64,000 bases of DNA from an uncultured Pseudomonadota bacterium. Lineage in GTDB: Bacteria > Pseudomonadota > Alphaproteobacteria > RF32 > CAG-239. Positions 1 through 64,000 of the stretch are shown here, piece by piece. Under the pieces are notes generated by a model. That model saw only the letters and a program-made list of their open reading frames with translations. It had not been told where the DNA came from and made no database searches. Location: contig CADAAN010000001.1 in assembly GCA_902785935.1 (NCBI GenBank), forward strand, positions 88,900-152,899. Reading direction: 5' to 3'. Within the stretch, counting starts at the first letter, position 1. Each line of letters begins with the position of its first letter. The position numbers were made by a program, and so were the translations under genes.

Positions 1-929
1 GCAATAATTTTTGTTTGTCCGCGACGGTTAAAATTTCCGATTAAAAGCCCTGTACAGGCAATCAAAGCAAAAACAAGATTATACCATGGTGTTGTAATGC
101 GCCGATTACCTTCAACAATGTGTTTACGTTGATCTGCAACAGATAAATTTGTGTCTCCGCCGGCATTTAATAACTGTAAAAGCGATTTTTCGCGCACGCT
201 TGCCGGCTTTAAGCCGCTTTTACCAAACGCTCCTAAATCAACTGAATAGCGCTCAAATTTTAATGATGTAAAACGCGAACTTTCAACATCAATTTCTTGT
301 CTGACACCATTAACAAGGATAATACGCGGATGATCATCCTTATATAAAATACGCCCTCTTTCGGCCGATAAAGTCACTTTTTGTTTGGGATTAGTTTCAT
401 CACTGAGCAAAATACCCGAAACAGAACCATCTTTTTCATGCTTTGTAATAAATACAGTCAAATTTTCTTTTAAACTGGTAAATTCACCTTCGCGAAACAT
501 CAGATGCGAGACATTATTTCTGATTTCCCATTCAAGCCGACGAAAAGCCCCTTCTGCTTTCGGAATACCTATATTTTGAACATAAATACTGAAAAATGAA
601 AGCACAATACCAATAAAAAACGCCCCTGCGGCATTTTTCAGCGGGCTGATACCCGAAGCTTGCATAATCACAAGCTCCCTGTCTGATAAAAGCCTGTTGT
701 ATACAAACAGTACTGCCGCAAAAACCGCAATCGGAGACAAAAGACTGAAAAGCTGCGGCATTAAAAGTGTTGTCAGCTCAACAAAAAGCCTGAGCGGCAA
801 ACCTTTGTTTGTCACCATTTCAACAAATCTCAGTGATTGTGTAAGCCAAAGCATGGACAATAACGAAAAAACAACCAGCAAAAAACCACTGAAAATTTGC
901 GATGATATGTATCTTGTTAATTTTTTCAT
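1..929 (-). CDS. LPS export ABC transporter permease, LptF/LptG (YjgP/YjgQ) family; partial, C-terminus lies beyond window start
   Basis: Open minus-strand frame from ATG at 929 running off the window (absent from the ORF track because it is incomplete). N-terminus MKKLTRYISSQIFSGFLLVVFSLLSMLWLTQSL and multi-TM pattern typical of LptF/G. Confidence 0.6.
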   Translation of the reverse strand, partial: MKKLTRYISSQIFSGFLLVVFSLLSMLWLTQSLRFVEMVTNKGLPLRLFVELTTLLMPQLFSLLSPIAVFAAVLFVYNRLLSDRELVIMQASGISPLKNAAGAFFIGIVLSFFSIYVQNIGIPKAEGAFRRLEWEIRNNVSHLMFREGEFTSLKENLTVFITKHEKDGSVSGILLSDETNPKQKVTLSAERGRILYKDDHPRIILVNGVRQEIDVESSRFTSLKFERYSVDLGAFGKSGLKPASVREKSLLQLLNAGGDTNLSVADQRKHIVEGNRRITTPWYNLVFALIACTGLLIGNFNRRGQTKII

Positions 930-1001
930 GAAATGTAATATACATCAAGCTAAAATATAAAAAAACAACAATCTGCCATTACTTCACAGATTATTTATCA
1001 T

Positions 1002-1601
1002 TCAGTATTCAAAAATCGATGTGCTGTCTTTGACATACATGTTCAAATATTGCTCAATATTTTCTTGCATTTTCGTATTATAATCATTCATCAGTTTTTG
1101 AACCATTTCATGCCAATATTTTTCTTTTTGTTCAAGCGGTGTATCAATCGGTATACCAAGCTCGCGCCACGCTTCGATTGAAGTTTGTGCGGTAGAACCG
1201 TTTGCATCAACAACCTTCAAAACCGTTGATAATGTTGCACGATATTTCAGGCTGTCTTTATGAAAAAGATCTTTTGCTTTTTCTTCCGTTTCAGTCACAG
1301 ATGCATCTTTAATCACAAATTCTGCCGTACGATTAACGCTGAAATCAACGGCTTGCAGGCGATCTGTCGCCCAAACTCTGGCAGCTCGTTCAAGCGAAAC
1401 GGGAAAGAGGTGTTCAACATTCGGCTTTGTAAACGAGGGCGAAAATTCGGATGTAATATCAATTTTATTGACCAAAAGCTCTATCTTCGGCTCATTATTA
1501 AAGCGCGGTTCAAGATAGCGCTTGGGTTCAGCGGTCTCTTTTTGTGAGGCACAGGCGCTGAGCAACATCACAAACGCTAACAAAATATGCTTCAACGACA
1601 T
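1002..1601 (-). CDS. hypothetical lipoprotein (signal peptide with LSAC lipobox)
   Basis: 199-aa ORF; N-terminal MSLKHILLAFVMLLSAC lipoprotein signal; no confident family recognised. Confidence 0.45.
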   Translation of the reverse strand: MSLKHILLAFVMLLSACASQKETAEPKRYLEPRFNNEPKIELLVNKIDITSEFSPSFTKPNVEHLFPVSLERAARVWATDRLQAVDFSVNRTAEFVIKDASVTETEEKAKDLFHKDSLKYRATLSTVLKVVDANGSTAQTSIEAWRELGIPIDTPLEQKEKYWHEMVQKLMNDYNTKMQENIEQYLNMYVKDSTSIFEY

Positions 1602-1658
1602 TTTTAAGTTCCTTTTGCTTTTATTTGCATTAATAATGCTTTTATTACAAAAAACAAA

Positions 1659-2600
1659 TTATTGCAAGCATTTTTCTTTCAAATGAAGTTCCGAGCGTTT
1701 AAAAACATACTTTTGGCCGCAAAAATGACAGGTTGCTTCAATATTGCCTTGGTCATCTGCCATATCATCCAAATCTTTTGGGTCGAAAGAAGAAAGCGTG
1801 TTTTTTAGTTTTTCTTTATTGCAACGGCAACCAAAAACAAATTCTTTTTGAGCACTGATTTTAAGTTTGTTTGAATGGAATAGTCTTTCTAAAATTTCTT
1901 CGTTCGAAAGAGCGGTATCAAACACTTCTTGAGGCTTTAAGCTTTCAATAAATGCACCCGTATCTTCCCATACAAGGTTCATTTTTTCTTCATCCGTATC
2001 AATATCTTTACCGCCTTTTAACGGTACTTTTTGCAAAATAATACCTGCCGACAAAAAGCCTTCACCTTCTGTTTGAGGCCTTTGCAAAAATAGCTTTAAA
2101 TGTGTATCGATTTGCTCTGAATTTTTGAAATATCTTAAAGCAAGCTCGCTTAAATTTTTACCTTTAAGGTCAACAACGCCCTGATAAGGCGGCGTACCAT
2201 TTAACCCATCAACAGTCATAGCCATATATCCGCCACCGACAAGATGCGGCGTTTGCTCAATAATGTCCTGCGTTTTGCGCAAAGTTTTGGCTTTATTTAA
2301 TTGTTCTTCATTAAACTTAGCACAAGCACGAATCTGAGCGTTTGCCGTCACGTCGATCACTAAAAGCGAAACGGGTCCGTTTCCTTGAATTTGAAGTGTA
2401 AAAAGCCCGTCAAATTTAAGCATAGCCGAGCAAAGAGCTGCAAGCGTCGTTGTTTCCGCAAGCGCATTTGAAACATTAAGCGGATATTGATGATTGTTTA
2501 AAATGGTATTTAAGACCTTATCCAAGCGCACAAAACGCCCCATCAAAGCCCCGTCTTCAAGATAAAATGATACACATTGGTCAAAATTTTTGTTTTCCAA
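1659..2600 (-). CDS. hslO: redox-regulated chaperone Hsp33
   Basis: 313 aa; C-terminal zinc centre CRC...CHFC (C-x-C...C-x-x-C) and overall Hsp33 layout. Confidence 0.85.
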   Translation of the reverse strand: MENKNFDQCVSFYLEDGALMGRFVRLDKVLNTILNNHQYPLNVSNALAETTTLAALCSAMLKFDGLFTLQIQGNGPVSLLVIDVTANAQIRACAKFNEEQLNKAKTLRKTQDIIEQTPHLVGGGYMAMTVDGLNGTPPYQGVVDLKGKNLSELALRYFKNSEQIDTHLKLFLQRPQTEGEGFLSAGIILQKVPLKGGKDIDTDEEKMNLVWEDTGAFIESLKPQEVFDTALSNEEILERLFHSNKLKISAQKEFVFGCRCNKEKLKNTLSSFDPKDLDDMADDQGNIEATCHFCGQKYVFKRSELHLKEKCLQ

Positions 2601-2670
2601 AACGATATTCCTTGTTATAATACAAATACTTTAACACCTATTTAGTTTAATTTGAAAGATTTTTCAAGAG

Positions 2671-3222
2671 ATGATTGAAGACACGCTGAAAAAAACAAAA
2701 CCAAAGCCAAAAAAAATAACAAAATCAAGGCTTAAAAATATCGGTCTTTATTATCTTGAGCGTTTTGAAAGCTCTACAAAAAACCTCAAAGATGTCTTAA
2801 AGCGTCGTGTTGATAAATATGCTTATCAAAATCCGGAATTTAACAAAGACGAAGCATACGGGTTTGTTGATGAAATTGTTTGTGAATTTGAAAATTCAGG
2901 CTATGTCAGCGACACGCGTTTTGCCGAGCTCAAAGTCAGAGATTATTTGTCCGCCGGAAAATCCGCTCGTTATATCAAGACAAAATTAAAATCGAAAGGC
3001 ATTGACGAATCATCCGTTGATGCTTTAATTGACGCACAAGATTATGATCCGAAATCCGCAGCTTTAAGGCTTGCGCAAAAAAAACACATCGGCCCTTTCA
3101 GAATAAATGAGGATGACAGAAAACTTAATATGAAAAAAGATTTGGGGATACTTTTAAGAGCGGGCTTTGATTATGACACAATCACGGATATTTTAGCCAT
3201 AACTTTTGAAAACGGAGAATAA
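2671..3222 (+). CDS. recX: RecX-like regulatory protein
   Basis: 183 aa, basic N-terminus followed by helical repeats resembling RecX; divergent from hslO. Confidence 0.5.
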   Translation: MIEDTLKKTKPKPKKITKSRLKNIGLYYLERFESSTKNLKDVLKRRVDKYAYQNPEFNKDEAYGFVDEIVCEFENSGYVSDTRFAELKVRDYLSAGKSARYIKTKLKSKGIDESSVDALIDAQDYDPKSAALRLAQKKHIGPFRINEDDRKLNMKKDLGILLRAGFDYDTITDILAITFENGE

Positions 3223-3224
3223 CC

Positions 3225-4535
3225 ATGAAAATCGCAATTATCGGAACAGGATATGTCGGCTTACCGAGTGGCATCGGATTTGCTAGTTTAGGGCATAACG
3301 TTGTTTGTATCGATAAAGATGAAAACAAAATCAAAAATTTACAAGAGGGTCGGTTAACTTTATACGAAGACGGCCTTCAGGATTTGTTTTTAAAAGTTCT
3401 TCAAAACGGTCGATTAAAACTGACGACTTCAACTCAAGCCGTTAAAGATGCCGATATTGTCATTTTGGCTGTCGGAACGCCGCCCCACCCCGAAACGGGT
3501 GAGGCCGATTTGCGCTATATTTATGCCGCGGCTGAAGAATTAGCCCCTCATTTAACGGGTTATACCGTTATTGCCGATAAATCAACCGTTCCCGTCGGCA
3601 CGGGAGATATGGTTGAAAAAATCATTGCAAAAAACAACAAAAATGCGGATTTTGATGTGGTTTCGCTGCCTGAATTTTTGCGTGAAGGCTTTGCTCTTCA
3701 TGATTTTTTTCATCCTGACAGAGTGGTTGTCGGCGCAAATAAACCTCGCGCATGTGAGGTAATTAAAAATCTTTATGCATCATTTGAAGATAAAATCAAT
3801 ATGATTTTTGTATCGCGTCCGTCTGCTGAAACAATTAAATATGCCTCAAATGCATTTTTAGCGATGAAGATTCATTATATCAATGAAATGGCAGATTTTT
3901 GCGAAAAATCAGGTGCAAATATCAACGAAGTCGCGCTTGGAATGGGGCTTGACAGCCGTATCGGCAACAAATTTTTGAATGCCGGCCCCGGTTACGGCGG
4001 AAGCTGTTTTCCGAAGGATACTTTAGCCATGTCCTTAATGGCTGAAAAATACGGCGTTGAAATGAGCCTTATCAACAGGACAATTGCCGGCAATAAAGAA
4101 CGTAAAATCAAAATGGCTGAGCGAATTTTATCTTCTGTTCAAAATATTAAAAATCCTAAAATCGGCGTCTTGGGTCTGGCATTTAAAAACGGGACGGACG
4201 ATGTGCGCGAAAGTCCGGCCATAGAGATTATATCACAAATGCTCAAATTCAACAAAAATATTAATATAACAGCCTTTGATTATCAAGCAAATGAAAATGC
4301 AAAGAAGATTTTGGACAATCAAATCAACTATGCCTCATCGCCAGAAAATGTCTTTGACAACGCGGATGTTGTTGCTGTTTTGACCGAATGGAAAGAATTT
4401 AAAACGCTCGATTTTGAAAAATTGTCTGCAAAAATGCACACAAAACGAATTGTTGATTTGCGCAACATCTTAGATGAAGACAAACTTAAAAATCTCGGAT
4501 TTGAATACTCTAAAATAGGGAGTTTTCAAAAATAA
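3225..4535 (+). CDS. nucleotide-sugar dehydrogenase (UDP-glucose 6-dehydrogenase family)
   Basis: 436 aa; N-terminal Rossmann MKIAIIGTGYVGLPSG, catalytic GGSCFPKD motif. Confidence 0.8.
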   Translation: MKIAIIGTGYVGLPSGIGFASLGHNVVCIDKDENKIKNLQEGRLTLYEDGLQDLFLKVLQNGRLKLTTSTQAVKDADIVILAVGTPPHPETGEADLRYIYAAAEELAPHLTGYTVIADKSTVPVGTGDMVEKIIAKNNKNADFDVVSLPEFLREGFALHDFFHPDRVVVGANKPRACEVIKNLYASFEDKINMIFVSRPSAETIKYASNAFLAMKIHYINEMADFCEKSGANINEVALGMGLDSRIGNKFLNAGPGYGGSCFPKDTLAMSLMAEKYGVEMSLINRTIAGNKERKIKMAERILSSVQNIKNPKIGVLGLAFKNGTDDVRESPAIEIISQMLKFNKNINITAFDYQANENAKKILDNQINYASSPENVFDNADVVAVLTEWKEFKTLDFEKLSAKMHTKRIVDLRNILDEDKLKNLGFEYSKIGSFQK

Positions 4536-4644
4536 TCATGTGGTGTAAAATTGTAATTTTGATAAATCGTCATATTTTATTTGACGAAACAAAATATTTA
4601 AGCTATGACAGTAAATCATAAATTCATTTTTGAAAGGTAAAATT

Positions 4645-5124
4645 ATGGCATTTAAAAATAAAAAAGAACCGCAACAACAGGCAAACGAGGCATCAGAACC
4701 TCAGGTTTCGCTCTTAATTAACAGTCAGTATATCAAAGACTTGTCGCTTGAAATTCCGCATGCACCACAAGTTTTTAAGAAGATGAGCAAACAACCCTCG
4801 CTTAAAGTTGACGTTAATGTTGCAACACAAAAAATTGAAGAAAACGGATACACCGTTGATTTGAATATTGCATTAAATGCTGATACGGTTGATGAAAAGC
4901 TGTTTATTTTAGAGCTGACATATTCTGCTTTTGTTACTTTGAACGCTCCTGAAGAACATCTTGAACCGATTTTAAATATTGAAATTCCGAGATTGACCTT
5001 CCCGTTTGCACGCAACGTGATTGCTCAGTGTTTGATGGAAAGCGGACTTCCGCCGATTATGATGAATCCGATTGATTTTGCGGCACTTTACAGTGCACGC
5101 CTTGCACAAAAGGGGAGCAATTAG
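4645..5124 (+). CDS. secB: protein-export chaperone SecB
   Basis: ~160 aa, MAFKNKKEPQQQANE..., SecB length and pattern; start moved to the ATG at 4645 (the ORF track starts at an upstream TTG); AAGG RBS upstream. Confidence 0.7.
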   Translation: MAFKNKKEPQQQANEASEPQVSLLINSQYIKDLSLEIPHAPQVFKKMSKQPSLKVDVNVATQKIEENGYTVDLNIALNADTVDEKLFILELTYSAFVTLNAPEEHLEPILNIEIPRLTFPFARNVIAQCLMESGLPPIMMNPIDFAALYSARLAQKGSN

Positions 5125-5127
5125 ACC

Positions 5128-5598
5128 TTGCGTTTAGCGCTTTTTCAACCGGATATTGCACAAAATACAGGCACGCTTTTAAGGTTATCGGCGTGCCTTG
5201 ATTTGCCGATGGATATCATAGAACCATGCGGTTTTTTGTTTAATGATAAGGGCTTAAAGCGTGCGGGTATGGATTATCTTGAATTTGCAAATTACAGACG
5301 CCATGCATCATGGGACGATTTTTTAAGCTATCGCGCAGAGCATCAAAAAGATTATGGGCGTATCATTTTATTAACAACGCACGCAAGCCGTCCGTACACG
5401 GATTTTTGTTTTGAAAAAAACGATATTATTCTGATGGGACGTGAAAGTGCCGGTGTACCTGAAATTGTACACCAAACGGCCGATGCCAGACTTTTAATCC
5501 CGATGAACAAAAATGCACGTTCAATCAATGTTGCATTATCCGCCGTAATGGTTGTCGGTGAGGCTTTAAGACAAACAAACCTCTTTCCAAAACCTTAA
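5128..5598 (+). CDS. trmL: tRNA (cytidine/uridine-2'-O)-methyltransferase TrmL (SpoU family)
   Basis: 156 aa, strong similarity to TrmL N-terminus (LFQPDIAQNTGTLLRLSACLDLPMDIIEPCGF); TTG start. Confidence 0.75.
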   Translation: MRLALFQPDIAQNTGTLLRLSACLDLPMDIIEPCGFLFNDKGLKRAGMDYLEFANYRRHASWDDFLSYRAEHQKDYGRIILLTTHASRPYTDFCFEKNDIILMGRESAGVPEIVHQTADARLLIPMNKNARSINVALSAVMVVGEALRQTNLFPKP

Positions 5599-5608
5599 AA
5601 TCAGATAA

Positions 5609-6145
5609 ATATATGATGTATATATCGGTTTTAAAAATGCGGCTTTTCAGGATGATAGGAAGATAACAAATGCCGAGCTTCCGGCTAACTTGAAACAAAT
5701 CGGACATGCGGCTTTTTACAATACAAGCATCGAATATTTTGCAATTCCGGAGGGATTTAAAAAAAATAATAGCTCTGATTATCAATTGTCAAACAACACT
5801 CATCAGCTCGGAAGTGTTGCACTCAAAGGTATTATTATTGATAGGGATGCGTATTTTGACAAAGATATGCTCTTAGGGGCAAATTTATCAAACATCGAAT
5901 CGATTTATTGCGAAAAATCAAATATAAATTGTCAATCACTCAAAGATGATAACGACTTAAAGAATAAGCTTATTCTTTATGATAAGCAAAGCGACGGCAA
6001 TTCTATGTTAAAATGTAATGGTAAAACCTATCAAAGTATTAATGACCTCTTAAAAGGCAATTATGACGTACGCCGAATCTATACCATTGAAGAAGCCAAC
6101 TTTGTCGCCGGTGAAAAAAATACTTTTTCAATAAGGTACAGATAA
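5609..6145 (+). pseudogene. 5'-truncated remnant of a BspA-type LRR protein carrying the conserved KIRYR C-terminal tail
   Basis: Open frame begins directly after a stop at 5606-5608 with no signal peptide; contains BspA-like LRR motif (IGHAAFYNTSIEYFAIPEG) and ends RRIYTIEEANFVAGEKNTFSIRYR, the tail shared with five other loci. Confidence 0.5.
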
Positions 6146-6212
6146 TTTTTTAACTGTTTGATTTTTCAGTAAAAAATATAAAATGTTTCACGTGAAACAT
6201 CTTAAAAACAGG

Positions 6213-7556
6213 TTATTTTCCGATGCAAAATGAAGAAAATATCTTATCTAAAATTTCATTAACTTCAATTCTGCCCGTGATTTTACCAATAGCACGGGCG
6301 GCAATACGAATATCTTCTGCCCCAAGTTCAATCGGCTTTTCAAAACTAAACCTGTCCAAATTTTCCAAACACTCTTCAAGCGCTTCACGATAGCGAGCCC
6401 GCGTCATCAGATATCCGTTTTGAGAACCTATGCCTGTTTTGATTTTTTGCGTAATCGCTTCAAAAACTTCTTTAAGACCTGCTTTTGTTTTGGCAGAAAT
6501 GAGATAACAACCCTCATTTTTTAATTTAGAACATTGTTCATCTGTCAATATATCTGACTTATTTGCTAAATATAAAATCTTATTTTGAATATCTTTCGGC
6601 AAACTTAAAAATATTTGTTTTGTACTTTGTGTTCCGTCAAAAACAGCTAAAATAAAATCAGCTTCATTCATTTTTTGATAAGCGATCTCAATCCCTTGTT
6701 TTTCAATTATATCTTCTGTCTTCCGAAGACCGGCCGTATCGGTGAGTATGACAGGATAACCATTGACATCCAGATGAATATCTATTGCATCGCGCGTTGT
6801 CCCCGCAATATCCGATACAATTACAGCTTTTCTATCTGTAATAGCATTAATTAAGCTTGATTTACCGGCATTTGTCGGTCCAATAATCGCAACCTTAAAA
6901 CCGTCACGCAATCGCTCACCGATATTTGCATTTTGAATATGATTTCTGATATCTGTTTTAAGTTTAAATACAGTGTTCAAATTTTGTTCAATGACTTCTT
7001 TTGAAATTTCTTCATCCGGAAAATCAATATATGCTTCTAAGTAGGCGTAAATCCTCAAAAGTTCTTCTCTCCAACCTTCATAAAGATTTTTTAAGTTACC
7101 TGACATTTGCAAAACAGCCTGCCTTTGCTGTTCTGATGTTTCAGCATCAATCAAATCGGCAAGACCTTCCGCCTCGGTCAAATCCATTTTTTGGTGATAA
7201 AATGCACGTTTTGAAAACTCTCCAGCTTCAGCCGTTCTGAAATCAGCAATCATTGATAAGCTTTCTAAAACAGAGCTTAAAACAGCCTTTGAGCCATGCG
7301 TTTGAATTTCAACAATATCTTCACCCGTAAAAGAATTTGGCGCCTTAAAATATAAAACAAGGCCTTCATCCAAAATTTTATGCGTTTTTGCGTGATATAT
7401 TTTTGAAAAATAAGCATGTCTCGGTGTTATTTTTAAAACATCAATATCCGTCATTTTTTGAATCGCATCAAGCGCATTTTTACCTGAAATTCTGACAACG
7501 GCAACACCTGATTTTCCATAAACCGTCGAAAGCGCATATATCGTATGACCACACAT
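6213..7556 (-). CDS. mnmE: tRNA modification GTPase MnmE (TrmE)
   Basis: 447 aa, G-domain motifs (GPTNAGKSSL), C-terminal CIGK. Confidence 0.9.
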   Translation of the reverse strand: MCGHTIYALSTVYGKSGVAVVRISGKNALDAIQKMTDIDVLKITPRHAYFSKIYHAKTHKILDEGLVLYFKAPNSFTGEDIVEIQTHGSKAVLSSVLESLSMIADFRTAEAGEFSKRAFYHQKMDLTEAEGLADLIDAETSEQQRQAVLQMSGNLKNLYEGWREELLRIYAYLEAYIDFPDEEISKEVIEQNLNTVFKLKTDIRNHIQNANIGERLRDGFKVAIIGPTNAGKSSLINAITDRKAVIVSDIAGTTRDAIDIHLDVNGYPVILTDTAGLRKTEDIIEKQGIEIAYQKMNEADFILAVFDGTQSTKQIFLSLPKDIQNKILYLANKSDILTDEQCSKLKNEGCYLISAKTKAGLKEVFEAITQKIKTGIGSQNGYLMTRARYREALEECLENLDRFSFEKPIELGAEDIRIAARAIGKITGRIEVNEILDKIFSSFCIGK

Positions 7557-7558
7557 TT

Positions 7559-7846
7559 TTATATCCTTTCAAAAATACCGTCTGTAATCGGCGGTAAAAA
7601 ATAATTTGTCACCTTTGGTAAAAACTCAATACCGTCAACTCTTGACCATAACGGACCCTTGCGACATAAGGCGATTATTTCTTCAACATCTACTTCCTTA
7701 CCTTTGACCAAAACCTCAACAGAACCATCCTCGGCATTTCGTACCCAGCCGGAAAGGCCGCCGATTTTTTTAGCCGAATTTAACACAAAGCGCCGAAATC
7801 CGACGCCTTGTACACGACCTTTGATTTTAAAATAAATTTCATGCAT
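7559..7846 (-). CDS. acyP: acylphosphatase
   Basis: 95 aa; GRVQGVGFR and GWVRN signatures. Confidence 0.75.
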   Translation of the reverse strand: MHEIYFKIKGRVQGVGFRRFVLNSAKKIGGLSGWVRNAEDGSVEVLVKGKEVDVEEIIALCRKGPLWSRVDGIEFLPKVTNYFLPPITDGIFERI

Positions 7847-10008
7847 TATTTTTTATTTTTACCGCTGTTTCCGGTCAATAAATTAAACATACCTTTCGCC
7901 GCACCACCAACCAAATCGGCACTGCCGCCGACAACGGCACCGGCCGCACCTGTCACGGCATCAATACCGCCGGTTACGGCATTTGATGTACCTTGATAAG
8001 CATTTTGCGCACCGGCTTTAACACCTTTAGGTGCCTCAAACATATCTGAATACACTGTATCTTTTAAGGCTGTATAACACGGAGCCGGATCTGCATCAAG
8101 CAAAAGTTGAGAACCTAAATACATAGGACCCGTCATTGCAACACCAACCACATTTTTAACCACGGATGCCGTATCCACCGCAATACCCGGATTTGAAACC
8201 GTACCGCCTATTTTAATCAGTGATGACAGGGCTTGTGCAATATTTGTATCTGTCAAGTTGCCGTTAAAAGGCTTAATCGCAATATCGATTTTATCGTTTT
8301 TCAAATTGATATTACCGTCACCGACAATCAACATTTTTTTAGAATCAAAAACAATACCTTTCGGAAACGTTGCCATGCCGTTTTTGAAATCCGCACGCAA
8401 AACTGCACATTTTAACGACATTTTCGGATCTTTTGCCTCAATACTCAAAGCCGATAAAAGCTGCGTTATAAAATTGCCTTTCAAATATTTCATCGCACCG
8501 GCACGAAGTCTTGATTTTTCCATAACAAACAAAACTTGTCCGTCAAGATTTTCTACCAATTTCGGATATGTTTCACCGCTTGTTTTAAGTACAATATTGA
8601 TATCTGTTCTGCCGCCCTCTAAAACGCCGAAATTTGATGTTCCGCTCGGATCTAACGACTTAATAAAATCCTGTGCCACAATACCTTTGCCACCTAAATT
8701 AATGTCAAATATATTCCCATTACCGTTAACAGTTACATATCCCGAAACAACACCTCCGCCTGCCGTAAAACTTAAAGGATTTAAGCTTAAAACACCGTTT
8801 TTCAAATCAGCGGTTGTCACAACATCCGAAATTGAAATATCCTCATTAACAATAAGCTGTTTAATATCAGCTTTGATATTGGCATTAACAGTGTTCAATG
8901 CCGATAAATCAAGGTTTTCATTTGGTACAAATTTTGCCGCATTTGCAGAACTTATCAGCTCAAAATAAGCTGTTTTTTGTGTGTTTTGAAGCTTTGTTAA
9001 ATCAATTAAATTGCTTTTAATACTGCCGTTAATTACAGGTCTTGATCCAGAAATATCTGCATTTATTAAACCTGAAATCACATTACCGCCGAAATCAAGC
9101 TTTGAAATATCTGCTTTTATCTTTTGTAAATTGCCTGAAACTTTACCGATAAAATCCGTTTTAGGTAAATCAAAATTACCTTTCGGCGATGATAAACTTA
9201 AATCACTTTCAAAGCTCAAATCACCTGTTAAATCATTAAGAAGCGCCTTTGCTTTTAACATTGCACCATACGCTTTTGTATCAAGCGTAATATGATAGGG
9301 TTTATTTTCAAGAATTGTATTAACAGAATCACCTGTTGCTGTACCTTTGATTTCATCACCGTTAAAAATAACATCAAAAATTAAATCAATATCATCATTA
9401 TTATCTTGAGCTTCCAATTCAAAATTTTTAATTGTCACGGCTGTTTTGGTATCGGATTTTTCGTCCGTATAATTGATAATTCCGTTTTTAATATTGATTC
9501 TTTGAGCAAAAAAGCTTGCAAGAAAAGGCGCCGCGGCACCGTTGACTTCTTCTTTTTCTTGTTTTTCTTCTTTTACTTCTTGCTCTTCGTTTTCATTTTT
9601 CTCACCCGGTTTTTCAAAAATCCAGTTTGCAACGCCATCTTTATTAACAGCTAAATTAACCACCGGGTCAATCACATTAATTTCACCAATTTCGATTTCT
9701 TTATCCAAAAGCGGTAAAATCGCGAGCGAAACATCGGCTTCTTTAATGCTAATCATATCTTTTTTCTTCGCCCAAGATGCATTTTCAAACACGGCATTTT
9801 GAATAGCTACTGTCGGAATAAGCGAAATTTTAAGTTTGATATCGCCGTTTAACGCAAGTTTTCGACCCGTTTGTTCATAAACGATTTTTTCAATCTTCGG
9901 CTTATACTCATTTAAATCAAATTGGCTGATAAAAATCACAACACCGATAATTGCCGCAACAACAACAAACGATATAATTCCCAAAATCCACTTCAAAACC
10001 TTGTTCAT
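7846..10008 (-). CDS. AsmA family outer-membrane assembly protein
   Basis: Start moved to internal MNKVLKWILGIISFVVVAAIIGVVIF (TM anchor), which avoids overlap with the upstream gene; N-terminal region resembles AsmA. Confidence 0.7.
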   Translation of the reverse strand: MNKVLKWILGIISFVVVAAIIGVVIFISQFDLNEYKPKIEKIVYEQTGRKLALNGDIKLKISLIPTVAIQNAVFENASWAKKKDMISIKEADVSLAILPLLDKEIEIGEINVIDPVVNLAVNKDGVANWIFEKPGEKNENEEQEVKEEKQEKEEVNGAAAPFLASFFAQRINIKNGIINYTDEKSDTKTAVTIKNFELEAQDNNDDIDLIFDVIFNGDEIKGTATGDSVNTILENKPYHITLDTKAYGAMLKAKALLNDLTGDLSFESDLSLSSPKGNFDLPKTDFIGKVSGNLQKIKADISKLDFGGNVISGLINADISGSRPVINGSIKSNLIDLTKLQNTQKTAYFELISSANAAKFVPNENLDLSALNTVNANIKADIKQLIVNEDISISDVVTTADLKNGVLSLNPLSFTAGGGVVSGYVTVNGNGNIFDINLGGKGIVAQDFIKSLDPSGTSNFGVLEGGRTDINIVLKTSGETYPKLVENLDGQVLFVMEKSRLRAGAMKYLKGNFITQLLSALSIEAKDPKMSLKCAVLRADFKNGMATFPKGIVFDSKKMLIVGDGNINLKNDKIDIAIKPFNGNLTDTNIAQALSSLIKIGGTVSNPGIAVDTASVVKNVVGVAMTGPMYLGSQLLLDADPAPCYTALKDTVYSDMFEAPKGVKAGAQNAYQGTSNAVTGGIDAVTGAAGAVVGGSADLVGGAAKGMFNLLTGNSGKNKK

Positions 10009-10012
10009 TTTA

Positions 10013-10945
10013 TTATTTCTCCTTAAAATTAAAACCGAGTGATTTGATATCTGCCATAAAATAATCAGGAATTTTAGCTTTGACAACAGTTTTTTTATTT
10101 AATACGTCAGATAAATCAATTTTATAACTGTGCAGGTGTAATTTTAAGCTCAAATTTGCCTTTTTTGCATCTTCACGTCGGCCGTATTTTGTATCTCCGA
10201 CAATCGGCAGGCCGATGTGTGCCAAATGCACTCTGATTTGATGTGTCCTGCCCGTTAAAGGTTCTGCTTCAACCAAACAGAATTTTTGCCCGATATTATC
10301 CAAAATTCTGTAATTTGTAACAGCTTTTTGTCCGTCTTCTACAACCACCATCTTTTCACCAATTTTTTCAAGCGGTGCTTTGATTTGGCCTTCATTTGAT
10401 TTTGCACAGCCGGCACAAAGAGCTAAATATGTTTTTTTGATTTTATGTGTTCTGAAAGCTTCTGTCAAAGCAAGTGTTGATTTTCTGTTTTTTCCTAAAA
10501 CCAAAATTCCGGATGTATCTTTATCGATTCGGTGTGTAAGTTTCGGCCTTTCCTGACCATCTGATTTTAAGGCATCCAAAAGACCGTCTATATGTTTTGA
10601 CTGATTTGTTCCGCCTTGAACAGCAAGTCCAGACGGTTTATTTAAGATAATTATATCATTATCTTCATAAATGACCATATTTTGTATCAATAAAGCATCA
10701 TCTTTTTTTATAAAGTTTTCTTTTTTTTGTGCCTTTTGCTCATCAAGCGGCGGAAGACGTAATTCCTGCCCTTTTAAAAGCCGTGTTGAGGTTTCGGCAC
10801 GTTTGCCGTCAACCTTGATTTGTTTTGTTCGAAGTAATTTTTGAAGATGCGATAGCGAAAGTGACGGATATTCTCGCAAAAACCAGCGATTAAGTCTTAT
10901 ACCGTCATCATCTTCTTTGATTTTTACAACCGTAACACCGGCCAT
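10013..10945 (-). CDS. RluA-family 23S rRNA pseudouridine synthase (RluC/RluD-like, S4 domain + catalytic domain)
   Basis: 310 aa; S4-like N-terminus, catalytic HRIDKDTSG motif. Confidence 0.8.
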   Translation of the reverse strand: MAGVTVVKIKEDDDGIRLNRWFLREYPSLSLSHLQKLLRTKQIKVDGKRAETSTRLLKGQELRLPPLDEQKAQKKENFIKKDDALLIQNMVIYEDNDIIILNKPSGLAVQGGTNQSKHIDGLLDALKSDGQERPKLTHRIDKDTSGILVLGKNRKSTLALTEAFRTHKIKKTYLALCAGCAKSNEGQIKAPLEKIGEKMVVVEDGQKAVTNYRILDNIGQKFCLVEAEPLTGRTHQIRVHLAHIGLPIVGDTKYGRREDAKKANLSLKLHLHSYKIDLSDVLNKKTVVKAKIPDYFMADIKSLGFNFKEK

Positions 10946-11380
10946 TTAACGGCCTCCCCTTTTTTTGTTGTTTGGTGTCCCTATACGGCGCGGTACATAA
11001 GGTTTTACTTTGTTTTTCTGTTCTTTATAAATATAAGAAGCCGTTATCATTTCAGGGAGTTTAGGTAGTTCCTGAATCTTAAATTCTATCGGTTCAAGAT
11101 TTTTTTTGATTTCTTTAATCCTTTGCTCAAAAACATCTTCCGGAACACCAAAATCCGCACCTGATGAATTAAGTAAATCTTTTTGTTCTGTTTTTGATAA
11201 AATCACAGCCGCAACACCGGCAGTATTATGTATATAGTGAGAAAAAACCTCTTTTGGAGATAAGATAACAATATCCACGTCTTTTTTTTCACGAAGTTTT
11301 TCGATTTCTTCCTGTTTTAAGGTTTCAAAAGTTTCTTCGGATATAATGATTTTTTTGATGTTTTCTTCATGATTTGTCAT
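10946..11380 (-). CDS. hypothetical protein
   Basis: 144-aa ORF tightly packed between rluC-like and rarA (4-nt overlap), operon context. Confidence 0.4.
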   Translation of the reverse strand: MTNHEENIKKIIISEETFETLKQEEIEKLREKKDVDIVILSPKEVFSHYIHNTAGVAAVILSKTEQKDLLNSSGADFGVPEDVFEQRIKEIKKNLEPIEFKIQELPKLPEMITASYIYKEQKNKVKPYVPRRIGTPNNKKRGGR

Positions 11381-12687
11381 TTTTTTTGCCTTTCCTGTTT
11401 TTGTTTTCTTAAATTGTCAAAATAATCAATACGTTTTTTAATTTCGCGCTCAAAACCACGTTCAACCGGCTCATAAATTTTAACACGCTCCATCGTATCC
11501 GGAAAATAATTTTGCCCTGAAAAACCGTCTTTTAAATCCTGATCATAAATATACCCTTCATGATATCCGAGATTTTTCATCAGTTTTGTCGGCGCGTTCA
11601 AAATGTGTTTCGGCGGCATTAAAGAACCTGTTTTTTTTGCCAAACCGTATGCCTTATCCATCGCTTTATAAACAGCAGCCGATTTCGGTGCTGTTGCAAG
11701 ATAAGCCGTCAATTGCATCACGGCTAAATCACCTTCCGGTGAACCTAAACGCTCATATGTTTCTGCTAAAGCTATTGCCTCAACAATCGCATTCGGGTCG
11801 GCAAGTGACACGTCCTCAATCGCAAAGCGCACCAGACGGCGCAAAATATATCGAGGATCTTCACCTGAGATTAACATCCTTGCCACCCAATAGAGCGCCG
11901 CATCAACATCCGAACCTCTGAGTGATTTATGCACGGCTGAAATCAGATTGTAATGTCCATCGCGGCCTTTATCATAAACAGGCGCACGCGAGCGAACAAT
12001 ATTCATAACATTTTCTTTATTAAAAATTTCACCTTGCTTGGCATACGCCCAAATACTTTCCGCTAAATTTAAAATATAACGTCCGTCACCGTCTGCAATT
12101 TGTTTTAAGAATGTGCGCGCTTCATCATCAATCGGCAATTTTTGCCCGATTTCTTTTTCCGCACGCGAAAGCAAAATTTCAAAATCATCTTCATTTAAAC
12201 GATTGAGTACAAAAACCTGACAACGTGATAATAAAGCGGCGTTAAGTTCAAATGACGGATTTTCCGTTGTTGCCCCGACCAAAATCACCGTACCGTCTTC
12301 AACATAAGGTAAAAACCCGTCTTGCTGAGATTTATTAAAACGATGAATTTCATCAACAAATAAAAGTGTCCCTTTTCCTTGGTTTGAACGCCGTTCAATC
12401 GCATATTGAAAAACACGCTTTAAATCAGCTACACCTGAAAAAACAGCTGAAATTTGCTCAAAATAAAGATTTGTATGCTCTGCCATCAAGCGTGCGATTG
12501 TTGTTTTACCGCATCCGGGAGGGCCCCATAAAATAAATGATGTAATTTTACCTGTTTCAAGCATACGTTTTAATGGTGCATTATCACCCGTTAATTGTTC
12601 CTGACCGACAACTTCATTTAAATTTTGAGGACGTAATCTGTCTGCAAGCGGACGTTTGAGTTGTGCTGAAAAAAGCGTATCTTCCAT
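11377..12687 (-). CDS. rarA: replication-associated recombination protein A (AAA+ ATPase RarA/MgsA)
   Basis: Walker A GPPGCGKTT, LRP.L..V.GQ motif; start placed at internal MEDTLF. Confidence 0.9.
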   Translation of the reverse strand: MEDTLFSAQLKRPLADRLRPQNLNEVVGQEQLTGDNAPLKRMLETGKITSFILWGPPGCGKTTIARLMAEHTNLYFEQISAVFSGVADLKRVFQYAIERRSNQGKGTLLFVDEIHRFNKSQQDGFLPYVEDGTVILVGATTENPSFELNAALLSRCQVFVLNRLNEDDFEILLSRAEKEIGQKLPIDDEARTFLKQIADGDGRYILNLAESIWAYAKQGEIFNKENVMNIVRSRAPVYDKGRDGHYNLISAVHKSLRGSDVDAALYWVARMLISGEDPRYILRRLVRFAIEDVSLADPNAIVEAIALAETYERLGSPEGDLAVMQLTAYLATAPKSAAVYKAMDKAYGLAKKTGSLMPPKHILNAPTKLMKNLGYHEGYIYDQDLKDGFSGQNYFPDTMERVKIYEPVERGFEREIKKRIDYFDNLRKQKQERQKK

Positions 12688-12688
12688 C

Positions 12689-13906
12689 TTATCTGCCCTC
12701 ACGGCCCGTATTAGAGTGTGCTATAATTTGATTTTGTTTGGCTTTTTTAAGCTCTTCTTTTAATTTATTTTGCTGCATTTTTTTATATTCATCTTTTCTG
12801 AACTGGATTTCACGTTTTTCATTTTCTTTTTCTTCTTTTTCTTTGCGTACTTCATATTTTTTTTCTTCCAGCTGGCGGCGCATTTTTTCATGCCGCTCTT
12901 TTTCAATTTGCTCCGGCGTTTTTAAATTGCGGCTATGGAATTTATCTAAAATTTCTTCATCCGTATCCTGACGCTTTAAGAAAGCATCGTAAAGTTTTTT
13001 TCCGGCACGCATAATATCTTCAATCCGAACACCGGGATGTTTTCGTGCATCCCAAACGCCGGCCGGTCCGACAGCAAAGAAAAATTCCGTTAAATCAATA
13101 CCTCTTGATTTTTTCTTTTTCTTCTTCGGTGCTAAAATTTCTTTCAATTCCTTAGGTGTTACGGGGCGCCCTAAAGCTTGTTCTATTTGCGCTTGAGAAA
13201 TAATACATTCACTCAAATCAAGCTCATAAATATTCACACCCGTAAAATTACAACCTGTAAAATCAACACCGCGCAAATCAAGTTGCTTTAAATCAATTTT
13301 TGATAAATCAAGCAATGTCAGATTAATACGTCTTAAATTAAGTTTATGCGGATAGTAAGTCGCCAAAAATTCAACCAGCTCCTGAAGTTCTTGCAATGCG
13401 ATTTCATCCATATCAACATCAAGCAAAATCGCATCTTCAATATCCGCATCTTTTAGTTTTACACCGCGCATTTTAGCGCCGGTAAAGTTTGTCCCTTTTA
13501 AAACAGCGCCCGTAAAAACGGCATTGTTTAAGTTTGCACCGGATAAATCCGCCTCAGTCAAATTTGCACCCGAAAAATCAACACCTTGTAAATCGGCATT
13601 TTTTAGATCGGTATAACTTAAATCAGCATTTGAAAAATCAGCATTTTTCAAATTTTGTTTTGCAAATTTTTCACCAATTAAACTTTGTGCATGAAAATTT
13701 TGGCCATTGTTTTTATGAAATGTTTGAAGTGAAAGTTTATCATCACCTTCTTTAATCGTTACATCAGAAATCGCTTGCCATGAAAAATTATTTTCATAAA
13801 GCCTATCTAAATTATACTCTTTCAGGCTTTCATCAGAACGTGTCTGACGGACTTTTTCTTTCAAATCCGAAATATGAAATGATTTTTTTTCACCTATTTC
13901 CGACAC
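12689..13906 (-). CDS. pentapeptide-repeat protein with Lys/Glu-rich coiled-coil C-terminal tail
   Basis: Long run of A(D/N)L..A.L pentapeptide repeats (NADLSYTDLKNADLQGVDFSGANLTEADLSGANL...) followed by KE-rich tail. Confidence 0.7.
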   Translation of the reverse strand: MSEIGEKKSFHISDLKEKVRQTRSDESLKEYNLDRLYENNFSWQAISDVTIKEGDDKLSLQTFHKNNGQNFHAQSLIGEKFAKQNLKNADFSNADLSYTDLKNADLQGVDFSGANLTEADLSGANLNNAVFTGAVLKGTNFTGAKMRGVKLKDADIEDAILLDVDMDEIALQELQELVEFLATYYPHKLNLRRINLTLLDLSKIDLKQLDLRGVDFTGCNFTGVNIYELDLSECIISQAQIEQALGRPVTPKELKEILAPKKKKKKSRGIDLTEFFFAVGPAGVWDARKHPGVRIEDIMRAGKKLYDAFLKRQDTDEEILDKFHSRNLKTPEQIEKERHEKMRRQLEEKKYEVRKEKEEKENEKREIQFRKDEYKKMQQNKLKEELKKAKQNQIIAHSNTGREGR

Positions 13907-13971
13907 TTTTTTATCCTTTTATATAAAACAACGTCAGTTTATCTTATTTTTATAACAAAAACAAGATTTTT

Positions 13972-14637
13972 TTAAATCATTTTTTCTATCGTTTTTTGAA
14001 TATCTTTCATGTCATCAAAAACATAATTAACTTGAAGATTTTTGACTTCATTAAAATAATCTTTATTAAAAGGATTAATGTATTTTGTAAAACAAATCGG
14101 CATCATTTGTGCTTTTAAGGCTGCTTTAAGTCCTGCAACAGAATCTTCAATAACGATACAATCTTGAGGTTTAACACCTGATTTTTGAGCCGCAAGTAAA
14201 AACAAATCAGGCTCAGGTTTTCCTTTTTGAACCATATCGGCCGTAAAAACTTTATCAGGCGTAAAGTAATCACTCAAACCGACAATTTTTATCTTTATTG
14301 CTGTTTTTTCTTTCAAACCACCGGTTGCAATGCATTGTTTGATATTAAGATTTAATATATCTTGAACACCATCTGTTAAATCAAAACCTTTTTCATACAT
14401 TGCCTTATAGTCAAGTTCTTTATTTTTTATCCAAAAATCATTGGTTGTATGCAAACCTAATTTATCCAAAACTTCACGTTTTGTTTTATCACTCATACCG
14501 AGTAAATAGTTTGATGTTGTTGAAAAATCCCAGTTAAGACCGAATGTTTCGTTAATGGTTATCATTCTGTTATAAAGCCATAATTTTTCGGTATCTGCCA
14601 AAACGCCGTCAAAATCCCATATGATTAATTTTTTCAT
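13972..14637 (-). CDS. HAD-superfamily hydrolase (beta-phosphoglucomutase-like)
   Basis: N-terminal IWDFDGVLADTE (DxDG motif I). Confidence 0.7.
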   Translation of the reverse strand: MKKLIIWDFDGVLADTEKLWLYNRMITINETFGLNWDFSTTSNYLLGMSDKTKREVLDKLGLHTTNDFWIKNKELDYKAMYEKGFDLTDGVQDILNLNIKQCIATGGLKEKTAIKIKIVGLSDYFTPDKVFTADMVQKGKPEPDLFLLAAQKSGVKPQDCIVIEDSVAGLKAALKAQMMPICFTKYINPFNKDYFNEVKNLQVNYVFDDMKDIQKTIEKMI

Positions 14638-15320
14638 TTAAGCCAAATCGCCTCTTTTATTTTGTTTTCTAAAAAATTTTGATGAGCTTGTTCTTCTTCA
14701 TGAGTTATACTAAAATGCCGAACTTGATAAACCTTATTTTGAACAGTGTTCACTTCTTGAGTTTTTTGGACCTCAACACTTAAATTCATAGATGGTTCGG
14801 CACCGCCTAAAAGCTCAAGGTAAACTTCAGCCAAAAGCTCAGCATCTAATAAAGCGCCGTGTTTTGTACGTTTTGAGTTATCTATATTATAGCGATGGCA
14901 AAGCGCATCCAAATTGTTACGTGCACCCGGAAATTTACTTTTTGCTATTTCAAGCGTATCAATCACTTCGTGATTATTTAATGTATCAAATCCGTTATGT
15001 TTAAGCTCATAATTGATAAAACTCATATCAAAAGGTGCATTATGTGCCACCATAATACCATCATCACCGACAAAAGATAAAAAATCCTTTGCAATTTCGG
15101 AAAAACGCGGATAGTTTTTTAAAAATTCGGTTGATAAACCATGAATTTTAAAAGCGTCTTCAGGCACATCTCTTAGAGGATTGATATACTGATGATAAGT
15201 TCTGCCCGTCGGGATATGATTGATTAATTCAATCGCTCCGATTTCAACCAGCTTATCACCCTGATGCGGATCAAAACCTGTTGTTTCTGTATCAAAAACA
15301 ATTTCTCTAAGCACTTTCAA
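14634..15320 (-). CDS. dnaQ: DNA polymerase III epsilon subunit (3'-5' exonuclease)
   Basis: Exo I motif VFDTETTG, Exo II/III motifs; adjacency to coaE as in many alphaproteobacteria. Confidence 0.85.
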   Translation of the reverse strand: MKVLREIVFDTETTGFDPHQGDKLVEIGAIELINHIPTGRTYHQYINPLRDVPEDAFKIHGLSTEFLKNYPRFSEIAKDFLSFVGDDGIMVAHNAPFDMSFINYELKHNGFDTLNNHEVIDTLEIAKSKFPGARNNLDALCHRYNIDNSKRTKHGALLDAELLAEVYLELLGGAEPSMNLSVEVQKTQEVNTVQNKVYQVRHFSITHEEEQAHQNFLENKIKEAIWLK

Positions 15321-15891
15321 TCCTTTTTAAAATATTTAATAACTCTGTTTTAATTATACCTAATGTTTTATTTGTGTCTATTACAAAATCAGCTTTTTTA
15401 TCATATTTTTCAAAACTTTTTTGATTATCAATGATATTTAAATATTCCCCTTCATCTATCAAATCACGTTTCATCACCCTTTTTTGCATCACATCATTCG
15501 GCGCAGAAGTTTGGATTATGTATGTACAATATTTATCAAGTCCCATTTGATATAAAAGTGCACTTTCAAAAAAGAAAATATATTTGCTTTTTTGATAATG
15601 GTGTATTGTCTTTTTTAAAAGAGATATTAAATAAGGATGCGTCAACGCTTCAAGTTTTTGAAGTTGCTTTTTATCTGAAAAAACAATCTTTCTTAAAATT
15701 TTTTTATCAAACTTATTATTATAAAAGGTTTGCGGATAATTTTGCCGGATTATACTTAAAAATTCAGGGTTAAAATACATCTTTCGGCACCATTGATCCA
15801 TATCATAAACAACATACCCTGATGATTTTAATATATTTCCGATTGTTGTTTTGCCGCTTCCTATTAAACCGGTAATACCGATAAGATACAT
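15307..15891 (-). CDS. coaE: dephospho-CoA kinase
   Basis: P-loop GITGLIGSGKTT; start moved to internal MYLIGITG. Confidence 0.8.
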   Translation of the reverse strand: MYLIGITGLIGSGKTTIGNILKSSGYVVYDMDQWCRKMYFNPEFLSIIRQNYPQTFYNNKFDKKILRKIVFSDKKQLQKLEALTHPYLISLLKKTIHHYQKSKYIFFFESALLYQMGLDKYCTYIIQTSAPNDVMQKRVMKRDLIDEGEYLNIIDNQKSFEKYDKKADFVIDTNKTLGIIKTELLNILKRIESA

Positions 15892-16298
15892 TTTTTTAAC
15901 TTTCTTTTTTTTATACACACTTTATTAACCATTTATGTGTATAACTTGTTATATTGTGGGTTAGTTTAGCTTTTTATGCACGTTATTTAAATACTTTTAA
16001 AAGATTTATAAACATGTTGATATTTTTATCAACATTATGTGTATTATGTTTATAATACCTTATTTAATATTTTAAATATCTGAAAACAAATAAAAACATT
16101 TTTTTATTTTATGTTTATAAAACTGTTTATAAAAAATAATCAACAATTTTAACAAGCATATACAATGTACAACAATTTTTTTTAAATTTTTAAAGTAGAC
16201 AGGCTTGGCTGTTGATAATAAAAAATAGTAAAATAATTAAAAATAATATTGACAATTAAATTAAAATATGAAAAAAGAAATATGTTTTGATAAAAAAT

Positions 16299-16375
16299 GC
16301 GCTCTTAGCTCAGCAGGATAGAGCAACAGCCTTCTAAGCTGTGGGTCGGGCGTTCGAATCGCCCAGAGCGCGCCA
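16299..16375 (+). tRNA. tRNA-Arg (anticodon TCT)
   Basis: Cloverleaf read directly: acceptor gcgctct/agagcgc, D-arm tagctcagcaggatagagc, anticodon stem acagc/gctgt with loop cTTCTAa, T-arm gggcgttcgaatcgccc, encoded CCA. Confidence 0.9.
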
Positions 16376-16389
16376 ATACAAAAAAAGAC

Positions 16390-16414
16390 AGCCCCAGTAA
16401 GGGGCTATTTTTTT
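16390..16414 (+). terminator. intrinsic terminator after tRNA-Arg
   Basis: agcccc-agtaa-ggggct hairpin followed by T7 run. Confidence 0.6.
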
Positions 16415-16680
16415 GTATCGTGAAAAGCACCGGCAAGGCTGGTGTTCGAAAGAGCTTATAGCGAGGGGTAGAAAAATAAATTCCTTATGATAGGATGAAG
16501 TGTCTGGCAGACGCAAAACAGCCCCGTTTAGGGGCTGCAAGTGGTAAAGGCTTTTGCCGTTAATAAAGAACCGCCGGCTATGCCGGCAGGTTGCTTTTTT
16601 TAACTGCTTTAATGGACTGGGCTGCAGCTTAAAAAGCCTCGCTCGATCTTGTCGTGTGTCGACGTTGCCGACACACACTG

Positions 16681-16865
16681 CGATTTCGAACCGCTTGCCT
16701 CTTCACCTCAGGTAAAATAGCCAACAAAAAACCTCCCACAAGGGGAGGTTTCATGTTGGCTGCCCATCCTGTACAGTGACGCAACTTTTACAACAACACC
16801 GCAAAGAAGTAATTTCCATCAAAGACCAACTCCGTTATGTGAGGGAAAGATTAGCAGCATAATTC
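16681..16865. repeat. direct repeat copy 1 (core ~105 bp ~90% identical to copy 2, plus weaker upstream extension with preceding hairpin)
   Basis: 16758-16865 aligns to 17924-18031 with ~12 mismatches; both preceded by a hairpin and a tt(t)cgaaccg motif. Confidence 0.7.
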
Positions 16866-17021
16866 TTGTATGTGAAACTTATCATACATTACACTTATTC
16901 TAAGAAAATTGTTAATATATAAAAAAAACATATTTCATAAAATTTCACAACAAAAATGCTTGCTTTTTCCATTAGATGCTATATAATCCAACAAAAAATA
17001 CAATTATGTTATAATATAATT

Positions 17022-17753
17022 ATGAAAAAGAAAGTGAAAAAATTATTAGACAAGCAACAAATTGAGTTGCTGGAAAGTTTTTCTGCAAGAGAAGCCCAAA
17101 TTGTTTTGCTAGAACAAGCTAAAAAAGGATGGCTTTGTCCTAAAGTGCAAAAAAAGCTTTTTTCGATGCCTAATGGTATGGAAATCTTAATTATCCAAGC
17201 GCAAAATGGTCCTATTTCTGCTTACGTACAGATGCTGTTATTTGATTATCCTAATGGATTGAAAGTCCTAATGAAACAGGCCGAACGTGGCGAACTTCAT
17301 ACCAAATTGCAAAGAAAGATTTGTTCCCTTCCTAATGCCTCAAAGTTTTTATTGGCACAATCTAGAAAAGGACAACTTGATTTCGATACTTTGAGAAAGG
17401 CTATGGATTTGTCTGATGGATCCGAAATTACTCTTGAACAAGCAAAAAAAGGTCATCTTTTTCACGAAGATATTCAAATGAAAGCCTGTTCACTTCCTAA
17501 CGCAGATGAAATCATGTTAGAGGAAGCAAAAAACGGCTATATCTATAGTGATAAAGTTCTGCTAAAGGCTTGCGAACTATCGAATGCAGAAGAAATTATT
17601 CAGGCTCAGGCAACCAAGCATGCACTCCGTGATTGTGTACAAATCAAAGCAATGGACTTTAGATGCGGAAGAGAAATTATGGTAGCGCAAATGCGTTTGG
17701 GAAGTCTCTGTAGTGAAGCTCAGCGTAAAGCTATCTCATTGGGCTATATTTAG
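17022..17753 (+). CDS. tandem-repeat protein (8 x ~27-aa repeats, motif ..I.L.QA..G.L....Q.K.CSLPNA)
   Basis: ORF with eight consecutive degenerate 27-aa repeats; start placed at the ATG at 17022 (MKKKVKK) instead of the upstream in-frame ATG. Confidence 0.5.
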   Translation: MKKKVKKLLDKQQIELLESFSAREAQIVLLEQAKKGWLCPKVQKKLFSMPNGMEILIIQAQNGPISAYVQMLLFDYPNGLKVLMKQAERGELHTKLQRKICSLPNASKFLLAQSRKGQLDFDTLRKAMDLSDGSEITLEQAKKGHLFHEDIQMKACSLPNADEIMLEEAKNGYIYSDKVLLKACELSNAEEIIQAQATKHALRDCVQIKAMDFRCGREIMVAQMRLGSLCSEAQRKAISLGYI

Positions 17754-17862
17754 GCCTAAACTTTGAGTCAAAAAAGCGATTGTCAAATAAATGGCAATCG
17801 TTTTTTTGATATTCGATTGAAAAATTCTGTATGTTAAGAAATTTCAAAATAGGTCTATTCGA

Positions 17863-18031
17863 ACCGATAAAAATGAAGAAAAAACAAGGGCTTACGATAC
17901 AAAATCGAAGCCCTGTTCAAATTGGCTGGGCGTCCTGTACAGTGCCGCAACTTTTACAACAACACCGCAAGGAAGTAATTGCCATCAAAGAACAACTCAG
18001 TTTTGTTAGGGAAAGATTAGCAGCTTAAATC
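17863..18031. repeat. direct repeat copy 2 (overlaps 3' end of a 65-aa ORF 17831-18028)
   Basis: See copy 1; the two copies flank the repeat-protein gene. Confidence 0.7.
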
Positions 18032-18250
18032 GGTGTTATAAAGATTTTTACGTAATCTGACCTCTGGGGGGATGGGGCATTCCTCTTGCCATCCCCTCTT
18101 TATGCCGCTTTACGTATGAGGCATAAAATTTATTTTCACTTCCGAATAGATAAAAAAATTCGTTTAGATCAAATTTTTTCAAATTTTTATCTTTTAAACC
18201 ATGTTCTAACAAATAGAGAAACATAAATTTTAGAAAGGAGGTGATTAAAA

Positions 18251-18469
18251 ATGTTGTATAGAGTTTTTGAATCTGATAATGTAAAAGTAAAGGATCCAAT
18301 ATATTTTTCTACGTCTTTTGACAATTTAGAAGAAGCATTACAGTGGTTTAACGATTTGACTGATACATATAAAGACAATCGCAAATCTTATGTTTCTTTG
18401 TGTGCAATTTTTGATGAAGATTACCCTAAAATCAAAAAAAAGACCAAAAGACAAAGTAAAAGTAAATAA
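18251..18469 (+). CDS. hypothetical small protein (72 aa)
   Basis: Preceded by an unusually strong SD (aaaggaggtgattaaaaATG) and followed by an intrinsic terminator. Confidence 0.5.
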   Translation: MLYRVFESDNVKVKDPIYFSTSFDNLEEALQWFNDLTDTYKDNRKSYVSLCAIFDEDYPKIKKKTKRQSKSK

Positions 18470-18492
18470 TAATAAACTTTAGTTACACAATA

Positions 18493-18529
18493 AGCCAACC
18501 GTATTTATAACTAACGGTTGGTTTTTTTA
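18493..18529 (+). terminator. intrinsic terminator
   Basis: ccaaccgt-loop-acggttgg 8-bp stem followed by T7. Confidence 0.65.
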
Positions 18530-18649
18530 TATTCCTACCAACTTCGAATCTAAACAAAATCAACTCAAATCAAATTTTTTATCAAATTTATTCATTCTCA
18601 CGAAAATTTTTTTTGATCTCAGCAGTTCTTACAAACAGGAGAACTGAAA

Positions 18650-19690
18650 ATGAGATGCAATCAAAGACCATTCAAAAAGAATAAAACGGCAAAAAAAACG
18701 CCAGAGAAACCAACAAATGAAGAGTTGGAATCCTTTGTTAGCAACGTCTTTCAAACAATAACCTCTTTAAATTCTGTAGCTTCCAGTAATATTTATATTA
18801 CTTATAACAATATTTATACTTATAAATGTATTTTCAATAGTATAAAGAAACCTATTGATATCAATAAAATTCATTTAAAAGATTGGAAAAGAGTTAATCC
18901 AACAGAACGTTCAGCATTCTTTTCATACTTCTTAGCAGCGAATCCAAATTATGCAAACATATTTCCATTTACTCTTAATCTATCAAATGAAATGGCAGAA
19001 TCTTACGCTGACCTAACATATCCTGAGAAGGAAATATGTATTAGAAAAAGATTGAATGATGAGTTTCTGCATAAAATACATTATATACCGATGTACAGCT
19101 TTGTAATTGAAACAATACCTTATCTGCATATTCACGGTGTAATACAAGTTGATCCGACGTCGAGAGAAAAGCTGAGAGAAGCTATGAAAATTGCTGCTTT
19201 TGGGCGTGATTATGCACAATCGACAATCCATAGGAGGATGTTGAGAATTGAAAAAAAATACAGAAAAACACCTGACCACTGGTTTCGCTATATCCATAAA
19301 TACGAATCAGCAATGGAATCACTATTTATGACTACCTCTCTAAAACGTCTGATCCAATCGCAATATGAAACACTCCGCAAAGACTTGAATGATTACCAAA
19401 AATCAAAGAAATCTACACCTAACACACCAAAAATTACTGAAGAATATATACCAGAACCAAGAATTGAACACCCATATAAACCGAAAACAGATACAGTATG
19501 CCAAACAATTGATCCTTATGAACAATCCTTCCAACAAGTAGCAGATGATAACGAAACACATAATGATATTGAATCCGAAAAGTATATTAGCAACAATATT
19601 ATCAGGGAATATACACTTATCAAACCATATACCCTAAGCTCAAATTATCAACGTCTATACATAAGTTACATTCCACCACCGCTTGTTTGA
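18650..19690 (+). CDS. putative rolling-circle replication initiator / HUH endonuclease-like protein
   Basis: 346 aa; candidate HUH motif (YLHIHGVIQV) followed ~45 aa later by a Tyr-rich motif (KKYRKTPDHWFRYIHKY, Y..KY), the order expected for Rep motif 2 then motif 3. AT-rich codon usage unlike the flanking core genes. Confidence 0.35.
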   Translation: MRCNQRPFKKNKTAKKTPEKPTNEELESFVSNVFQTITSLNSVASSNIYITYNNIYTYKCIFNSIKKPIDINKIHLKDWKRVNPTERSAFFSYFLAANPNYANIFPFTLNLSNEMAESYADLTYPEKEICIRKRLNDEFLHKIHYIPMYSFVIETIPYLHIHGVIQVDPTSREKLREAMKIAAFGRDYAQSTIHRRMLRIEKKYRKTPDHWFRYIHKYESAMESLFMTTSLKRLIQSQYETLRKDLNDYQKSKKSTPNTPKITEEYIPEPRIEHPYKPKTDTVCQTIDPYEQSFQQVADDNETHNDIESEKYISNNIIREYTLIKPYTLSSNYQRLYISYIPPPLV

Positions 19691-19718
19691 TGTATTATTA
19701 TGCTTTACTTGATTGTGT

Positions 19719-20159
19719 TTATATTATTTGTACTGTTGGGTTAAAAATGCAAATCATATTGTCAAACATACCGCATTTATTAGTAACGGTTTGTCCGAAT
19801 GAGTTTACCCCTTCAAATCTAATTCTACCTTTAATGTATCGTATTTCACAGTTGGGTAATATAATCTCATGAAATATTTTAGTTGAAGTTGAAACAGGGA
19901 GTAACATTACAACGAGTTTATTTTTTAGGTATTCTGTATATGCTTTCCTAATGAATAAATCCTTTAGTGGTCTGGAATATGGTGGGTTAACAAAATTACT
20001 ATTACCCCATTCAACTTCTAAACCATTCCAAAGTTCCAGATTATGACAAAGAGGACACGGATCAAAGTCGAAATGGAACTCTTTATCCAGTTCTTCATAT
20101 AAATACTTTGGAGTTTTCCAATCATCCGTTACTGTCAAATTTCTATCTTTCATATTCAT
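19719..20159 (-). CDS. phage-type DNA N6-adenine methyltransferase (Dam, PF05869-like)
   Basis: 146 aa; FDFDPCP ... NPPYS catalytic motif order characteristic of phage N6A methyltransferases. Confidence 0.65.
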   Translation of the reverse strand: MNMKDRNLTVTDDWKTPKYLYEELDKEFHFDFDPCPLCHNLELWNGLEVEWGNSNFVNPPYSRPLKDLFIRKAYTEYLKNKLVVMLLPVSTSTKIFHEIILPNCEIRYIKGRIRFEGVNSFGQTVTNKCGMFDNMICIFNPTVQII

Positions 20160-20265
20160 ATAGAACTGGAATAAGCGGTAGTTAGCATAGATTCGGTGAT
20201 TATAACAACAAAAAAAAGAGGTATATAAAACACCTCTTTCAATGCTTTGGTTATTTAATGTATAC

Positions 20266-20592
20266 TCAAAATTCTGATGTTAGTAGTATACTTAGCACAC
20301 GATTGGTAAGCGTTATATCAGCAGGATTTGGCGATGCATATTCGTATTCTTTATCATAATAGTCTATTTTCCACATTATTTGCTTGCCGTTATAGTCAAA
20401 TTTTCCCATATCATGCTCAAAATAGGGATCGTTTGCTGTTGTGAAGTCATCATAAGTAGAAACTAAAAGCATAATAGCAGCTACATCCATCTTTGGTAAT
20501 GCTCTTATTCCTCTACTTAATACAACTTTTCCACCTGTAAAGTTTTTGCGGAAATCATCATTCAAATACCTGATAAGTTTTGTACTTCCCAT
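20266..20592 (-). CDS. hypothetical protein
   Basis: 108-aa ORF in the phage/plasmid-like module, RBS-like aggataaacaATG. Confidence 0.4.
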   Translation of the reverse strand: MGSTKLIRYLNDDFRKNFTGGKVVLSRGIRALPKMDVAAIMLLVSTYDDFTTANDPYFEHDMGKFDYNGKQIMWKIDYYDKEYEYASPNPADITLTNRVLSILLTSEF

Positions 20593-20606
20593 TGTTTATC
20601 CTAATT

Positions 20607-20738
20607 TTAATATAACGGAACTATTTCTGTAAAAACAGCTGCCGATTTCTTTTTTTCTTCATAACAAAAATCCATTGCTTGCCTTAAAGAATAAAACAGA
20701 AAAGGCATTCTGACGTTATTTATGATTACTTGGTACAT
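20607..20738 (-). CDS. possible small protein (43 aa) with strong SD
   Basis: ggaggataacaatATG on the minus strand (too short for the ORF track); MYQVIINNVRMPFLFYSLRQAMDFCYEEKKKSAAVFTEIVPLY. Confidence 0.3.
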   Translation of the reverse strand: MYQVIINNVRMPFLFYSLRQAMDFCYEEKKKSAAVFTEIVPLY

Positions 20739-20836
20739 ATTGTTATCCTCCTATCTATATTGGTTTTTAGATAACAGTATAGCATCGTTTCTTTATATAA
20801 GAACAGTAAAAAAAGTATGATTAATTTTTGTATGAA

Positions 20837-21220
20837 TTAAATTGATACAGGTTGATGCGAAAATATTAGTGCAACAACGTCTTTTCGTTTGTTTTGATCA
20901 ACTACTTTACCATTGATAAACCAAATCTTCGGGACATTACCAAGTATAAATTGGAAAAGCCGTGAACTTGTTGAAACCGAAAGAATTATAACAGAGTCAC
21001 GTCCACGCACAAATTCCCAAAATGCTTGTTCAACTGCCTGCGCCTTTTCTTTTTTGTTTTTGTTAAGTAGGTTTATGATATTGATATGGGCTGCAGAAGT
21101 ACCAAACTTAGAAGAATTTGAAAATGAGTGAAATATTTTTTGTTGTACTTCTGCAAGATTCATAGTCTTTACCAATGAAATGTTCCCATATCTTATTAAT
21201 AGAACTCGGTTTTTTAACAA
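20837..21220 (-). CDS. hypothetical protein
   Basis: 127-aa ORF, module context. Confidence 0.4.
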   Translation of the reverse strand: MLKNRVLLIRYGNISLVKTMNLAEVQQKIFHSFSNSSKFGTSAAHINIINLLNKNKKEKAQAVEQAFWEFVRGRDSVIILSVSTSSRLFQFILGNVPKIWFINGKVVDQNKRKDVVALIFSHQPVSI

Positions 21221-21408
21221 AAATTACTTGTCGACAACTTAAAAGTAATTTGCCCACAGATGATAAATCAGAAAACCGTCATAGAGTCGTTTTTAGACTC
21301 GCTGAGGTGGTGCTTCTGTTTTTTGTGGTAAACTTATGCTTGAAACCACGAATCACACCACAGAGTCCTTAAAACCAAAATAAATGGTATCAAAATTTAA
21401 AATTGGAT

Positions 21409-21762
21409 TTACTTTTTTGATTTACATAAACCTTCAATCTGTTTTTCCAGAATGTGCAGCGTGTTTTCATCTAATTTCCTTAATAACACTATGATACGGT
21501 TTATGGTGTTTTCGTTCGATTTTTTGTAATCAGAACTGTTAACATCATCAACATCAAGAATGGTAAGTAGGCTAACATCTAAGCTTTGAGCTATTTTTTT
21601 GAGTGTACTGATTTTCGGATCGCCTAAACCACGCTCTAAATTGGAAATTGTATTTACCACCCTTTCACATCTTGCGGCTAATTCCTCTTGGCTGACACCT
21701 TTTGTCTTTCTCAAAAAGGCTATTTTTCTTCCGATGTTATATATAAAATCGTCTTTATGCAT
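21409..21762 (-). CDS. XRE/Cro-C1-type helix-turn-helix transcriptional regulator
   Basis: HTH signature KGVSQEELAARCERVVNTISNLERG; divergent from the giant surface-protein gene. Confidence 0.7.
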   Translation of the reverse strand: MHKDDFIYNIGRKIAFLRKTKGVSQEELAARCERVVNTISNLERGLGDPKISTLKKIAQSLDVSLLTILDVDDVNSSDYKKSNENTINRIIVLLRKLDENTLHILEKQIEGLCKSKK

Positions 21763-21949
21763 TGGTTATACTCCACAAATGATGTTACTACCATTGCAGT
21801 TTATGTTCCACGCAACAAATTGGTATTTTTTAGTATTGACAATCCAAAAATACAAATATATTGTGATATATATAGTAATCTATTGTGAGATTTTAATCGT
21901 AGATTAGTATATAGCCATTATTACTGAACGCCACAGAGAGATACGTACT

Positions 21950-24900
21950 ATGAACTTGAATATAAAATTAATGCTTTTTATAGCAATTTTTTCTACTTTT
22001 TCCTATGAAACTCAGGCACGATATTTATCTACAGGTGATATTTATGAATATGCCAGAACTCGTAATTACTGGGCATTATCGAAAATTGCACGATATGTTG
22101 ATATGCAAGATGGTAGTGGTAACACAGCCTTGTGTTTAGCTGTTGCTAACAAAGATGAAAAAGCTTATAATGTTTTAATCCAGTATGGTGCAAATCCTCA
22201 ACCTTATTGTTTACAGTCGGCAATTGTGGCAAGTGGCAGCAGTGGAACATTTTTAGGTATGGGAACGACTGGGTGGCTAACCACAGGAGCAATAGTTGCC
22301 GCTGGCGCAGGAGTTGCAGCTGCTGCTGGTGGAGGCGGTGGCGGAGGTGGTTCGTCAGATTCATCATCTTCAAACAATCCCTCTCCATCAATTACTTGTG
22401 TAAATGGTTCAATAAGTAGTGGTCAATGCCAATGTGATGAAGGTTGGATTGGTGACACTTGTGACACAGTGCAAACCTGTTCTTATAATACAACATCATG
22501 TTCAAGTGGTTATGAAGAAACTGGTAATACATGCAAATCAGGCAGCATAACGTATAAAGAATGTAAAGCCAAAACAGTTCCGAGTGGATACACAATAACA
22601 CCATGTGGTGATGGTTATATGCAAATTGGTACATTTTTATCAGGAACACAGACTTATTACAAATGCCAAGCAAATACTTGCGCGGGATATCAATCCAGTT
22701 GCGGTGATGGTTATCATGCAACAACAGATACTTGTTTATCTGGTACAACAACTATGTATAAATGTGAAGCAAATGTGTGTGAAGGGTATGTGGATGGTTG
22801 TAGTTCGGGTTATCACGCAACAACAGACACTTGTTTGTCTGGTGCTAAAACTATGGTGAAGTGTGAAATCAATGATTGTTCTGAATACCAAACAAGTTGC
22901 GGTGAAGGATATAATGCAACACAAAGTTGTTTAAGTGGGAATACGCCATATTATACTTGTACACCAAAAGAAGTACCTACTGGGTATACCTCAACACCTT
23001 GCAGTGAAGGATATATTACAAAAGATACCATTATATCTGGTACAACACCTTATTATAAATGCGAAGTAAATGCTTGTACTGGATATGTGACAAGTTGTAA
23101 TCAAGGTTATCACACAACAGCGGATACTTGTAAATCAGGTTCAAAGACTATGTACAAATGTGAAGCTGATAGTTGTACTGGTTATAACTATACAGTTTGT
23201 CCAACGGGGTATGCGCAAAGTGATAGCTGCTTATCGGGTCTTACAATGAAGTATAAATGTGAGAATTGTGCAAACGGTTACGGAAGAGATGAAAAAGGTA
23301 ATTGTGTAACAAAAGAGGCAGATAAAGTCATAGCTACAGGAACCGCAAATAATATAGATCGTACTTATACTGATACCTTAACCATAAAAGGGTACAAAGA
23401 TTTATATGTTTTCAAAGGAAATTACACTTACGCTGCTAATGCTGAAACATCTGGGACATCTTCTTATCAAACAATAATTATGGACGTAATAAAAAAAGGA
23501 GATGGCGATTTCTATGGTGTGTTTAATAGTCAAGGTTCTAGCTATAATTCCAAAAACGCTGATGGAACTATCAAATTAGAAAAAACTGGTGACGGAGATG
23601 TGTATGCCCTTTGGGGAGAAGACGGTGTATCTAATTCGTCAGCATCAGGATCATATGGTGAGACAGCCACAGGTAATATTGAAATTTTGAATAACGGAAA
23701 TGGTAATATATATGGTGGTTATTCCAAAGAAGGTTCTACTATCAATGCATATTCAGGCAAATCATCAGGTATTGCTAATGGAGCAAGTACTGGTATCATA
23801 AAGATGTTAAATAATGGAGACGGAAATGTATACGGTTTACTATCCGATACAAAAACAGGAACTAACGCCAGTTCCGTTAATACTGTAGGCAAAAATTATA
23901 GCACTACATCCTCTGCAGAAGGACGTATAATTATCAATAATACAGGAGATGGTGACGTGTATGGAATTAAAAGCGGTTCGGATGTATATAATACCTCTAG
24001 CCTAATAAGAGGTGGTGCATCTGGTAGTGATATTAGATACGGAAATACAAATGTAGATGGATATATACGAATAAAGAACAGCGGAGGAGGAAATTCGTAT
24101 GGACTGTATGGTACAAACACGTATAGCTCATCATTTGAAAGTGATGCAGAATATACAACTGTTGTTGCCTTACAAACTTCTAATAGTGTAATAGATATTT
24201 TGAATTTAGGTAAAGGCAATGCATATGGTATGTATGCGGTAGGAACAAGCTCTGCCGTTGCCAAGGCCGAGAACCGTACTTATTCTGGCAGTTTTTCTCT
24301 TTATCCAGACCAAACGTATTCAGCAACATCCAATATTAAAATATTAAATAATGATGATGGATTTGTTGTAGGAATTTATAGCAAAGGAAAAGTTACAAAT
24401 GATGGCAATATTACTATTCATAATCTTGGAGAGGGAACAGCTATAGGAATTTATGCTGGTAATGCCATTCAAAATTCAACAGTAACAAATTCTGGAAGTA
24501 TCAATATTACACGTGTTAATTACATAGATGACAACGCTACACAAGATGATACATCAGATGATGAGAATTATACAGCTACATCTATGGCTGGTGGTACAAG
24601 TATCGGTATCTATGGGGCTTCAGGTTCAACAATTAAAAATACGGGGACGATTACAATTAGCGGAGCTTCCATAGCCTATGGTATTTATGCTGAATCGGGA
24701 GCAACAGTCAAAAATACTGGCACAATAACGATTGATGGTAATACAAATCATGTAAATAAAATCAAGCTTAACGGTTCACCGCTTTTTCAAGACGGTAAAC
24801 TGATTGTTACAAACAACACTCAAAGCAGTCTGATGTCTGTATCAAGTGTTAAACCAGCTTCACTAAATCTAAACGATTTTGGAGGAACTGTAGTAGCGTC

Positions 24901-26125
24901 TGATACTTCACAGTTTACTGTGGAAGGTGCGATATCTGGTGATTTGGCCATTAATAACAATGTGATTGAAAATGGTTTTGATACGACATATTCTGTAAAA
25001 GATATGATTCAGGCTTCTGATGCCAGTGGCTTAAATTTGCAATCACAATCGGCTTTATTTGATGCCTCGTTACAAAACAATACCGATGCCGTGATGACGA
25101 TGAAAGCGTTTAACGATGTGGTTGAAAACAGCTCGGTTGCCGACTTCTTACAAAAAAACTATGCAGCAAACAATAACGAAGATTTGTTCAAAGTTCTGAA
25201 ATCTGCCGAAACTGTGGCTCAACTCAACAGCAATATTGATGATTTGTTCGGCAAAGATATGCTTTCACGTATGGCGTTTGAAGATTTATCGATGCTCCGT
25301 GAAGTCAGTTTGGATATGAATAATCACCTATTCGAAAAAGAAGGTTCGTTTGCTTTCGGAGAAAATATATCGCCTTCAAGCTACGACAATAACATCGGAT
25401 CTGTAGGACGTTATTCATTGAATGGATATAATAATGGAAAAATGAGCTTTGGGCTTGGCGTATCAATCACCGATGTTAGCACTGATGACGGGCATAGTGA
25501 CAACCGACGCTTTGACCGTAGTTTTATGATGAGTGCTCCAATCGGCTATAAAACACACGGATTTGAGTTGATCACGGCTCCGAAAATGGGTTATACCGAT
25601 GGAACTTATGATCGTGAAGGCTTTAATAACAAGACTTATGAGGGCAAAATCCAAAAACGTATGTTCGCTTTGATGAATGAAGCACGTTACCCAATTAAAT
25701 TCGGTGGTTTAAGATTTACGCCAACGGCTGAATTTAATATGATTGGTTATAATATCAAAGGTCATGAGGACGAACAACAATATGCATTGCGGATTAAGTC
25801 ACAAAACCATTATTCGGTTGAAACAGGTCTTGGTTTGATGGCTGAAAAAGAGTTTAAGCCGTTCAAAAATCACAAGTTTAGCGTAAATGGCGGTGTTACG
25901 GTTTATCATGAATTTGCTAATCCGTATGAGCTTGATGTAGCTATGAGTGGTATGTCTGGTACGTATCGCTTACATGATGAAAAACGCAGCGACAATCGTG
26001 CCGTTGTTCGCTTAGGTTTTGATTATAAACTGAAAGATGATCTTGATGTTACGGCGCATTTGCTAACTAATATTGACCGTGAATATCGTACAGACGCTGG
26101 CATCGACTTGAAATATCACTTTTAG
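21950..26125 (+). CDS. giant surface protein: signal peptide, ankyrin repeats, Gly/Ala-rich hydrophobic segment, Cys-rich EGF-like tandem repeats, G(D/N)G(D/N)VYG passenger repeats, C-terminal autotransporter-type beta-barrel
   Basis: 1391 aa. N-terminus MNLNIKLMLFIAIFSTFSYETQA. Ankyrin-like SGNTALCLAVANKDEKAYNVLIQYGANP. Hydrophobic/G8 segment GAIVAAGAGVAAAAGGGGGGGGSS. 38-aa Cys repeats (C..GY....DTCLSG..TMYKCE). C-terminal ~280 aa with alternating beta-strand pattern ending ...DLKYHF (terminal aromatic). Confidence 0.8.
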   Translation: MNLNIKLMLFIAIFSTFSYETQARYLSTGDIYEYARTRNYWALSKIARYVDMQDGSGNTALCLAVANKDEKAYNVLIQYGANPQPYCLQSAIVASGSSGTFLGMGTTGWLTTGAIVAAGAGVAAAAGGGGGGGGSSDSSSSNNPSPSITCVNGSISSGQCQCDEGWIGDTCDTVQTCSYNTTSCSSGYEETGNTCKSGSITYKECKAKTVPSGYTITPCGDGYMQIGTFLSGTQTYYKCQANTCAGYQSSCGDGYHATTDTCLSGTTTMYKCEANVCEGYVDGCSSGYHATTDTCLSGAKTMVKCEINDCSEYQTSCGEGYNATQSCLSGNTPYYTCTPKEVPTGYTSTPCSEGYITKDTIISGTTPYYKCEVNACTGYVTSCNQGYHTTADTCKSGSKTMYKCEADSCTGYNYTVCPTGYAQSDSCLSGLTMKYKCENCANGYGRDEKGNCVTKEADKVIATGTANNIDRTYTDTLTIKGYKDLYVFKGNYTYAANAETSGTSSYQTIIMDVIKKGDGDFYGVFNSQGSSYNSKNADGTIKLEKTGDGDVYALWGEDGVSNSSASGSYGETATGNIEILNNGNGNIYGGYSKEGSTINAYSGKSSGIANGASTGIIKMLNNGDGNVYGLLSDTKTGTNASSVNTVGKNYSTTSSAEGRIIINNTGDGDVYGIKSGSDVYNTSSLIRGGASGSDIRYGNTNVDGYIRIKNSGGGNSYGLYGTNTYSSSFESDAEYTTVVALQTSNSVIDILNLGKGNAYGMYAVGTSSAVAKAENRTYSGSFSLYPDQTYSATSNIKILNNDDGFVVGIYSKGKVTNDGNITIHNLGEGTAIGIYAGNAIQNSTVTNSGSINITRVNYIDDNATQDDTSDDENYTATSMAGGTSIGIYGASGSTIKNTGTITISGASIAYGIYAESGATVKNTGTITIDGNTNHVNKIKLNGSPLFQDGKLIVTNNTQSSLMSVSSVKPASLNLNDFGGTVVASDTSQFTVEGAISGDLAINNNVIENGFDTTYSVKDMIQASDASGLNLQSQSALFDASLQNNTDAVMTMKAFNDVVENSSVADFLQKNYAANNNEDLFKVLKSAETVAQLNSNIDDLFGKDMLSRMAFEDLSMLREVSLDMNNHLFEKEGSFAFGENISPSSYDNNIGSVGRYSLNGYNNGKMSFGLGVSITDVSTDDGHSDNRRFDRSFMMSAPIGYKTHGFELITAPKMGYTDGTYDREGFNNKTYEGKIQKRMFALMNEARYPIKFGGLRFTPTAEFNMIGYNIKGHEDEQQYALRIKSQNHYSVETGLGLMAEKEFKPFKNHKFSVNGGVTVYHEFANPYELDVAMSGMSGTYRLHDEKRSDNRAVVRLGFDYKLKDDLDVTAHLLTNIDREYRTDAGIDLKYHF
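22670..23300 (+). repeat. intragenic tandem repeats (~114 bp / 38 aa Cys-rich units) inside the giant protein gene
   Basis: Near-identical nucleotide units, e.g. ggttatca(t/c)gcaacaacaga(t/c)acttgttt(a/g)tctggt... repeated. Confidence 0.7.
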
Positions 26126-26145
26126 CAATAACAACCGAAACGAAT

Positions 26146-26176
26146 CGACCGCTGCATTTATTTGTGGCGGTTTTTT
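26146..26176 (+). terminator. intrinsic terminator after giant protein gene
   Basis: ccgctgc-atttatttg-tggcgg hairpin followed by T6. Confidence 0.6.
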
Positions 26177-26344
26177 GTAATAGGTAGAAGTAAATGAGTA
26201 TATTTTATCGGTAATCTTAGGCGTACTTCAGTATTACCAAAAAAAATGCTCCAAAATGGTAATATTAAGGTTATTTTTTACTTGACAACTAAAAAGTAAA
26301 TGATATACTAAGACTATAATATTACTTTTTGAAAGGTTAGAACG

Positions 26345-26917
26345 ATGAAATTTTTATATGCTCGTGTTTCAAGTTCAGACGGTTCGCAAAAACTCGATCG
26401 TCAACTTGTGGAATCTGGTAAATATGATGAAATTTTTGAAGATTACGCTTCAGGTGGTTCAACAAATCGTCCTAAACTGCAAGAAATGTTGAAATGGATT
26501 AGAAAAGGTGATGTGGTGGAAGTTCATAGCATTGACCGCTTAGCAAGAAACATCAATGACCTACTGCAAATCGTTAAAACCATTACAGAAGAACGTCACG
26601 CTGAAATCTACTTTATCAAAGAAAATCTACGTTTTACTGATGATACCGATAATCCATTTAACAAACTAACCCTTCAAATCATAGGTAGTATAGCCGAATT
26701 TGAAAGAAATATGATTAAAATGCGTCAGAAGGAAGGTATTGCTATTGCCAAAGCAAAAGGTGTTTATTCTAAGGAACGGAGCAAAAAATTATCGCTATCC
26801 AAACAAGCCGAATTGAAAAAAGACATTCAAGATAAAGTCCGTGTATGTGAAATCCTCAAGAAATACGGAATAACGAAACCCACATATTATCGCTATAAAG
26901 CACAATGGGAAGAATAA
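26345..26917 (+). CDS. small serine recombinase (resolvase/invertase family) with C-terminal HTH
   Basis: 190 aa; N-terminal YARVSSSDGSQKLDRQ catalytic-serine motif; TTGACA-17-TATACT-like promoter upstream. Confidence 0.85.
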   Translation: MKFLYARVSSSDGSQKLDRQLVESGKYDEIFEDYASGGSTNRPKLQEMLKWIRKGDVVEVHSIDRLARNINDLLQIVKTITEERHAEIYFIKENLRFTDDTDNPFNKLTLQIIGSIAEFERNMIKMRQKEGIAIAKAKGVYSKERSKKLSLSKQAELKKDIQDKVRVCEILKKYGITKPTYYRYKAQWEE

Positions 26918-26946
26918 TAGTAAATGGTTGTAATTTTCCGAAGTTC

Positions 26947-27288
26947 TCAGCCAAAATCTTTCTTTAGGAGTTGTATATATTCTTCTATATGTGCAAGTAG
27001 CTGATCATCTAACTGGTAAATCGTTTGTATGACCTGATTTTCCTTCCTGATACGTGTGACTGATTTGTTTTTTGTTATCCGTGCGTCTAGTAATTCATCA
27101 ATACTTATATCAAAGTAATTAGCTAAAGCACAAACCAACTCTAACTTTGGTATTACTTTTCCTGTTTCCAAATTTGATATTGTTCTCCAACTGACACCTA
27201 CTGCTTCAGCTAATTGTTCTTGAGTTAGCTTTTTTGTTTTGCGTAATGCTTGAACTTTTGAACCAATTTGAACAGGATCAACAGTCAT
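26947..27288 (-). CDS. XRE-family HTH transcriptional regulator
   Basis: HTH LTQEQLAEAVGVSWRTISNLETGK; immediately downstream of the nuclease gene on the same strand. Confidence 0.7.
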   Translation of the reverse strand: MTVDPVQIGSKVQALRKTKKLTQEQLAEAVGVSWRTISNLETGKVIPKLELVCALANYFDISIDELLDARITKNKSVTRIRKENQVIQTIYQLDDQLLAHIEEYIQLLKKDFG

Positions 27289-27289
27289 T

Positions 27290-27757
27290 TTACTTTTTCT
27301 CTTTGGATTTTTTCAATACACTTGATGGTATGTACTTATTACAACCACCTTGATCAAGCATATATTGGTTAACATCAATCACACCAGCGGATTTTATGTC
27401 ATCCAGATACACTTTTCCTAAAATACGACCAAAAGAATCACGTTTTTCCCACTCAACCCGTATATACCGATGATCTTTAAGTAGATTTTTTAGCTGTTTC
27501 CGTGATTGCTTACCGTGTTTAATGACTTCATCAACCGACAAACCATAGTATTTTTGCTGAAATCTGGTGTTGCTATTCTTTCCTGTTTCATAGCAATCAA
27601 CATCCAGCAAGCGAATTTTAGTCGTTTCATTATTAACCAGAGCCGTCAATGTATCGCCATCGTTAATCTTGATGATAGTTGCAACAAATTCGTGTGCTGA
27701 TACCGATTGCACCAACAAAATCGTGAATAAAACCAGATAAAAAACCGTTTTTTTCAT
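27290..27757 (-). CDS. secreted thermonuclease (SNase/micrococcal-nuclease-like)
   Basis: Start placed at MKKTVFYLVLFTILLVQSVSA (signal peptide); SNase-type motifs (IKINDGDTLT...IRLLDVDCYE). Confidence 0.7.
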   Translation of the reverse strand: MKKTVFYLVLFTILLVQSVSAHEFVATIIKINDGDTLTALVNNETTKIRLLDVDCYETGKNSNTRFQQKYYGLSVDEVIKHGKQSRKQLKNLLKDHRYIRVEWEKRDSFGRILGKVYLDDIKSAGVIDVNQYMLDQGGCNKYIPSSVLKKSKEKK

Positions 27758-28370
27758 CAACTCTTCCATAAAAGAAGACCACCTTTTGATTAAGGCGGTC
27801 GGAGAGTTCAAAATCAAGTCTACGAGTTGATCCTTCCAACCTTTAGAGCAAAACTCCTATTGTATACGTTGGAAGCTCCCCGACCATCATCGGGGATATA
27901 TACATCATCAGCCTTTATACAAGCTGACAATGTTGTCGGCGTATATCCACACCGCGTAGACAGAGGTTTTGAAGCCCTCCGCACCTTTTCGGGCACTGAG
28001 CACAGAATAAACCTGTGCCTAACCAGACAATATAGCAAGAATCTTAAAAATCAATAAAAAAGGAGAAAGAAGTTAAAAAGCCTTCTAATTCCGTACATTT
28101 TACTCAGCTAAAATTTCCGTTTATGTCAGATAAATGGAAATTTATTTTCGAAAGTGTCGTCAAGAAAAGAATTCTAAAAATGTAACTAGCGACATTGGGT
28201 TTTCGTCCGCTAGGAGACCTTAGCTTAAGTTACAAAAATGAAAAACTTAGAAGAAGACATAAAAAAACTAATCGGTGCGACAGATGAAACGTTAGATCAA
28301 ACCGAAACATTATTTAAATTTACAAAAGCAATGGAATGTTTGAACAATTGTATAAAGGAGGGAAAAAACA

Positions 28371-29702
28371 ATGAAAGCAGTGACGTTTGCAAGAGTTTCG
28401 TCAAAATATCAGGAACAGAATTACAGTCTGGAAGGGCAAAATACACACCTTTTCAATTATGCCAAAGCAAATAAACTCGACGTTATAAAATCTTATGAGA
28501 TTTCTGAAAGTGCGACAAGAGGTGATCGCACAAAATTTAAGGAAATGATAGATTTTTGTTGTTCGCAAAAGGAATGTGTTTCAATCATAGTAGACGATGT
28601 TGACCGCCTTTTGAGAACGTTTTCGGATGCGCCAGAGATTGAAAAACTTGTACAAGAAGGACAAATAGAGATACATTTCTATAATACGTCTCTTATTTTG
28701 ACGAAAAATTCAACACCTGATGATTATTTAAAATTTCACGAATTAGTTTTAGATTCGGAAAAATATATAGCAAAGTTTAAGAAAAATACAGCTCGTGGTC
28801 GAAATGAAAAAGTTATGGAAAAATGTATGGCCGCTTGGAAAGCACCTTGTGGTTATGAGAATTTTGAGCAAGATGATAAAAAAAAATCGATTCGAAAAAA
28901 AGAACCAGATGCCACAAATCTAAAGAAACTTTTTGAACTTTATTCCTTAGGCGGAACATCAATTCGTAAATTAGTTGCTTTAGCTGATGAGTACGGAATC
29001 AAAACAAAAAATGGAAATAAAATTGGTGTATCCACTATGATTGGGATTTTAAAAAACCCGTTTTATTACGGAGAAATGTGTTATAATGGTAAATTATATC
29101 GACACAATCACGGTGCTATAATATCAAGAGAGTTATGGGAAGCTTGTCAAAAACAGCATAAGCTTCAATCATCAAAGTCATTCAAGCAAGGTCGAATTCC
29201 TTATCTGTATCGGAATGTTTTTAAGGATTGGTACAAAAACCTTACTTGCTCTTGTGAAACAAAGAAAAACAAGTATATCTATATAAGTTACTATAGAGAT
29301 TCTAAGTATAGGTCTTATGTGAATGAAAATGATATTAATGACCAAATTGTTAGCATTCTAAACCAAATTTCAATACCAAAAAATTTTATAGATGATTATA
29401 ATCTTTATATACAATCAACACAACAAGATGAAATTGCATTTAAAGCTGCTGAAAATGGGCATATCAAGGCTGAAATAACAAAATATGATAATAGATTAAG
29501 CAGATTACTTGATAGATTTCTTGATAATGAAATGCCAGAAGAAGAATATGAAAAGAAAAAGCAGGAATATGAAGAAGAAAAATCAAAACTCGAAAAGAAA
29601 ATCCAAAATCAAGGTACAATTGAACCTGATTCAAAACAAATTTCAACAGAATCAATTCATTTATTCTCTCGTTTAGGTGATTCCAAATGGGACTGGATAT
29701 AA
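28371..29702 (+). CDS. large serine recombinase (paralog A), probably frameshifted at its 3' end
   Basis: N-terminal catalytic domain (FARVSSKYQEQNYSLEGQ), recombinase domain and zinc-ribbon (APCGYENF...CSC), strong SD aaggaggg. The ORF stops at 29702 but homology to paralog B continues in another frame to ~29827 (NKQMLLRLIFKELKIRDG vs NKQLLLHFIFEKLELKEG). Confidence 0.8.
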   Translation: MKAVTFARVSSKYQEQNYSLEGQNTHLFNYAKANKLDVIKSYEISESATRGDRTKFKEMIDFCCSQKECVSIIVDDVDRLLRTFSDAPEIEKLVQEGQIEIHFYNTSLILTKNSTPDDYLKFHELVLDSEKYIAKFKKNTARGRNEKVMEKCMAAWKAPCGYENFEQDDKKKSIRKKEPDATNLKKLFELYSLGGTSIRKLVALADEYGIKTKNGNKIGVSTMIGILKNPFYYGEMCYNGKLYRHNHGAIISRELWEACQKQHKLQSSKSFKQGRIPYLYRNVFKDWYKNLTCSCETKKNKYIYISYYRDSKYRSYVNENDINDQIVSILNQISIPKNFIDDYNLYIQSTQQDEIAFKAAENGHIKAEITKYDNRLSRLLDRFLDNEMPEEEYEKKKQEYEEEKSKLEKKIQNQGTIEPDSKQISTESIHLFSRLGDSKWDWI

Positions 29703-29891
29703 AAAACAAGCAAATGTTACTGAGATTGATATTCAAAGAACTCAAGATTCGAGATGGAAATGTTGGGTATAGCCTTAACGAACCATTTTCCTATTTTATT
29801 AAACAAGAATCTCAAGCATCAGCATAACTTTATTAATTAATTTGATTAAATTTCGAAGCTCTGGTAAATTTACCAAAAAGGAAACGAAACT

Positions 29892-31583
29892 ATGAAAGCG
29901 GTAATTTTAACAAGAGTTTCTTCAAAAGAACAAGAAGAAGGGCACAGCTTACCTGCCCAAAATGCAAGGTTAATTGAATATGCCAAGAGAAAGAATCTCG
30001 AAATAATTCGCACATTTCAAATTATCGAATCATCAACACGAGGAAAGCGCAAAGAGTTTATGGCAATGATAAACTTTTGCAAACAACAAAAGGAAACCAT
30101 TGCAATCGTTTGTGAAAATATTGACCGCCTCCAAAGGAGTTTTCGTGAGTCGGTGTTGTTAGACGATTTAATCCGTAAAGAAATAGTTGAACTTCACTTT
30201 TTTCGTGAGGGTATGATAATTGGCAAAAGCTCTACTTCCACCGACATTATGCGTTGGGATTTTGGTGTAATGGGTGCCAAGGCATATGTTCTTCAGCTTT
30301 CTGAAAATGTAAGAAGATCTTTAGAATACAAACTGAATAATGGGGAAGTAATAGGACCAGCACCTTGCGGATATGAGAATTATATAAATGAATACGGGAA
30401 ACATTCTATTCGGAAAAAAGAACCAGAGGCAACTTATCTCAAGAATTTGTTTGAATTATATTCCATTGGTAGTACATCCATCCACCAGTTAACTAAGATG
30501 GCTAATGATTACGGTATCAGAAGTAGAATGGGGAACAAACTTGGTGTGACGTCAATGATTGTAATATTAGATAATCCATTCTACTATGGGGAGATGCTTG
30601 CAAAAGGGCGATTACACCGACATATCTACGATCCGTTAATTACAAAAGAACTTTGGGATGCTTGCCAAGAACAACGGAAACTTCAAACAACGAAACCATT
30701 CAAGCAAGGAGAAATACCTTTTCTTTACAGGGGAATCTTTACGGATCATTACAAACAAAAGATATGTTCCTGCGAGATCAAAAAGAAGAAGTTTGTATAT
30801 GTGGTATGTTACAAAGAAAATGGAACACGAATTTATATACCTGAATATGTTATTGACAAGCAAGTTGAAGATATTTTAGATGATGTAGCTGTACCTGAAC
30901 AAACCATTTCTGATTTTAAGGAATACATTAAATCAAGTAAACAAGCGGAATTGGATTATCAAAGATCCGAATTAGAACGAATAGATGCTAAGCTAAAGAA
31001 AATCGACCAGCGTATGACGGCACTGTTTAATATGCGTTTAGACCAAGAAATAACCAAAGAAGAGTATGAAACCAAACGTGATGAGTATAAACTTGAAAGA
31101 TCTCGATTGGAATTACTGAGAAACGCCCATCACTTAGCAGATGACGGATTTAATGAGACAGTTTTGAATATGTTTGACCTGTTAACATCTGCAAAGGGCG
31201 TATTCAAATCAAATACCAGCGTTCAAAACAAACAATTACTGCTGCATTTCATATTTGAGAAATTGGAACTTAAAGAAGGTGTTATCAGTTATAAGCTGAA
31301 ATCTCCATTCTGCTACACCAAAGTTGATAGTTCGATGTCCAGTATGTCTCCTGTACCAGCAAAAAACGCCAAAAATTGGGAACTCATTGAAAATACAGAA
31401 TTAAATGGCAAATTTGGGGTAATTTCAGGTAATTTTGATGAAGACGTCTGGGAACCGTGTGGAAGCGCTGAAAACAAAGGGCTCTCGACGTGTTGCGAGA
31501 ACCCTGTACAGTTTGGCTGCTTCACCTGGACTCGAACCAAGATTGACGGAGTCAGAATCCGCTGTCCTACCATTAGACGATGA
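29892..31583 (+). CDS. large serine recombinase (paralog B) with ~60-aa C-terminal read-through across tRNA-Gln
   Basis: ~45% identical to paralog A over the catalytic, recombinase and zinc-ribbon domains. Homology with A ends near ...SPFCYTKVD (about 31340), but the frame stays open to 31583, spanning the complementary strand of the tRNA-Gln. Confidence 0.8.
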   Translation: MKAVILTRVSSKEQEEGHSLPAQNARLIEYAKRKNLEIIRTFQIIESSTRGKRKEFMAMINFCKQQKETIAIVCENIDRLQRSFRESVLLDDLIRKEIVELHFFREGMIIGKSSTSTDIMRWDFGVMGAKAYVLQLSENVRRSLEYKLNNGEVIGPAPCGYENYINEYGKHSIRKKEPEATYLKNLFELYSIGSTSIHQLTKMANDYGIRSRMGNKLGVTSMIVILDNPFYYGEMLAKGRLHRHIYDPLITKELWDACQEQRKLQTTKPFKQGEIPFLYRGIFTDHYKQKICSCEIKKKKFVYVVCYKENGTRIYIPEYVIDKQVEDILDDVAVPEQTISDFKEYIKSSKQAELDYQRSELERIDAKLKKIDQRMTALFNMRLDQEITKEEYETKRDEYKLERSRLELLRNAHHLADDGFNETVLNMFDLLTSAKGVFKSNTSVQNKQLLLHFIFEKLELKEGVISYKLKSPFCYTKVDSSMSSMSPVPAKNAKNWELIENTELNGKFGVISGNFDEDVWEPCGSAENKGLSTCCENPVQFGCFTWTRTKIDGVRIRCPTIRR

Positions 31584-31587
31584 AGCA
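31514..31587 (-). tRNA. tRNA-Gln (anticodon CTG)
   Basis: Minus-strand cloverleaf read directly: acceptor tgcttca/tgaagca, anticodon stem gcgga/tccgt with loop ttCTGac, T-arm cttggttcgagtccagg, discriminator g plus CCA; resembles enterobacterial tRNA-Gln anticodon/T arms. Confidence 0.8.
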
Positions 31588-31648
31588 ATTAAACTCGATT
31601 TGAGGTTTCTATATTCTTTTTTTATATTAATGTCAAATATTTTTTTGT

Positions 31649-31679
31649 TTGACAAGCAATTTTTTTTGTGTTTTAATAT
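31649..31679 (+). promoter_or_regulatory. candidate sigma70-type promoter for the LRR-gene leader (TTGACA ... TAATAT)
   Basis: TTGACA at 31649-31654 and taatat at 31674-31679 (19-nt spacer), ~30 nt upstream of the conserved leader. Confidence 0.35.
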
Positions 31680-31707
31680 TACTTAGGCAGGCAAAATGTT
31701 TTGTTTG

Positions 31708-31959
31708 TGGAGTGCCCTGATAGGGTACGGGGCTTTAAAACAGCCTTTCAGATAGACAGTGAAGGATAACGCTGTATTTAGTGTTGTTTTTTTGTTTTAA
31801 ACAATAGTTATCCCCGACAGATGTTGGGGAGTCTGTAACGGATGTACAAGGATATATTCCTAAAGGTTATGGAAGTCATTTTCTATCTGATGATTGTTTT
31901 ACTCCCCGTCGCTCTTTAAAAGTGCGGCTTTTTTAAAACGTAAAAACAGGAGAAATAAT
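31708..31959 (+). promoter_or_regulatory. conserved structured 5' leader (copy 1) ending in a terminator-like hairpin immediately upstream of the RBS of the LRR gene
   Basis: ~75% identical to the minus-strand leader at 57368-57627. Shared blocks: ccctgatagggtacgggg, cagtgaaggataac.ctgt, tagtgttgttttttt, ttatccccga, ggaagtcattt, ccccgtcgctcttt..ggtgcg.cttttttt. Hairpins are maintained with compensatory changes. Confidence 0.5.
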
Positions 31960-32913
31960 ATGAAAAAAAATATTTTAACTTTAAGTTTGATTTTGTGTTT
32001 CAGTCCGATTGGTGTAGCTTCGGCAGATGTTATCAGTTGCACAAACGGCTTAAGAGAAGATGGTGTGACAGCTTGCGATAAGTGCGGGGATCATTGCGAT
32101 TGGGCATTTGATGAACAAACCGGAAATCTTAGCGTATCAGGCAGTGGTGATATGTATGATTTTAATATGACTTTGGACCCCGGACCATGGAAATGGTACA
32201 ACACAGCTCCGTGGAAGGATTTTGCAGGTGACATCACATCTTTGGATGTGAAAGGCTTGTCTTATATCGGAAACGGGGCATTCGGAGGGACTTTAAATAA
32301 CCTGACTTCAGTCAGTTTTGATGATAAGCTCGAACAAATAGGTGGGCAAGCTTTTGATACGGCAAATCTTTCAAATTTAAAACTTCCGGATTCCTTAAAA
32401 AGAATTGACTCTTGGGCTTTTTCCGGTAATCTCAATCTGGCATCCGTTGAAATACCTGATTCTTTGGAATACATAGCTGCCGCAGCATTCTGGAACAGTG
32501 ATATTTCCTCTCTTACATTGCCGGATACAACTGGTATTTCAATCAAGTATCCTTTTGGGGCAAGGCACCTTTCTGATATGCAGATTGTTTGTCGCGGTAG
32601 TGAGGAAAATTGCAACTACCTGAAAGAAAAATTGGCACATTATTGCACGAATCCGAGCGGAGTTGATTGTAATGATGAAACTTATCAAGTTGACTTATCA
32701 GGCAAATTCAGTTTAGCCAATAAGAATAATTGCAACAGTGCGACTTATTATTGGGACGGATTGAGTTGCAAAAAAGAAGGTATAAACGGTGAGAGAACTT
32801 GTGTCAACGGGTTTAGAAAAAATGAGGCATACTGCGCACGCGTCATTTACACCATCGATGAGGCAAATAAGGTGGCGGGCAAGACAAATTCGGTCAAAAT
32901 CAGGTATCGATGA
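31960..32913 (+). CDS. secreted BspA-type leucine-rich-repeat protein with conserved KIRYR C-terminal tail
   Basis: Start placed at MKKNILTLSLILCFSPIGVASA (signal peptide). BspA-like LRR repeats (IGNGAFGG..LTSVSFDDKLEQIGGQAFD...LKLPDSLKRIDSWAFSG). C-terminus RVIYTIDEANKVAGKTNSVKIRYR. Confidence 0.8.
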   Translation: MKKNILTLSLILCFSPIGVASADVISCTNGLREDGVTACDKCGDHCDWAFDEQTGNLSVSGSGDMYDFNMTLDPGPWKWYNTAPWKDFAGDITSLDVKGLSYIGNGAFGGTLNNLTSVSFDDKLEQIGGQAFDTANLSNLKLPDSLKRIDSWAFSGNLNLASVEIPDSLEYIAAAAFWNSDISSLTLPDTTGISIKYPFGARHLSDMQIVCRGSEENCNYLKEKLAHYCTNPSGVDCNDETYQVDLSGKFSLANKNNCNSATYYWDGLSCKKEGINGERTCVNGFRKNEAYCARVIYTIDEANKVAGKTNSVKIRYR

Positions 32914-32914
32914 T

Positions 32915-33712
32915 TTATGCCCAGATGATAAGCAAAATACCCAGTCCTACACGATAAACAACAAAGGGCAGGTATGTCCACTTTTGCAACCACTTCATCA
33001 TCAAAAAAATCACGGCATATGAAGCCAAGGCCGAATAAAAAACGGCATCAAGCGAAAGTAAAATTTCGCTGATATCGTTTTTCAAAAAAAGTCTGTATCC
33101 CTCTAAACAACCGGCAGCAAAAATCACCGGTATCGAGAGCAACATCGAAAATTTTGCCGCATCAAGGCGGTTGATTTTAAGAATCCTTGCCATTGTGATA
33201 CTTATACCCGAGCGCGACGTCCCCGGTATAAGTGCCAAACATTGTGCCAAACCGATAAAAAGTGCATCTTTTATGGTTATTTTATGAAGAGTTCGTGTGC
33301 TTAAAGCAAATTTATCCGCCACATAAAGCACAATACCGTAAATTAAAATATTAAAACCGATAATTTTTGGTGCACGCAATGCTTCAAGCCCAAAATTTCT
33401 GAGCCAAAATCCGACACAAAGTGCCGGTAGGCTTGCAATGATAAGCAAAAAAGCAAGTTTGTTATAAGGCAAGCTAAAATCAGGTTTTAACTTATTCAAA
33501 AAAACTTCTTTTATCATCAACAATATCGTTTTTCTGAAATAAAACAAAACAGCAAGCAATGAGCCTATATGCAATGCAACATCAAGACCGACACCCTGAT
33601 CGGGTAAATGTGCCGCCTTTGAAAACAAAATCAAATGGCCTGATGATGAAACAGGTAAAAATTCAGTCAAACCTTGAATAATCGCAAGACCGATAAGCTG
33701 AAAAAACGACAT
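32915..33712 (-). CDS. uppP: undecaprenyl-diphosphate phosphatase
   Basis: 265 aa, 8-TM BacA/UppP pattern with conserved SRSG and PGTSRSG-like motifs. Confidence 0.85.
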   Translation of the reverse strand: MSFFQLIGLAIIQGLTEFLPVSSSGHLILFSKAAHLPDQGVGLDVALHIGSLLAVLFYFRKTILLMIKEVFLNKLKPDFSLPYNKLAFLLIIASLPALCVGFWLRNFGLEALRAPKIIGFNILIYGIVLYVADKFALSTRTLHKITIKDALFIGLAQCLALIPGTSRSGISITMARILKINRLDAAKFSMLLSIPVIFAAGCLEGYRLFLKNDISEILLSLDAVFYSALASYAVIFLMMKWLQKWTYLPFVVYRVGLGILLIIWA

Positions 33713-33715
33713 TTT

Positions 33716-34465
33716 TTAATAACTCCGACATTTTTTATCATGAATATCCAAAAGGGCATGCGGCCGAAAACGAACACCGTTTAATACGGCGCCCCAGTGC
33801 AAATGAGGTCCCGTTGCGCGACCGCTTTTGCCGACAGAGGCAATAACATCACCTTTTTTAACCCGCTCGCCTTGACGAACATAAATATCATTTAAGTGCG
33901 CATAAATTGTTTTTAAGTCGCCGCCGTGATCTAAAATCACCATATTTCCGGTATAAAAATAATCAAAGCCCGCAAGCACCACAACACCGTTACCCGCCGC
34001 CTGAACGGGTGTATTGAAAGGAGCTGCGATATCCGTGCCGCTGTGCGGATTTTTTTTAATGCCGTTAAAAATACGCTGATACCCGAAATGCCCGCTGATA
34101 CGACCTTCAACAGGCATTATAAAACCGTTTTTCCAGTCATCAAGCAAATTGTCATTCTGTTTTAAGGCATTTTTGACATCACTTTGCTCATGCGTAATTT
34201 CTTTTTCGTGTTTTTTTGAGGGTATGACTTTATGTCCGGCAACGCCTTTGATTGATTGAATATCCCATTTTGTTTTTTTGATATCAAAGGTGATACCTTC
34301 AACGTTTATTGATTGAGCATCACGTTCAATCGCCTTTAAATAGGTTTTGTCTTTTGATTTAATCAGTAAAAGTTCACCCTGCTTCAAATCGCCGCAAATT
34401 TCAAACGCAAAAGCGTCAAATACCATCAAAAAACTAATCATCAAACAAATCAAACTGCCGCGCAT
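33716..34465 (-). CDS. M23 family metallopeptidase
   Basis: HxxxD ... HLH motifs (GPHLHWGAV); start uncertain (overlaps the xseA 3' end). Confidence 0.7.
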   Translation of the reverse strand: MRGSLICLMISFLMVFDAFAFEICGDLKQGELLLIKSKDKTYLKAIERDAQSINVEGITFDIKKTKWDIQSIKGVAGHKVIPSKKHEKEITHEQSDVKNALKQNDNLLDDWKNGFIMPVEGRISGHFGYQRIFNGIKKNPHSGTDIAAPFNTPVQAAGNGVVVLAGFDYFYTGNMVILDHGGDLKTIYAHLNDIYVRQGERVKKGDVIASVGKSGRATGPHLHWGAVLNGVRFRPHALLDIHDKKCRSY

Positions 34466-35732
34466 CTCTGACCTCCGCAATTTTTGTTTTGACGATACCA
34501 TCGACAAATCTGATATTCAGTTCACCGCTTTTTTTCGCATTTGTTGCATCATAAACCGTTTTAAAATGCCTGTTTGTCACCCATGCAAAACCGCGTTTTA
34601 AAACCTGTTCGACAGATACGGCGGAAAGCCGTGCACCAAAATTTTCAAGCGCGATTTTTTTCTTTTCAATCAAATTTAAAAGATAATAAGGCTTTAAGCC
34701 TATGGCGTGCAAACTTTGTGCTTTTGAGGACATATAGTACTTAAAAATGTTATTTAAGCGCAAAATTTTTTCATCAAAACGCTGACGATATTCTAATAAA
34801 ACTTGATTTAAATTGACAATTCCGCGTGAAATACCGACAAGCGATTGTCTTAAAATATCGATATAACGCGATATGGCATTTAAACTTCTTGCATCAAGCA
34901 TTTTAAGTGCACTGTTTAATTCAGACCTGACGGGAAGAGCAAATTCCGCCGCACCGGTCGGTGTAGGAGCCCTTTTATCGGCGACAAAATCAATCAGCAT
35001 TGTATCTGTTTCATGCCCGACTGCCGAAATAACCGGAATTTGGCTGTCATAAACAGCTCTGACAACCTCTTCTTCATTAAAAGGCCATAAATCTTCCAAA
35101 CTGCCGCCGCCGCGCGCCACAATCAAAACATCGGGTCTCGGAATTTTTGCATCTTTTGGCAAATTGTTAAAACCTTTGATGGCTGCGGCAATTTTTGATG
35201 CGGCACCTTCGCCTTGCACCAATGTCGGCCAAACAATTATTCTTGATGGAAATCTGTCTTTGACGCGGTGAATAATATCCCTGATGACGGCACCTGTGGG
35301 AGAAGTGACAACGCCGATAACATTCGGTAAAAACGGAATTTCTTTTTTATGTGCATTGTCAAAAAGACCTTCTTTAATGAATTGCTGTTTGCGTTCTTCT
35401 AATAATTTAAGCAACGCGCCTTGACCTGCAGGTTCTAAATGTTCAATCACCAGTTGATAAGATGATTTTCCTGAAAAAGTTGTAATTTTACCTGTGGCAA
35501 TAACTTCAAGTCCGTCTTCGATTTTAAGGGGCAGGTTGAGTGCAATACCCTTCCAACAAACAGCGCTTAAAACGGCATTTTGATCTTTTAAGGATAAGTA
35601 CCAATGACCGGAATCAGCTCTTTTCGCACCGAAAATTTCACCTTTGACACGAATTTTACCAAAAGTTGTTTCAACACATCTTTTGATGGCAAATGAAATT
35701 TCACTGACGCTGTATTCTCTGTTTTCTTCCAT
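34434..35732 (-). CDS. xseA: exodeoxyribonuclease VII large subunit
   Basis: 432 aa; N-terminal OB-fold region and conserved catalytic core. Confidence 0.9.
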   Translation of the reverse strand: MEENREYSVSEISFAIKRCVETTFGKIRVKGEIFGAKRADSGHWYLSLKDQNAVLSAVCWKGIALNLPLKIEDGLEVIATGKITTFSGKSSYQLVIEHLEPAGQGALLKLLEERKQQFIKEGLFDNAHKKEIPFLPNVIGVVTSPTGAVIRDIIHRVKDRFPSRIIVWPTLVQGEGAASKIAAAIKGFNNLPKDAKIPRPDVLIVARGGGSLEDLWPFNEEEVVRAVYDSQIPVISAVGHETDTMLIDFVADKRAPTPTGAAEFALPVRSELNSALKMLDARSLNAISRYIDILRQSLVGISRGIVNLNQVLLEYRQRFDEKILRLNNIFKYYMSSKAQSLHAIGLKPYYLLNLIEKKKIALENFGARLSAVSVEQVLKRGFAWVTNRHFKTVYDATNAKKSGELNIRFVDGIVKTKIAEVRDARQFDLFDD

Positions 35733-35870
35733 AATAAGGCGATTTTAACCTATTTATAAGCGGATTCAAGCCTTTTTTTAAGCTTTTAAGCTGAAAATAG
35801 ATATAAAAAAAGCTCTTTTTTATGAGATTAAATTTCACAAAAGAAAGAGCTTTTTTATTGACGATAATTT

Positions 35871-37133
35871 TTAGAACTTATAGTTCAATGACAGACCGAA
35901 AAGCTGTACGGAGTTTGTATAATCTGCCGTTACATTTTTACCTTTATTGCCTGTTAAAGCCGTATCAAGATGTGCTTTGTGTGCATAAATGTATGTATAA
36001 GCAACATCAAAGCTTAAATGTTCATTATATTGATAATTTAAGCCGGCTGAATACCATAATCTGTCAGAATCCGGAATACGCGGTGTTCTGTGTTGTAAGC
36101 GAACGGCAGCTTGGTCATAGGCCATACCTAATCTTAATTTCCATTGATTGTCGATTTGATAACTTGCACCAACGGCCCAAAAGTTTGTATCGCGCCATTT
36201 TTCTCTCACACCTTGTCCGCCGACCAGTGCATCATTTGATTTATATCTGATGTACAAATCTCTGAATGAGCTCCAAAAAACGCGTTGATATTCCGCCATC
36301 ACAGACCATTTGTCATTAATTTGATGAAAAACACCCATTGAAAGCATGGCAGGCGTATTTAAGTGTGCGGAAATACTTTGTGAACCGTCTGTTAAAAAAG
36401 TACCTGTTTGTTCATCACGTATTCTGTTTTTACCTTTTAATTTGTGCTGAACTTTGCTGCGATAAGATAAACCGACGCGCGTTTTTTCATTAAACTCATA
36501 CATCGAGCTTAATTGCCAACCAAAGTCAACAGCATCGCCTTGAACGGAAGAACTCAGTGAGCGAACACCCATGGAAGAAGGATATCTGCCGCCGTTTGTT
36601 AATTTTGCTTTTAAGTATTGAATCTGCAGACCGGCACCTAAAGAGAGTTTATCCGTCACTTTATAAGCGGCCATCGGCGTAAATGTTGCCGAAATAATTT
36701 TTGATGTTACACCATGCTCACGGCCCGCCCAATCTTCATCATATTTTGTAATCATTCCAAATGGTACATTCAAAGCAAGTGCAATAAATGCTTTGTCGTT
36801 TAATTGATGCGAAATTGCCATATTCGGTGCCACAGCGGCGTGAACCACATTATGCGAATCAGGATCTCTGTGTCCGCCCGCATCACGCACGTTTTTCATT
36901 TCAGCTTTCGGGGCAATATATGTGCCGCCCACATTGATATTTGTCCCTTTTTGGCGTGTAATACTCGCCGCATTGAAATACGCATAAGACAAATTCTCGG
37001 CGCCGGCTGTCGCGCCTGCGTATGCATTACCTTGAGCAGCGGCTGATTGTTCACGCAAATGATATCCTGCGGCTTGCACTTGAGCAGCGGCCAAAATTGT
37101 GCCCAGTGCCGTAAATGTTAAAAGCTTTTTCAT
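35871..37133 (-). CDS. outer-membrane transport protein, OmpP1/FadL/TodX family
   Basis: 420 aa, signal peptide, C-terminal ...NYKF terminal Phe, FadL-like strand pattern. Confidence 0.7.
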   Translation of the reverse strand: MKKLLTFTALGTILAAAQVQAAGYHLREQSAAAQGNAYAGATAGAENLSYAYFNAASITRQKGTNINVGGTYIAPKAEMKNVRDAGGHRDPDSHNVVHAAVAPNMAISHQLNDKAFIALALNVPFGMITKYDEDWAGREHGVTSKIISATFTPMAAYKVTDKLSLGAGLQIQYLKAKLTNGGRYPSSMGVRSLSSSVQGDAVDFGWQLSSMYEFNEKTRVGLSYRSKVQHKLKGKNRIRDEQTGTFLTDGSQSISAHLNTPAMLSMGVFHQINDKWSVMAEYQRVFWSSFRDLYIRYKSNDALVGGQGVREKWRDTNFWAVGASYQIDNQWKLRLGMAYDQAAVRLQHRTPRIPDSDRLWYSAGLNYQYNEHLSFDVAYTYIYAHKAHLDTALTGNKGKNVTADYTNSVQLFGLSLNYKF

Positions 37134-37277
37134 AAATTTTCCTTTCCATCAACGTTAAAACATATAACATTTCATCGCAGACAAAAGCGCATTTAAAAGG
37201 AAAAATCAAGTATTATTTTTAAAAAATCACAAAAATGTTACATTTTGTAATAAAATGTGATTTTATTTAACGAAAGA

Positions 37278-37562
37278 TTAATACCCGTAAACATTCAAGC
37301 AACGATGACTGTATAAGAAATAAGATTTTCTTGTCACATCATAATAAGTGACTTTTTGAATGCCGCCGTTGGCTGCTGCTCCCGGAATAGATACATTGCC
37401 GAACGGACCGAAAATTCCAAACACGAATAAAGCGCATTGACTGCCTGTTTTATCACCCATATCAATCGGATTTTTTGCTTTTGTACGCATCACGGGAATA
37501 GGTGTATACGAACAAGCGTTTATAATTAAACAAAGTCCCAAAACAAATAAAATTTTTTTCAT
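37278..37562 (-). CDS. hypothetical small lipoprotein
   Basis: 94 aa, lipobox LIINAC. Confidence 0.4.
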   Translation of the reverse strand: MKKILFVLGLCLIINACSYTPIPVMRTKAKNPIDMGDKTGSQCALFVFGIFGPFGNVSIPGAAANGGIQKVTYYDVTRKSYFLYSHRCLNVYGY

Positions 37563-37737
37563 CTCAAAGCCTTTTACGAATATATTACGGCTTTATTTTA
37601 AGTACAACATACCTTGAGGTCAAAGCATTTTTAAGTTTTATTTGCAAAATTTTTTAATAATCGTTGTTGACAAGTGTGCTTGAAAAGCATATGATGCCCT
37701 TTGTTGTATTTAACCGTTAAAGGTAATAAAAAATAAA

Positions 37738-39069
37738 ATGGACCCCTTTTATATCTACTTTTTTAAGTTTATTTTTGTTCTTATCCTTGTTTTGTTTAAT
37801 GCTTTTTTTGTTGTTTCGGAATTTGCGATTGTTAAAATCCGCCGCACAAAGCTTGAAGAATTGGTCGGCAATGGTAATAAACGCGCCGCAATCGCCTTAA
37901 AAATCACAGAGCATCTTGATAGTTATTTAAGTGCTATTCAGCTCGGTATTACATTGGCTTCATTAGGTTTAGGTTGGGTTGGTGAGCCGGCTGTTGCTAA
38001 GCTTTTTGAAGATTTAATGGGCGGCTTATTTCAAGACAACCCGATTTTGCTTCATTCGGTCAGTTTCGGTGTTGCGTTCGGTTTAATCACCCTTTTGCAC
38101 GTTGTTTTAGGTGAGTTGATTCCTAAGTCACTTGCCATTCAAAAGACAGAAGCATTTGTGCTTCATATTGCTTATCCGCTTTATACATTTAAGCGCATTT
38201 TTTACCCGTTTATTTGGATTTTAGATACCTTAACGCTCAAAATTTTGCACTTAATGGGGGTTGAGCCGGCTAAAGAAGAAGATATGGCGCACTCGGAAGA
38301 GGAAATTAAACTTATTGTTAATGCTTCTCAAAAAGGCGGTGTGATTGATGATACGGAACGCGATATTATCCAAAACGCCATCAGTTTTTCAGAAATTTTT
38401 GCTCATGAGGTGATGATTCCCCGTCAGGATATGCAGTGTTTGTACCTTGATGACAATTTTGACGATGTGATGAGCTTGGTCAAACGCACAAAGCATACGC
38501 GTTATCCTCTTTGCAACAAAGATAAAGACAATATTGTGGGTATGATTCATATCCGCGATTTACTGGAACATGCACAGGAAAATCTTGAAAAAGGACGTCT
38601 TAACAAAATTGCAAGACAGATTTTGTTTGTGCCTGAAAATCAATCAATTTCGGAGGTTTTGCACCTGATGATGCGTAAACATACACATGTTGCCGTCGTT
38701 GTGGATGAATACGGCGGGACGGCAGGTATGCTTTCAATGGAAGATATTTTAGAAGAACTTGTCGGCGAAATTATGGATGAACATGATATCAATGAGGTTG
38801 AAGAAATTCATAAAATCAATGACTGTATTTGTGAATTTGACGGTAAGGTTTTGGTTGAAGACGCTTATGACTGTATGTGTCTGCCACATTGTGAGCGTGA
38901 GGAAAGCACCATCGGCGGTTATGTTTTTACGCTTTTGGGTCGTGCACCGAAAATCGGTGATAAAGTTGAGGACGAATATTGCATTTATGAGGTTGTTTCT
39001 GCCGGAAAAATGCGTGTTAAACGTGTCAAAATGACCTTAAAAGAACAACAAAAAGATGACGAAGAGTAA
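37738..39069 (+). CDS. HlyC/CorC-family transporter (DUF21 + CBS pair + CorC_HlyC domain; TlyC-like)
   Basis: 443 aa; N-terminal 4-TM DUF21, two CBS domains, C-terminal transporter-associated domain. Confidence 0.85.
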   Translation: MDPFYIYFFKFIFVLILVLFNAFFVVSEFAIVKIRRTKLEELVGNGNKRAAIALKITEHLDSYLSAIQLGITLASLGLGWVGEPAVAKLFEDLMGGLFQDNPILLHSVSFGVAFGLITLLHVVLGELIPKSLAIQKTEAFVLHIAYPLYTFKRIFYPFIWILDTLTLKILHLMGVEPAKEEDMAHSEEEIKLIVNASQKGGVIDDTERDIIQNAISFSEIFAHEVMIPRQDMQCLYLDDNFDDVMSLVKRTKHTRYPLCNKDKDNIVGMIHIRDLLEHAQENLEKGRLNKIARQILFVPENQSISEVLHLMMRKHTHVAVVVDEYGGTAGMLSMEDILEELVGEIMDEHDINEVEEIHKINDCICEFDGKVLVEDAYDCMCLPHCEREESTIGGYVFTLLGRAPKIGDKVEDEYCIYEVVSAGKMRVKRVKMTLKEQQKDDEE

Positions 39070-39108
39070 TTAAAAAAAAACTTAAACTTGTGACGGTATT
39101 TTTCAAAC

Positions 39109-40113
39109 GTGTCAAAAACTTTTTCAAAAGCACTTCTTGATTGGTATGCTCGTTTCGGGCGCGATTTACCGTGGCGTTTTAAGGGCGGAGCGCACCCAAA
39201 TCCTTATATCGTACTTGTTTCAGAATTAATGCTTCAGCAAACAACGGTCAAAACAGTGCTTTCATATTTTGATAAATTTATCAAGCGCTTTCCTGATGTT
39301 CAAAGTTTGGCGTCAGCACCGTTGGAAGAAGTTTATTTATATTGGCAGGGCCTTGGTTATTATACGCGTGCAAAATCGCTGCATCAAAGTGCTCAAATCA
39401 TTGTTTCAGATTTTAATGGTGTTTTTCCAAGCAAAAAAGAAGATGTTTTAAGACTCAAAGGTTTCGGTGCATATACCGTTTCAAGTTTTTTGGCTTTTGC
39501 TTTCAATGCCCCTCAAACGGTTGTTGACGGTAATGTTATACGCATTATGGCGCGGCTTTACCATTTAACTGACCCTGTTGATGAGATTATGCAAGACGTT
39601 ATACAAAAAGCGCAAAATCTAACCGATACACAAAATGCGGCGGATTATGCCTCCGCAATTATGGATTTAGGCGCAACGATTTGTACTAAAAAAAATCCGC
39701 TTTGCAATCAATGTCCGGTTAGTGATTTTTGTCTTTCAAAAAATCTTGACGACAAGGAGCAAATTCCGTTAAAGAAAAAAATACTCAAAAAAGATTTTAA
39801 CGGATATGTTTATGTCATTAAAAACAAAAAAGGTGAAATTTTAATCAGAAAAAGGACTGAAAAAGGTCTTCTTTCCGGACTTTATGAATTTTTATGGAGC
39901 GAAAACAAGCTTTTTAACAACGCTTTTGAAACCGACCTGTATGTATCGCACGTCTTTACGCACATCAATATGAAGTTAAAAATTTGCACTTTAACAACTC
40001 AAAAGACACCTTCAGACGGTTTTTTTGTAAAGCCTGAAGATTTGAAAAAATATGCCTTTTCAACTTTAATGCAAAAAGTGATTAAAAAATCAGAATTTTT
40101 TATCTGTACCTGA
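39109..40113 (+). CDS. mutY: A/G-specific adenine DNA glycosylase
   Basis: HhH-GPD fold, 4Fe-4S cluster Cys motif (C.NQC.VSDFC), C-terminal NUDIX-like domain. Confidence 0.85.
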   Translation: MSKTFSKALLDWYARFGRDLPWRFKGGAHPNPYIVLVSELMLQQTTVKTVLSYFDKFIKRFPDVQSLASAPLEEVYLYWQGLGYYTRAKSLHQSAQIIVSDFNGVFPSKKEDVLRLKGFGAYTVSSFLAFAFNAPQTVVDGNVIRIMARLYHLTDPVDEIMQDVIQKAQNLTDTQNAADYASAIMDLGATICTKKNPLCNQCPVSDFCLSKNLDDKEQIPLKKKILKKDFNGYVYVIKNKKGEILIRKRTEKGLLSGLYEFLWSENKLFNNAFETDLYVSHVFTHINMKLKICTLTTQKTPSDGFFVKPEDLKKYAFSTLMQKVIKKSEFFICT

Positions 40114-40681
40114 TAGAAAAAGTATTGACCTCTCCGCTGGCATTTTCAGCTTCTTTTATGGTATAAATACGTTTTCCTTTATAATAAAAATTTGCTACAC
40201 TTTTCATTTTTTTTGTGTGTAAAAAATTTGTTTTGCATTGCTCTAAATCTCCATAACAGTTGATTTTGATATTCGGGCTGTCGCTAAAATCATCTTGATC
40301 AGCCCATACAGTTGTATCATGCATCGTTACACTTTGTAAGCCATGAATCTCATCAAACGCAGCAGTATCAACATATTGCACACTTTTTGAAAGTTCAATT
40401 GTTTCGATATGATAACAGTTAAAAAATGCGTTATACCCGACATTTGTTATTCCGTCATCAATAACAACTTTTTTGATATACCCTTTATAATCAGCCCATG
40501 GTAAATGAAATCTTTCATATTCATCATTATAACCTCTCATTTCACCATTTCCTTCAACACGCATTATACCGCTTTCGGTATCAAGTGTGGCCGTACACTG
40601 CTCCCCGCATTCATAAGTCTTTATTTCTGCCTTTGCACTAAAGCTTAAAAATAAGCTCAAAATCAAAACATATTTTTTCAT
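40100..40681 (-). CDS. secreted BspA-type LRR protein with KIRYR C-terminal tail
   Basis: Signal peptide MKKYVLILSLFLSFSAKA; LRR motifs (ITNVGYNAFFNCYHIETIELSKSVQYVDTAAFDE); C-terminus KRIYTIKEAENASGEVNTFSIRYR. Confidence 0.75.
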   Translation of the reverse strand: MKKYVLILSLFLSFSAKAEIKTYECGEQCTATLDTESGIMRVEGNGEMRGYNDEYERFHLPWADYKGYIKKVVIDDGITNVGYNAFFNCYHIETIELSKSVQYVDTAAFDEIHGLQSVTMHDTTVWADQDDFSDSPNIKINCYGDLEQCKTNFLHTKKMKSVANFYYKGKRIYTIKEAENASGEVNTFSIRYR

Positions 40682-41011
40682 AAGTTTTCTCCTTATTATG
40701 TAAAGTCACAAAAAATCACTTTGAAATAAAAATCCAAAGTGGAGGAGCTAGTAAACTGTCATCGTACAGTTTTTCTTATTCGTCACTAAATAGTGCTTAT
40801 CTCGAAAACTCCTCATTAAAGGAGTTGCACGATGAATGTGTTTACTAAACACCGCAACCATTTTGGTTACGCCCCAATTATCTCACAATAAAATTTGAAA
40901 GTCAAATAAAATTCTTATTTTTACTAAAAAAACAAAAAAATAATTGAAAAATAAAGATAGTTGAGTAAAATTATTTTGAGTTTTTTTGTTTTTATTTACA
41001 GGAGAAGTTTC

Positions 41012-41371
41012 ATGAAAAAAATATTTTTAACTGCAATTTTTGCATCTTTATTTACAACAGCATCTTATGCTCAGTTCACCGGCGGATTTGAAGGACCGAC
41101 AGCCGGCAGTGACAATATAATGACCGTTAAACAGGCTTTAGATTTAAGCGATAATTCAAGAGTTGTTCTAAAAGGTCGTATTATCAACAGTTTAGGTGAT
41201 GAAAAATATACTTTTACAGATGGTACCGCTGAAGTTATTATTGAAATTGATGATGAAGATTGGGGTGGAAGAAAAGTTACACCTCAGGATACGATTGAAA
41301 TTTTCGGTGAATTGGATAAAGAAATGTTTGAACCGACAAAGATCGAAGTCGATTCGTTTAATATCAAATAA
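41012..41371 (+). CDS. BOF (YgiW/YdeI) family OB-fold periplasmic protein
   Basis: Start at MKKIFLTAIFASLFTTASYA with GGAGA RBS; YgiW-like core (VVLKGRIINSLGDEKYTFTDGTAEVIIEIDDEDW). Confidence 0.7.
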   Translation: MKKIFLTAIFASLFTTASYAQFTGGFEGPTAGSDNIMTVKQALDLSDNSRVVLKGRIINSLGDEKYTFTDGTAEVIIEIDDEDWGGRKVTPQDTIEIFGELDKEMFEPTKIEVDSFNIK

Positions 41372-41443
41372 AGTGCTTTTTTGATTCAGATAAAAAAATC
41401 GCCCCATTATTTTGAGGCGGTTTTTTTTATTTTGTAACATTTA

Positions 41444-42925
41444 TCAGTTACAGCGATTTTCTTCAGTTGTTGTTTCTGCCGTAAATGTCAATGTCTTTTT
41501 CTCATCAGCATTTAATAAAATACGCCATTGATATATATTCGCGTTTTTATCCGAATAAGCGCCTTTTGAGCTTTCGTTTAAGATTTTTGTTTGCGCATGA
41601 AGCGGTTGATAAAAGACGATATCTGCTTTTTTATCACCGCCGTTATGAAAATCGACAACACTTCTGTACTGGCGCACAATTTTATAACGAGGGCATTTAC
41701 CATCTTTATCTTTTAAAACCTCATCTCGGATTTTTTTAACTTCAGCGACTTTACCGCTCACAAACACGTCAAACATCTGACCTAAACGAAGCTCCGTCTT
41801 TTCGCCTTTTGCTGTTTGAGATATGCTGTTTTCGCCGATAAATTGAAGATTGCCTTTCGAGTCCTTTTCATAAAAACGAATAATACCCTGCGGCAGAGCA
41901 ATACCCAAATTCGATTCTTTATCGTTTGTAATGATATAATAAATATCGGGATGTATTTTTTCAAAATTTGAGGCATAATCTCCGCTAAAATAAAGACCGG
42001 AATTGATGCGTCCCTCTTTTTGGTAAGAAACGTCAAATTGCTCAATTAAAGAAAGCTGTTTTGTTTGGTTGTCATCAATATCGGTTCTGTTTGGCAGATT
42101 ATAAAGCTGATAAGCACTAAAACTTTCTGGCAAGACAGATGCATTTTCGGCTACTGCCATATCTGCCACACCAAGTGCTGCAGTTTTAAGCATCATGACG
42201 TTGCGCGGCGCGATGCCGTAAGTTTTAACCTCATTGACATTGCCCGCAATCAGCTGAACAGATGCATTTTGATAGCTGATGCCTGAATTGTTCGTGATGC
42301 TGACCCAGCCTGTTAAATCAAGCATTTTTTCATCTTTAATATCCGCAACATAATTTGTTTTCCACGAAAGACCGTTTGTTAAATAAGCAATCATTAAATC
42401 TTTCAAGGTCTCTTTCGGGCTTGAAATTTTTGCCGCAAGGGTTGGTTTTTGATTAAGGTTTTGCGGCAGATTTTCAAAAACAAGGCGGCCGTCGAAATTT
42501 GTTTCAATCCCATAATCAAACTTTAAGACCGGTGCACCGTTTTGAAAACTGAGTATTGTTGCGTTGTCAAAAATATTTTCACCCGTTTGAGGGTTGGTGC
42601 GAACGGTTTTGACTTTTTGGCCGACGGATTTTTCGGCAATATTATAAGCCGTCAATAAGGCGTAATCATAATTTTGCTCCAAAACGCGTATATCATCTGC
42701 CTCAATCATAACACTTTCAGGCTTGATATTTGAGGCAACGCCTTCAAACGATATCAGATTGATGCCTTTTTTGAAATTTACCTCACGAATATCTCTTATC
42801 AAAGCCAAGTCATTGTTATAAATTGTCATTGAGATATCTTTTGACTTGGGTTTTTCAATCGTTTGTGCCTGAATATCAAATGTTAAAAGGGCAAGGATAA
42901 GTGTTAAAAGTTGTTTTTTTATCAT
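41444..42925 (-). CDS. DUF4139-domain protein (secreted)
   Basis: 493 aa with signal peptide; domain architecture consistent with the DUF4140/DUF4139 family. Confidence 0.6.
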   Translation of the reverse strand: MIKKQLLTLILALLTFDIQAQTIEKPKSKDISMTIYNNDLALIRDIREVNFKKGINLISFEGVASNIKPESVMIEADDIRVLEQNYDYALLTAYNIAEKSVGQKVKTVRTNPQTGENIFDNATILSFQNGAPVLKFDYGIETNFDGRLVFENLPQNLNQKPTLAAKISSPKETLKDLMIAYLTNGLSWKTNYVADIKDEKMLDLTGWVSITNNSGISYQNASVQLIAGNVNEVKTYGIAPRNVMMLKTAALGVADMAVAENASVLPESFSAYQLYNLPNRTDIDDNQTKQLSLIEQFDVSYQKEGRINSGLYFSGDYASNFEKIHPDIYYIITNDKESNLGIALPQGIIRFYEKDSKGNLQFIGENSISQTAKGEKTELRLGQMFDVFVSGKVAEVKKIRDEVLKDKDGKCPRYKIVRQYRSVVDFHNGGDKKADIVFYQPLHAQTKILNESSKGAYSDKNANIYQWRILLNADEKKTLTFTAETTTEENRCN

Positions 42926-43076
42926 TCTTCATCTCCTTTACTGATTATTTTGTCCTTAAAATAAGCCATTTATAATAAAATCGCAAGAGATTTTAAAAAA
43001 AACTTATTGACAAGCAAAAAAAAATATGTATATTGCACTCAAATGTTTTATCAACCTTTTATGAGAGAATATAAAA

Positions 43077-43244
43077 ATGGCAAAAGCAGTAAAAGTTAAA
43101 GTTAAGTTAGAGAGCAGTGCCGGTACGGGTACATTCTATCTTGCTGAGAAGAATCCGAGAACTCATCCTGAAAAATTGGTTTTGAAGAAATATGATAAAA
43201 AATCAAAAAAACATGAAGAGTTCGTTGAAAAGAAATTGAAGTAA
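43077..43244 (+). CDS. rpmG: 50S ribosomal protein L33
   Basis: 55-aa ORF below the ORF-track size cutoff: MAKAVKVKVKLESSAGTGTFYLAEKNPRTHPEKLVLKKYDKKSKKHEEFVEKKLK, matches the L33 consensus (KL.SSAGTG.FY...KN.R..PEKL.L.KYDP). Confidence 0.85.
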   Translation: MAKAVKVKVKLESSAGTGTFYLAEKNPRTHPEKLVLKKYDKKSKKHEEFVEKKLK

Positions 43245-43271
43245 TTCTTTTTGTTCGGCACAAGATTGAAA

Positions 43272-43298
43272 AGCCTCTCAAAGCGAGAGGTTTTTTTT
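43272..43298. terminator. bidirectional intrinsic terminator between rpmG and xerC/D
   Basis: cctctc-aaagc-gagagg hairpin flanked by an A-run upstream and T8 downstream. Confidence 0.65.
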
Positions 43299-43304
43299 GT
43301 GGCA

Positions 43305-44270
43305 TTACTTGTCTGGTTTGTTCTCATTGTTTGATGCTGGGTACGCCTTATTGTATTCTTTTTGCAAGGTATCGAGAGAAACATTTGTATATCGTTCGGT
43401 TGTTGACAGCGATTCGTGACCCAAAAGTTCTTGAATAGCACGCAAATCGCAACCCTCATTTAAAAGATGTGTTGCAAAAGAATGCCTGAGCGTATGGGGC
43501 GTGACGCTGTCAGCAAGTCCGACAACTGCACGTATTTTTTGCATTTGGCGCTGAATAATCCGCGCGAGCAATCTTTCTCCTCTGGCACCGACAAAAAGCG
43601 GATCACCTGTTTTAAGAGGATAAGGTACTTTATCAAGATAAGCTTGAACGGCCTTGATGCTAATCGGCAAAAGTGGTACAAGACGCTCTTTTTTGCCTTT
43701 GCCTTTAATCATCAATGCGTTTTGACCTTCTTTGATATCGCCGATATTGAGGTTTAAGGCCTCTGAAATGCGCAAGCCCGAACCGTAAAGCAATATCATC
43801 ACCGCTTTATCGCGCAGACCCTGCCAATCAGACTTTGCAAAATCTGTGACTTGATCCAAAAGTTCAAATGCATCGGGAGCATCAATGGCTTTTGGCAGTG
43901 TTTTGTCTTTTTTAGGGCCTGAAATAATCGAAATGGCGTCGTTTTTAATGCCGTGCTTTTTATAAAGCCAGTTAAAAAAATTTTTTATCGCCGACAATTC
44001 ACGCGCAAGCGATGATTTTGAAATATTCAAAGAAGCCCGTGAACGGATATAACGCCTGAAGTCGTGTATTTCCATTTTTTCTAAAAAAGCAATGTCAATA
44101 TTCTTAAAAAAATTGATAAAAAAAGATAAATCGCGCATATAGGCATCAAGCGTGTGCACGCTGTAACGGCGCTCTTTTTCAAGCCAGTCCTTCCACGACA
44201 AAATCAAATCTTGAATTTCGGCCGGCGCATGAAATTTGATATCTTCTTTCATGACAGGCATCATACGCAA
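43305..44270 (-). CDS. site-specific tyrosine recombinase XerC/XerD
   Basis: 321 aa; conserved R..H..R..HS..ATH box (TLRHSFATHLL) and catalytic Tyr (ERYTN). Confidence 0.85.
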   Translation of the reverse strand: MRMMPVMKEDIKFHAPAEIQDLILSWKDWLEKERRYSVHTLDAYMRDLSFFINFFKNIDIAFLEKMEIHDFRRYIRSRASLNISKSSLARELSAIKNFFNWLYKKHGIKNDAISIISGPKKDKTLPKAIDAPDAFELLDQVTDFAKSDWQGLRDKAVMILLYGSGLRISEALNLNIGDIKEGQNALMIKGKGKKERLVPLLPISIKAVQAYLDKVPYPLKTGDPLFVGARGERLLARIIQRQMQKIRAVVGLADSVTPHTLRHSFATHLLNEGCDLRAIQELLGHESLSTTERYTNVSLDTLQKEYNKAYPASNNENKPDK

Positions 44271-44315
44271 AATTTGTTAAATAATGATAAAAAAATTGTT
44301 TTTTGTATTTGACAT

Positions 44316-44528
44316 TTGTTTTGTTATTGTGATGAAATCTTAAAAAGTCATGGTATATCAAGTTACAGCCTCACAGCTGCGCCATATACCGAAAAATATG
44401 ATGATGGGAGTGTCGGGATATTCAAAGACGGTAAACTACTTTCTTTAACAGGCAAGCGCATTTATACCATTGATGAGGCCAATGCCGTCGCAGGTAAGAC
44501 AAATTCGGTCAAAATCAGATATCGATAA
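44316..44528 (+). pseudogene. remnant carrying only the conserved KIRYR tail of the LRR family
   Basis: 70-aa ORF with no signal peptide or LRR body, ending GKRIYTIDEANAVAGKTNSVKIRYR; the 3' ~70 nt are nearly identical to the 3' end of the gene ending at 32913. Confidence 0.45.
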
Positions 44529-44553
44529 AAATCTTGCAAAATCCGTCTTATAT

Positions 44554-45093
44554 TTACTCTGTCGGGTTTTGTTTTTCCCGCTCTCTTTTTAAGGCTCGAT
44601 AAAGTTCCGGACGCATAAATTTTCCGCGCCAAATACCTTTTTTTGCCTTTTTTGCGCGTTTTTCAATTTTTTGATAAGCCTCATTTCGATAAGCAATCGC
44701 ATAACCGGCTTTGAGCATCTCAATATTAAGATTTAAATTTTCGATATGACAAACACTCAAATCGCGTTTATAGCGATCAACATCTTTAACGTCGCATTTG
44801 ACCTTAAAGCCCTGAGATATGCCTTCATCAATCATTTTTTTAAGATAATCTTTGGCATCCTGACCGCAAAAATAAGATTTACCGGTTTCATCAAAACATT
44901 CTTGAAAAAGCTCAGGCGTATCAATACCGATAAGCCTGATTCGCCGTGTACCGATTTCCAAACTGTCGCCGTCAACAACCTTAACCTCAGTTGAAGCAAG
45001 GGTTTCGGCCGTCAACTCGGCAATTAAAACAGCAATGATCAAAAAAATCAATTTTTTCATAAAGGGCAATATATCATTAAATATTTTTTTCAC
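44554..45093 (-). CDS. secreted thermonuclease (SNase-like), second copy in window
   Basis: Signal peptide (start may be the internal MKKLIFLIIAV); SNase motifs VVDGDSLEIGTRRIRLIGIDTPE. Confidence 0.7.
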   Translation of the reverse strand: MKKIFNDILPFMKKLIFLIIAVLIAELTAETLASTEVKVVDGDSLEIGTRRIRLIGIDTPELFQECFDETGKSYFCGQDAKDYLKKMIDEGISQGFKVKCDVKDVDRYKRDLSVCHIENLNLNIEMLKAGYAIAYRNEAYQKIEKRAKKAKKGIWRGKFMRPELYRALKREREKQNPTE

Positions 45094-45178
45094 AAGCTTT
45101 ATTTTTGTTTACGATTCGTTCATATTATCACGATATAATCACAACATATTTTAGGTTTAACCTTGCAAGGAAAAAATC

Positions 45179-46432
45179 GTGATTAAACATATTCACAGTA
45201 CTTTGGCAGTTGCGGTCTGTGCCTTTTTAGGCGCTTGCCACACATCGCCTTCAGAACCCGTTTTGCGTGCGCAGGAATTTCAGCCGCAAATGACTTATCC
45301 TTCATCGGTCGTCGTTTGTCGCTCAAAACAGTGTGCACCGGCAAAACTTTCTATGTCAAAAGAATACATTTATAATTCTTTGACACATCTTTTAGAACAA
45401 AACGTGCATGAAAAAGCGCTTGTTTGCCAAGCCGATCCGTTTACACACGTTTGTACGGAAGATTATGTCACCTTGCCGATTACGGTGGGTGTAACGCCGG
45501 CAAATTTATATATTGATGATGTTGAAATGACGGATGTTTCTGTCGGACTTAGTCGTCGTTCTATCGATTTGATCCTAAATTACGGTATTTCGTATAATGG
45601 TCAAACGCCGACTTGCAAACCGGCCAAAACACTCGTGTACGTCAAAAATACGCAAAATATTGTTTTGGAAGATGCCGGTTATACCTGCAAAATGACAACC
45701 ATCGGCAATACGGCCATCAAAACTTTGTTTGCCATTGATTATATCGATTTGGATTATGGATTTATCGGCGGATATTATTCCATCGGTTTATCCGGACCGG
45801 CATATGGCGGCAGAACAGGGTATATGATGTTTAAGTTTAAAAATGATGCATATCCGCTTTCGCCTGATTTGATTTTAGATGAGCCTTGGCCTGATTCACA
45901 AAAAGATGCTTTAAAGAAAAAAGAAGCAGAGTTAAAACAAAAAGAAGCTGAACTTAAAAAGCAAGATGAAGACTTAAAGGCAAGAGATGAGGCCATAAAG
46001 CAAAAAGAAGCTCTTATCGGTCAGGCCATTATGGATGAACAGGGTGAGCCTGTATATGAATTTACGGATGCAACGCTTTTTGAAGGAGCAGAATGTTATT
46101 CTACCGTCTTAGAGCCGATGCCTTGTTATGAAACATGGCCTTGTTATGAAGAGCCTGCCATCGGTAAGGTGATTTGTCCGGAACCGAAAGCCGAAACATT
46201 CACCATTATTCAAGATGACGGTACAAAAATCGAGCGCTCAAAGGGTGTGATTACGCCAAAGGCAGTTAAAAACGTCAAAGAAAAAGAAGCTGTCAATACA
46301 AAAGATGTCGCACCAAGTAAGTCCGAATCGACGACAATGTCCGTTTATGAGCCTTCCGTTTCACAAGATATGAAAGGAACGCAATATAATGGCGTTGAGG
46401 TCTTTCCGATTTATCAAAAAAAGAAAAAATAA
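45179..46432 (+). CDS. hypothetical lipoprotein with central KE-rich coiled coil
   Basis: Lipobox FLGAC; coiled-coil segment KKKEAELKQKEAELKKQDEDLKARDEAIKQKEA. Confidence 0.55.
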   Translation: MIKHIHSTLAVAVCAFLGACHTSPSEPVLRAQEFQPQMTYPSSVVVCRSKQCAPAKLSMSKEYIYNSLTHLLEQNVHEKALVCQADPFTHVCTEDYVTLPITVGVTPANLYIDDVEMTDVSVGLSRRSIDLILNYGISYNGQTPTCKPAKTLVYVKNTQNIVLEDAGYTCKMTTIGNTAIKTLFAIDYIDLDYGFIGGYYSIGLSGPAYGGRTGYMMFKFKNDAYPLSPDLILDEPWPDSQKDALKKKEAELKQKEAELKKQDEDLKARDEAIKQKEALIGQAIMDEQGEPVYEFTDATLFEGAECYSTVLEPMPCYETWPCYEEPAIGKVICPEPKAETFTIIQDDGTKIERSKGVITPKAVKNVKEKEAVNTKDVAPSKSESTTMSVYEPSVSQDMKGTQYNGVEVFPIYQKKKK

Positions 46433-46569
46433 CTTTTTAAAGCGTACAAAAACCTTAAAAAAGTCTCGCAGAACCGATGCGGGACTTTTTTCTTGTAAAC
46501 AAAGGACACAAAAATCGCCTCTTGCAAAATTTTATAAAATCAGCTATAAAAAATACCGAGGAATTAAAA

Positions 46570-47073
46570 ATGGCTCAAGATGATATCAAGTTAAAAAAAG
46601 CGTATTCACCGCAATCAAGGTTTAAAAACCAAAATGTTGAACCTGAATTTTGGCGTCATAAAAAGCTTGAAGAAATGAATAAAACGGAATGGGAACTTTT
46701 GTGTGACGGGTGCGGTAAATGTTGCCTCAATAAGCTTGAATATAAAGGCAAAATTTATTTTACAAATGCGCATTGCCGTTTTTTAAACCCTAAAAATTGT
46801 CTGTGCCGTATTTATCAAAACAGATTTGAAGTTGTTAAGGATTGTCGCGATATTGACTTAAAAGCCATCAGAGAAAAGCCGAGATGGCTGCCTAAAACGT
46901 GTGCTTATCTGCTTATTGATGAGGGTAATGATTTGCCCCCTTGGCATCCTTTAATCACGGGTAAAGCATCTTCTGTTTTTGATGCCGGCGTATCACTTAA
47001 AAACCGACCCGTTATCAGCGAATCAGAGGTTAAAGATTATGAAGATCACATTGTTGACTGGCAAGACCTTTGA
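46570..47073 (+). CDS. ycgN: YcgN-family (UPF0260) Cys-rich protein
   Basis: Start moved to MAQDDIKL; conserved LCDGCGKCCLNKL ... C.C motif and C-terminal WHPLITGK, matching YcgN. Confidence 0.65.
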   Translation: MAQDDIKLKKAYSPQSRFKNQNVEPEFWRHKKLEEMNKTEWELLCDGCGKCCLNKLEYKGKIYFTNAHCRFLNPKNCLCRIYQNRFEVVKDCRDIDLKAIREKPRWLPKTCAYLLIDEGNDLPPWHPLITGKASSVFDAGVSLKNRPVISESEVKDYEDHIVDWQDL

Positions 47074-47746
47074 CATAGAAAATACCTTTGATTTTCCGCT
47101 TATAATCAAATCATCGTTAAGAATAAAGCGTATGAGTTTACGCATTGATCATAAGTGCCGTGAGGTTATTTGTTCCGTACCGAAATTTTGTTCAAAGAAA
47201 AGAATAGTTGAATTTATCAACACATATCTTGATTGGATTGAAGAAAAATTGAGCAATTTGCCTGCTGTCAAAGATTTTGAGGACGGAGAACATATTAGCC
47301 TTTTCGGTAAGTCTGTTGTTATTTGTCATCAAGACGATTTCGGTGCGCCAAAACTTATTGAAGATAAGCTTTTTGTTGGTGGGGATAAAGCTTTTTTGCA
47401 CCGAAGAGTTAAAGATTTTATCAAACGTGAGGCAAAAAAAGAGTTTTTTCGCCGCTCTCAAATCCTTGCGGATAAACTTCAAGTCAAGCTTTCGGGTGTG
47501 ACAATTAAAGATACAAAATCACGCTATGGAAGCTGTTCAACTCTAAAACACATCAACTATAACTGGCGCATTGCTTTGGCACCCGATATGGTGATTGATT
47601 ATTTGATGGCTCACGAGGTTGCGCATTTAAAGCATCAAAATCATTCGTCCGCTTTTTGGCAGACCGTCAGGCTTTTGGATGTTAACTGCGATGAGGGAAA
47701 GTCATGGCTTTCGGTTCATGGCAACGAACTTTTTCTTTATAGATAA
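47039..47746 (+). CDS. M48-like metal-dependent hydrolase (YgjP/DUF45 family, HExxH)
   Basis: Start at internal MKITLLTGK; HEVAHLKHQNHS zinc motif near the C-terminus. Confidence 0.65.
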   Translation: MKITLLTGKTFDIENTFDFPLIIKSSLRIKRMSLRIDHKCREVICSVPKFCSKKRIVEFINTYLDWIEEKLSNLPAVKDFEDGEHISLFGKSVVICHQDDFGAPKLIEDKLFVGGDKAFLHRRVKDFIKREAKKEFFRRSQILADKLQVKLSGVTIKDTKSRYGSCSTLKHINYNWRIALAPDMVIDYLMAHEVAHLKHQNHSSAFWQTVRLLDVNCDEGKSWLSVHGNELFLYR

Positions 47747-47750
47747 AAAA

Positions 47751-48863
47751 TCAGTTTTTCTTTAAATAAACTTTTTCTTTAATCTCTTTGGCTTTTTTTG
47801 TAACTGCTTTTGCTTTTTGATTCAACTCATCAGCTTTTTGAAGCATTTTTTGCTTTAAAAGCTCTAACTTGCGTTGCTTTTTAATTTCTTTTTGGCGATA
47901 ACCCAAATACCCCTCATACGATAAAAGCGCAATACCCGAAATGACAAGCGGCAACAAATAATAAATGATGCGATAAGCAATCAAAGCCCCATATAAAAGC
48001 GCTTGATTTTCAGCCCCGGGGATGATATTTGCAAACACAAGCTCAAACACACCAAGTCCGCCCGGCACTTGGCTGTATACGCCCAAAATTTGCGCAATGA
48101 TAAACGCGCCGATAAAAACATTAAACTTTATATCCACAAAATGGGTCAACGTAAAATAAAGCACAAGTGACGCCATTAAAATATCAAGACTTCCGATAAC
48201 AATTTGTTCCAGTGCCATTTTAATGGTCGGCATTTTAAATTTAATCCCCTTAATGGTTACCGATTTTTTATAATAAAGTGCCGCCGTCAAATAAAGCCAT
48301 AATCCGATAAATGAGCCGAAAGCCACAACGGCTGTTGTATATTTTGATGCACTGGCCTCTCCAAAAGCATGCCCAGGTGTGATAAAATACCCGACAATAA
48401 TTAAAAAAAAGCACGCTACCAAATATGTAAAGCCGGAAAACGTAATCATTTTAACAATCTGATCAGCTTTGATACGCCAACGTGTATAAAGTCTGTAACG
48501 TATCGCGCCTCCAGAAACAATCGCGTGTCCGGCATTGTTACTGACACTAAAACCGATAAATCCGGCAAAAATCCACTTCCACGTATCAACTTTTTTCTTG
48601 ATATACTTTAAGGCCAAATAATCATATGATGACAAAGCCACATATCCGAAAAACGAGGCAATAGAGGCATAAATCAAATTTTTTGCCGGTATGCTTAAAA
48701 GCGCATTTTTGATGTCATCTAAATCATATTTTGAAAGCTGGCGATAAATCATGTACGCGGCTAAAGCAAAAAAGAAAAGTCCTGCCCATGAAATGATTTT
48801 TTTCAATACTTTTTTTGTTTTACGCGCAATGCCATGCGCATGCTTTGTGTCTTTAGTCAGCAT
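47751..48863 (-). CDS. integral membrane protein (UPF0104 / lysylphosphatidylglycerol-synthase-type TM domain family)
   Basis: Eight or more predicted TM helices; basic C-terminal tail; start placed at the internal Met to avoid overlap with the Sel1 gene. Confidence 0.5.
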   Translation of the reverse strand: MLTKDTKHAHGIARKTKKVLKKIISWAGLFFFALAAYMIYRQLSKYDLDDIKNALLSIPAKNLIYASIASFFGYVALSSYDYLALKYIKKKVDTWKWIFAGFIGFSVSNNAGHAIVSGGAIRYRLYTRWRIKADQIVKMITFSGFTYLVACFFLIIVGYFITPGHAFGEASASKYTTAVVAFGSFIGLWLYLTAALYYKKSVTIKGIKFKMPTIKMALEQIVIGSLDILMASLVLYFTLTHFVDIKFNVFIGAFIIAQILGVYSQVPGGLGVFELVFANIIPGAENQALLYGALIAYRIIYYLLPLVISGIALLSYEGYLGYRQKEIKKQRKLELLKQKMLQKADELNQKAKAVTKKAKEIKEKVYLKKN

Positions 48864-50046
48864 GGGTCCCCCTTTGTTTTTGTAAATTGCCGTCGATATA
48901 GCGCCTGATATTTTTACCAAAAGTTTGACGAATATATATGGTCAGTTCAGAAGGTTTTTCCTTGTATTTTTCAGCCGCACTTTGCGCTTCCAATAAATCT
49001 TCAATCTTCAAGGCTCCTTCAAGTGCATCGCGTTTTTGCGCCGCTTCCTGAGAACCGTAAACCGATGCCACGTTATAAGAAATATGTGCCTGCATCAGAT
49101 TTTGAGGAAACATCCTGCCTTCAGTCAAAATATCTGCCAAATGCATCATCGCTTCAACATTGCCCTGTGCGCCTGCCGCACGATAAAGTCCGACCGCATT
49201 GCCATAGTTTTTGGCAATACCTTCACCTTTAGCATACATATCCGCCAAAACAAGCTGACCCTCATCAAATTGAGCTTTTGCGGCTTTTTTGATAAGTTCA
49301 ACGGCTTTTCGCTGATCTTGTTGTACCACAAATCCTTTATGATAAGCATAACCCAGCATAAAATTAGCTGTATTATTGTCAGCTCCGGCGGCTTGCTCAA
49401 ACAAATCTATCGCCGGCTTAAAATACTGCGATTTACCGGAAGAAAGATAGATAAAACCTAAATTGACGGCGGCATCATCACTACCGTTTTGAGCCGCTTT
49501 TAAGAAAAGATCGGCAGCTTTTTGATAATCAACATCGGTGCCGATACCGCTGAAATAAAGACTTCCGAGATTGTTTAAGGCGATAATGTTATTTTTTTGA
49601 GCCGCAAGCTCGTAAAAATGGAATGCTTTTTGATAATCTGCCTCAACCCCGTCTTGTCCGTAAAGATACATATATCCTAAAGTCAAAGCCATATTTTCAT
49701 CACCGTTTTCGGCCAAACGCGTGGCGCGTTCAAGTTGTGTTTCTTTTTTCGGTGCAGATGAATCTGAATCTTGATTTATCGCTTGATTATCACCCTTTTC
49801 TTCTATTTTATCACTTGATGAAAAAATCGAAAGTGGTTTTTTGATAAACGAAAAATTCAAAAACGAAAAAATACCGCGGTCATCGGCGACATTTTCATCA
49901 GCTCTTTGCGTTTCATAAGATGCTTCTTTTTGTTGTACCTCATCTGAAACATCATCAACAATCGCACCTGCTAAATCAATACTTTGCGCATAGCCATGAT
50001 AAGCCAAAGTACTTAAAAACAGTATCAAAACAATCTTTTTTATCAT
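48853..50046 (-). CDS. Sel1-repeat (TPR-like) protein, secreted
   Basis: Signal peptide MIKKIVLILFLSTLAYHGYAQS; at least five Sel1 repeats (A...Y..A...G...A...LG..Y..G.GV..D...A). Confidence 0.8.
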   Translation of the reverse strand: MIKKIVLILFLSTLAYHGYAQSIDLAGAIVDDVSDEVQQKEASYETQRADENVADDRGIFSFLNFSFIKKPLSIFSSSDKIEEKGDNQAINQDSDSSAPKKETQLERATRLAENGDENMALTLGYMYLYGQDGVEADYQKAFHFYELAAQKNNIIALNNLGSLYFSGIGTDVDYQKAADLFLKAAQNGSDDAAVNLGFIYLSSGKSQYFKPAIDLFEQAAGADNNTANFMLGYAYHKGFVVQQDQRKAVELIKKAAKAQFDEGQLVLADMYAKGEGIAKNYGNAVGLYRAAGAQGNVEAMMHLADILTEGRMFPQNLMQAHISYNVASVYGSQEAAQKRDALEGALKIEDLLEAQSAAEKYKEKPSELTIYIRQTFGKNIRRYIDGNLQKQRGTHAD

Positions 50047-50144
50047 ATTTTATTCCTCTTTATGCGAGATAATAAAATACTTTATGTTAAAAAAGTATGA
50101 CTTTCAAGGCAAAATAATCAAAAATTTACGCAATGATGCAAATT

Positions 50145-50366
50145 TTAACGATATCTTATCTTAACCGAATTGACTTTACCTGCTACGGCATTCGCCTCAT
50201 CGATAGTATAGATGCGCTTGCCTTCAAAACCGAGGATATCGCCACTTGCATTTTTTATCGTTGTGCTACCATCCGCATTTGTCGATTCGCTATAAGCGTA
50301 TGAATTTTGTGAGCTTATTTCTGTTGAGTATTTGCCGCCGGAGAAACGGTAGTAAACACCAGACAA
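50145..50366 (-). pseudogene. remnant carrying the KIRYR tail of the LRR family
   Basis: 73-aa ORF with no signal peptide, ending GKRIYTIDEANAVAGKVNSVKIRYR. Confidence 0.45.
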
Positions 50367-50531
50367 CCGGTCACCATCTTTGTCATAAGTATATACCGAA
50401 CTTGGATTTTGTTGACAGATGCTGTTGGAACAACTGTAATATGTTTCTGTTCATTCAAATCTTGTCAAGCAAAAAAATCCTATTAATTTTCGGATGTTTT
50501 AAATTTGTTTAAAAAAAATAAATATTTTCTC

Positions 50532-50559
50532 TTGACAGATGAAAAAAGTTATGTATATT
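50532..50559 (+). promoter_or_regulatory. sigma70-type promoter for rplU-rpmA (TTGACA-16-TATATT)
   Basis: Consensus -35 and near-consensus -10 about 45 nt upstream of the rplU ATG. Confidence 0.55.
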
Positions 50560-50602
50560 GCAAAACACGTTTAATTTAAATTTAGAAAGTTTAGGTGAAA
50601 AA

Positions 50603-50914
50603 ATGTTCGCAGTTATTAAAACCGGCTCAAAGCAATACAAAGTCGCGGCAGGTGATGTGATTAAGGTTGAAAAACTTAGCGCAGCAGAAGGTTCTGAAGT
50701 GATTTTTGATGAAGTATTGGCTTTGGATGAAAAAATCGGCAAGCCTTTCGTTAAAGGTGCCAGCGTCAAAGCTACTGTTTTAAAACAAGCTAAAGACGCA
50801 AAGGTCATTATCTTTAAAAAGAAGAGAAGACAAAATTATCGCCGCAAAAACGGCCACAGACAACAAATTACACTCGTCAAAATTATGGACGTGTGTGCAA
50901 GTAAAGAAGCTTAA
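50603..50914 (+). CDS. rplU: 50S ribosomal protein L21
   Basis: [25 protein letters not shown]; start moved to the ATG at 50603 (103 aa). Confidence 0.9.
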
Positions 50915-50931
50915 AGTATAGGAGACACACG

Positions 50932-51183
50932 ATGGCACATAAGAAATCAGGCGGTAGCTCTAACAACGGACGTGATTCTATCGGACGTCGCTTGGGTGTT
51001 AAAAAATTCGGCGGTGAAGCCGTTATCCCCGGCAACATCATTATCCGTCAACGCGGCACAAAGTATCATCCGGGTGCTAATGTTGATATGGGTAAAGATC
51101 ACACAATTTTTGCCGTTGCTGAAGGCAAAGTTGCTTTCAAAGAGCAAGGTGATAAAATGTTCGTTTCCGTTGTGACGGAATAG
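50932..51183 (+). CDS. rpmA: 50S ribosomal protein L27
   Basis: [25 protein letters not shown] typical L27 N-terminus. Confidence 0.9.
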
Positions 51184-51221
51184 AGCATTGCTTTAAGGTC
51201 AAATTTAAAGGCGGGGTATAA

Positions 51222-52328
<1,107 letters not shown>

Positions 52329-52344
52329 TAAAAGGAGAAAAATT

Positions 52345-52686
52345 TTGAAAAAAGACGATAATGAAATCTTAAATTTAATCACAAAGATTTTGGATGACAA
52401 TAAAGCAGAAAATGTTGTTGTGATTGATTTAGAGGGCAAAACATCTATTGCCAATCAAATGGTTGTGGCATCAGGAAATTCCAACCGTCACGTGGCGGCG
52501 ATCGCTGATAAAATTTTAGAGGCTTTGAAAAAAGCCGGTTTTAAGGCAACGTCTGAAGGCACCGAAAAAGCAGATTGGGTGTTAATTGATGCTTTTGATG
52601 TGATTGTGCATATCTTCCGCCCCGAAGTGCGAGAGTTTTATAATTTAGAAAAAATGTGGCAGGCGATTGCCGAAAAAAGAAAATAA
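52345..52686 (+). CDS. rsfS: ribosomal silencing factor RsfS (Iojap)
   Basis: 113 aa, conserved VIDL.G....ADY.VI.SG.S.RH core. Confidence 0.85.
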   Translation: MKKDDNEILNLITKILDDNKAENVVVIDLEGKTSIANQMVVASGNSNRHVAAIADKILEALKKAGFKATSEGTEKADWVLIDAFDVIVHIFRPEVREFYNLEKMWQAIAEKRK

Positions 52687-52846
52687 TTTTTTTAAGATAC
52701 AATGCATTGGCGGATGAATAAAAATTTTCACCCGCCATATTTTGTACTCAAAAAGACTGAAAATAAAAGCATCATTTAATGATATTTTCAGGTCAAACAA
52801 ATACTTTTTCGATTCGCTATCGATAAAAGTTTGCAAGGCTCAATAC

Positions 52847-55800
52847 TTAAAATGCATACTTGAGGCCGATATCGGCTTTGGTGTTGTACTCGCTGTCAAT
52901 ATATGAAAAGATGTTTGCATAAATGGAGAGCTCTTTGACGTTGTATTCAAAGCTGTTTTTCAGCATGAAATAGTCCTTGCGGCGTCTTTCATCTTTAAGC
53001 AGATAAGCGCCTTCCATTTCACGCATTGAAACCTTTAAGTGATAAGGATCGCCAAATTCGTGATACATCATTAAAGTTGCGTTCATTTTGAGATTATCGT
53101 TGTTCTTTAAATCAAACTTTTTACCGATATTGACTCCGATACCGCTTTCAAGCGAAAAGGTATTTTGCTTTTTAATGCTCAGGGCAAAAGTTTTATTGTC
53201 CTCGCGGCCCTTGATTTGAGCCATGCTTGTATTAAGCGCAAATGTCGGTGAAACGTACCATCCGTCATTTTTGATAAGATAGCGTACCTCATTTGAAAAA
53301 CCGAAGGTTTGTTTTTCGATATGTCCGTCAAAACTTTGCTTGGCAAAACCGTCTCGCGTGTAGGTTCCGTAAGCATAGCCGATATGCGGCATGGATAAAA
53401 TCTCAAATCCGTCCTTTTCATACCCCAAAGGCATCATCATTTGAAAGTTTTCATCTTTTCGGGCAGGCTTAGAGGCATCGCGTTTTTGACGGCGTGTCGT
53501 TAAAGAAAGGCCTATGCCGAAGGTTTTGCCGTTTTCTTTTTTGCCGCTTAACATCCATGTTGAACGCGCATCTGATGTGTCTTTTAAGTAAAAAGGCTTT
53601 GTGTCACCCGTTAAAGCAAAATCAGACTTTGTATTGGCAAAAAACGCATCGCTGATATCAAAATTTAAGGTCTTTAAGGCCATCATATCGTCAAATGCAA
53701 AATCTTTTAAGCTGTCGCCCGTCAAATCATTCAGAGCGTTTTCAATGCCGCTGACATTTGTTTGCGATTTTAAGAGGCCGTAAAAAGCCTCATTGTTTTT
53801 TAAGGTATAGTTCTCTTCCAAAAAGTCGGCAAGAGAAGCGTTGTCCGTCAAATCAGAAAAAGCTTTTTTGCTCAATACGACATCGTTGCCGTTAAGCGAA
53901 GCGTCAAATAATGCCGATTCCGAGCTTAAATGAAGTGCGCTTGCGTCATCGGCATTAATTGCATTTTCAAGCGTATATGTTTGATTAAATCCGTTTTGAA
54001 CCGCATCTGTACCGATATTTAAGTTACCGGAAATACTGCCTTGAGCTGTAAAGCGGCCGGTTGATGTAAGTTTTACCCCGCCGGAACCTAAATTAAGTGA
54101 GCTTAAAGAAACGATGTTGCCGTCGTTAACGAGTGTTGCGCCGCTTTCAAGATAAATCGCTTTATCACCAAAAGGTGTCGTGCATCCTGAAGACGTGCAA
54201 TAAGTGCTGTAATTTGTACTGTTAAGCGCACTGTTGTTGATTGAAATAACAAACGTATCTTTAATGGTAACAACCGCGTTGTTTTTTGCCCAAATGCCAT
54301 ACGTTGTGACACCATCTTGTCCATAAACATCAATACGTCCCGAATTTGTGACGCTTCCGCCGTCACTGTATATGCCGCAGGCAATACCCGATGAGCCCGT
54401 GTTTTTGACATAAACGGATTTATCCGGAAATGTGGCTGAATTTGTGACATTGCCGCCGACATTATAAATGCCATAAACATTGCCGTCATAAGTTGTGGCT
54501 AAAATCGAAGACGTGTTATCGATTGCTGAATTGCCGCTTGCATAAATGCCGTAAGCGTCACCTTTTGTTGTTGAAACAATTAAAGCACCGCTCGATGTCC
54601 CCCAAGAATTTGTAAATGTAGCGTCCTTGATGTAAGCTCCGTAAACATCATTTCCGTTGCTTTGAATCATTATTTGTCCGCCGTTTGAAATTGTACCCCC
54701 GTTTAGTGCGTGAATGCCGTATGCTTTGGCATTTGTTGATGTCACGTCAAGATAATTTGAGGAGATTAAAGAACCGTTTGAGGCGCTGAAAATACCATAA
54801 GCGTTGCCGTTAACCGATTCGACCGATGACGGATATGACAAGGTCACATCACCCTCAGCATAAAATCCGTAAGCATCTCCTGACGCCGCTTTGGCCGATA
54901 AAAGCGCTCCGCTTACAACAGAACCCTTTGAATAAAGCCCGTAAACACTGCCGCTGCCTGTACTTTTGGCTATAACGGAAGATGTTAATGTGGCAAGAGT
55001 GTGTGTTATGTTATCAGTGTCAGTATAGGATTGCGAGCTGTTTTCATTATAAATTGTGCCTGATGTTGCTCCGTTATATATGCCGTACACATCGCCGCTG
55101 CCGGCATTTGAAACATTAACAACACTATCCATAAAAAGTGAAGAATAAACATTTTTTGAACTATCTTCATCATCTTCATAATATCCGGCCGTACCATCAA
55201 AATAAGTATTGTAAATGTTGCCGTTGCCGTAAATACCATATACTTTTCCGTCGCCGTTTGAGGTGATTGAAACAGAAGCGTCTAAAGTGCCTTGAACAAT
55301 ACCGTTTTCAAGATAGATATAGTTGTTATAAATATCCGTTGCTGTTGCGGAATACATACCGTAAACATTACCGCTGCCGTTTTTTATAGCCTTGATTGTT
55401 GAAGTTTTTGAGCCGATGCTATGCAAAGGTGTGTCATCTCCAACGATGGATGTCGCACCCTCATCCGTTAAGTATTTGTAGGTATTAACAAATGTTGTTT
55501 GGTCGAGATTTGGCGCACGCTCGCCGTAAGTGTCTTCTGCATCATAAAACAAACCAAAAACATTTTGGTATGTTGTGCTGTTTAAGGATATATTGCCCGT
55601 TTGGTTATAGTTTGTATTAACATTGTTACCAAGCATCGGAGCACTTTGAATAACACATTCGCCGATTGCATTGTATCCGTAACCTGAAGCGCAGGCGCCG
55701 CAATTTGTGCCGGTGTATCCCTCATCGCACTTGCAAACAGCACCGATTTGTACGCCGTGACCGCAATCGTCAATTGTTTTGTAACAATCAGGTGTGCCGT

Positions 55801-56401
55801 AATGTCCGTAGCCCGAAGCACAATCATTACACTTATCGCCGGCATAACCTGTGTAACACGTGCAAACGCCTGAATCATTGTAATACCCGTGGACACAGTT
55901 CGGATCTGTGGAACTCCCGCCGCCACCGCCACCACCGCCGGAAACAGCTAAAGCCGTACCTCCGGCAACAGCGGCAATGCCTGCTCCGATTAAAGCTTTT
56001 GTCTTCCAGCTCATGGCGGGTTTGCCATATTTAGCCATGGCTGCCGTATCTTGATTTTTAACCGGATTTGACACGACCGATTGCATAAAATCACGATAAC
56101 CATTGATTTCCCAAGTGCATTCGTGTGAAGGGTTGGCACCCGCCATTAAAAATGTTTTATACGCGCGTCTATTCCCCCTTTTGGCAGCAACGCACAAACC
56201 AGTATCACCATTTGCATTGACAGAATCAATATACATCCCGCGACTGACGGCATTTGTAATGACATCGACATTTCCGGCAGCCGCATAGGCATAAAGCCGC
56301 TCAAAGCTTTCGGGAGATAAACGTGGAATATAGGCAAAAGCCTTTGATGTCATCAGACATAAAAAGCCGGTTAAGACAAAACAAAAGCGCTTCAATCTCA
56401 T
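52847..56401 (-). CDS. giant surface protein paralog: signal peptide, ankyrin repeats, Gly/Ala-rich hydrophobic segment, EGF-like Cys-rich region, G.G.VYG passenger repeats, autotransporter-type beta-barrel
   Basis: 1184 aa. Signal peptide MRLKRFCFVLTGFLCLMTSKAFA, ankyrin-like GDTGLCVAAKRGNRRAYKTFLMAGANP, hydrophobic/G8 segment ALIGAGIAAVAGGTALAVSGGGGGGGGSS, Cys-rich C.C..GY.G..C..C region. C-terminal ~280 aa barrel ending ...GLKYAF. Same architecture as the 21950-26125 product. Confidence 0.8.
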   Translation of the reverse strand: MRLKRFCFVLTGFLCLMTSKAFAYIPRLSPESFERLYAYAAAGNVDVITNAVSRGMYIDSVNANGDTGLCVAAKRGNRRAYKTFLMAGANPSHECTWEINGYRDFMQSVVSNPVKNQDTAAMAKYGKPAMSWKTKALIGAGIAAVAGGTALAVSGGGGGGGGSSTDPNCVHGYYNDSGVCTCYTGYAGDKCNDCASGYGHYGTPDCYKTIDDCGHGVQIGAVCKCDEGYTGTNCGACASGYGYNAIGECVIQSAPMLGNNVNTNYNQTGNISLNSTTYQNVFGLFYDAEDTYGERAPNLDQTTFVNTYKYLTDEGATSIVGDDTPLHSIGSKTSTIKAIKNGSGNVYGMYSATATDIYNNYIYLENGIVQGTLDASVSITSNGDGKVYGIYGNGNIYNTYFDGTAGYYEDDEDSSKNVYSSLFMDSVVNVSNAGSGDVYGIYNGATSGTIYNENSSQSYTDTDNITHTLATLTSSVIAKSTGSGSVYGLYSKGSVVSGALLSAKAASGDAYGFYAEGDVTLSYPSSVESVNGNAYGIFSASNGSLISSNYLDVTSTNAKAYGIHALNGGTISNGGQIMIQSNGNDVYGAYIKDATFTNSWGTSSGALIVSTTKGDAYGIYASGNSAIDNTSSILATTYDGNVYGIYNVGGNVTNSATFPDKSVYVKNTGSSGIACGIYSDGGSVTNSGRIDVYGQDGVTTYGIWAKNNAVVTIKDTFVISINNSALNSTNYSTYCTSSGCTTPFGDKAIYLESGATLVNDGNIVSLSSLNLGSGGVKLTSTGRFTAQGSISGNLNIGTDAVQNGFNQTYTLENAINADDASALHLSSESALFDASLNGNDVVLSKKAFSDLTDNASLADFLEENYTLKNNEAFYGLLKSQTNVSGIENALNDLTGDSLKDFAFDDMMALKTLNFDISDAFFANTKSDFALTGDTKPFYLKDTSDARSTWMLSGKKENGKTFGIGLSLTTRRQKRDASKPARKDENFQMMMPLGYEKDGFEILSMPHIGYAYGTYTRDGFAKQSFDGHIEKQTFGFSNEVRYLIKNDGWYVSPTFALNTSMAQIKGREDNKTFALSIKKQNTFSLESGIGVNIGKKFDLKNNDNLKMNATLMMYHEFGDPYHLKVSMREMEGAYLLKDERRRKDYFMLKNSFEYNVKELSIYANIFSYIDSEYNTKADIGLKYAF

Positions 56402-56494
56402 TTTTTGTTCCGATTTTTGGTTACAATTGGTGCTGATTATAAAGCGCTATTTGTAAATTTTGCGTTAAAAACAGATGACTTTAAGGGCTTAAAA

Positions 56495-57367
56495 TTATCT
56501 GTATCTGATGCTGACGCGATTTGTTTTGCCCGCAACTTGATTTGCCTCATCGATGGTATAGATACGCTTTTCTGTTCGGCTCCCGAAATGTGCCGCAATA
56601 TTGCCTTTAGCGTCTAAAACGTATTGCACCCCGTTGATTTCTTTTGTTGTTGCTTTCATAGATTTTAATTCGGGATATCCTGCGTCGTCTAAATTTTTAT
56701 CGCATTTATCCGTATCCCCGATGCAATAAATTTTTATCCTTGATGTATCCGTTAAGGGCTCCCCCTCAACCTCCGGTTTAAATATCGCTCCGAATTTTGT
56801 ATCTTCACCGATTGTCAATGTTTCAATCTCACACCAACTTAAAGCCAAATCCGCGATAGAGGTCACCGAATTAGGAATAATGATATCCTTAAAAGTTCCG
56901 CCTCTGAAGGCTATATCAATCGTTTCAACAGAATCCGGTATATTTAAGCGGTCAATATGACTCCAGTCAAAAGATGCATATTCCAATTTTTTAACCGTAT
57001 CCGGAATAATGATTTCAGGTGCCGTAATTCCGCGAAAAGCGTAACCGTTAACCGCTTCTAAACCGGAGGGAATCTTAATCGAATTTTGGCTTATCATACC
57101 CGAAAAAGCAGAGTCACCAAGATCTTTGATAGAAGAATCAATTTCAATACCTTTGACTGAGCTTGTTTGATCCTTCCAAGGCGCATTTTTATTATCATAC
57201 CAAGATCCTATATTTCCTTTGCCATTTGTTCCACGAATAGACAATATGCCATTTTCAATTTGCCACTCGCAATTTGCCGTATTACCATTGGCGTCTGTGC
57301 CGCAAGCTTCCCATGCATTGGCATTAAAACTTAAAACCAAACCCAAAACAAAAATCCATTTTTTCAT
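56495..57367 (-). CDS. secreted BspA-type LRR protein with KIRYR C-terminal tail
   Basis: Start at MKKWIFVLGLVLSFNANA (signal peptide); LRR motifs (IKDLGDSAFSG...IPSGLEAVNGYAFRG...IPDTVKKLEYASFD...IPDSVETID); C-terminus KRIYTIDEANQVAGKTNRVSIRYR. Confidence 0.8.
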   Translation of the reverse strand: MKKWIFVLGLVLSFNANAWEACGTDANGNTANCEWQIENGILSIRGTNGKGNIGSWYDNKNAPWKDQTSSVKGIEIDSSIKDLGDSAFSGMISQNSIKIPSGLEAVNGYAFRGITAPEIIIPDTVKKLEYASFDWSHIDRLNIPDSVETIDIAFRGGTFKDIIIPNSVTSIADLALSWCEIETLTIGEDTKFGAIFKPEVEGEPLTDTSRIKIYCIGDTDKCDKNLDDAGYPELKSMKATTKEINGVQYVLDAKGNIAAHFGSRTEKRIYTIDEANQVAGKTNRVSIRYR

Positions 57368-57627
57368 ACCATTTCTCCAAATTCTTGTTAAAATCATTAA
57401 AAAAGTCGCACCTTAAAAGAGCGACGGGGAATGCGAAAATCATAGTATCTGAAATGACTTCCGAGGCCTTTAGATGGAATATCTTGAACATTCGCCACGG
57501 ATTCCCCGACTTTTTCGGGGATAAATGTTGGTTTAAAATAAAAAAACAACACTACAAAAACAGTGTTATCCTTCACTGCAGACACTAAGGCCTTCGCAAG
57601 CCCCGTACCCTATCAGGGTACTCAACA
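57368..57627 (-). promoter_or_regulatory. conserved structured 5' leader (copy 2) with terminator-like hairpin just upstream of the RBS of the LRR gene
   Basis: Reverse complement aligns to 31708-31959 over its full length, including the terminal gtcgc-tcttttaaggt-gcgac hairpin plus T6 ending ~25 nt before the ATG; a TTGACA lies ~50 nt upstream on the minus strand. Confidence 0.5.
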
Positions 57628-57765
57628 GAAAAATATTCTTCCTGTTTGAAAGTTATTGTGGCACATTTTAAGATAAATGTCAAAGAAAAATTTTTTTGAG
57701 TTGATAATGGTTTTCAAATGCGCTATATAAGAAGAAAAACAAGAAAAATTGAGGGAATTATAACC

Positions 57766-58404
57766 ATGTCGGCTTATTTGGATTTAATTTTTTTGAGCAT
57801 CGTTGTTGTGCTGATTTTTATGCGCTTGAACAATGTTCTTGGCAAAAAAACACAAATGCAGATCAAAATATTAAACAGACAGGATTTTGAAAAATTTTAT
57901 CAAACCATTCGTGATGAATTTGAAGCAAATGAAAAAATCAACGGCGCCGATGTTGTTACAAATGCTTCGGCAAATGTGTTGGAACAAATTCCTGATTTTG
58001 ATAAGGCGGATTTTTTGTCACGCGCAGCCAAAGCTTTTGAAATGGTTTTAACGGCATTTGCGGCGCGGGATAAATCTACGCTTGAAATGCTTGTGGCTCC
58101 AAAACTTTATCAAAAATTTTGCGATATTATTGCTGAGCGTGAAGCTGAAAATATTACGGCAGAAACGGATTTAATCCGGATTGAAGAACTAACCATCAAA
58201 GATGCTAAGATTTCAGCCAAAGGTGTGGCAAAAATCGTCGTTGAGTTTATAACAGATCAAATCAATGTATTAAAAAACAGTGAAGGGGTCGTTATTGAGG
58301 GTGATGAAAATTTTGTTCAAAAAATTACGGATATGTGGACATTTGAAAGAGATCTTCATCAAAAATCTCCCGTATGGCTTTTAACTTCAACAAAGAAAAA
58401 ATAA
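57766..58404 (+). CDS. Tim44-like domain protein (alphaproteobacterial type)
   Basis: Start at MSAYLDLIFLSIVVVLIFMRL (TM anchor); C-terminal Tim44-like region (KITDMWTFERD). Confidence 0.65.
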   Translation: MSAYLDLIFLSIVVVLIFMRLNNVLGKKTQMQIKILNRQDFEKFYQTIRDEFEANEKINGADVVTNASANVLEQIPDFDKADFLSRAAKAFEMVLTAFAARDKSTLEMLVAPKLYQKFCDIIAEREAENITAETDLIRIEELTIKDAKISAKGVAKIVVEFITDQINVLKNSEGVVIEGDENFVQKITDMWTFERDLHQKSPVWLLTSTKKK

Positions 58405-59537
58405 TGAAAAAAATCGGACTTTTGTTTTTTGCGGTACTTATCGCCTCTTGCACGCTCAAAAATAGCGAAAAAGATACCGGCGGCATCAGGCTTGAAAAAG
58501 CATCTTTTTCTGCGCTCAAAGGGTTTGAAAGCGATGATTTTGATGAGATAAAAAAGGCTTTTGCCTTAAATTGCACGGTTATTGAAAAAAAGCCGGATAT
58601 TTTAAGCCGCGGTCAAATCAAAATCAATAAAGACGCTTATCTTGATGTTTGCAGACGTTATAAAGCGGCCGATTTTTCAAAAAAATCGGATTTTAAGGCT
58701 TTTATTAAAGATAATTTTGAACCTTTTCTTGTGACTTATAACGGTTCGGACATCGGTAAATTTACCTCGTATTATGAAGCAGAACTACGGGCATCCGAAA
58801 AAAAACACGGCAAATATCAATACCCGATATACGGCAAGCCCAAAGATTTGGTTGAAATCAACTTAAAAGATTTTGATGAAACTTTACCGAATAAACGGAT
58901 TTTAGGTCGCGTTGAGGGGCAAAAGCTTGTGCCTTATCTGACGCGTGAGCAGATTGAAACAAAAGGTCTTGATGCACCGGTGATATTGTGGGGCGATGAT
59001 AAAGTCGATATTTTTTTGATGCAAATTCAGGGTTCGGCTGTTGCACTTTTGGATGACGGAAGGTCGGTGCGTGTTTCTTATGCCGACAACAACGGACACC
59101 GATTTGTCGGTATCGGCGGGTTGCTCTTAAAAAAAGGATTGTTAAAACCGGGTGAAGTATCGATGGATAAAATCAGCGATTGGCTCAAAAATAATCCTGA
59201 AATTGCAGAAGTGAATATGAACGAAAATCCGCGTTTTATATTTCATCAAATTTCAAATGCAGATGGTCCGCTCGGTGCACTCGGCGTGCCTTTGACGGCG
59301 GGGCGGAGTTTAGCTGTCGATACGGAATTTATACCGCTTGCGAGCCTTATTTGGCTTGAAACGACAGAGCCTTCGGGCAAGCCGCTTGAAAAAATGGTGA
59401 CGGCGCAGGATATCGGTGCTGCCATTAAAGGTGCTGTCAGGGGCGATTATTTTTGGGGACACGGACATCAGGCCTTGCTTGAAGCGGGCAAAATGAATGC
59501 AACCGGCCGCTATTATATTTTGTTGCCGAGGCAATAA
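58404..59537 (+). CDS. mltA: membrane-bound lytic murein transglycosylase A (lipoprotein)
   Basis: Start at MKKIGLLFFAVLIASC (lipobox); MltA-specific and 3D-domain regions. Confidence 0.75.
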   Translation: MKKIGLLFFAVLIASCTLKNSEKDTGGIRLEKASFSALKGFESDDFDEIKKAFALNCTVIEKKPDILSRGQIKINKDAYLDVCRRYKAADFSKKSDFKAFIKDNFEPFLVTYNGSDIGKFTSYYEAELRASEKKHGKYQYPIYGKPKDLVEINLKDFDETLPNKRILGRVEGQKLVPYLTREQIETKGLDAPVILWGDDKVDIFLMQIQGSAVALLDDGRSVRVSYADNNGHRFVGIGGLLLKKGLLKPGEVSMDKISDWLKNNPEIAEVNMNENPRFIFHQISNADGPLGALGVPLTAGRSLAVDTEFIPLASLIWLETTEPSGKPLEKMVTAQDIGAAIKGAVRGDYFWGHGHQALLEAGKMNATGRYYILLPRQ

Positions 59538-59538
59538 A

Positions 59539-60069
59539 ATGTCTGAAAAAATATCTGATGACGATAAAAAAATTTGGCTTGAAGCAACAAAAGACGTTCA
59601 AAAAATCAATGTGCCGGACAGAGTGCCTCAAAAGCCCAAAAAGAAAGGGGTGAGAAAAAAAATCGGTATCACAAATGATGTAACTTATCAAAATTTTCAC
59701 CACCGGCTTGAGCTTGATACAGCCGCGGATATTGATAAAAATACAATGCGTCGTTTCAAAAAAGAAGAATTTGGTGTTGAGGCAACGCTTGATTTGCATG
59801 GCATAACGACGGACAAAGCCTATCAGATTGTTAAAAATTTTGTTATTTCATCGTATTTACAAAAAAAGCGAGCGGTGCTTATTGTCACGGGTAAGGGTCT
59901 TGTACACCAAACACAAGATATTTATGATGCTAAAGGTGTCTTAAAACAATTGGTGCCTGAGTGGCTTAAATCAGATGAACTCAGTCATATGATTTTGACT
60001 TATATCCACCCTTCGGAAAAGCTCGGCGGTAGTGGAGCGCTTTATATTTTACTTCGGCGCAAAAGATAG
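59539..60069 (+). CDS. Smr-domain protein
   Basis: Start at MSEKISDDDKK; C-terminal Smr domain (LDLHGITTDKAYQIVKNFV...VLIVTGKG). Confidence 0.7.
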   Translation: MSEKISDDDKKIWLEATKDVQKINVPDRVPQKPKKKGVRKKIGITNDVTYQNFHHRLELDTAADIDKNTMRRFKKEEFGVEATLDLHGITTDKAYQIVKNFVISSYLQKKRAVLIVTGKGLVHQTQDIYDAKGVLKQLVPEWLKSDELSHMILTYIHPSEKLGGSGALYILLRRKR

Positions 60070-60159
60070 ATTGTTTTTTTCGGGGGATGGTTGATGCTCT
60101 GTTCTTGCAAAGATGATTTCGGCTGTTAAAATCAAGAGCATGGATACAAGGAAAATAAT

Positions 60160-61503
60160 ATGTTGCAACTTTTATTAAATCATCGTCTTTTGGTTGTTTT
60201 GAGCGTGACTTGCGTGCTTTTGTTTGTCCTTTTTTCGGTCTTTTTTATCCTTTGGCTTTGCAAAAACAAACACATCAAAAAACTTGAAAAAGAGCATGTG
60301 GAACTTGATATTTGGCGCACCTTAAAGGAAGAAGAAACTCAAAATCAAAAACAAAGTATTGAAACTTTAACGATGGAAAAACTCAATCTTTTAAGGCAAA
60401 ACGAGCGTCTTAAGGCCGATTATGACGCGCAGGAAAAGTACCTTAAAGAGCAAATATCTTTTTTAGAGCGTAATAAAGAAGAACTGACGCTTAAATTTCA
60501 AAATATTTCAAGCGAAGTCATTAAGGCGCAAAATCAATCTTTCAACGAAAACCAAAAGACAACACTCGGTCTTTTGTTAAAGCCTTTTGCCGATGAGCTG
60601 GCCGAATTTAAGAAAAAAATGGCCGATTCGCACGATGATCGCATTAAATTTGACGCACAAATCAAAAGCTTGTTTGATTTGAATCAAAATTTGAGCAAAG
60701 AGGCCGAAAATCTTGCAAACGCCCTAAAAGGCAATAAAAAAATTCAGGGCAATTGGGGCGAATTTCAGCTTGAGCGTGTTCTGGAGATTTCCGGTCTTGA
60801 AAAGGGTATCAATTATTTTTGTCAGGAAACATTTCGTGATGACAACAACAAAATGCTTCGCCCTGATGTCATCGTCAAATTACCCGATGACAGACAGGTG
60901 ATTATCGATTCTAAAGTGTCGTTAAACGATTATATCGCTTTTATCAATGCCGAAGATGAAATTGAGCGCGCATCGGCATTAAAACGTCATATTGCGGCGA
61001 TAAAAAAACATATCGATGAACTTTCATCTAAAGAATATCAAAAACTTATCAAAGATGACGGGCTTGATTATGTGATGATTTTTATCCCGATTGAAGGCGC
61101 GTATGTTGAGGCCGTTAAAGAAGATACAGGCTTGTATGATTATGCTTTTTCAAAAAATATTGCCATTACGACACCGTCTTCTTTGCTACCGTTGCTCAAG
61201 ACGATTGAAAATCTTTGGCAACTTGATAAACGCAATAAAAATGCAGCTGAACTAGCTGTTCTCGGTGGTAAAATCTATGATAAATTGGCCGGTTTTGTAG
61301 ATGATATGAAACAAGTCGACAAGGCTATATCCTCGGCACATGCGCATTATGACGATGCCATGACAAAGCTTACCGGCAAAGGCGGGGCACTTTCGTTTGC
61401 CGAAAAGCTTAAACAAAAAGGTGCCAAAACTTCAAAACAAATTGCCGTTGAAAGCCGGCGGGATAATATAATCACGTTTGATGAAAGGGTTGAAAATGAA
61501 TAA
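60160..61503 (+). CDS. rmuC: DNA recombination protein RmuC
   Basis: N-terminal TM segment, long coiled coil, C-terminal RmuC domain with GNWGEFQLERVLE motif. Confidence 0.8.
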   Translation: MLQLLLNHRLLVVLSVTCVLLFVLFSVFFILWLCKNKHIKKLEKEHVELDIWRTLKEEETQNQKQSIETLTMEKLNLLRQNERLKADYDAQEKYLKEQISFLERNKEELTLKFQNISSEVIKAQNQSFNENQKTTLGLLLKPFADELAEFKKKMADSHDDRIKFDAQIKSLFDLNQNLSKEAENLANALKGNKKIQGNWGEFQLERVLEISGLEKGINYFCQETFRDDNNKMLRPDVIVKLPDDRQVIIDSKVSLNDYIAFINAEDEIERASALKRHIAAIKKHIDELSSKEYQKLIKDDGLDYVMIFIPIEGAYVEAVKEDTGLYDYAFSKNIAITTPSSLLPLLKTIENLWQLDKRNKNAAELAVLGGKIYDKLAGFVDDMKQVDKAISSAHAHYDDAMTKLTGKGGALSFAEKLKQKGAKTSKQIAVESRRDNIITFDERVENE

Positions 61504-62581
61504 GATTATTTTTACGGGCGGCGGCAGTGCCGGTCATGTGACCTTAAATTTAGCGCTTATACCGTATTTTTTGCAAAACGGATGGGAAGTGCGATATATC
61601 GGCTCTAAAACAGGCATTGAAAAGGATTTAATCAAAAAATTTGATGCCGTGAAATATTATCCGATTGAAACAGGCAAGCTCAGACGCTATTTTTCGTGGC
61701 AAAATTTTATGGATGCCTTAAAAATTCCGCTCGGGATTATTCAGGCTGTCGGCATTATTTTGAAAGAAAAACCGGATATCATTTTTTCAAAAGGCGGATT
61801 TGTATCATTTCCGGTGGTTTTGGCGGGCTATGTGTGCGGTGTTCGGTCCGTAATGCATGAATCGGATGTGACCCCCGGTCTTGCCAACAAAATGTCCCTG
61901 CCCTTTGTAACAAAGTTTTTTACGACATTTGATGATACGATTAAATATGTCAAAAATAAATCCAAAGTTGATTATATCGGCCCTGTGCTTTCCGACAGAT
62001 TTGAAGGCGCGGATAAAAAACGCGGACTTGATTTATGCGGTTTTGATGAAAACAAACCCGTGTTGATGTTTGTCGGGGGGTCACTCGGCGCAAAAACCAT
62101 CAACGATGCCGTGCGCAAAAATTTAGATTCCTTGCTTGAAAAATATCAGGTTATTCATATCTGCGGACGCGGCCAAATCGATGAGCAGCTTAAAACAAAT
62201 GGATATTGTCAGTTTGATTATGTCGATACGGCTTTTAAGGACTTGATGGAAGCTTCTGATGTTGTGATTTCGCGCGCGGGATCAAACGCGATTTTTGAAC
62301 TTTTGAGCTTAAAAAAGCCGATGGTTTTGGTGCCCCTTCCCTGCGCATCAAGCCGCGGCGAACAAAGCCTGAATGCAAAATCATTTGCCTCAAAGGGGTT
62401 TGCCGAAGTTATTGCTGATGAAAAGCTCGGCGATTCAGAACTTTTGCTTAAAACAATCGATGATGTGTTTTCTCATCGAAAAACTTATCAAAAGGCAATG
62501 GAAGATGCTGATTTTAAATCCACAAATAACACAGAACTTGCCCTAAAAGTCGCCGCAATGGTTGAAAATAAAGAACATTAA
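61496..62581 (+). CDS. glycosyltransferase family 28 (MurG-like, N- and C-terminal GT28 domains)
   Basis: Start at MNKIIFTGGGSAGHV (glycine-rich loop); C-terminal donor-binding region; overlaps the rmuC stop by 8 nt. Not in a dcw-cluster context, so orthology to murG is unproven. Confidence 0.55.
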   Translation: MNKIIFTGGGSAGHVTLNLALIPYFLQNGWEVRYIGSKTGIEKDLIKKFDAVKYYPIETGKLRRYFSWQNFMDALKIPLGIIQAVGIILKEKPDIIFSKGGFVSFPVVLAGYVCGVRSVMHESDVTPGLANKMSLPFVTKFFTTFDDTIKYVKNKSKVDYIGPVLSDRFEGADKKRGLDLCGFDENKPVLMFVGGSLGAKTINDAVRKNLDSLLEKYQVIHICGRGQIDEQLKTNGYCQFDYVDTAFKDLMEASDVVISRAGSNAIFELLSLKKPMVLVPLPCASSRGEQSLNAKSFASKGFAEVIADEKLGDSELLLKTIDDVFSHRKTYQKAMEDADFKSTNNTELALKVAAMVENKEH

Positions 62582-62929
62582 TCGACTTAAAATGCGCATT
62601 TGTTGATATTCAGCCTGTCAGATTATCCTGACGGGCTGAAATCTTAAAAAACGAATCGGCAAAAAACATTTAAACACAAATTAGAATGTGTTTTTGATAA
62701 AATACATTTTTTTGTTGTGTGGATAATAAAAAAATACAATGGAAAGTCAACATATTAAAACTAATCGTCTGATTTTATTTGATTTTATTTTTTTATCCCA
62801 AGGGGCAAAAAAAAATATACTTATTTTTGAATAACATAGCTTTTTTTGAAAAAAAAATTTAAAAAAAATCTTGAGAAATTTGCATTATTTTGCAACACTG
62901 AGCGCATGTCAAAAATCAATCACTAAAAA

Positions 62930-62990
62930 TTATGTGCATACTATATATTGTTTGTTTACTTTTTTTAAACACAATATATGGTATTGTCTA
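62930..62990 (+). promoter_or_regulatory. candidate tandem NrdR-box-like palindromes upstream of nrdD
   Basis: acacaatatatggtat matches 14/16 of the NrdR-box consensus (acaCwAtATaTwGtgt); a weaker tactatatattgtt lies ~36 bp upstream. Confidence 0.25.
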
Positions 62991-63029
62991 AACCAATATA
63001 ACAAATTCAAAAATAGGATAAAAAACAAA

Positions 63030-64000
63030 ATGTCTGAGGCAATGCGCTTTAAAAATACAGTCGGTATCGAAAACGTTTCAAAACGCGATGGTACACTTTC
63101 CCCCTTTGATGCATCAAAAATCTATAATGCGATCTTAAAGGCCGGCAACACAACCTCTGAGTTGGATGAAAAAAAGGCTCGCAACGTGACGGAAAAAGTA
63201 TTGCTCGAAATTTCGATGCTTGAAGATAAAAAAGTTATTTCGATTGAAGAAATTCAGGATATGGTTGAAAAAATCCTGATTAAAGATAATTACTTCAAGA
63301 CGGCAAAGGCTTATATTCTTTATCGCGAAAAGCGCGCTTGGATGCGTCATGATAAAAAGACAATGGTTGATGTTGAAAGCTCAATTAATGAATATTTGCA
63401 AAAACTGGACTGGCGCGTCAATGCCAATGCCAATCAAGGCTATTCAAACGGCGGTTTGATTTTGAATGTGTCAGGAAAAGTGACGGCAAACTATTGGCTC
63501 AGCACGGTTTATCCGGCAGAAATGGGTGAGGCGCATCGCAACGGCGATATCCATATTCACGATTTGGATATGCTTGCAGCTTACTGCGCCGGTTGGTCGT
63601 TAAAAACGCTTTTAAAAGAAGGTTTCAACGGTGTCAGGGGCAAGGCTGAAGCTAATCCGCCAAAGCATTTGTCGGCTGCTACGGGACAAATGGTCAACTT
63701 TATGGGGACCTTGCAAAACGAATGGGCAGGCGCACAGGCTTTTTCGTCTGTTGATACATATCTTGCTCCGTTTATCAGAAAAGATAATCTTCCCTATAAA
63801 GAAGTTAAACAGTGCATGCAAGAGCTTGTTTACAACTTGAACGTTCCTTCTCGCTGGGGCTCTCAAACACCGTTTACAAACTTTACGTTTGACTGGGTTT
63901 GCCCTGAAGATTTACGTGATCAACACCCTTACATCGGCGGTCATATTGCAGGTCATGATGAAAACTTTATGCCGATTATCGAGGGTCAGGAAGAAATGCC
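63030..64000 (+). CDS. nrdD: anaerobic ribonucleoside-triphosphate reductase (class III), partial, continues beyond window end
   Basis: Open frame from ATG 63030 to the window end (not in the ORF track); ATP-cone-like N-terminus and a conserved NrdD block (HRNGDIHIHDLDML...GFNGVRGKAEANPPKHLSAATGQMVNFMG). Confidence 0.75.
   Translation, partial: MSEAMRFKNTVGIENVSKRDGTLSPFDASKIYNAILKAGNTTSELDEKKARNVTEKVLLEISMLEDKKVISIEEIQDMVEKILIKDNYFKTAKAYILYREKRAWMRHDKKTMVDVESSINEYLQKLDWRVNANANQGYSNGGLILNVSGKVTANYWLSTVYPAEMGEAHRNGDIHIHDLDMLAAYCAGWSLKTLLKEGFNGVRGKAEANPPKHLSAATGQMVNFMGTLQNEWAGAQAFSSVDTYLAPFIRKDNLPYKEVKQCMQELVYNLNVPSRWGSQTPFTNFTFDWVCPEDLRDQHPYIGGHIAGHDENFMPIIEGQEEM

Follow-up and report, generated by a model that had tools for sequence, protein, structure and literature searches.

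The closest described relatives of the proteins discussed here are the type Va autotransporters, including AaaA and EstA of P. aeruginosa, EspP of E. coli and NalP of N. meningitidis. These proteins combine an N-terminal Sec signal and a long, repeat-built passenger with a C-terminal barrel of 12 long strands, which is preceded by a helix and ends in an aromatic residue. Further elements are added at the N-terminus of some type V substrates. In NalP and SphB1 the passenger is kept at the cell surface by a lipid anchor, behind which comes a flexible spacer. The ESPR (PF13018) is a 25-residue extension upstream of the signal peptide and is removed together with it. In T5SS proteins the ESPR is believed to give the precursor a transient anchor in the inner membrane and to preserve its competence for secretion, while the final location of the lipid anchor in lipidated autotransporters is undetermined (PMC8151025). 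Other elaborations include the disulfide-bonded periplasmic anchor of some TpsA proteins and the chlamydial Pmp proteins, type Va autotransporters whose passengers consist of short-motif repeats with an unusually high Cys content, up to 18 Cys (PMC8151025).

Two genes of an uncultured low-GC rumen alphaproteobacterium, A and B, extend this repertoire, and their assignment as classical type Va autotransporters is strongly supported. Both lie in the window, the whole 64,000-nucleotide stretch of DNA that was analysed, at the coordinates and on the strands given by an earlier sequence-only reading, and every element of the shared architecture described there could be located in both proteins. Their proposed paralogy is equally clear, with a BLASTP alignment of 361 bits (E=9e-109, 30% identity over ~1080 columns) and a separate HSP for the N-termini (E=4e-8). 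A promoter-like site (21836-21864) lies ahead of gene A and a terminator-like hairpin (26147-26172) past it, and a protein on an independent ENA contig (P0002) is 100% identical to A. The features are listed below, with their basis in parentheses.

21950..26125, +, gene A, 1391-aa autotransporter, whole ORF including stop codon (ORF list)
21950..22018, +, A: predicted Sec-type signal peptide, residues 1-23, MNLNIKLMLFIAIFSTFSYETQA, followed by RY (aligned family members)
22019..22234, +, A: two-repeat ankyrin-like unit, residues 24-95, with invariant C62 and C87 (AF2, Foldseek, family profile)
22271..22327, +, A: uncharged Gly/Ala/Val hydrophobic core, residues 108-126, GWLTTGAIVAAGAGVAAAA (Hessa dG, KD)
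22328..22351, +, A: poly-Gly run (G8), residues 127-134, then a Ser-rich linker up to residue 149
22397..23305, +, A: Cys-rich EGF-like array, residues 150-452, 34 Cys (Cys positions, repeat units)
23306..24829, +, A: passenger of 9 'I.I.N.GDGDVYGIY' rung repeats, residues 453-960, presumed beta-solenoid (motif positions)
24830..25339, +, A: conserved junction and helical linker region, residues 961-1130 (BLASTP alignment, family conservation, AF2)
25340..26122, +, A: type Va autotransporter beta-barrel, residues 1131-1391, ending KYHF (PF03797, TIGR01414, AF2, Foldseek)
52847..56401, -, gene B, 1184-aa paralogous autotransporter, whole ORF including stop codon (ORF list, BLASTP against A)
56072..56401, -, B: predicted signal peptide (residues 1-23) and ankyrin-like unit (residues 24-110; C70, C95) (alignment A1, Cys positions)
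55916..55996, -, B: hydrophobic core, residues 136-154, ALIGAGIAAVAGGTALAVS, plus G8, residues 155-162 (dG, six-frame scan)
55655..55897, -, B: EGF-like Cys-rich region, residues 169-249, 12 Cys (EGF_laminin, Cys positions)
53627..55654, -, B: rung-repeat passenger (6 motifs) and junction, residues 250-925 (motif positions)
52850..53626, -, B: type Va autotransporter beta-barrel, residues 926-1184, ending KYAF (PF03797, TIGR01414)

Profile matches and modelling strongly support a C-terminus built as a PF03797-family barrel with a helical linker ahead of it and a terminal aromatic residue. Both proteins exceed the cut-offs of PF03797 (A 78.9 bits, B 56.6 bits, cut-off 26) and TIGR01414 (A 35.4 bits, B 39.7 bits, cut-off 16), and PF03797 matches 21 of 27 family C-termini. 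The AF2 model of the C-terminus of A (pLDDT 90, pTM 0.83) contains 12 long strands, and Foldseek places its barrel closest to AaaA (9.5e-12) and EstA (1.8e-11), followed by EspP, NalP, Hbp, AIDA-I and BrkA, at a sequence identity to solved barrels of only 10-16%. The barrel family profile likewise matches the AaaA autotransporter 9oqa (E=2.3e-4), and close fragments carry the NCBI name 'autotransporter outer membrane beta-barrel domain-containing protein'. The earlier suggestion of an autotransporter-like barrel with a terminal Phe is thus upheld, whereas that of a new autotransporter subtype is overstated for a translocator that is an ordinary type Va barrel. What is new in A and B is an accessory leader and a Cys-rich passenger, making them a variant within a well-known secretion system and not a separate one. 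Unlike known type Va proteins, they carry a conserved leader of ankyrin unit, hydrophobic segment and poly-Gly between signal peptide and passenger, and a passenger that combines EGF-like Cys arrays with a rung motif recognised by no family model.

The passengers are exceptionally Cys-rich. The array of A includes seven readily delimited 33-34-aa units of the form 'C.GY...C..GY.....C.SG...YKC'; its matches to EGF_Teneurin and EGF_2 are sub-threshold, and a comparison with PDB sequences gave no match. The Cys-rich region of B scores 33.5 bits with EGF_laminin against a cut-off of 21, so that the EGF-like character proposed for both proteins is supported at family-model level in B and stays below threshold in A. 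In their type Va barrel, repeat passenger and unusual Cys content, A and B resemble the chlamydial Pmp proteins, but they have more Cys residues (34 in A; a median of 20 and a maximum of 140 in the family), which are organised in EGF-like modules. Of the Pmp signatures, neither protein has GGA(I/L/V) motifs or a POMP_repeat match, and each has only three F..N motifs. The predicted passenger of G(D/N)G(D/N)VYG repeats is evident as the rung motif 'I-x-I-x-N-x-G-D-G-D-V-Y-G-I-Y', which occurs 9 times in A and 6 times in B at a spacing of about 30-50 aa. The rung passenger has no Pfam, NCBIfam or PDB match in A and no Pfam or NCBIfam match in B; its designation as a probable beta-solenoid adhesin derives from the rung motif. 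Between rungs and barrel, the junction is 44% identical in A and B (75 of 170 aligned positions, counted in the BLASTP alignment), and in A it is modelled with helices, including one at 1108-1124 right before the barrel.

Within the window the leader is found at the A and B loci only (six-frame scan). Beyond it, the leader and the layout recur in over 80 non-identical homologues, all metagenome-derived, from Alphaproteobacteria of the rumen and gut. The presence of the fusion in other genomes, put forward earlier as a point to check, is thus borne out, and the layout is not a product of chance or of a chimeric assembly. All complete leader-bearing proteins end in a barrel-like C-terminus. Sequence comparison strongly supports a conserved family architecture that runs from signal peptide, ankyrin unit, uncharged Gly/Ala segment and poly-Gly through an EGF-like Cys array, where present, to rung-repeat passenger and barrel. 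Its N-terminal module, comprising the two-repeat ankyrin unit, the uncharged segment and the poly-Gly run, is conserved and undescribed.

The family alignment also gives strong support to a canonical Sec signal peptide at the start of each protein, in line with the cleavable look noted earlier, with cleavage predicted at AxA-type sites (between ETQA and RY in A, between KAFA and YI in B). In alignment A1, which holds 35 diverse family members with B as its second row, both the n-h-c layout and the A-x-A-type column after the first hydrophobic region are conserved. The unit that follows is, again with strong support, modelled as a two-repeat ankyrin fold. AF2 builds two helix pairs and a cap in A (pLDDT 94-98), and the best 50 Foldseek matches of this model are ankyrin proteins without exception. 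Searched against PDB, profile A1 gives 426 matches, of which the best 60 are all ankyrin-repeat proteins, and Ank_2 matches 24 of the 35 members at E<0.1. Taken alone, A (16.9 bits against 21.1) and B (Ank_2 E=0.13) fall below the Pfam ankyrin cut-offs; the two repeats named earlier therefore stand at the level of family profile and fold and not at that of the single proteins. Profile matches also include AnkB of P. aeruginosa (9iq8) and Bd3460 of Bdellovibrio (5cea), at E about 4e-9, and the AF2 model of the unit finds both as well. Since we take these two to be Sec-exported periplasmic proteins with signal peptides, the premise that ankyrin repeats are typically cytosolic-effector modules is too strong. 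AnkB and Bd3460 share with A and B a short ankyrin-repeat unit; they are small stand-alone periplasmic proteins, whereas in A and B the unit is the N-terminal domain of a 1200-1400 aa outer-membrane-barrel protein. A pair of Cys residues is invariant in the unit, spaced by 25 residues in 71 of 81 members (C62/C87 in A).

Behind the ankyrin unit lies the uncharged stretch, which ends in exactly G8 in A and B, as described at the outset. Its hydrophobic core is marginal, with a Hessa dG of +3.4 kcal/mol and a KD of 1.43 in A, +2.2 kcal/mol and 1.82 in B, and dG values of about -0.1 to +6 across the family. In A it is modelled as a low-confidence helix, and a pLDDT of about 50 leaves its helicity uncertain. 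A mere low-complexity linker seems a poor description of a segment that is strictly uncharged over a median of 26 aa (up to 47) in 80 distinct sequences and is followed by 5-11 Gly residues in nearly all members, the small members P0249-P0251 being without the run.

Could this segment be the true signal? It would then act as signal or anchor of a giant, bipartite, ESPR-like signal peptide cleaved within the poly-Gly/Ser run, with the first region and the ankyrin unit left in the cytoplasm. Upstream K/R residues, an uncharged h-like region and small G and S residues do form an n-h-c-like series in the correct charge orientation, and ESPR signal peptides have two hydrophobic regions as well. We nevertheless regard this as very improbable. 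The first region is a canonical signal peptide whose A-x-A is conserved in nearly all of the 35 members, the uncharged stretch far exceeds the h-region of signal peptides, and the invariant Cys pair points to an oxidising compartment. PF13018 matches neither A, B nor the family leaders, and the match to 5cea, one of the two proteins taken to be Sec-exported, begins at profile position 1, that is, with the signal peptide. A very long signal-peptide extension, one of the options first raised, is unlikely on the same grounds. The leader does resemble the ESPR in being an N-terminal addition on type V substrates, but it differs in lying downstream of the predicted canonical cleavage site, in having a predicted folded domain and in probably staying in the mature protein.

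The segment is also unlikely to be an inner-membrane anchor, given its marginal hydrophobicity and flanking charges that oppose a stop-transfer orientation. Over 80 members, the 12 residues upstream contain on average 1.54 K/R and 0.79 D/E, the 20 residues downstream 1.05 K/R and 2.83 D/E, and 66 of the 80 have their more positive flank upstream. A genuine stop-transfer helix would leave the ankyrin unit periplasmic and the rest of the protein cytoplasmic, with no functional autotransporter. Kyte-Doolittle values that are transmembrane-like in some members (that of B; up to 2.12) speak for it, but it is hardly conceivable when the charge bias runs opposite to the positive-inside rule and the Hessa dG is positive. 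A well-conserved barrel above curated thresholds and with an aromatic end would make no sense in the cytoplasm, and a 34-Cys passenger of EGF-like modules needs an oxidising compartment.

The pattern of conservation offers a further clue to function. In bits per residue, the ankyrin unit scores 0.68, the junction 0.92, the barrel 0.92, the rungs 0.43 and the Cys array 0.12; judged by these alignments, conservation of the leader roughly equals that of the barrel and is far above that of the passenger, though low-complexity composition inflates the score of the leader's Gly/Ala segment. This leader also occurs on Peptidase_S8 passengers that have a different C-terminal domain. Conservation on a par with the translocation unit points to a role in biogenesis or anchoring, and together with reuse on unrelated passengers it favours a device for biogenesis or tethering over a variable binding tip as the most likely function. 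Adhesive tips usually evolve fastest, and a unit common to adhesin-like and subtilase passengers fits such a tip poorly. Even so, secretion of the whole mature protein through the barrel is the default topology for type Va passengers, and the ankyrin unit, with only two repeats, is small. The leader may thus come to sit at the distal tip of the passenger, for if disulfide-bonded EGF-like arrays cross the outer membrane, a small ankyrin unit could too; because the Cys-rich array must cross in any model, size and disulfide limits cannot be very strict. The ankyrin unit would then cap the outermost end of the fibre and bind a ligand there, and the Gly/Ala segment would either be a mere spacer or act on membranes or associate with itself, in the manner of a fusion peptide or a glycine zipper. 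The segment is rich in small-xxx-small motifs (median 6), but no Pfam glycine-zipper family matches the leader. On this evidence a distal cap is possible, though we consider it doubtful.

Retention in the periplasm, the second of the options first raised, or in the outer membrane is a further reading. A disulfide-stapled ankyrin unit unable to pass the barrel would stay periplasmic, the segment would partition into the outer membrane or rest against the periplasmic side of it, and poly-Gly, which has no side chains, would thread through that membrane, so that the passenger is held at both ends, or still tethered once cleaved off the barrel. The invariant Cys pair, the position of the poly-Gly run immediately past the hydrophobic segment and the conservation of the leader are all consistent with such an arrangement, but a second strand would hardly fit into a 12-stranded pore that already holds the linker helix. 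The small members without poly-Gly also speak against it, and we know of no mechanism for helix insertion into the outer membrane. The periplasmic disulfide-bonded terminal anchor of some TpsA proteins is a precedent, and the topology of lipid-anchored autotransporters is undetermined (PMC8151025). Overall, retention appears unlikely, more so than a distal cap.

The best explanation of the whole, and in our view a fairly probable one, remains a type Va autotransporter with an exported ankyrin leader that serves in biogenesis or tethering. The precursor would cross the inner membrane via Sec and lose residues 1-23 to signal peptidase I, which would bring the ankyrin unit into the periplasm, where its Cys pair could form a stapling disulfide. 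The Gly/Ala segment, too weakly hydrophobic and with its flanking charges the wrong way round, would not act as a stop-transfer anchor. BAM would insert the barrel, and the rung passenger would be threaded out C-to-N and fold as a beta-solenoid to give a surface adhesin. Most likely, the leader would provide a membrane-interacting tether at the N-terminus, with flexible Gly/Ser residues as a spacer behind it. In function this would parallel the lipid anchor that NalP and SphB1 carry at their N-termini, or the transient anchoring in the inner membrane that the ESPR is credited with. As in the lipidated NalP and SphB1, a putative membrane-interacting element would stand at the extreme N-terminus of the passenger. 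The likeness would be one of function only, as a lipobox is absent from A and B and their putative anchor is a peptide segment behind a predicted folded ankyrin unit. Some family members do carry a subtilase passenger, as NalP and SphB1 do.

Two paralogous open reading frames, each with an ATG start in the ORF listing, lie on opposite strands of the window, the GC content of which is 37.1%.

21950-26125, plus strand: gene A, product A of 1391 aa
52847-56401, minus strand: gene B, product B of 1184 aa

BLASTP aligns the two products at 361 bits (E=9e-109) with 30% identity over ~1080 columns; the C-terminal ~420 residues align best, and the N-termini form an HSP of their own at E=4e-8. The sequence-only reading had ascribed to both proteins a signal peptide, two ankyrin repeats, a Gly/Ala-rich stretch ending in a glycine run, an EGF-like Cys-rich region, a repeat passenger and a beta-barrel-like C-terminus, and each of these elements is indeed found in A and also in B. 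The ankyrin-like (Ank) unit reads 'GNTALC...GAN....C' in A and 'GDTGLC...GAN....C' in B. An uncharged Gly/Ala/Val stretch closes with exactly eight glycines in both, directly followed by a Ser-rich spacer. Cysteines number 34 within residues 150-452 of A and 12 within residues 169-249 of B, and the passenger repeats take the form of a rung motif, 'I-x-I-x-N-x-G-D-G-D-V-Y-G-I-Y', that occurs nine times in A and six times in B at a spacing of ~30-50 residues. Signal peptide, Ank unit, Gly/Ala segment and poly-Gly together form what is here called the leader, and a six-frame scan confines its motifs to these two loci within the window.

By every testable criterion, A and B belong to the classical autotransporter family. 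When the C-terminal 330 aa are scanned alone, both proteins exceed the gathering score of 26 bits for PF03797, the autotransporter domain that had been proposed for them (A 78.9 bits, E=6.7e-22; B 56.6 bits), as well as the cut-off of 16 bits for TIGR01414 (A 35.4 bits; B 39.7 bits), and PF03797 is matched by 21 of 27 diverse family C-termini. In full length, neither A nor B gives an autotransporter match in Pfam or NCBIfam. Because the isolated C-termini pass both models, this result is a false negative; long repetitive proteins can lose strong domain matches, and negatives from full-length scans are therefore not to be trusted. Searched against PDB sequences, the C-terminal family profile has one match, the P. 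aeruginosa autotransporter AaaA (9oqa; E=2.3e-4). An AF2 model of the barrel with the family alignment as input (mean pLDDT 90.0, pTM 0.83) predicts N-terminal helices, the one at model residues 47-63 immediately preceding the sheet, along with 12 long strands (residues 91-328) and a short additional strand (71-79), in line with the 12-strand barrel expected of such a domain. Foldseek against the PDB ranks AaaA first (9.5e-12; query-normalised TM-score 0.72), followed by EstA (query-normalised TM-score 0.68), EspP, NalP, Hbp, AIDA-I and BrkA, with a probability of 1.00 for both AaaA and EstA. Close fragments have been named 'autotransporter outer membrane beta-barrel domain-containing protein' by the NCBI pipeline. 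A ends in ...KYHF and B in ...KYAF, and the terminal Phe is invariant in the alignment of family C-termini. From profile and model, the C-termini of A and B are predicted to be bona fide type Va autotransporter barrels.

The other end of the proteins departs from this familiar plan. By inspection of 35 aligned family members, the signal peptide has an n-h-c layout with a conserved A-x-A column. [quoted passage not shown] The extra module of A and B sits downstream of the signal-peptide cleavage site, and it is very improbable that the leader as a whole acts as a giant bipartite signal peptide. Taken alone, both proteins miss the Pfam cut-offs for ankyrin repeats (A: Ank 16.9 bits vs 21.1, Ank_2 15.9 bits vs 27.3; B: Ank_2 13.3 bits, below 27.3), and Ank_2 appears at E<0.1 in 24 of 35 family members; the ankyrin assignment made from the sequence is thus borne out by the family profile and the modelled fold rather than by either protein on its own. 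The consensus of the 35 diverse N-termini, 'IYxYAxxxNxxALxxxxxxIDxxDxxGNTALCxAxxxxDxxAYxxLxxxGANxxxxC', agrees with that of the helix-turn-helix ankyrin repeat, G-x-TPLH-x-A ... GA-x-x-N. Its profile yields 426 matches against the PDB (best 3.6e-19), and each of the 60 listed is an ankyrin-repeat protein. The same profile, run against 1.84 billion representative proteins, yields 63,550 matches, mostly giant ankyrin proteins, among which the informative ones are those that span the full profile in a single stretch, the rest being generic. In the AF2 model, residues 28-94 of A form two helix pairs with a capping helix (pLDDT 94-98), and the top 50 Foldseek matches are all ankyrin proteins, at probabilities up to 0.99 and E-values of only 0.1-0.5 for so short a unit. 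On both profile and model, the N-terminal unit is predicted to have an ankyrin fold.

The sequence-only reading had found this fold topologically puzzling, on the premise that ankyrin repeats are typically cytosolic. Its barrel and its ankyrin fold both stand; the premise does not. Matches to the profile or the model include P. aeruginosa AnkB (9iq8) and Bdellovibrio Bd3460 (5cea), both of them Sec-exported periplasmic proteins, so that ankyrin repeats need not mean a cytosolic location. Furthermore, the Ank unit has two invariant cysteines, one in place of the His of TPLH and the other after GANxxxx, with a spacing of exactly 25 residues in 71 of 81 non-identical members, and nearly all members carry a canonical signal peptide with the conserved A-x-A column before it. 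Given the signal peptide, the invariant cysteines and their fixed spacing, the unit is almost certainly exported to the periplasm, where the two cysteines would presumably form a disulfide.

Between the Ank unit and poly-Gly lies a stretch that lacks D, E, K, R, H, N, Q and P, with a median length of 26 residues (range 16-47) across 80 non-identical members. It is composed of 28% A, 24% G, 12% V and 10% T, with Trp as a frequent first residue; 5-11 glycines and then a Ser/Asp-rich spacer come after it. The segment is only marginally hydrophobic: the best 19-mer has a Hessa dG of +3.4 kcal/mol in A and +2.2 kcal/mol in B (family about -0.1 to +6), and the Kyte-Doolittle mean is 1.43 in A and 1.82 in B (family 1.08-2.12). 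Such a segment might be taken for a real inner-membrane stop-transfer anchor. A stop-transfer helix after a cleaved signal peptide must be N-out/C-in, and the flanking charges disfavour this orientation. In the same 80 members the upstream 12 residues hold on average 1.54 K/R and 0.79 D/E, the downstream 20 residues 1.05 K/R and 2.83 D/E, and the upstream flank is the more positive in 66. Because, in addition, the barrel must reach the outer membrane, a permanent inner-membrane anchor appears very unlikely from the sequences, and the stop-transfer reading is scarcely credible. AF2 renders the segment as a helix at only ~50 pLDDT and poly-Gly as disordered, and no family N-terminus matches a Pfam glycine-zipper family. 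The worry that the segment could be a low-complexity linker rather than a transmembrane or signal element is half answered, in that it is more than a generic linker.

The passenger is no less unusual. As a rule, autotransporter passengers are Cys-poor, and the chlamydial Pmps have been singled out as notable for up to 18 cysteines in the passenger (PMC8151025). In the present family the passenger holds a median of 20 and a maximum of 140 cysteines, and 43 of the 81 members exceed 18. The count is even in 58 of 81 (p=1e-4, for sequences that are related to one another), and the barrels of these members almost never contain Cys. The Cys array of B matches EGF_laminin (33.5 bits vs a cut-off of 21), and that of A reaches EGF_Teneurin below threshold (18.7 bits vs 24.3). 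Most of the array of A is built from four-Cys units of 33-34 aa, 'C.GY...C..GY.....C.SG...YKC', of which seven can readily be delimited; the units are matched by no family model and no PDB sequence. Likewise, the passengers of A and B and the Cys-rich region of A have no match above cut-off in Pfam, NCBIfam or PDB sequences. Many homologues carry a precomputed PF27417 annotation, to which a 2200-aa group adds PF27415; fragments place PF27417 ahead of the barrel, in the rung or junction region, and a Pfam family may therefore exist already for part of that passenger. Passengers that hold 20-140 cysteines in EGF-like modules are at odds with the size and disulfide limits accepted for type V secretion, and with this family one could test how modules of this kind pass through the outer membrane. 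Likeness to the Pmps is limited: GGA[ILV] motifs are absent from A and B, F..N motifs number only three in each, and neither passenger matches POMP_repeat or NCBIfam models.

A search with A returns 107 clusters, all from uncultured Alphaproteobacteria, with the source labels 'Alphaproteobacteria bacterium' and 'Azospirillum sp.' from gut samples. A single-protein genome scan finds four loci only, all in rumen MAGs (roe-deer, cattle), and further relatives occur in human gut, for instance in a Hadza sample. The fusion is accordingly not confined to this genome: leader and barrel recur together across the homologues, nearly all complete members having the leader at the start and an aromatic residue at the end, and short matches are contig-end fragments. 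One 1722-bp contig (L003, JAFUTM010000277.1) encodes a barrel 84% identical to that of A; its place in a 'Selenomonadaceae' MAG most probably reflects an error of binning, not a transfer to a Firmicute. Five members (P0141, P0167, P0211, P0219, P0228) have two tandem Ank units. Three complete proteins of ~750 aa (P0249-P0251) consist of signal peptide, Ank unit, a more hydrophobic segment (…LVAAGVLIGGIIAIG…) and barrel, without poly-Gly and without the Cys-rich array, and define the minimal architecture of the family. In a Peptidase_S8 subgroup (P0084, P0101, P0106 and P0107, scanned or annotated), a subtilase passenger follows the same Ank/hydrophobic/poly-Gly leader and EGF-like array, and P0167, P0211 and P0228, which have the same leader, are placed with them by C-terminal sequence. 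This subgroup ends in a different domain of ~330 aa (...PDYRALFGLSWRY) with no Pfam and no PDB match; compared with the autotransporter barrel, of which it might be a divergent form, it reaches an hhalign probability of 0.2%. The alternating hydrophobic pattern suggests another outer-membrane barrel, and the domain may represent an undescribed outer-membrane translocator family. The leader itself appears, from these arrangements, to be portable between passenger types.

Conservation across the family, region by region, relative to A (bits per residue)
Ank unit: 0.68
Hydrophobic segment and poly-Gly: 1.14, inflated by composition
Junction: 0.92
Barrel: 0.92
Rung region: 0.43
Cys array: 0.12

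These scores bear on the idea that the leader is a ligand-binding cap at the distal tip of the passenger. The leader does occupy the passenger end that is translocated last; its conservation shows it to be constrained like the translocation unit, unlike a fast-evolving adhesive tip, and the cap is a somewhat doubtful proposition.

Of the Gram-negative secretion routes, type V is considered the simplest and the best understood, and its substrates are used for surface display. To this route the family adds a new conserved element, a folded Ank unit with Gly/Ala segment and poly-Gly. The best guess for the leader, tentative and at a little under even odds, is a role in biogenesis or tethering, a reading that takes in its retention version. 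Following Sec export, signal peptidase I would cleave at about residue 23, the Gly/Ala segment would pass through the Sec channel, and the Ank unit would reside in the periplasm, stapled by its disulfide. BAM would insert the barrel, and the passenger would be threaded C-to-N, fold as a rung-repeat beta-solenoid and act as an adhesin, with the leader as a membrane-interacting N-terminal element followed by a Gly/Ser spacer. The overlapping retention version, in which the Ank unit is held in the periplasm or outer membrane while poly-Gly threads the latter, seems unlikely; a precedent of principle is offered by those TpsA proteins that keep a disulfide-bonded end in the periplasm (PMC8151025). 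In its most explicit form, rather improbable as it stands, the leader would be an N-terminal stopper or anchor defining an 'N-tethered' type Va secretion. The disulfide-stapled Ank unit would remain in the periplasm, side-chain-free poly-Gly would span the membrane, and the Gly/Ala helix would partition into the outer membrane, for example from the lateral seam of the BAM-barrel, such lateral exit amounting to a stop-transfer event at the outer membrane. The passenger would then be displayed as a loop held at both ends, or would still be attached after cleavage. If true, type V secretion would also handle passengers with dozens of disulfide-forming cysteines, against the Cys-poor rule.

Among known systems, a leader that serves in biogenesis or tethering would be a functional counterpart of the lipid anchor in NalP and SphB1, with the difference that A and B are without a lipobox. 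The final leaflet of that anchor is undetermined (PMC8151025). This leader bears on a question that concerns lipidated autotransporters too (PMC8151025), namely the final location of an N-terminal anchor and its contribution to secretion competence or surface retention. Its role may also be compared with the transient inner-membrane anchoring ascribed to the ESPR (PMC8151025). The ESPR, however, is a ~25-residue extension upstream of the signal peptide, whereas the module of A and B lies downstream of the cleavage site. The searchable literature yielded no precedent for ankyrin-autotransporter fusions, glycine zippers in autotransporters or EGF-like autotransporters, and neither the conserved leader nor the disulfide-rich EGF-like passenger has a precedent in the literature searched.

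The two genes occupy different surroundings. Gene A lies in a ~15-kb island between two tRNA genes, in which several 2-kb bins fall to 31-32% GC.

16299-16375: tRNA-Arg
20266-20592: DUF3768 gene
21409-21762: XRE regulator
21836-21864: promoter-like site of gene A
26147-26172: terminator-like hairpin of gene A
26345-26917: small resolvase
26947-27288: XRE regulator
27290-27817: SNase-like gene
28371-29702: large serine recombinase
29892-31583: large serine recombinase
31514-31587, minus strand: tRNA-Gln

The stretch 16299-31587 looks like an integrative mobile element with the autotransporter as cargo. A distant homologue on a Hadza human-gut contig (P0017; L006 8152-16022) likewise has a small resolvase, DUF3768, a large serine recombinase, Dam and a DNA methylase nearby. 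The likeness of the two neighbourhoods indicates that the association of autotransporter and element is conserved across hosts, and that the A-type copy is mobile-element cargo. The adjacent small resolvase might have served an invertible, phase-variable promoter, but the idea was set aside because neither gene A nor the region upstream of it is flanked by convincing inverted repeats. Tandem repeats in the DNA of gene A are confined to the poly-Gly codons, the protein repeats having diverged at the DNA level.

Gene B is found among core genes, with obg-like and rsfS-like ORFs downstream (identified by eye from translations) and a Tim44-like gene upstream. Repeat proteins of eukaryotic type are encoded nearby and elsewhere in the window.

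31894-32913, plus strand: BspA-type LRR (LRR_5) protein
48853-50046, minus strand: Sel1-repeat protein
56495-57397, minus strand: BspA-type LRR (LRR_5) protein, immediately upstream of gene B

With these LRR_5 and Sel1 genes, the window is rich in eukaryote-like repeat proteins. The carriers are abundant uncultured rumen and gut Alphaproteobacteria, and the presence of eukaryote-like Ank, EGF, BspA-LRR and Sel1 proteins in such bacteria suggests interaction with a host or with protists. The window also encodes an AsmA-family protein (7846-10086, minus strand), of a family concerned with outer-membrane biogenesis or lipid transport, and the Tim44-like domain protein (57718-58404, plus strand), both of which are typical of Alphaproteobacteria.

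What the first reader, a model, noticed from the sequence alone, without database searches (positions are those of the whole stretch)
29892..31587. Large serine recombinase ORF reads straight through the tRNA-Gln gene on the opposite strand
Homology between the two tandem recombinases ends around aa 480 of paralog B (...SPFCYTKVD). B's frame nevertheless continues ~80 more codons. It crosses the sequence just 3' of the tRNA-Gln and the entire complementary strand of the tRNA, and stops 4 nt short of the tRNA 5' end. This is the signature of an integration junction. The recombinase gene sits at the element end and either lost or never had its own stop, and the tRNA 3' portion may be element-encoded. 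A 10-mer (cctgtacagt) adjacent to the tRNA 3' end also occurs inside both copies of the direct repeat near tRNA-Arg.
Basis: seen in the sequence. Interest (0 to 1): 0.55.

Follow-up and report, generated by a model that had tools for sequence, protein, structure and literature searches.

The report
Serine integrase gene split by integration
The recombinase reads into the tRNA-Gln gene because its mobile island recombines at a site inside the recombinase's own gene, so integration at the tRNA's 3' tip moves the gene's real last 30 codons to the far end of the island; dozens of relatives do the same at many tRNAs, a habit barely documented for serine integrases.

Summary
ORF 29892-31583 (563 aa, large serine recombinase) crosses antisense tRNA-Gln(CTG) 31514-31587 and stops 4 nt before its 5' end.

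It is the attR junction of a 14.75-kb island. The crossover core is TTGGCTG, which covers the tRNA's CCA, discriminator and last two acceptor bases. The core recurs at 16756 (attL) and 17922 (an internal attP-like junction).

The 116-nt repeats to the right of those cores encode, in frame, the recombinase's missing C-terminus (...HRKEVISIKDQLRYVRERLAA*). About 25 database homologues carry that tail contiguously, in the unintegrated form.

In relatives, the sequence left of attL abuts an intact tRNA-Gln, which is the empty site. One IMG/VR pair, L085 and L086, is identical for 1606 nt and diverges exactly after TGGCTG.

Of 95 homologous loci, 65 read into antisense tRNAs of 17 isoacceptor types. 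The roughly 70-aa linker before the crossover is predicted disordered. On the other strand it encodes a terminator hairpin for the tRNA.

So attP lies inside the integrase ORF, as in Mx8 and SSV1, but here the enzyme is a serine integrase that targets tRNAs. The functional effect of the tail swap is inferred, not shown.

The parts
16679..16755 (-). Native 3' trailer of tRNA-Gln (the B arm of attL). It includes a terminator-like hairpin at about 16732-16748 followed by a T-tract on the - strand.
   Evidence: In L113, L114, L116, L120, L122, L126 and L134, homologous sequence (78-85% identity) lies directly next to an intact tRNA-Gln(CTG).
16756..16762 (+). attL core TTGGCTG. The predicted crossover dinucleotide is TG at 16761-16762.
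   Evidence: The core is invariant in alignment A4. The matches to the two window segments overlap by 7-8 nt in empty-site contigs.
16763..16862 (+). P' arm, copy 1 (right-hand part of direct repeat DR1). It encodes CPSCTVTQLLQQHRKEVISIKDQLRYVRERLAA plus stop, the displaced 3' end of the recombinase gene. The half-site palindrome CTGTACAG is at 16769-16776.
   Evidence: The same peptide ends about 25 full-length homologues.
16863..17859 (+). A 1.17-kb unit between the two P' copies, carrying ORF 16956-17753 (265 aa, internally repetitive, no Pfam or PHROG match). It is either a decayed first element or a non-autonomous mini-element of a tandem array.
   Evidence: Comparable trailer+P' arrays occur in L116, L121/L137 and L125.
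17860..17921 (+). Remnant P arm, the tail end of a recombinase gene. In frame it reads FEPIKMKKKQGLTIQNRSPVQIG, with a hairpin and a degenerate half-site CTGTTCAA.
   Evidence: In-frame translation. Alignment to the recB tail.
17922..17928 (+). Core TTGGCTG of the internal attP-like (P-O-P') junction.
17929..18028 (+). P' arm, copy 2 (DR2). It encodes WASCTVPQLLQQHRKEVIAIKEQLSFVRERLAA plus stop. CTGTACAG is at 17935-17942.
18029..28370 (.). Cargo of the main element. It holds a 346-aa unknown protein, Dam-type methyltransferase, DUF3768, two XRE-type HTH regulators, a 1391-aa Cys-repeat surface-like protein, a small invertase-type resolvase and an SNase-like nuclease. No phage structural genes were found.
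28371..29828 (+). Paralogous large serine recombinase A, with its own stop and no tRNA tail. In this window it is frameshifted by a 4-nt deletion near 29679. It is intact (486 aa) in the otherwise identical contig L001.
29892..31583 (+). Large serine recombinase B in its integrated (attR) form, 563 aa. The catalytic and DNA-binding core is residues 1-~478. The linker is ~479-543. The last 21 residues are encoded by antisense tRNA.
31478..31505 (-). Element-supplied intrinsic-terminator-like hairpin (10 bp) followed by TTGTTTTC, 9 nt after the tRNA 3' end. It lies inside the linker-coding part of recombinase B.
   Evidence: Equivalent hairpins with covarying stems occur in 41 of 68 integrated relatives.
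31504..31511 (+).
   Evidence: Relatives have perfect inverted repeats in the same register, e.g. L087 TGTTCAG-N14-CTGAACA.
31513..31519 (+). attR core TTGGCTG. It corresponds to tRNA A76, C75, C74, G73, A72 and C71 plus one trailer base. The predicted crossover dinucleotide is TG at 31518-31519.
31514..31587 (-). tRNA-Gln(CTG), host gene (the B' arm of attR), intact.
   Evidence: It is 99-100% identical to the tRNA in empty-site contigs.

Best explanation
Window 16763-31512 is a composite genomic island inserted at the extreme 3' end of the host tRNA-Gln(CTG) gene by large serine recombinase B.

The element's attachment site attP lies inside the recombinase ORF, about 32 codons before its natural stop. 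Recombination occurs in the 7-nt core TTGGCTG, with crossover most likely at the TG that corresponds to tRNA positions 72/71. It does three things.

(a) It leaves the tRNA body untouched.

(b) It replaces the tRNA's trailer with the element's P arm. In this clade the P arm carries a terminator hairpin and T-tract, encoded antisense within a disordered protein linker.

(c) It separates the recombinase's last ~30 codons, a conserved helix ending ...LAA, to the far end of the island (attL). There they survive as the 116-nt direct repeat.

The integrated gene therefore runs on into the antisense tRNA until a chance stop. Excision between attL (or the internal attP-like site) and attR would restore an in-frame 575-aa gene.

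Shown by sequence: the junctions, the core, the empty sites, the in-frame restoration and the family-wide pattern.

Inferred: the exact crossover dinucleotide, the terminator function, present-day mobility, and any functional effect of the tail swap. Candidate effects are altered directionality or stability, by analogy with Mx8 IntP/IntX.

The confidence given applies to the structural account, meaning the junction map and attP lying inside the ORF. The functional consequences of the tail swap are much less certain, at about 0.3.
For: 1. Empty sites. In seven rumen-metagenome contigs the homologue of window 16679-16763 directly abuts an intact tRNA-Gln identical to 31513-31587. The two matches overlap by the 7-8 nt core.

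2. A matched pair of a relative. L085 (unintegrated) and L086 (in tRNA-Gln(ttg)) are 100% identical for 1606 nt from the start codon through ...GTCTGGCTG, then diverge.

3. DR1 and DR2 encode ...HRKEVI(S/A)IK(D/E)QL..VRERLAA*. The same tail is contiguous with the recombinase in L008, L038, L087-L089, L092 and L093, and in ~25 of the 120 best database proteins. Joining recB to either repeat at the core gives an in-frame 575-aa ORF.

4. 65 of 95 homologous loci run into an antisense tRNA of 17 isoacceptor types. A RefSeq-annotated CDS in Legionella adelaidensis overlaps tRNA-Asn.

5. L018 contains both attL and attR of a 2.7-kb element in tRNA-Glu.

6. The reconstructed attP has inverted-repeat half-sites 14 nt apart centred on TG, as expected of serine-integrase sites.

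7. AlphaFold of an attP-form homologue shows a folded core at 1-478, a linker at 479-548 with pLDDT 24-40, and a terminal helix at 550-577 with pLDDT 75-81.

8. Terminator hairpins with covarying stems occur in 41 of 68 integrated relatives.
Against: No excised circle or empty site of this exact species was found. The predicted attB 30-mer gave 0 hits. The predicted attP junction gave 0 hits in viral contigs.

The empty sites come from relatives with only 78-85% identity in the trailer.

Some relatives carry extra trailer+P' copies (L116, L121, L125), so the 'native trailer' could itself belong to an older mini-element.

The island is composite, with two P' copies and a second, here frameshifted, recombinase. 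It may no longer move.

Nothing here tests activity, and the role of the C-terminal helix is conjecture.

18 of 95 loci end in neither a tRNA nor the recognisable tail.
Confidence: 0.88

Rival explanations
1. The C-terminal extension is a natural, functional part of the protein that happens to overlap the tRNA. This would be a selected antisense overlap and not a junction. It is the reader's own refutation scenario.
For: Homologues at 46-63% identity have the same length and 96-100% coverage. Several end with the identical TWTRTKIDGVRIRCPTIRR.
Against: That identity tracks the tRNA and not the protein. Relatives on other tRNAs have unrelated tails. Sub-clades read the same kind of tRNA in different frames (LAGAAGFEPTNVG versus GWGGWIRTNE). 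The stop position varies from inside the T-arm to far beyond the gene. Unintegrated copies replace the tRNA part by a conserved helix.
Confidence: 0.03
2. The tRNA-Gln is cargo carried by the element, so the junction lies beyond the tRNA.
For: The recombinase ORF covers nearly the whole tRNA. Mobile elements can carry tRNAs.
Against: L085 and L086 diverge exactly at the tRNA CCA/acceptor end, and the unintegrated copy has no tRNA. In relatives the same tRNA with the same right flank exists without any recombinase. 98%-identical recombinases sit on different tRNAs.
Confidence: 0.03
3. This is a dead relic. The arrangement is an integration scar, but the island is immobile, the read-through ORF is a decaying pseudogene tail, and the conserved tail peptide matters only in other, active elements.
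For: Structure is composite. Paralog A is frameshifted in the window. The internal P arm is degenerate. No circle was detected.
Against: Recombinase B is full-length with an intact catalytic motif (RVSSKEQ) and all domains. Both P' copies keep an open, in-frame tail with mostly conservative changes. The island is 99.98% identical in an independent sample. This rival concerns present activity, not what the structure is.
Confidence: 0.25
4. A tyrosine integrase or another enzyme moved the island, and the serine recombinases are passengers.
For: tRNA genes are the classic targets of tyrosine integrases (PMC4383910). The Legionella relative has a tyrosine recombinase gene next to it.
Against: No tyrosine recombinase was found among the island ORFs scanned. 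The duplication is only 7 nt and not a tRNA fragment of tens of bases. The tight, oriented linkage of this recombinase clade to tRNA 3' ends in 65 loci, down to a 2.7-kb element with little else (L018), points to the serine recombinase itself.
Confidence: 0.04

Closest known systems
Large serine integrases of phages and integrative elements (phiC31, Bxb1, A118, TP901-1, SPbeta SprA)
   Same: The Resolvase and Recombinase domains are present. A long coiled-coil-like helical insertion is predicted. att sites are short, with imperfect inverted repeats around a tiny core. The integrase gene sits next to attP.
   Different: The characterised enzymes target protein-coding or intergenic sites, and attP lies outside the integrase ORF (my own knowledge). 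[quoted passage not shown] Only 14 of 297 mapped elements were at t(m)RNA genes, and these were flagged as needing proof (PMC7192596). Nothing closer than 33% identity exists among GenBank phages. The only PDB sequence match is the TP901-1 catalytic domain.
Myxophage Mx8 IntP/IntX
   Same: attP lies inside the integrase coding sequence. Integration into a tRNA locus gives the prophage integrase a new 3' end, and the altered protein keeps activity with changed properties (PMC6070905; cited in PMC4383910).
   Different: Mx8 Int is a tyrosine recombinase and unrelated in fold and chemistry. Here the swapped part is a short terminal helix behind a disordered linker.
SSV-type fusellovirus integrases of archaea
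   Same: The integrase ORF extends across attP and is partitioned by integration into a tRNA gene (PMC4383910, PMC8371274).
   Different: These are tyrosine recombinases from archaea. The gene is split into two large fragments and does not simply lose a short tail.
Serine-recombinase elements reported at tRNA genes (Paracoccus phage vB_PamS_Pami6 at tRNA-Met; the minority of Prochlorococcus tycheposons and cryptic elements that carry a large serine recombinase)
   Same: These are a serine recombinase with a predicted integration site in a tRNA gene (PMC6536676), and a survey of tRNA-associated integrative elements in which 27 of 937 carry a large serine recombinase (10.1101/2020.12.28.424599).
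   Different: I found no description of attP lying inside the ORF, a tail swap, an embedded terminator, or a broad clade spread over many tRNAs. Relatedness to the present clade was not tested. The passage I read in the tycheposon preprint does not say where those 27 elements are integrated.

Membership tests
Large serine recombinase (serine integrase) | N-terminal resolvase-type catalytic domain with a serine nucleophile | tested here: met
   PF00239 at residues 3-151, E 1.9e-15. The motif LTRVSSKEQ is at residues 6-14.
Large serine recombinase (serine integrase) | Recombinase domain following the catalytic domain | tested here: met
   PF07508 at residues 179-263, E 8.7e-12. phrog_95 'integrase' matches residues 1-462.
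Large serine recombinase (serine integrase) | Zinc-ribbon domain with an inserted coiled-coil | tested here: inconclusive
   No Pfam zinc-ribbon hit at E<=0.01. The AlphaFold model of homologue P0024 has beta strands at 283-317, then long helices at 336-414, then a beta hairpin at 455-469. That topology fits, but it was not compared with solved structures.
Large serine recombinase (serine integrase) | Short att sites: imperfect inverted repeats around a 2-bp crossover, with only a few bases shared by attP and attB | tested here: met
   The shared core is 7 nt. The reconstructed attP is CTGTACAG-N14-CTGTACAG, and L087 has TGTTCAG-N14-CTGAACA. The crossover dinucleotide itself is inferred from symmetry.
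Large serine recombinase (serine integrase) | Catalyses attP x attB integration; excision needs a directionality factor | not testable with these tools
   This needs biochemistry or genetics. No directionality-factor candidate was identified.
Integrases whose ORF spans attP (Mx8 / SSV type) | attP inside the integrase coding sequence, so integration changes or splits the gene | tested here: met
Integrases whose ORF spans attP (Mx8 / SSV type) | Tyrosine-recombinase catalytic fold | tested here: not met
   The enzyme is a serine recombinase. It works like these systems but is not a member.
Classical tRNA-gene genomic island (Islander definition) | Tyrosine integrase, plus an island-borne tRNA fragment that regenerates the gene and leaves a displaced tRNA fragment at the far end | tested here: not met
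   No tyrosine integrase was found in the island ORFs scanned. The duplicated tRNA sequence is only the terminal 6-7 nt. Definition from PMC4383910.

The most novel reading that the evidence does not exclude
The tail swap is a built-in state switch for a serine integrase. Only the excised, circular element encodes the full-length enzyme, with the conserved C-terminal helix that always ends in Ala-Ala. That ending resembles the ssrA/ClpX 'LAA' degron (my own knowledge). The integrated element makes a helix-less enzyme with a junk tail. The two forms would differ in directionality, such as integration versus excision competence without or with less need for a directionality factor, and/or in stability. 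The same clade recognises generic tRNA 3'-end features, so near-identical enzymes can colonise different tRNA genes.
Probability: 0.3. Interest if true: 0.85.

Novelty: new variant of a known kind. Interest (0 to 1): 0.68.

Why it matters
Serine integrases are prized genome-engineering tools because their sites are short and their reactions are directional. Their natural targets have been catalogued almost wholly as protein-coding genes. The largest survey I read never mentions tRNA (PMC10083194).

This window leads to a large, uncharacterised clade. It is mostly in gut, rumen and aquatic Alphaproteobacteria and reaches Legionella. The clade has four notable properties.

- It systematically targets the last bases of tRNA genes.
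- It hides attP inside its own gene, so the enzyme changes its C-terminus with its integration state.
- It encodes a replacement tRNA terminator on the opposite strand of a disordered protein linker.
- It includes 98%-identical enzymes sitting in different tRNA genes.

If the tail swap affects directionality or stability, it would be a new and very compact way to control a serine integrase.

There is also a practical consequence. Gene callers report hundreds of 'recombinase family proteins' whose last 10-40 residues are antisense tRNA. Island-finding tools that expect a displaced tRNA fragment will miss these elements.

Tried and rejected
- I looked for an empty site of the same species through exact-protein look-ups of recombinase B and of the right-flank LRR protein. 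Only occupied contigs came back.
- I searched the JGI metagenomes for the predicted attB 30-mer CATGTTGGCTGCTTCACCTGGACTCGAACC and got 0 hits. The broader second scan found empty sites only in related organisms.
- I searched viral contigs for the predicted circle junction and got 0 hits.
- None of 15 small contigs tested had terminal direct repeats that would indicate a circular assembly.
- The ORF of the 1.17-kb unit has no relatives among the fetched loci. PHROGs and Pfam gave nothing for the 346-aa, 265-aa, 127-aa and 1391-aa island proteins.
- GenBank phages and PLSDB plasmids hold no close relative. PDB has only a weak catalytic-domain match.
- I considered the 10-mer a chance match, since a single 10-mer shared with one 116-nt repeat is weak on its own. 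It became meaningful only once it proved to be the symmetric half-site on both attP arms.
- I first thought the DR left parts (TTGGCTGCCCAT / TTGGCTGGGCGT) were decayed tRNA-Gln 3' fragments. I rejected this. Only the 7-nt core is shared, and the bases after it belong to the P' arm, which loosely mimics the tRNA.
- Literature searches for a serine integrase with attP inside its ORF found nothing in the searchable library. That is not proof of absence.
Full report
**What is there**

- The window holds two tRNA genes: tRNA-Arg(TCT) at 16299-16375 (+) and tRNA-Gln(CTG) at 31514-31587 (-). Both pass the Rfam tRNA model, at 67.3 and 57.7 bits.
- ORF 29892-31583 (+, 563 aa) has the Resolvase and Recombinase domains of a large serine recombinase.
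- It runs across the complement of the whole tRNA-Gln and stops 4 nt before the tRNA 5' end.
- On the way it crosses a terminator-like hairpin at 31505-31478 on the tRNA strand, followed by TTGTTTTC.
Two copies lie in a 116-nt direct repeat, DR1 16750-16865 and DR2 17916-18031, which is 88% identical.

- A database search returned hundreds of homologues of 540-580 aa covering 96-100% of the query. On its face this is 'the same extension in homologues'.
- The alignment shows that the tails are not homologous as proteins. They fall into groups that are antisense translations of different tRNAs...TWTRTKIDGVRIRCPTIRR...GWGGWIRTNECRHQKPMPYHLATPQ...NWLLHMDSNHD and ...IRTHDPLIKSQMLYRLSYGP.
- I fetched 80 genomic and 17 related viral loci and ran ARAGORN and tblastn on them.
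- Of 95 loci, 65 have the recombinase ORF entering an antisense tRNA placed tail to tail. These cover 17 isoacceptor types, led by Gln-ttg (16), Gln-ctg (15), Glu-ttc (9) and Asn (5).
- The frame through the tRNA differs between sub-clades, and the stop falls anywhere from the T-arm to well beyond the gene. The tRNA-encoded residues are therefore incidental.
- A RefSeq-annotated CDS in Legionella adelaidensis (34% identity) overlaps tRNA-Asn in the same way.

**Where the real C-terminus is**

- A minority of homologues end with a conserved peptide...(H/R)R.E(V/I)(L/I)A(I/L/M)(K/R)EQL..(V/I)(R/K)..LAA*. This applies to about 25 of the 120 best proteins and to several IMG/VR contigs.
- A pattern search for that peptide in all fetched DNA hit the window twice, in DR1 and DR2.
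- Read on the + strand, DR1 encodes CPSCTVTQLLQQHRKEVISIKDQLRYVRERLAA*. DR2 encodes WASCTVPQLLQQHRKEVIAIKEQLSFVRERLAA*.
- Joining recombinase B at the shared heptamer TTGGCTG to either repeat gives an in-frame 575-aa ORF. This matches the 578-aa full-length homologue P0024.

**The junctions**

- Two IMG/VR contigs carry the same element in two states. L085 (unintegrated) and L086 (in tRNA-Gln(ttg)) are identical for 1606 nt from the start codon through ...GTCTGGCTG. L085 then continues into the conserved tail and L086 into the tRNA.
- In the window, the heptamer TTGGCTG is common to 16756-16762, 17922-17928 and 31513-31519.
- A scan of metagenomes for the tRNA-Gln 3' half without the element's flank gave contigs from related rumen bacteria. 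In these, the homologue of window 16679-16763 (78-85% identity) directly abuts an intact tRNA-Gln identical to 31513-31587. The two matches overlap by 7-8 nt (alignment A4).
- Hence 16763-31512 (14.75 kb) is an insertion.
- DR1 is attL: native trailer, core, then P'. The recombinase/tRNA overlap is attR: P, core, then tRNA.
- DR2 is preceded in frame by a remnant recombinase tail, FEPIKMKKKQGLTIQNRSPVQIG. It is an internal attP-like junction, as expected when two elements sit in tandem.

**The reconstructed attP**

- It reads CTGTACAG-TTTGGCT|GCCCATC-CTGTACAG. Relatives have the same geometry, for example L087 TGTTCAG-N14-CTGAACA.
- The symmetry centre is the TG at 31518-31519, which corresponds to tRNA positions 72/71. 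The exact crossover is inferred from symmetry and from the identity boundary.
- The element thus contributes at most C71-A76, identical to the host bases, and a new trailer.
- L018 shows both junctions of a 2.7-kb element in tRNA-Glu within one contig.

**The linker**

- Between the end of recognisable recombinase homology (~residue 478) and the crossover lies a ~65-70-aa stretch.
- In an AlphaFold model of the full-length homologue it is disordered (pLDDT 24-40). The core has pLDDT 70-90 and the final helix 550-577 has 75-81.
- At the DNA level this stretch contains, on the tRNA strand, a 10-12-bp hairpin and T-tract starting 6-9 nt after the tRNA. These are present in 41 of 68 integrated relatives, with stems that differ in sequence but stay paired.
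- The simplest reading is that the element brings a replacement terminator for the tRNA whose trailer it displaces. This is inferred.
- A more distant sub-clade (36-44% identity) has only ~13 residues between the conserved ...PF and the tRNA CCA, and no hairpin.

**The island**

- The cargo comprises a Dam-type methyltransferase, DUF3768, two XRE regulators, a small invertase-type resolvase, an SNase-like nuclease, a 1391-aa repeat protein and unknowns. No phage structural genes were detected.
- Paralog A (41-44% identical to B) has its own stop and no tail. In the window it carries a 4-nt deletion near 29679.
- That deletion is the only difference from contig L001 over 21.7 kb. In L001 paralog A is intact at 486 aa.

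**How it probably works**

- The circular element expresses a full-length integrase. Recombination between attP (inside the gene) and the tRNA 3' end then integrates the element.
- After integration the gene encodes all catalytic and DNA-binding domains but a different tail.
- Whether this changes activity is unknown. In Mx8, the only well-studied bacterial case of attP inside int, integration creates a new 3' end of int and the altered integrase remains active with changed site preference (PMC6070905).
- All full-length tails end in Ala-Ala. This recalls the ssrA degron (my own knowledge) and suggests a testable stability difference.

**Comparison with what is known**

- Serine integrases were said not to target tRNA genes (PMC4383910). 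A later survey found 14 of 297 at t(m)RNA genes and called for experimental proof (PMC7192596).
- A Paracoccus phage with a serine recombinase was predicted to use tRNA-Met (PMC6536676). Separately, 27 of 937 Prochlorococcus integrative elements (tycheposons and cryptic elements) carry a large serine recombinase (10.1101/2020.12.28.424599).
- The large LSR survey does not mention tRNA (PMC10083194).
- Integrase ORFs spanning attP are known for Mx8 and SSV, both tyrosine recombinases (PMC4383910).
- I found no report combining the two.
- No characterised phage integrase is closer than 33% identity.
- LSRs that are 98% identical, with identical P arms, sit in tRNA-Glu(ctc) (L018) and tRNA-Lys(ttt) (L020), sharing only the core TGGTGA and T-arm features. 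Specificity may therefore be for generic tRNA 3'-end features.

**Limits**

- Everything rests on sequence comparison.
- No empty site or circle of this very organism was recovered.
- Some relatives carry extra trailer+P' units.
- The island may be immobile.

**Verdict**

This is a real and well-explained junction of a little-known kind. The structural claims are strong. The functional claims are hypotheses.

Noticed in passing
window 28371-29828 (indel near 29679): Paralogous recombinase A is frameshifted by a 4-nt (ACAT) deletion relative to contig L001. That deletion is the only difference in 21.7 kb (99.977% identity). It is either a population variant or an assembly error. In L001 paralog A is intact at 486 aa, with its own stop and no tRNA tail. 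No other fetched locus has such a tandem pair.
   Followed up: partly
window 16863-17921; L116 1998-2166; L121/L137; L125 806-903: The 1.17-kb unit between the two P' copies may be a non-autonomous mini-element with both att arms. It holds an ORF of 265 aa with internal repeats and no family match. Several related contigs carry extra 'trailer + P'' units 0.9-1.4 kb from their tRNA-Gln, which suggests arrays of such units.
   Followed up: partly
L018 vs L020 (also L048, L019, L026): Recombinases that are 96-98% identical, with identical element-side arms, are integrated in different tRNA genes (Glu-ctc versus Lys-ttt). They share only the core TGGTGA and T-arm-like bases. This suggests one enzyme can use several tRNA species.
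   Followed up: partly
window 16680-16712: The native trailer contains a T-arm-like GCGATTTCGAACC and a degenerate copy of the tRNA-Gln 3' end (TTGCCTCTTCACCTCAGG versus TTGGCTGCTTCACCTGG). Both are conserved in the empty-site relatives. They may be a very old displaced tRNA fragment from an earlier integration.
   Followed up: no
window 21950-26125: The 1391-aa cargo protein has a signal-like N-terminus and a poly-Gly/Ser stretch. It has about five 33-aa Cys-rich repeats (99-nt period, 22620-23260) and a long Gly/Asn-rich repeat region. It matches no Pfam family. It looks like a surface or autotransporter-like protein.
   Followed up: no
L125 (Ga0256405_10070876) 1-903: In this closest relative (92-97% identity), a P'-like repeat is joined directly to DNA homologous to window 41390-42197 in inverted orientation. 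This implies a rearrangement, or a different insertion site, involving the P' end.
   Followed up: no
L144 (Legionella adelaidensis NZ_LR134433.1 252461-253960): The RefSeq 'recombinase family protein' WP_084758891.1 overlaps antisense tRNA-Asn by 30 nt. A tyrosine recombinase gene sits immediately upstream. The record is labelled a plasmid but carries uvrB.
   Followed up: partly
alignment A3, last two columns: Every full-length (unintegrated-form) homologue ends in Ala-Ala, usually preceded by Leu, Ile, Val or Phe. This resembles the C-terminal ssrA/ClpX recognition motif.
   Followed up: no
L002/L084 (ERZ27280375 k141_897707): An independent assembly of the same locus breaks 235 nt upstream of recombinase B, between the two paralogs. 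This may reflect assembly ambiguity or structural variation at that point.
   Followed up: no

Follow-up and report, generated by a model that had tools for sequence, protein, structure and literature searches.

The loops of the c4 RNA of phage P1 act through complementarity to sites near the downstream ribosome-binding site (RBS), and c4, like the Salmonella immunity RNA IsrK, lies upstream of antirepressor-type genes. Another small RNA of mobile elements, sRNA-Xcc1 (RF02221), was detected as an abundant 88-nt sRNA (PMC2996969) of Xanthomonas campestris; it comes from integron cassettes, plasmids and prophages, and its homologues are expressed in Xylella (PMC12189769). It lies directly upstream of symE, ORF6N and KilA-N genes (10.1101/2025.06.18.660453; 10.1101/2020.03.17.996009). 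No described motif upstream of BspA/LRR genes or of traM was found in the literature.

The leaders analysed here belong to an undescribed family of folded RNAs of about 240 nt (roughly 240–270 nt) that stand ahead of surface-protein genes. In the window, the whole stretch of 64,000 nt that was analysed, three copies were found, at 31703–31941 (+), at 57630–57392 (-) and, in divergent form, at 28005–27764 (-). The first two had been recognized in a sequence-only reading of this DNA, and the third was missing from its count. With covariance model R1, copies 1, 2 and 3 scored 231.7, 242.4 and 77.6 bits (E about 1e-22 for copy 3), and with model R2 copy 3 scored 62.7 bits. The minimum free energy folds of copies 1 and 2 were far more stable than those of shuffled sequence (z = -5.25 and -6.65). 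The features of the three copies are listed in Table 1.

Comparison of the upstream regions of copies 1 and 2 showed that they could be aligned end to end. They were 65–69% identical from TTGACA to ATG, while the coding sequences were 45–50% identical (shuffled baseline 32%), and the only part of the coding sequence to reach 78% was its last 70 nt or so, a C-terminal tag. The higher conservation of the leaders had been claimed from the sequence, and it held; a recent duplication with equal identity in leader and coding sequence, named in advance as what would speak against it, was not seen between these paralogues. Two further details were also found as described: a TTGACA box ahead of each leader and, in both copies, a GC stem with a T6 run, the RBS and start following about 25 nt beyond. 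A -10 box lies 17 nt downstream of TTGACA. Of 101 copies inspected, most had the same promoter arrangement, 19–27 nt 5' of where the model begins; judged by these conserved -35 and -10 boxes at a fixed distance, each copy has its own predicted strong sigma-70-like promoter.

Table 1. Features of the three leader copies and of their genes in the window
Feature	Position	Strand	Remarks
Copy 1 promoter	31649..31677	+	-35 TTGACA 31649-31654; 17-nt spacer; -10 TTTAAT 31672-31677; T-run upstream
Copy 1 leader RNA	31686..31934	+	From the transcription start predicted from the promoter to the end of the U6 tract
Copy 1 5'-terminal hairpin	~31687-31708	+	First element of the leader RNA
Copy 1 P0 hairpin	31712..31728	+	GUGCCCU-GAU-AGGGUAC; can instead pair with the terminator, as antiterminator
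Copy 1 central domain	31729..31907	+	
Copy 1 P1	31729-32 with 31904-07	+	GGGG with CCCC; strands 175 nt apart
Copy 1 H4	31736-43 with 31894-901	+	
Copy 1 H5	31748-56 with 31882-90	+	
Copy 1 S1	31757-61 with 31770-74	+	
Copy 1 pseudoknot	31765-69 with 31808-12	+	GAUAA with UUAUC
Copy 1 Hb	31782-89 with 31799-806	+	
Copy 1 H9	31813-18 with 31823-28	+	
Copy 1 H10	31832-39 with 31866-73	+	Conserved inner loop G.AUGU.CArG...CUAAAGG
Copy 1 terminator hairpin T	31908..31934	+	GUCGC(UCUUUAAAAGU)GCGGC; U6 at 31929-31934; read from sequence
Copy 1 gene, signal-peptide BspA-type LRR protein	ATG 31960, end 32913 (with stop)	+	RBS AGGAGA 31948-53; Pfam LRR_5 E = 7e-20
Copy 2 promoter	57655..57683	-	TTGACA; 17-nt spacer; CACAAT with TG upstream
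Copy 2 leader RNA	57399..57648	-	
Copy 2 P0	57621-57605	-	
Copy 2 central domain	57604-57426	-	
Copy 2 terminator T and U6	57425-57399	-	
Copy 2 gene, second BspA-type LRR protein	56495..57367	-	Pfam LRR_5 E = 6e-19
Copy 3 leader RNA, divergent	27764..28005	-	Hairpin-1 inner loop AUACAAUA, as in the sRNA-Xcc1 consensus
Copy 3 gene 1, secreted staphylococcal-nuclease homologue	27760-27290	-	Pfam SNase E = 7e-9
Copy 3 gene 2, HTH_3 regulator	27288-26947	-	Pfam HTH_3 E = 8e-16

Searches with Rfam 15 at gathering thresholds revealed no family for the leader in the window or in 12 rumen/gut genome, 14 metagenome and 11 viral-contig loci, in line with the earlier remark that it resembled no riboswitch class known to the reader. 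In the same loci, c-di-GMP, T-box and other multi-copy riboswitch classes gave no covariance-model match. Copy 1 and three relatives were also searched at E-value thresholds, and all Rfam searches together returned only tRNAs and sub-threshold matches to sRNA-Xcc1. RF02221 was the top Rfam match for two high-GC relatives, with 32 and 27.5 bits against a gathering threshold of 53 bits, while a search of the same type gave a genuine member from a Kingella plasmid 56.4 bits. In the window, RF02221 gave no match even at E up to 10. In the reciprocal search, a model of the leader 3' domain aligned in register with bona fide sRNA-Xcc1, but with 6 bits (E = 0.16). BLAST of E. coli genomes with the Xcc1 consensus gave no match.

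A covariance model built from 6 copies was used to search rumen and gut Alphaproteobacteria metagenome-assembled genomes (MAGs). Among the matches listed there were 107 copies, and one related genome held at least 42. The leader was in the same orientation as, and directly 5' of, a gene in nearly all copies examined; for 10 copies, mostly at contig ends, no downstream ORF was found. The BspA-type LRR domain (LRR_5) was present in 58 of the 68 downstream proteins scanned, and the others included an outer-membrane beta-barrel protein, a secreted nuclease, a pilin-like protein and HTH_3 regulators. Orthologues showed the opposite of the paralogues, with coding sequences 92% identical and leaders of different subtypes; leaders and coding sequences are modules that recombine separately. 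More distant relatives were found in soil metagenomes, in prophages and on at least 277 plasmids of Agrobacterium, Rhizobium and Bradyrhizobium, most of them conjugative; one is on pC of Rhizobium etli CIAT 652 (CP001077.1:968220-968424). They precede traM on Ti plasmids and XRE regulators on plasmids such as those of Rhizobium, and in their 3' halves they resemble sRNA-Xcc1 at scores under its threshold. On metagenome and prophage (viral) contigs, relatives were found upstream of PAS-GGDEF enzymes. Many Proteobacteria thus carry relatives of the family on their plasmids and prophages.

The fold has hairpin P0 on its 5' side. A long closing helix (P1-H4-H5) surrounds a 4- or 5-way junction that has conserved unpaired nucleotides and, in the subtype found in the window, an H-type pseudoknot. 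In the 107 rumen/gut copies, 91.2% of cells were paired, compared with 71% in shuffles, and both-sided changes occurred at 55 of the 64 pairs. The covariation score was 0.577 vs 0.216, a value reached by 0 of 500 shuffles, and controls with slid partners gave 0.07–0.12. All of the top 15 mutual-information pairs lay inside the structure. An independent set of 24 distinct viral-contig sequences was 91% paired with a covariation of 0.379 vs 0.107, and a structure-free MAFFT alignment combined with the hand-drawn structure, pseudoknot included, gave 90.2% paired and 0.396 vs 0.190. Helix by helix, pairing was 96.7–98.5% for H5, 98% for H10, 100% for S1 and 96% for the pseudoknot; P0 was 86–95% paired with both sides changing, and T showed both-sided changes at 7 of 7 pairs. 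A lack of covariation in further homologues, the other observation named in advance as adverse, was therefore not what the 107 copies showed.

This fold changed several of the pairings first proposed. The CCCC/GGGG hairpin and the terminal stem were right, whereas the bases of the supposed ggct/agcc hairpin belong to the long-range helices P1 and H4. The conserved blocks taken for single-stranded are paired: CAGUG/CNCUG forms a 5-bp stem, the GGAUAA loop of this stem forms the pseudoknot with UUAUCC, and UAGUGUUGUUU base-pairs with AAACAAUA. An internal "terminator" (hairpin and U7, 31775–31795), suggested by RNAalifold and the GcvB model, was rejected; the U-run is one strand of Hb, and subtype alignments place it in subtype B as part of one long hairpin.

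The leader as a whole is palindromic, P0:T, P1, H4 and H5 each pairing both flanks, and its copy number, its relatives on plasmids and prophages and its recombination apart from the coding sequences would all suit a selfish MITE of the Correia or ERIC kind that has spread through the genomes, its palindromic shape being incidental to regulation. However, the stems vary freely in sequence and stay paired (all four pair types at single positions, with 96–98% pairing), the opposite of decaying terminal inverted repeats. Copies keep a constant orientation to their genes and a constant spacing from their promoters, and the sense strand folds more stably than the antisense strand in 95 of 96 copies, because of G-U pairs. 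On these grounds the leader was not assigned to such elements, and a MITE origin is the least probable of the explanations considered.

A GC-containing hairpin directly before a U-tract, as in an intrinsic terminator, ends the leader (GUCGC...GCGGC and U6 in copy 1). In 97 of 104 copies there was a hairpin with 5 or more U among the next 8 nt (median -9.7 kcal/mol); the terminators of the family are weak. The distance from terminator to ATG is typically only about 20–30 nt, so a second promoter has no room there.

In each copy, P0 is approximately the reverse complement of the terminator of that same copy. The P0:T duplex had a mean of -11.3 kcal/mol within copies and -8.6 kcal/mol in permuted copies (z = -10.9), and the same test in one genome alone gave z = -7.0. 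The duplex covers all of P0, in register with an extension of P1. Its 15 pairs were 77% paired compared with 72.9 ± 0.8 in shuffles (0 of 500) and 33–44% in slid controls, and the segment directly beside P1 gave a modest covariation signal (z about 2.6). In copy 2 the two states were isoenergetic (terminator state -88.8 kcal/mol, P0:T state -88.7 kcal/mol); copies 1 and 3 favoured the terminator state, P0:T being 6–10 kcal/mol less stable. No P0:T covariation was found in the high-GC relatives (z = +2.4), whose expression platforms are of different kinds, and the proposed switch may therefore be confined to the present subfamily. Two properties of a riboswitch were thus present, a covarying structured domain with conserved unpaired nucleotides and mutually exclusive structures (P0 hairpin and terminator vs P0:T helix). 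The initial view of the leader as structured, regulatory and provided with a terminator, be it a riboswitch or an attenuator, was supported by the covariation in 107 and 24 sequences, the terminator in 97 of 104 copies and the P0:T alternative.

Three other devices were considered. An Xcc1-like "Fold II" as the antiterminator of the rumen copies showed no covariation for terminator invasion, and a compensatory change in H9 (L071) was unmatched in it; moreover, hairpin 2 is not stabilized in these copies (-1.7 kcal/mol vs -1.5 kcal/mol when shuffled), and the competing long-range helix H5 covaries. General sequestration of the Shine-Dalgarno (SD) sequence by ACUCCCC is plausible only in some high-GC and viral members, in which the SD lies 7–13 nt after CCCC. 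A leader peptide with ribosome-mediated attenuation was rejected; ORFs opened by the single conserved AUG are 4 to 64 codons long, with at most 8 codons in 48 of 96 copies, and neither frame nor length is conserved.

As an mRNA element without a switch, a long structured 5' UTR could shield the transcript or be a substrate of RNase III or RNase E. Such an element could account for the hairpin at the extreme 5' end of the predicted transcript and for the long double-stranded helices. It leaves unexplained the conserved terminator with its U-tract, the copy-specific P0:T pairing, the pseudoknot and the conserved nucleotides left unpaired in the junction, and such a stability or processing element is very unlikely.

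The leader might instead be mainly a stand-alone sRNA, released by the terminator and acting in trans or titrating a protein, with the gene expressed by incidental read-through. It has a strong predicted promoter and a terminator, its 3' domain alone folds like sRNA-Xcc1, and this nearest described relative was itself detected as an abundant sRNA, with homologues expressed in Xylella. But the leader stands immediately 5' of a gene in the same orientation in nearly all cases, a separate promoter for the gene has no room, and the copy-specific P0:T covariation is directed at the terminator itself. Nor were the variable helices H4 and H5 suited to targeting of the c4/IsrK type, since the complementarity of their strands to the 200 nt downstream equalled that of the permuted control; IsrK itself gave a weak 11-bit match on one relative. 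A main role as an sRNA is accordingly unlikely; because sRNA-Xcc1 was found as an sRNA, the leader RNA may also accumulate as one.

We hold with moderate confidence that the leader is a new riboswitch-like, cis-acting transcription attenuator of secreted and surface-protein genes; it probably turns a transcription terminator on and off ahead of them. Each copy would be transcribed from its own sigma-70-type promoter into a leader RNA ahead of a gene for a secreted or surface protein, mostly of the BspA-type LRR kind, and the closing helix is flanked by P0 on its 5' side and by the intrinsic terminator T on its 3' side. Since P0 and T of one copy are mutually complementary, the flanks could adopt either of two states, one excluding the other. 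In the terminator state, P0 and T would each fold as a hairpin, T with the U-tract behind it, transcription would stop and the gene would be off; in the other state, a 13–15-bp P0:T helix would stack on P1, no terminator would form, and read-through would turn the gene on. We infer that an effector, either a small ligand or a protein, would set the balance by folding or stabilizing the central domain. Against this attenuator stand the weak terminators, the less stable P0:T state of copies 1 and 3, the missing P0:T covariation of the high-GC relatives and the modest signal beside P1. In addition, riboswitches do not usually reach 40 or more copies per genome, and a regulon of surface proteins, together with GGDEF enzymes, HTH regulators and traM, points to no ligand.

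The decision on read-through could also be taken by an RNA-binding protein on the conserved junction or the terminator, in place of a metabolite. A ProQ/FinO-type chaperone, a NusG paralogue and the HTH_3 proteins encoded behind some copies are candidates for this part. ProQ/FinO proteins recognise terminator hairpins with their 3' tails, and a divergent family member on the octopine Ti plasmid (NC_002377.1:37435-37599) has a ProQ/FinO-family gene directly on one side and traM directly on the other. The ProQ/FinO gene was not adjacent in 5 other plasmids examined, and no ProQ homologue was found in the window or the fetched loci, a limited sample; ProQ/FinO was therefore rejected as a general partner. 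HTH_3 genes recur downstream of the leader, but HTH_3 is a DNA-binding fold. A protein-dependent attenuator is, overall, unlikely.

A wider form of the attenuator reading is put forward tentatively, namely that the family is a new widespread riboswitch class, or an RNA sensor with a dedicated effector, in which an aptamer-like domain of about 180 nt is joined to interchangeable expression platforms, and that sRNA-Xcc1 is a truncated relative and not an independent trans-acting sRNA. The genes that such a class would control comprise the surface-protein repertoire of gut Alphaproteobacteria (40 or more genes per genome), conjugation regulators (traM on Ti plasmids, XRE regulators on Rhizobium plasmids), and prophage diguanylate cyclases and cargo genes.

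If the attenuator exists, uncultured rumen and gut Alphaproteobacteria would gate dozens of paralogous surface LRR proteins with one RNA device, and would have a regulon for the cell surface that acts after initiation. The device might also underlie surface variation, since leaders and coding sequences recombine separately. Given the plasmid and prophage relatives, conjugation and signalling in well-studied bacteria may be subject to an RNA regulator that is new to the literature and accessible to experiment.

Compared with known systems, the leader resembles Correia, ERIC and other transcribed inverted repeats in being multi-copy, palindromic and co-transcribed with neighbouring genes; unlike them, it keeps its structure by compensatory change and not its sequence, has a fixed orientation and promoter, and pairs in an RNA-strand-specific way. 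With the phage P1 c4 and Salmonella IsrK immunity RNAs it shares the character of a small structured RNA of mobile elements derived from a leader, with a closing stem around two hairpins. Like transcription-terminating riboswitches, it has a covarying P1-closed domain with conserved junction nucleotides and a pseudoknot, a terminator right behind the 3' strand of P1, and an alternative helix into which the terminator is drawn. It differs from them in that the antiterminator uses a separate 5' hairpin, P0, and not the 3' strand of P1, and in having at least 42 copies per genome and no match to an Rfam riboswitch model. As in sRNA-Xcc1, the isolated 3' half of the leader has two hairpins enclosed by a G-rich/C-rich stem (GGGGAG with CUCCCC), and the RNAalifold consensus of 33 isolated 3' domains had the sRNA-Xcc1 architecture (9-bp G/C stem, hairpin 1 with its inner hairpin, hairpin 2). 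Hairpin 1 has an A-rich inner loop in both, that of copy 3 being identical to the Xcc1 consensus AUACAAuA, and both lie directly upstream of small mobile-element genes. Unlike sRNA-Xcc1, the leader is about 150 nt longer, and its extra 5' half pairs with the region of Xcc1 hairpin 2 and the linker, giving H5 and H4. If the attenuator model is right, the Rfam family sRNA-Xcc1 would be reinterpreted as one part of a larger superfamily of cis-regulatory RNAs.

The leader is a member of a previously undescribed RNA family that uses a terminator/antiterminator expression platform. This family has expanded massively in Alphaproteobacteria of rumen and gut, where it precedes surface-protein genes, and distant relatives occur on conjugative plasmids and in prophages. 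Alignment confirmed the proposal of the sequence-only reading that the regions upstream of both BspA-type LRR genes are homologous, with 65–69% identity from the -35 box to the ATG vs 45–50% in the coding sequences (shuffled baseline 32%), where good conservation was limited to the last ~70 nt. The promoter and terminator layout that it had described was present in both leaders, with a TTGACA -35 element, a -10 box 17 nt downstream and a GC stem followed by U6; the RBS, read from the sequence, was located ~25 nt beyond the U6. The fold was far more stable than that of shuffled sequence in both copy 1 (z = -5.25) and copy 2 (z = -6.65). Exact-word searches placed the conserved blocks at only two sites within the window, copies 1 and 2, and R1, a covariance model built from six leader copies, matched a divergent third copy, behind which lie the genes for a secreted nuclease and an HTH_3 protein. 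The leader is real and strongly supported as a structured 5' element, with its promoter, terminator, fold and alternative pairing all demonstrated.

Positions of the leader copies and associated features (L-numbers are loci fetched from other genomes, metagenomes, viral contigs and plasmids; all other positions are in the window)
Feature	Position	Strand	Remarks
Leader copy 1	31703-31941	+	LRR gene 31960-32913
Leader copy 2	57630-57392	-	LRR gene 57367-56495
Leader copy 3, divergent	28005-27764	-	R1 77.6 bits, E about 1e-22
C-terminal tag, LRR proteins	32830-32913 and 56495-56570; also L003, L006, L011-L098		
Apparent mobile element	26345-31587		contains copy 3, nuclease and HTH_3 genes
Small resolvase	26345-26917		
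Large serine recombinases	28371-29702 and 29892-31583		ORF 29892-31583 overruns the tRNA gene
tRNA-Gln(CTG)	31514-31587	-	
Very large ORF	21950-26125	+	1391 aa
Very large ORF	52847-56401	-	1184 aa
LRR orthologue comparison	31400-32700 vs L052:1290-2543		L052 from RUG11221
LRR_5 gene with short leader	L006:4640-4746		related MAG
Second leader type	L009:250-400, L002:5311-5508, L015:1925-2088		
Second leader type	L065:7143-7347, L077:6605-6776	-	
GUUUGCGG-GGGCGCA-CCGCAAAC hairpin	~20-45 nt past the CCCC strand		L099, L102, L109, L136, L160, other high-GC loci
Ti plasmid member	L250, NC_002377.1:36997-37974		octopine Ti plasmid

The stretch that holds copy 3 resembles a mobile element inserted at tRNA-Gln, and metagenome contigs of the L141 group had the same arrangement of tRNA-Gln and adjoining leader. 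Pfam gave no match to the two very large ORFs except one EGF_laminin, and R1 found no leader upstream of either in the window.

The LRR-protein homologues and their contigs yielded four more leaders, and the resulting six sequences had compensatory both-side changes in 30 of the 64 predicted pairs. Scanning one genome per species with a fixed-spacing pattern returned at least 88 stretches, and those listed all came from rumen or gut Alphaproteobacteria MAGs. The R1 search of the fetched loci gave 107 copies, with at least 42 in the related MAG RUG11221, at least 19 in SGB_3385, at least 12 in RGIG5118 and at least 10 in RGIG4812.

The 107 copies demonstrated the fold: standard pairs occupied 91.2% of cells (71.1% in shuffles), both-side changes were present at 55 of the 64 pairs, and the covariation score was 0.577 vs 0.216 in shuffles, a value reached by 0 of 500 shuffles; controls with a slid 3' partner scored 0.07–0.12. 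The helices H5 (part of the closing helix P1-H4-H5) and H10 (an inner stem) were 98.5% paired with all four Watson-Crick types at nearly every position, and the top 15 column pairs in mutual information were all within the structure. The sense fold was better than the antisense fold in 95 of 96 copies (-84.6 vs -68.4 kcal/mol); the fold is a property of RNA from the leader's own strand. Among the rejected ALTERNATIVES, a MITE-like repeat was excluded by the compensatory covariation, the strand asymmetry, and the fixed orientation and promoter spacing, and a leader peptide was dismissed because the ORF from the conserved AUG ranged from 4 to 64 codons.

The inner structure was revised after inspection of the subtypes. 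Subtype A, to which the window copies belong, had a 5-bp CAGUG/CACUG stem; its GGAUAA loop paired with UUAUCC, immediately 5' to the CCCC hairpin, to form an H-type pseudoknot, and the U-run was used by a second hairpin, Hb. The pseudoknot was supported by linked changes in both strands (GGAUAG with CUAUCC; GGAUAUAA with UUAUAUCC; GGAUAUA with UAUAUCC in copy 3). Subtype B had a single long hairpin in place of these inner elements. When 47 subtype-A sequences were aligned with MAFFT, without fitting to any structure, the hand-drawn structure was 90.2% paired (79.3% in shuffles) with a covariation of 0.396 vs 0.190 (0 of 500 shuffles); S1 was paired at 100%, the pseudoknot at 96%, H5 at 96.7%, H10 at 98.1% and H10b at 94.6%. 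According to this covariation-backed structure, the conserved pairing is therefore a different one from the ggct/agcc hairpin of the sequence-only reading, and the blocks that this reading had taken as single-stranded are paired.

Most of the 101 copies examined had a sigma-70-like promoter, with TTGACA or TTTACA, a 17-nt spacing and often an extended -10 box. In most of these the promoter lay 19–27 nt upstream of the model start, and the inferred transcript began with a hairpin at its 5' end. In 97 of 104 copies the 3' strand of P1 ran directly into a hairpin (T; median -9.7 kcal/mol) that had five or more U among the 8 nt after it, and the start codon was usually within ~20–30 nt past it. 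We infer termination at this hairpin; given its position after P1 and the nearby ATG, the gene would therefore be expressed only via read-through. Targeting of the downstream RBS in the manner of c4 or IsrK was rejected, as the complementarity equalled the control.

A hint from mutual information prompted the comparison of the 5' hairpin P0 with T. P0 paired better with the T of its own copy than with that of other copies (-11.3 vs -8.6 kcal/mol duplex, z = -10.9), also within RUG11221 alone (-12.6 vs -9.8 kcal/mol, z = -7.0); own-copy z was about -3.5 in SGB_3385 and about -3.1 in RGIG4812. The duplex spans the whole of P0 and positions 3–19 of T and is antiparallel, therefore forming an outward continuation of P1. 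It depends on G-U pairs: of the copies compared, 81 paired better on the sense than on the antisense strand, and 14 paired worse. In the MAFFT alignment, its 15 pairs were 77.1% paired vs 72.9 ± 0.8% when shuffled (0 of 500) and 33–44% when slid, with both-side changes at 10 of the 15. The terminator and the enforced P0:T state were isoenergetic in copy 2 (-88.8 vs -88.7 kcal/mol); in copy 1 (-81.1 vs -74.8 kcal/mol) and copy 3 (-98.6 vs -89.0 kcal/mol) the energies were such that the terminator state was favoured. The modelled arrangement of P0 and T is the logic of an attenuator, in which pairings 1:2 and 3:4 (P0 and T) would compete with 2:3 (P0:T). Folding of the large P1-enclosed domain between segments 2 and 3 would juxtapose both segments. 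We infer a direction of switching and an effector that would shift the balance between the two states.

Pfam LRR_5 was found in 58 of the 68 downstream proteins scanned; the others included an outer-membrane beta-barrel protein, a staphylococcal-nuclease homologue, HTH_3 regulators, a pilin-like protein, and Ephrin_rec_like and RHS proteins. A genome-specific C-terminal tag of ~25 aa was present in 64 of 73 complete downstream ORFs, as ...RIYTIDEANxVAGxKNRVSIKYR in the window type and ...RYTPAEAAxVLxDDNTNxVTITFKK or ...RYTLPEADAATSDDNENMIEWIFE in other MAGs. The tag had no Pfam match and may be a secretion or anchoring signal. The long leader is not universal in the LRR gene family: one LRR_5 gene with a TTGACA promoter had only a ~60-nt single-hairpin leader. 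A second leader type of ~170–200 nt preceded other surface-protein genes of the same MAGs; it combined conserved GAAAUAAG...CGAAUAA with a GGAG/CUCC closing stem and a terminator, and matched R1 only weakly. The coding sequence of the first window LRR gene was about 92% identical to its RUG11221 orthologue, whereas the promoters and leaders (subtype A vs B) were 35–60% identical, with the jump in identity falling between ~31930 and ~31975, near the start codon. It follows that the leaders recombine as modules of their own, apart from the coding sequences, and surface variation could arise in this way.

Metagenomes were scanned with a complementary pattern that left the AGUCAU, UGAUU and CCCC blocks free. 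On the listed stretches, R1 gave 99 matches in three groups: rumen copies (108–229 bits); sequences with a GC of about 0.51 adjoining tRNA-Gln like window copy 1; and many high-GC sequences (0.50–0.68; 25–47 bits, most of them full-length model matches) from soil, peat and activated sludge, as read from the contig names. In viral contigs, the fold was found in 29 stretches among the matches listed, with 91% pairing and a covariation of 0.379 vs 0.107; the terminator helix was not conserved in this set, and the high-GC relatives showed no P0:T covariation (z = +2.4). Among the products of genes downstream of these metagenome and viral relatives were PAS-GGDEF cyclases, outer-membrane beta-barrel proteins, HTH_3 regulators, serine recombinases, lipoproteins and small membrane proteins. 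Expression platforms varied, some being hairpin-plus-GUUUU terminators. In many high-GC relatives, the conserved GUUUGCGG-GGGCGCA-CCGCAAAC hairpin, then GUUUU, separated the leader domain from the Shine-Dalgarno sequence, and several viral members had a Shine-Dalgarno GGGGAG or GGAGA 7–13 nt past the complementary ACUCCCC strand.

In cultured hosts, plasmid pC of Rhizobium etli CIAT 652 carried a member (R1 32 bits) upstream of an HTH_3 regulator, and its 205 nt had matches in 277 plasmid records (Agrobacterium 122, Rhizobium 64, Bradyrhizobium 20, others), of which 232 were typed conjugative. The octopine Ti plasmid had a divergent member flanked by a ProQ/FinO-family RNA-chaperone gene and by traM, the gene of the TraR antiactivator. 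Of five other plasmids examined, four had a 56–102-aa hypothetical gene just downstream, and the fifth, a Paracoccus record, carries no annotation. None of the five had a ProQ neighbour, and ProQ/FinO as a general partner was not supported. Literature searches turned up no described motif ahead of BspA/LRR genes or traM.

The sequence-only reading could match the leader to no riboswitch class that it knew, and the Rfam 15 scan that it had proposed agreed, with no family at threshold in the window or in the rumen/gut genome, metagenome and viral-contig loci. In two high-GC relatives, the best sub-threshold match was sRNA-Xcc1 (RF02221; 32 and 27.5 bits, gathering score 53), covering the 3' half of the RNA; a genuine sRNA-Xcc1 upstream of a KilA-N gene on a Kingella plasmid scored 56.4 bits and showed the family consensus. 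sRNA-Xcc1 is an 88-nt sRNA (PMC2996969) found upstream of symE or ORF6N genes (10.1101/2025.06.18.660453; 10.1101/2020.03.17.996009) and multi-copy in Xylella (PMC12189769); these four sources do not describe the long form. Like sRNA-Xcc1, the isolated 3' leader domains folded (RNAalifold) into a closing stem, a hairpin 1 with an A-rich inner loop and a hairpin 2, and window copy 3 had the Xcc1 inner-loop sequence AUACAAUA. The 3'-domain model aligned in register with genuine Xcc1 at only 6 bits (E = 0.16). Hairpin 2 was unstabilised in the rumen copies (-1.7 vs -1.5 kcal/mol in the control), and an Xcc1-like fold as their antiterminator was not supported; hairpin 2 was stabilised in the high-GC relatives (-6.4 vs -3.0 kcal/mol). 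The long-range H5, which competes with hairpin 2, covaried in the rumen and viral-contig sets. On these grounds, sRNA-Xcc1 is regarded not as the leader's own family but as a probable distant, shorter relative.
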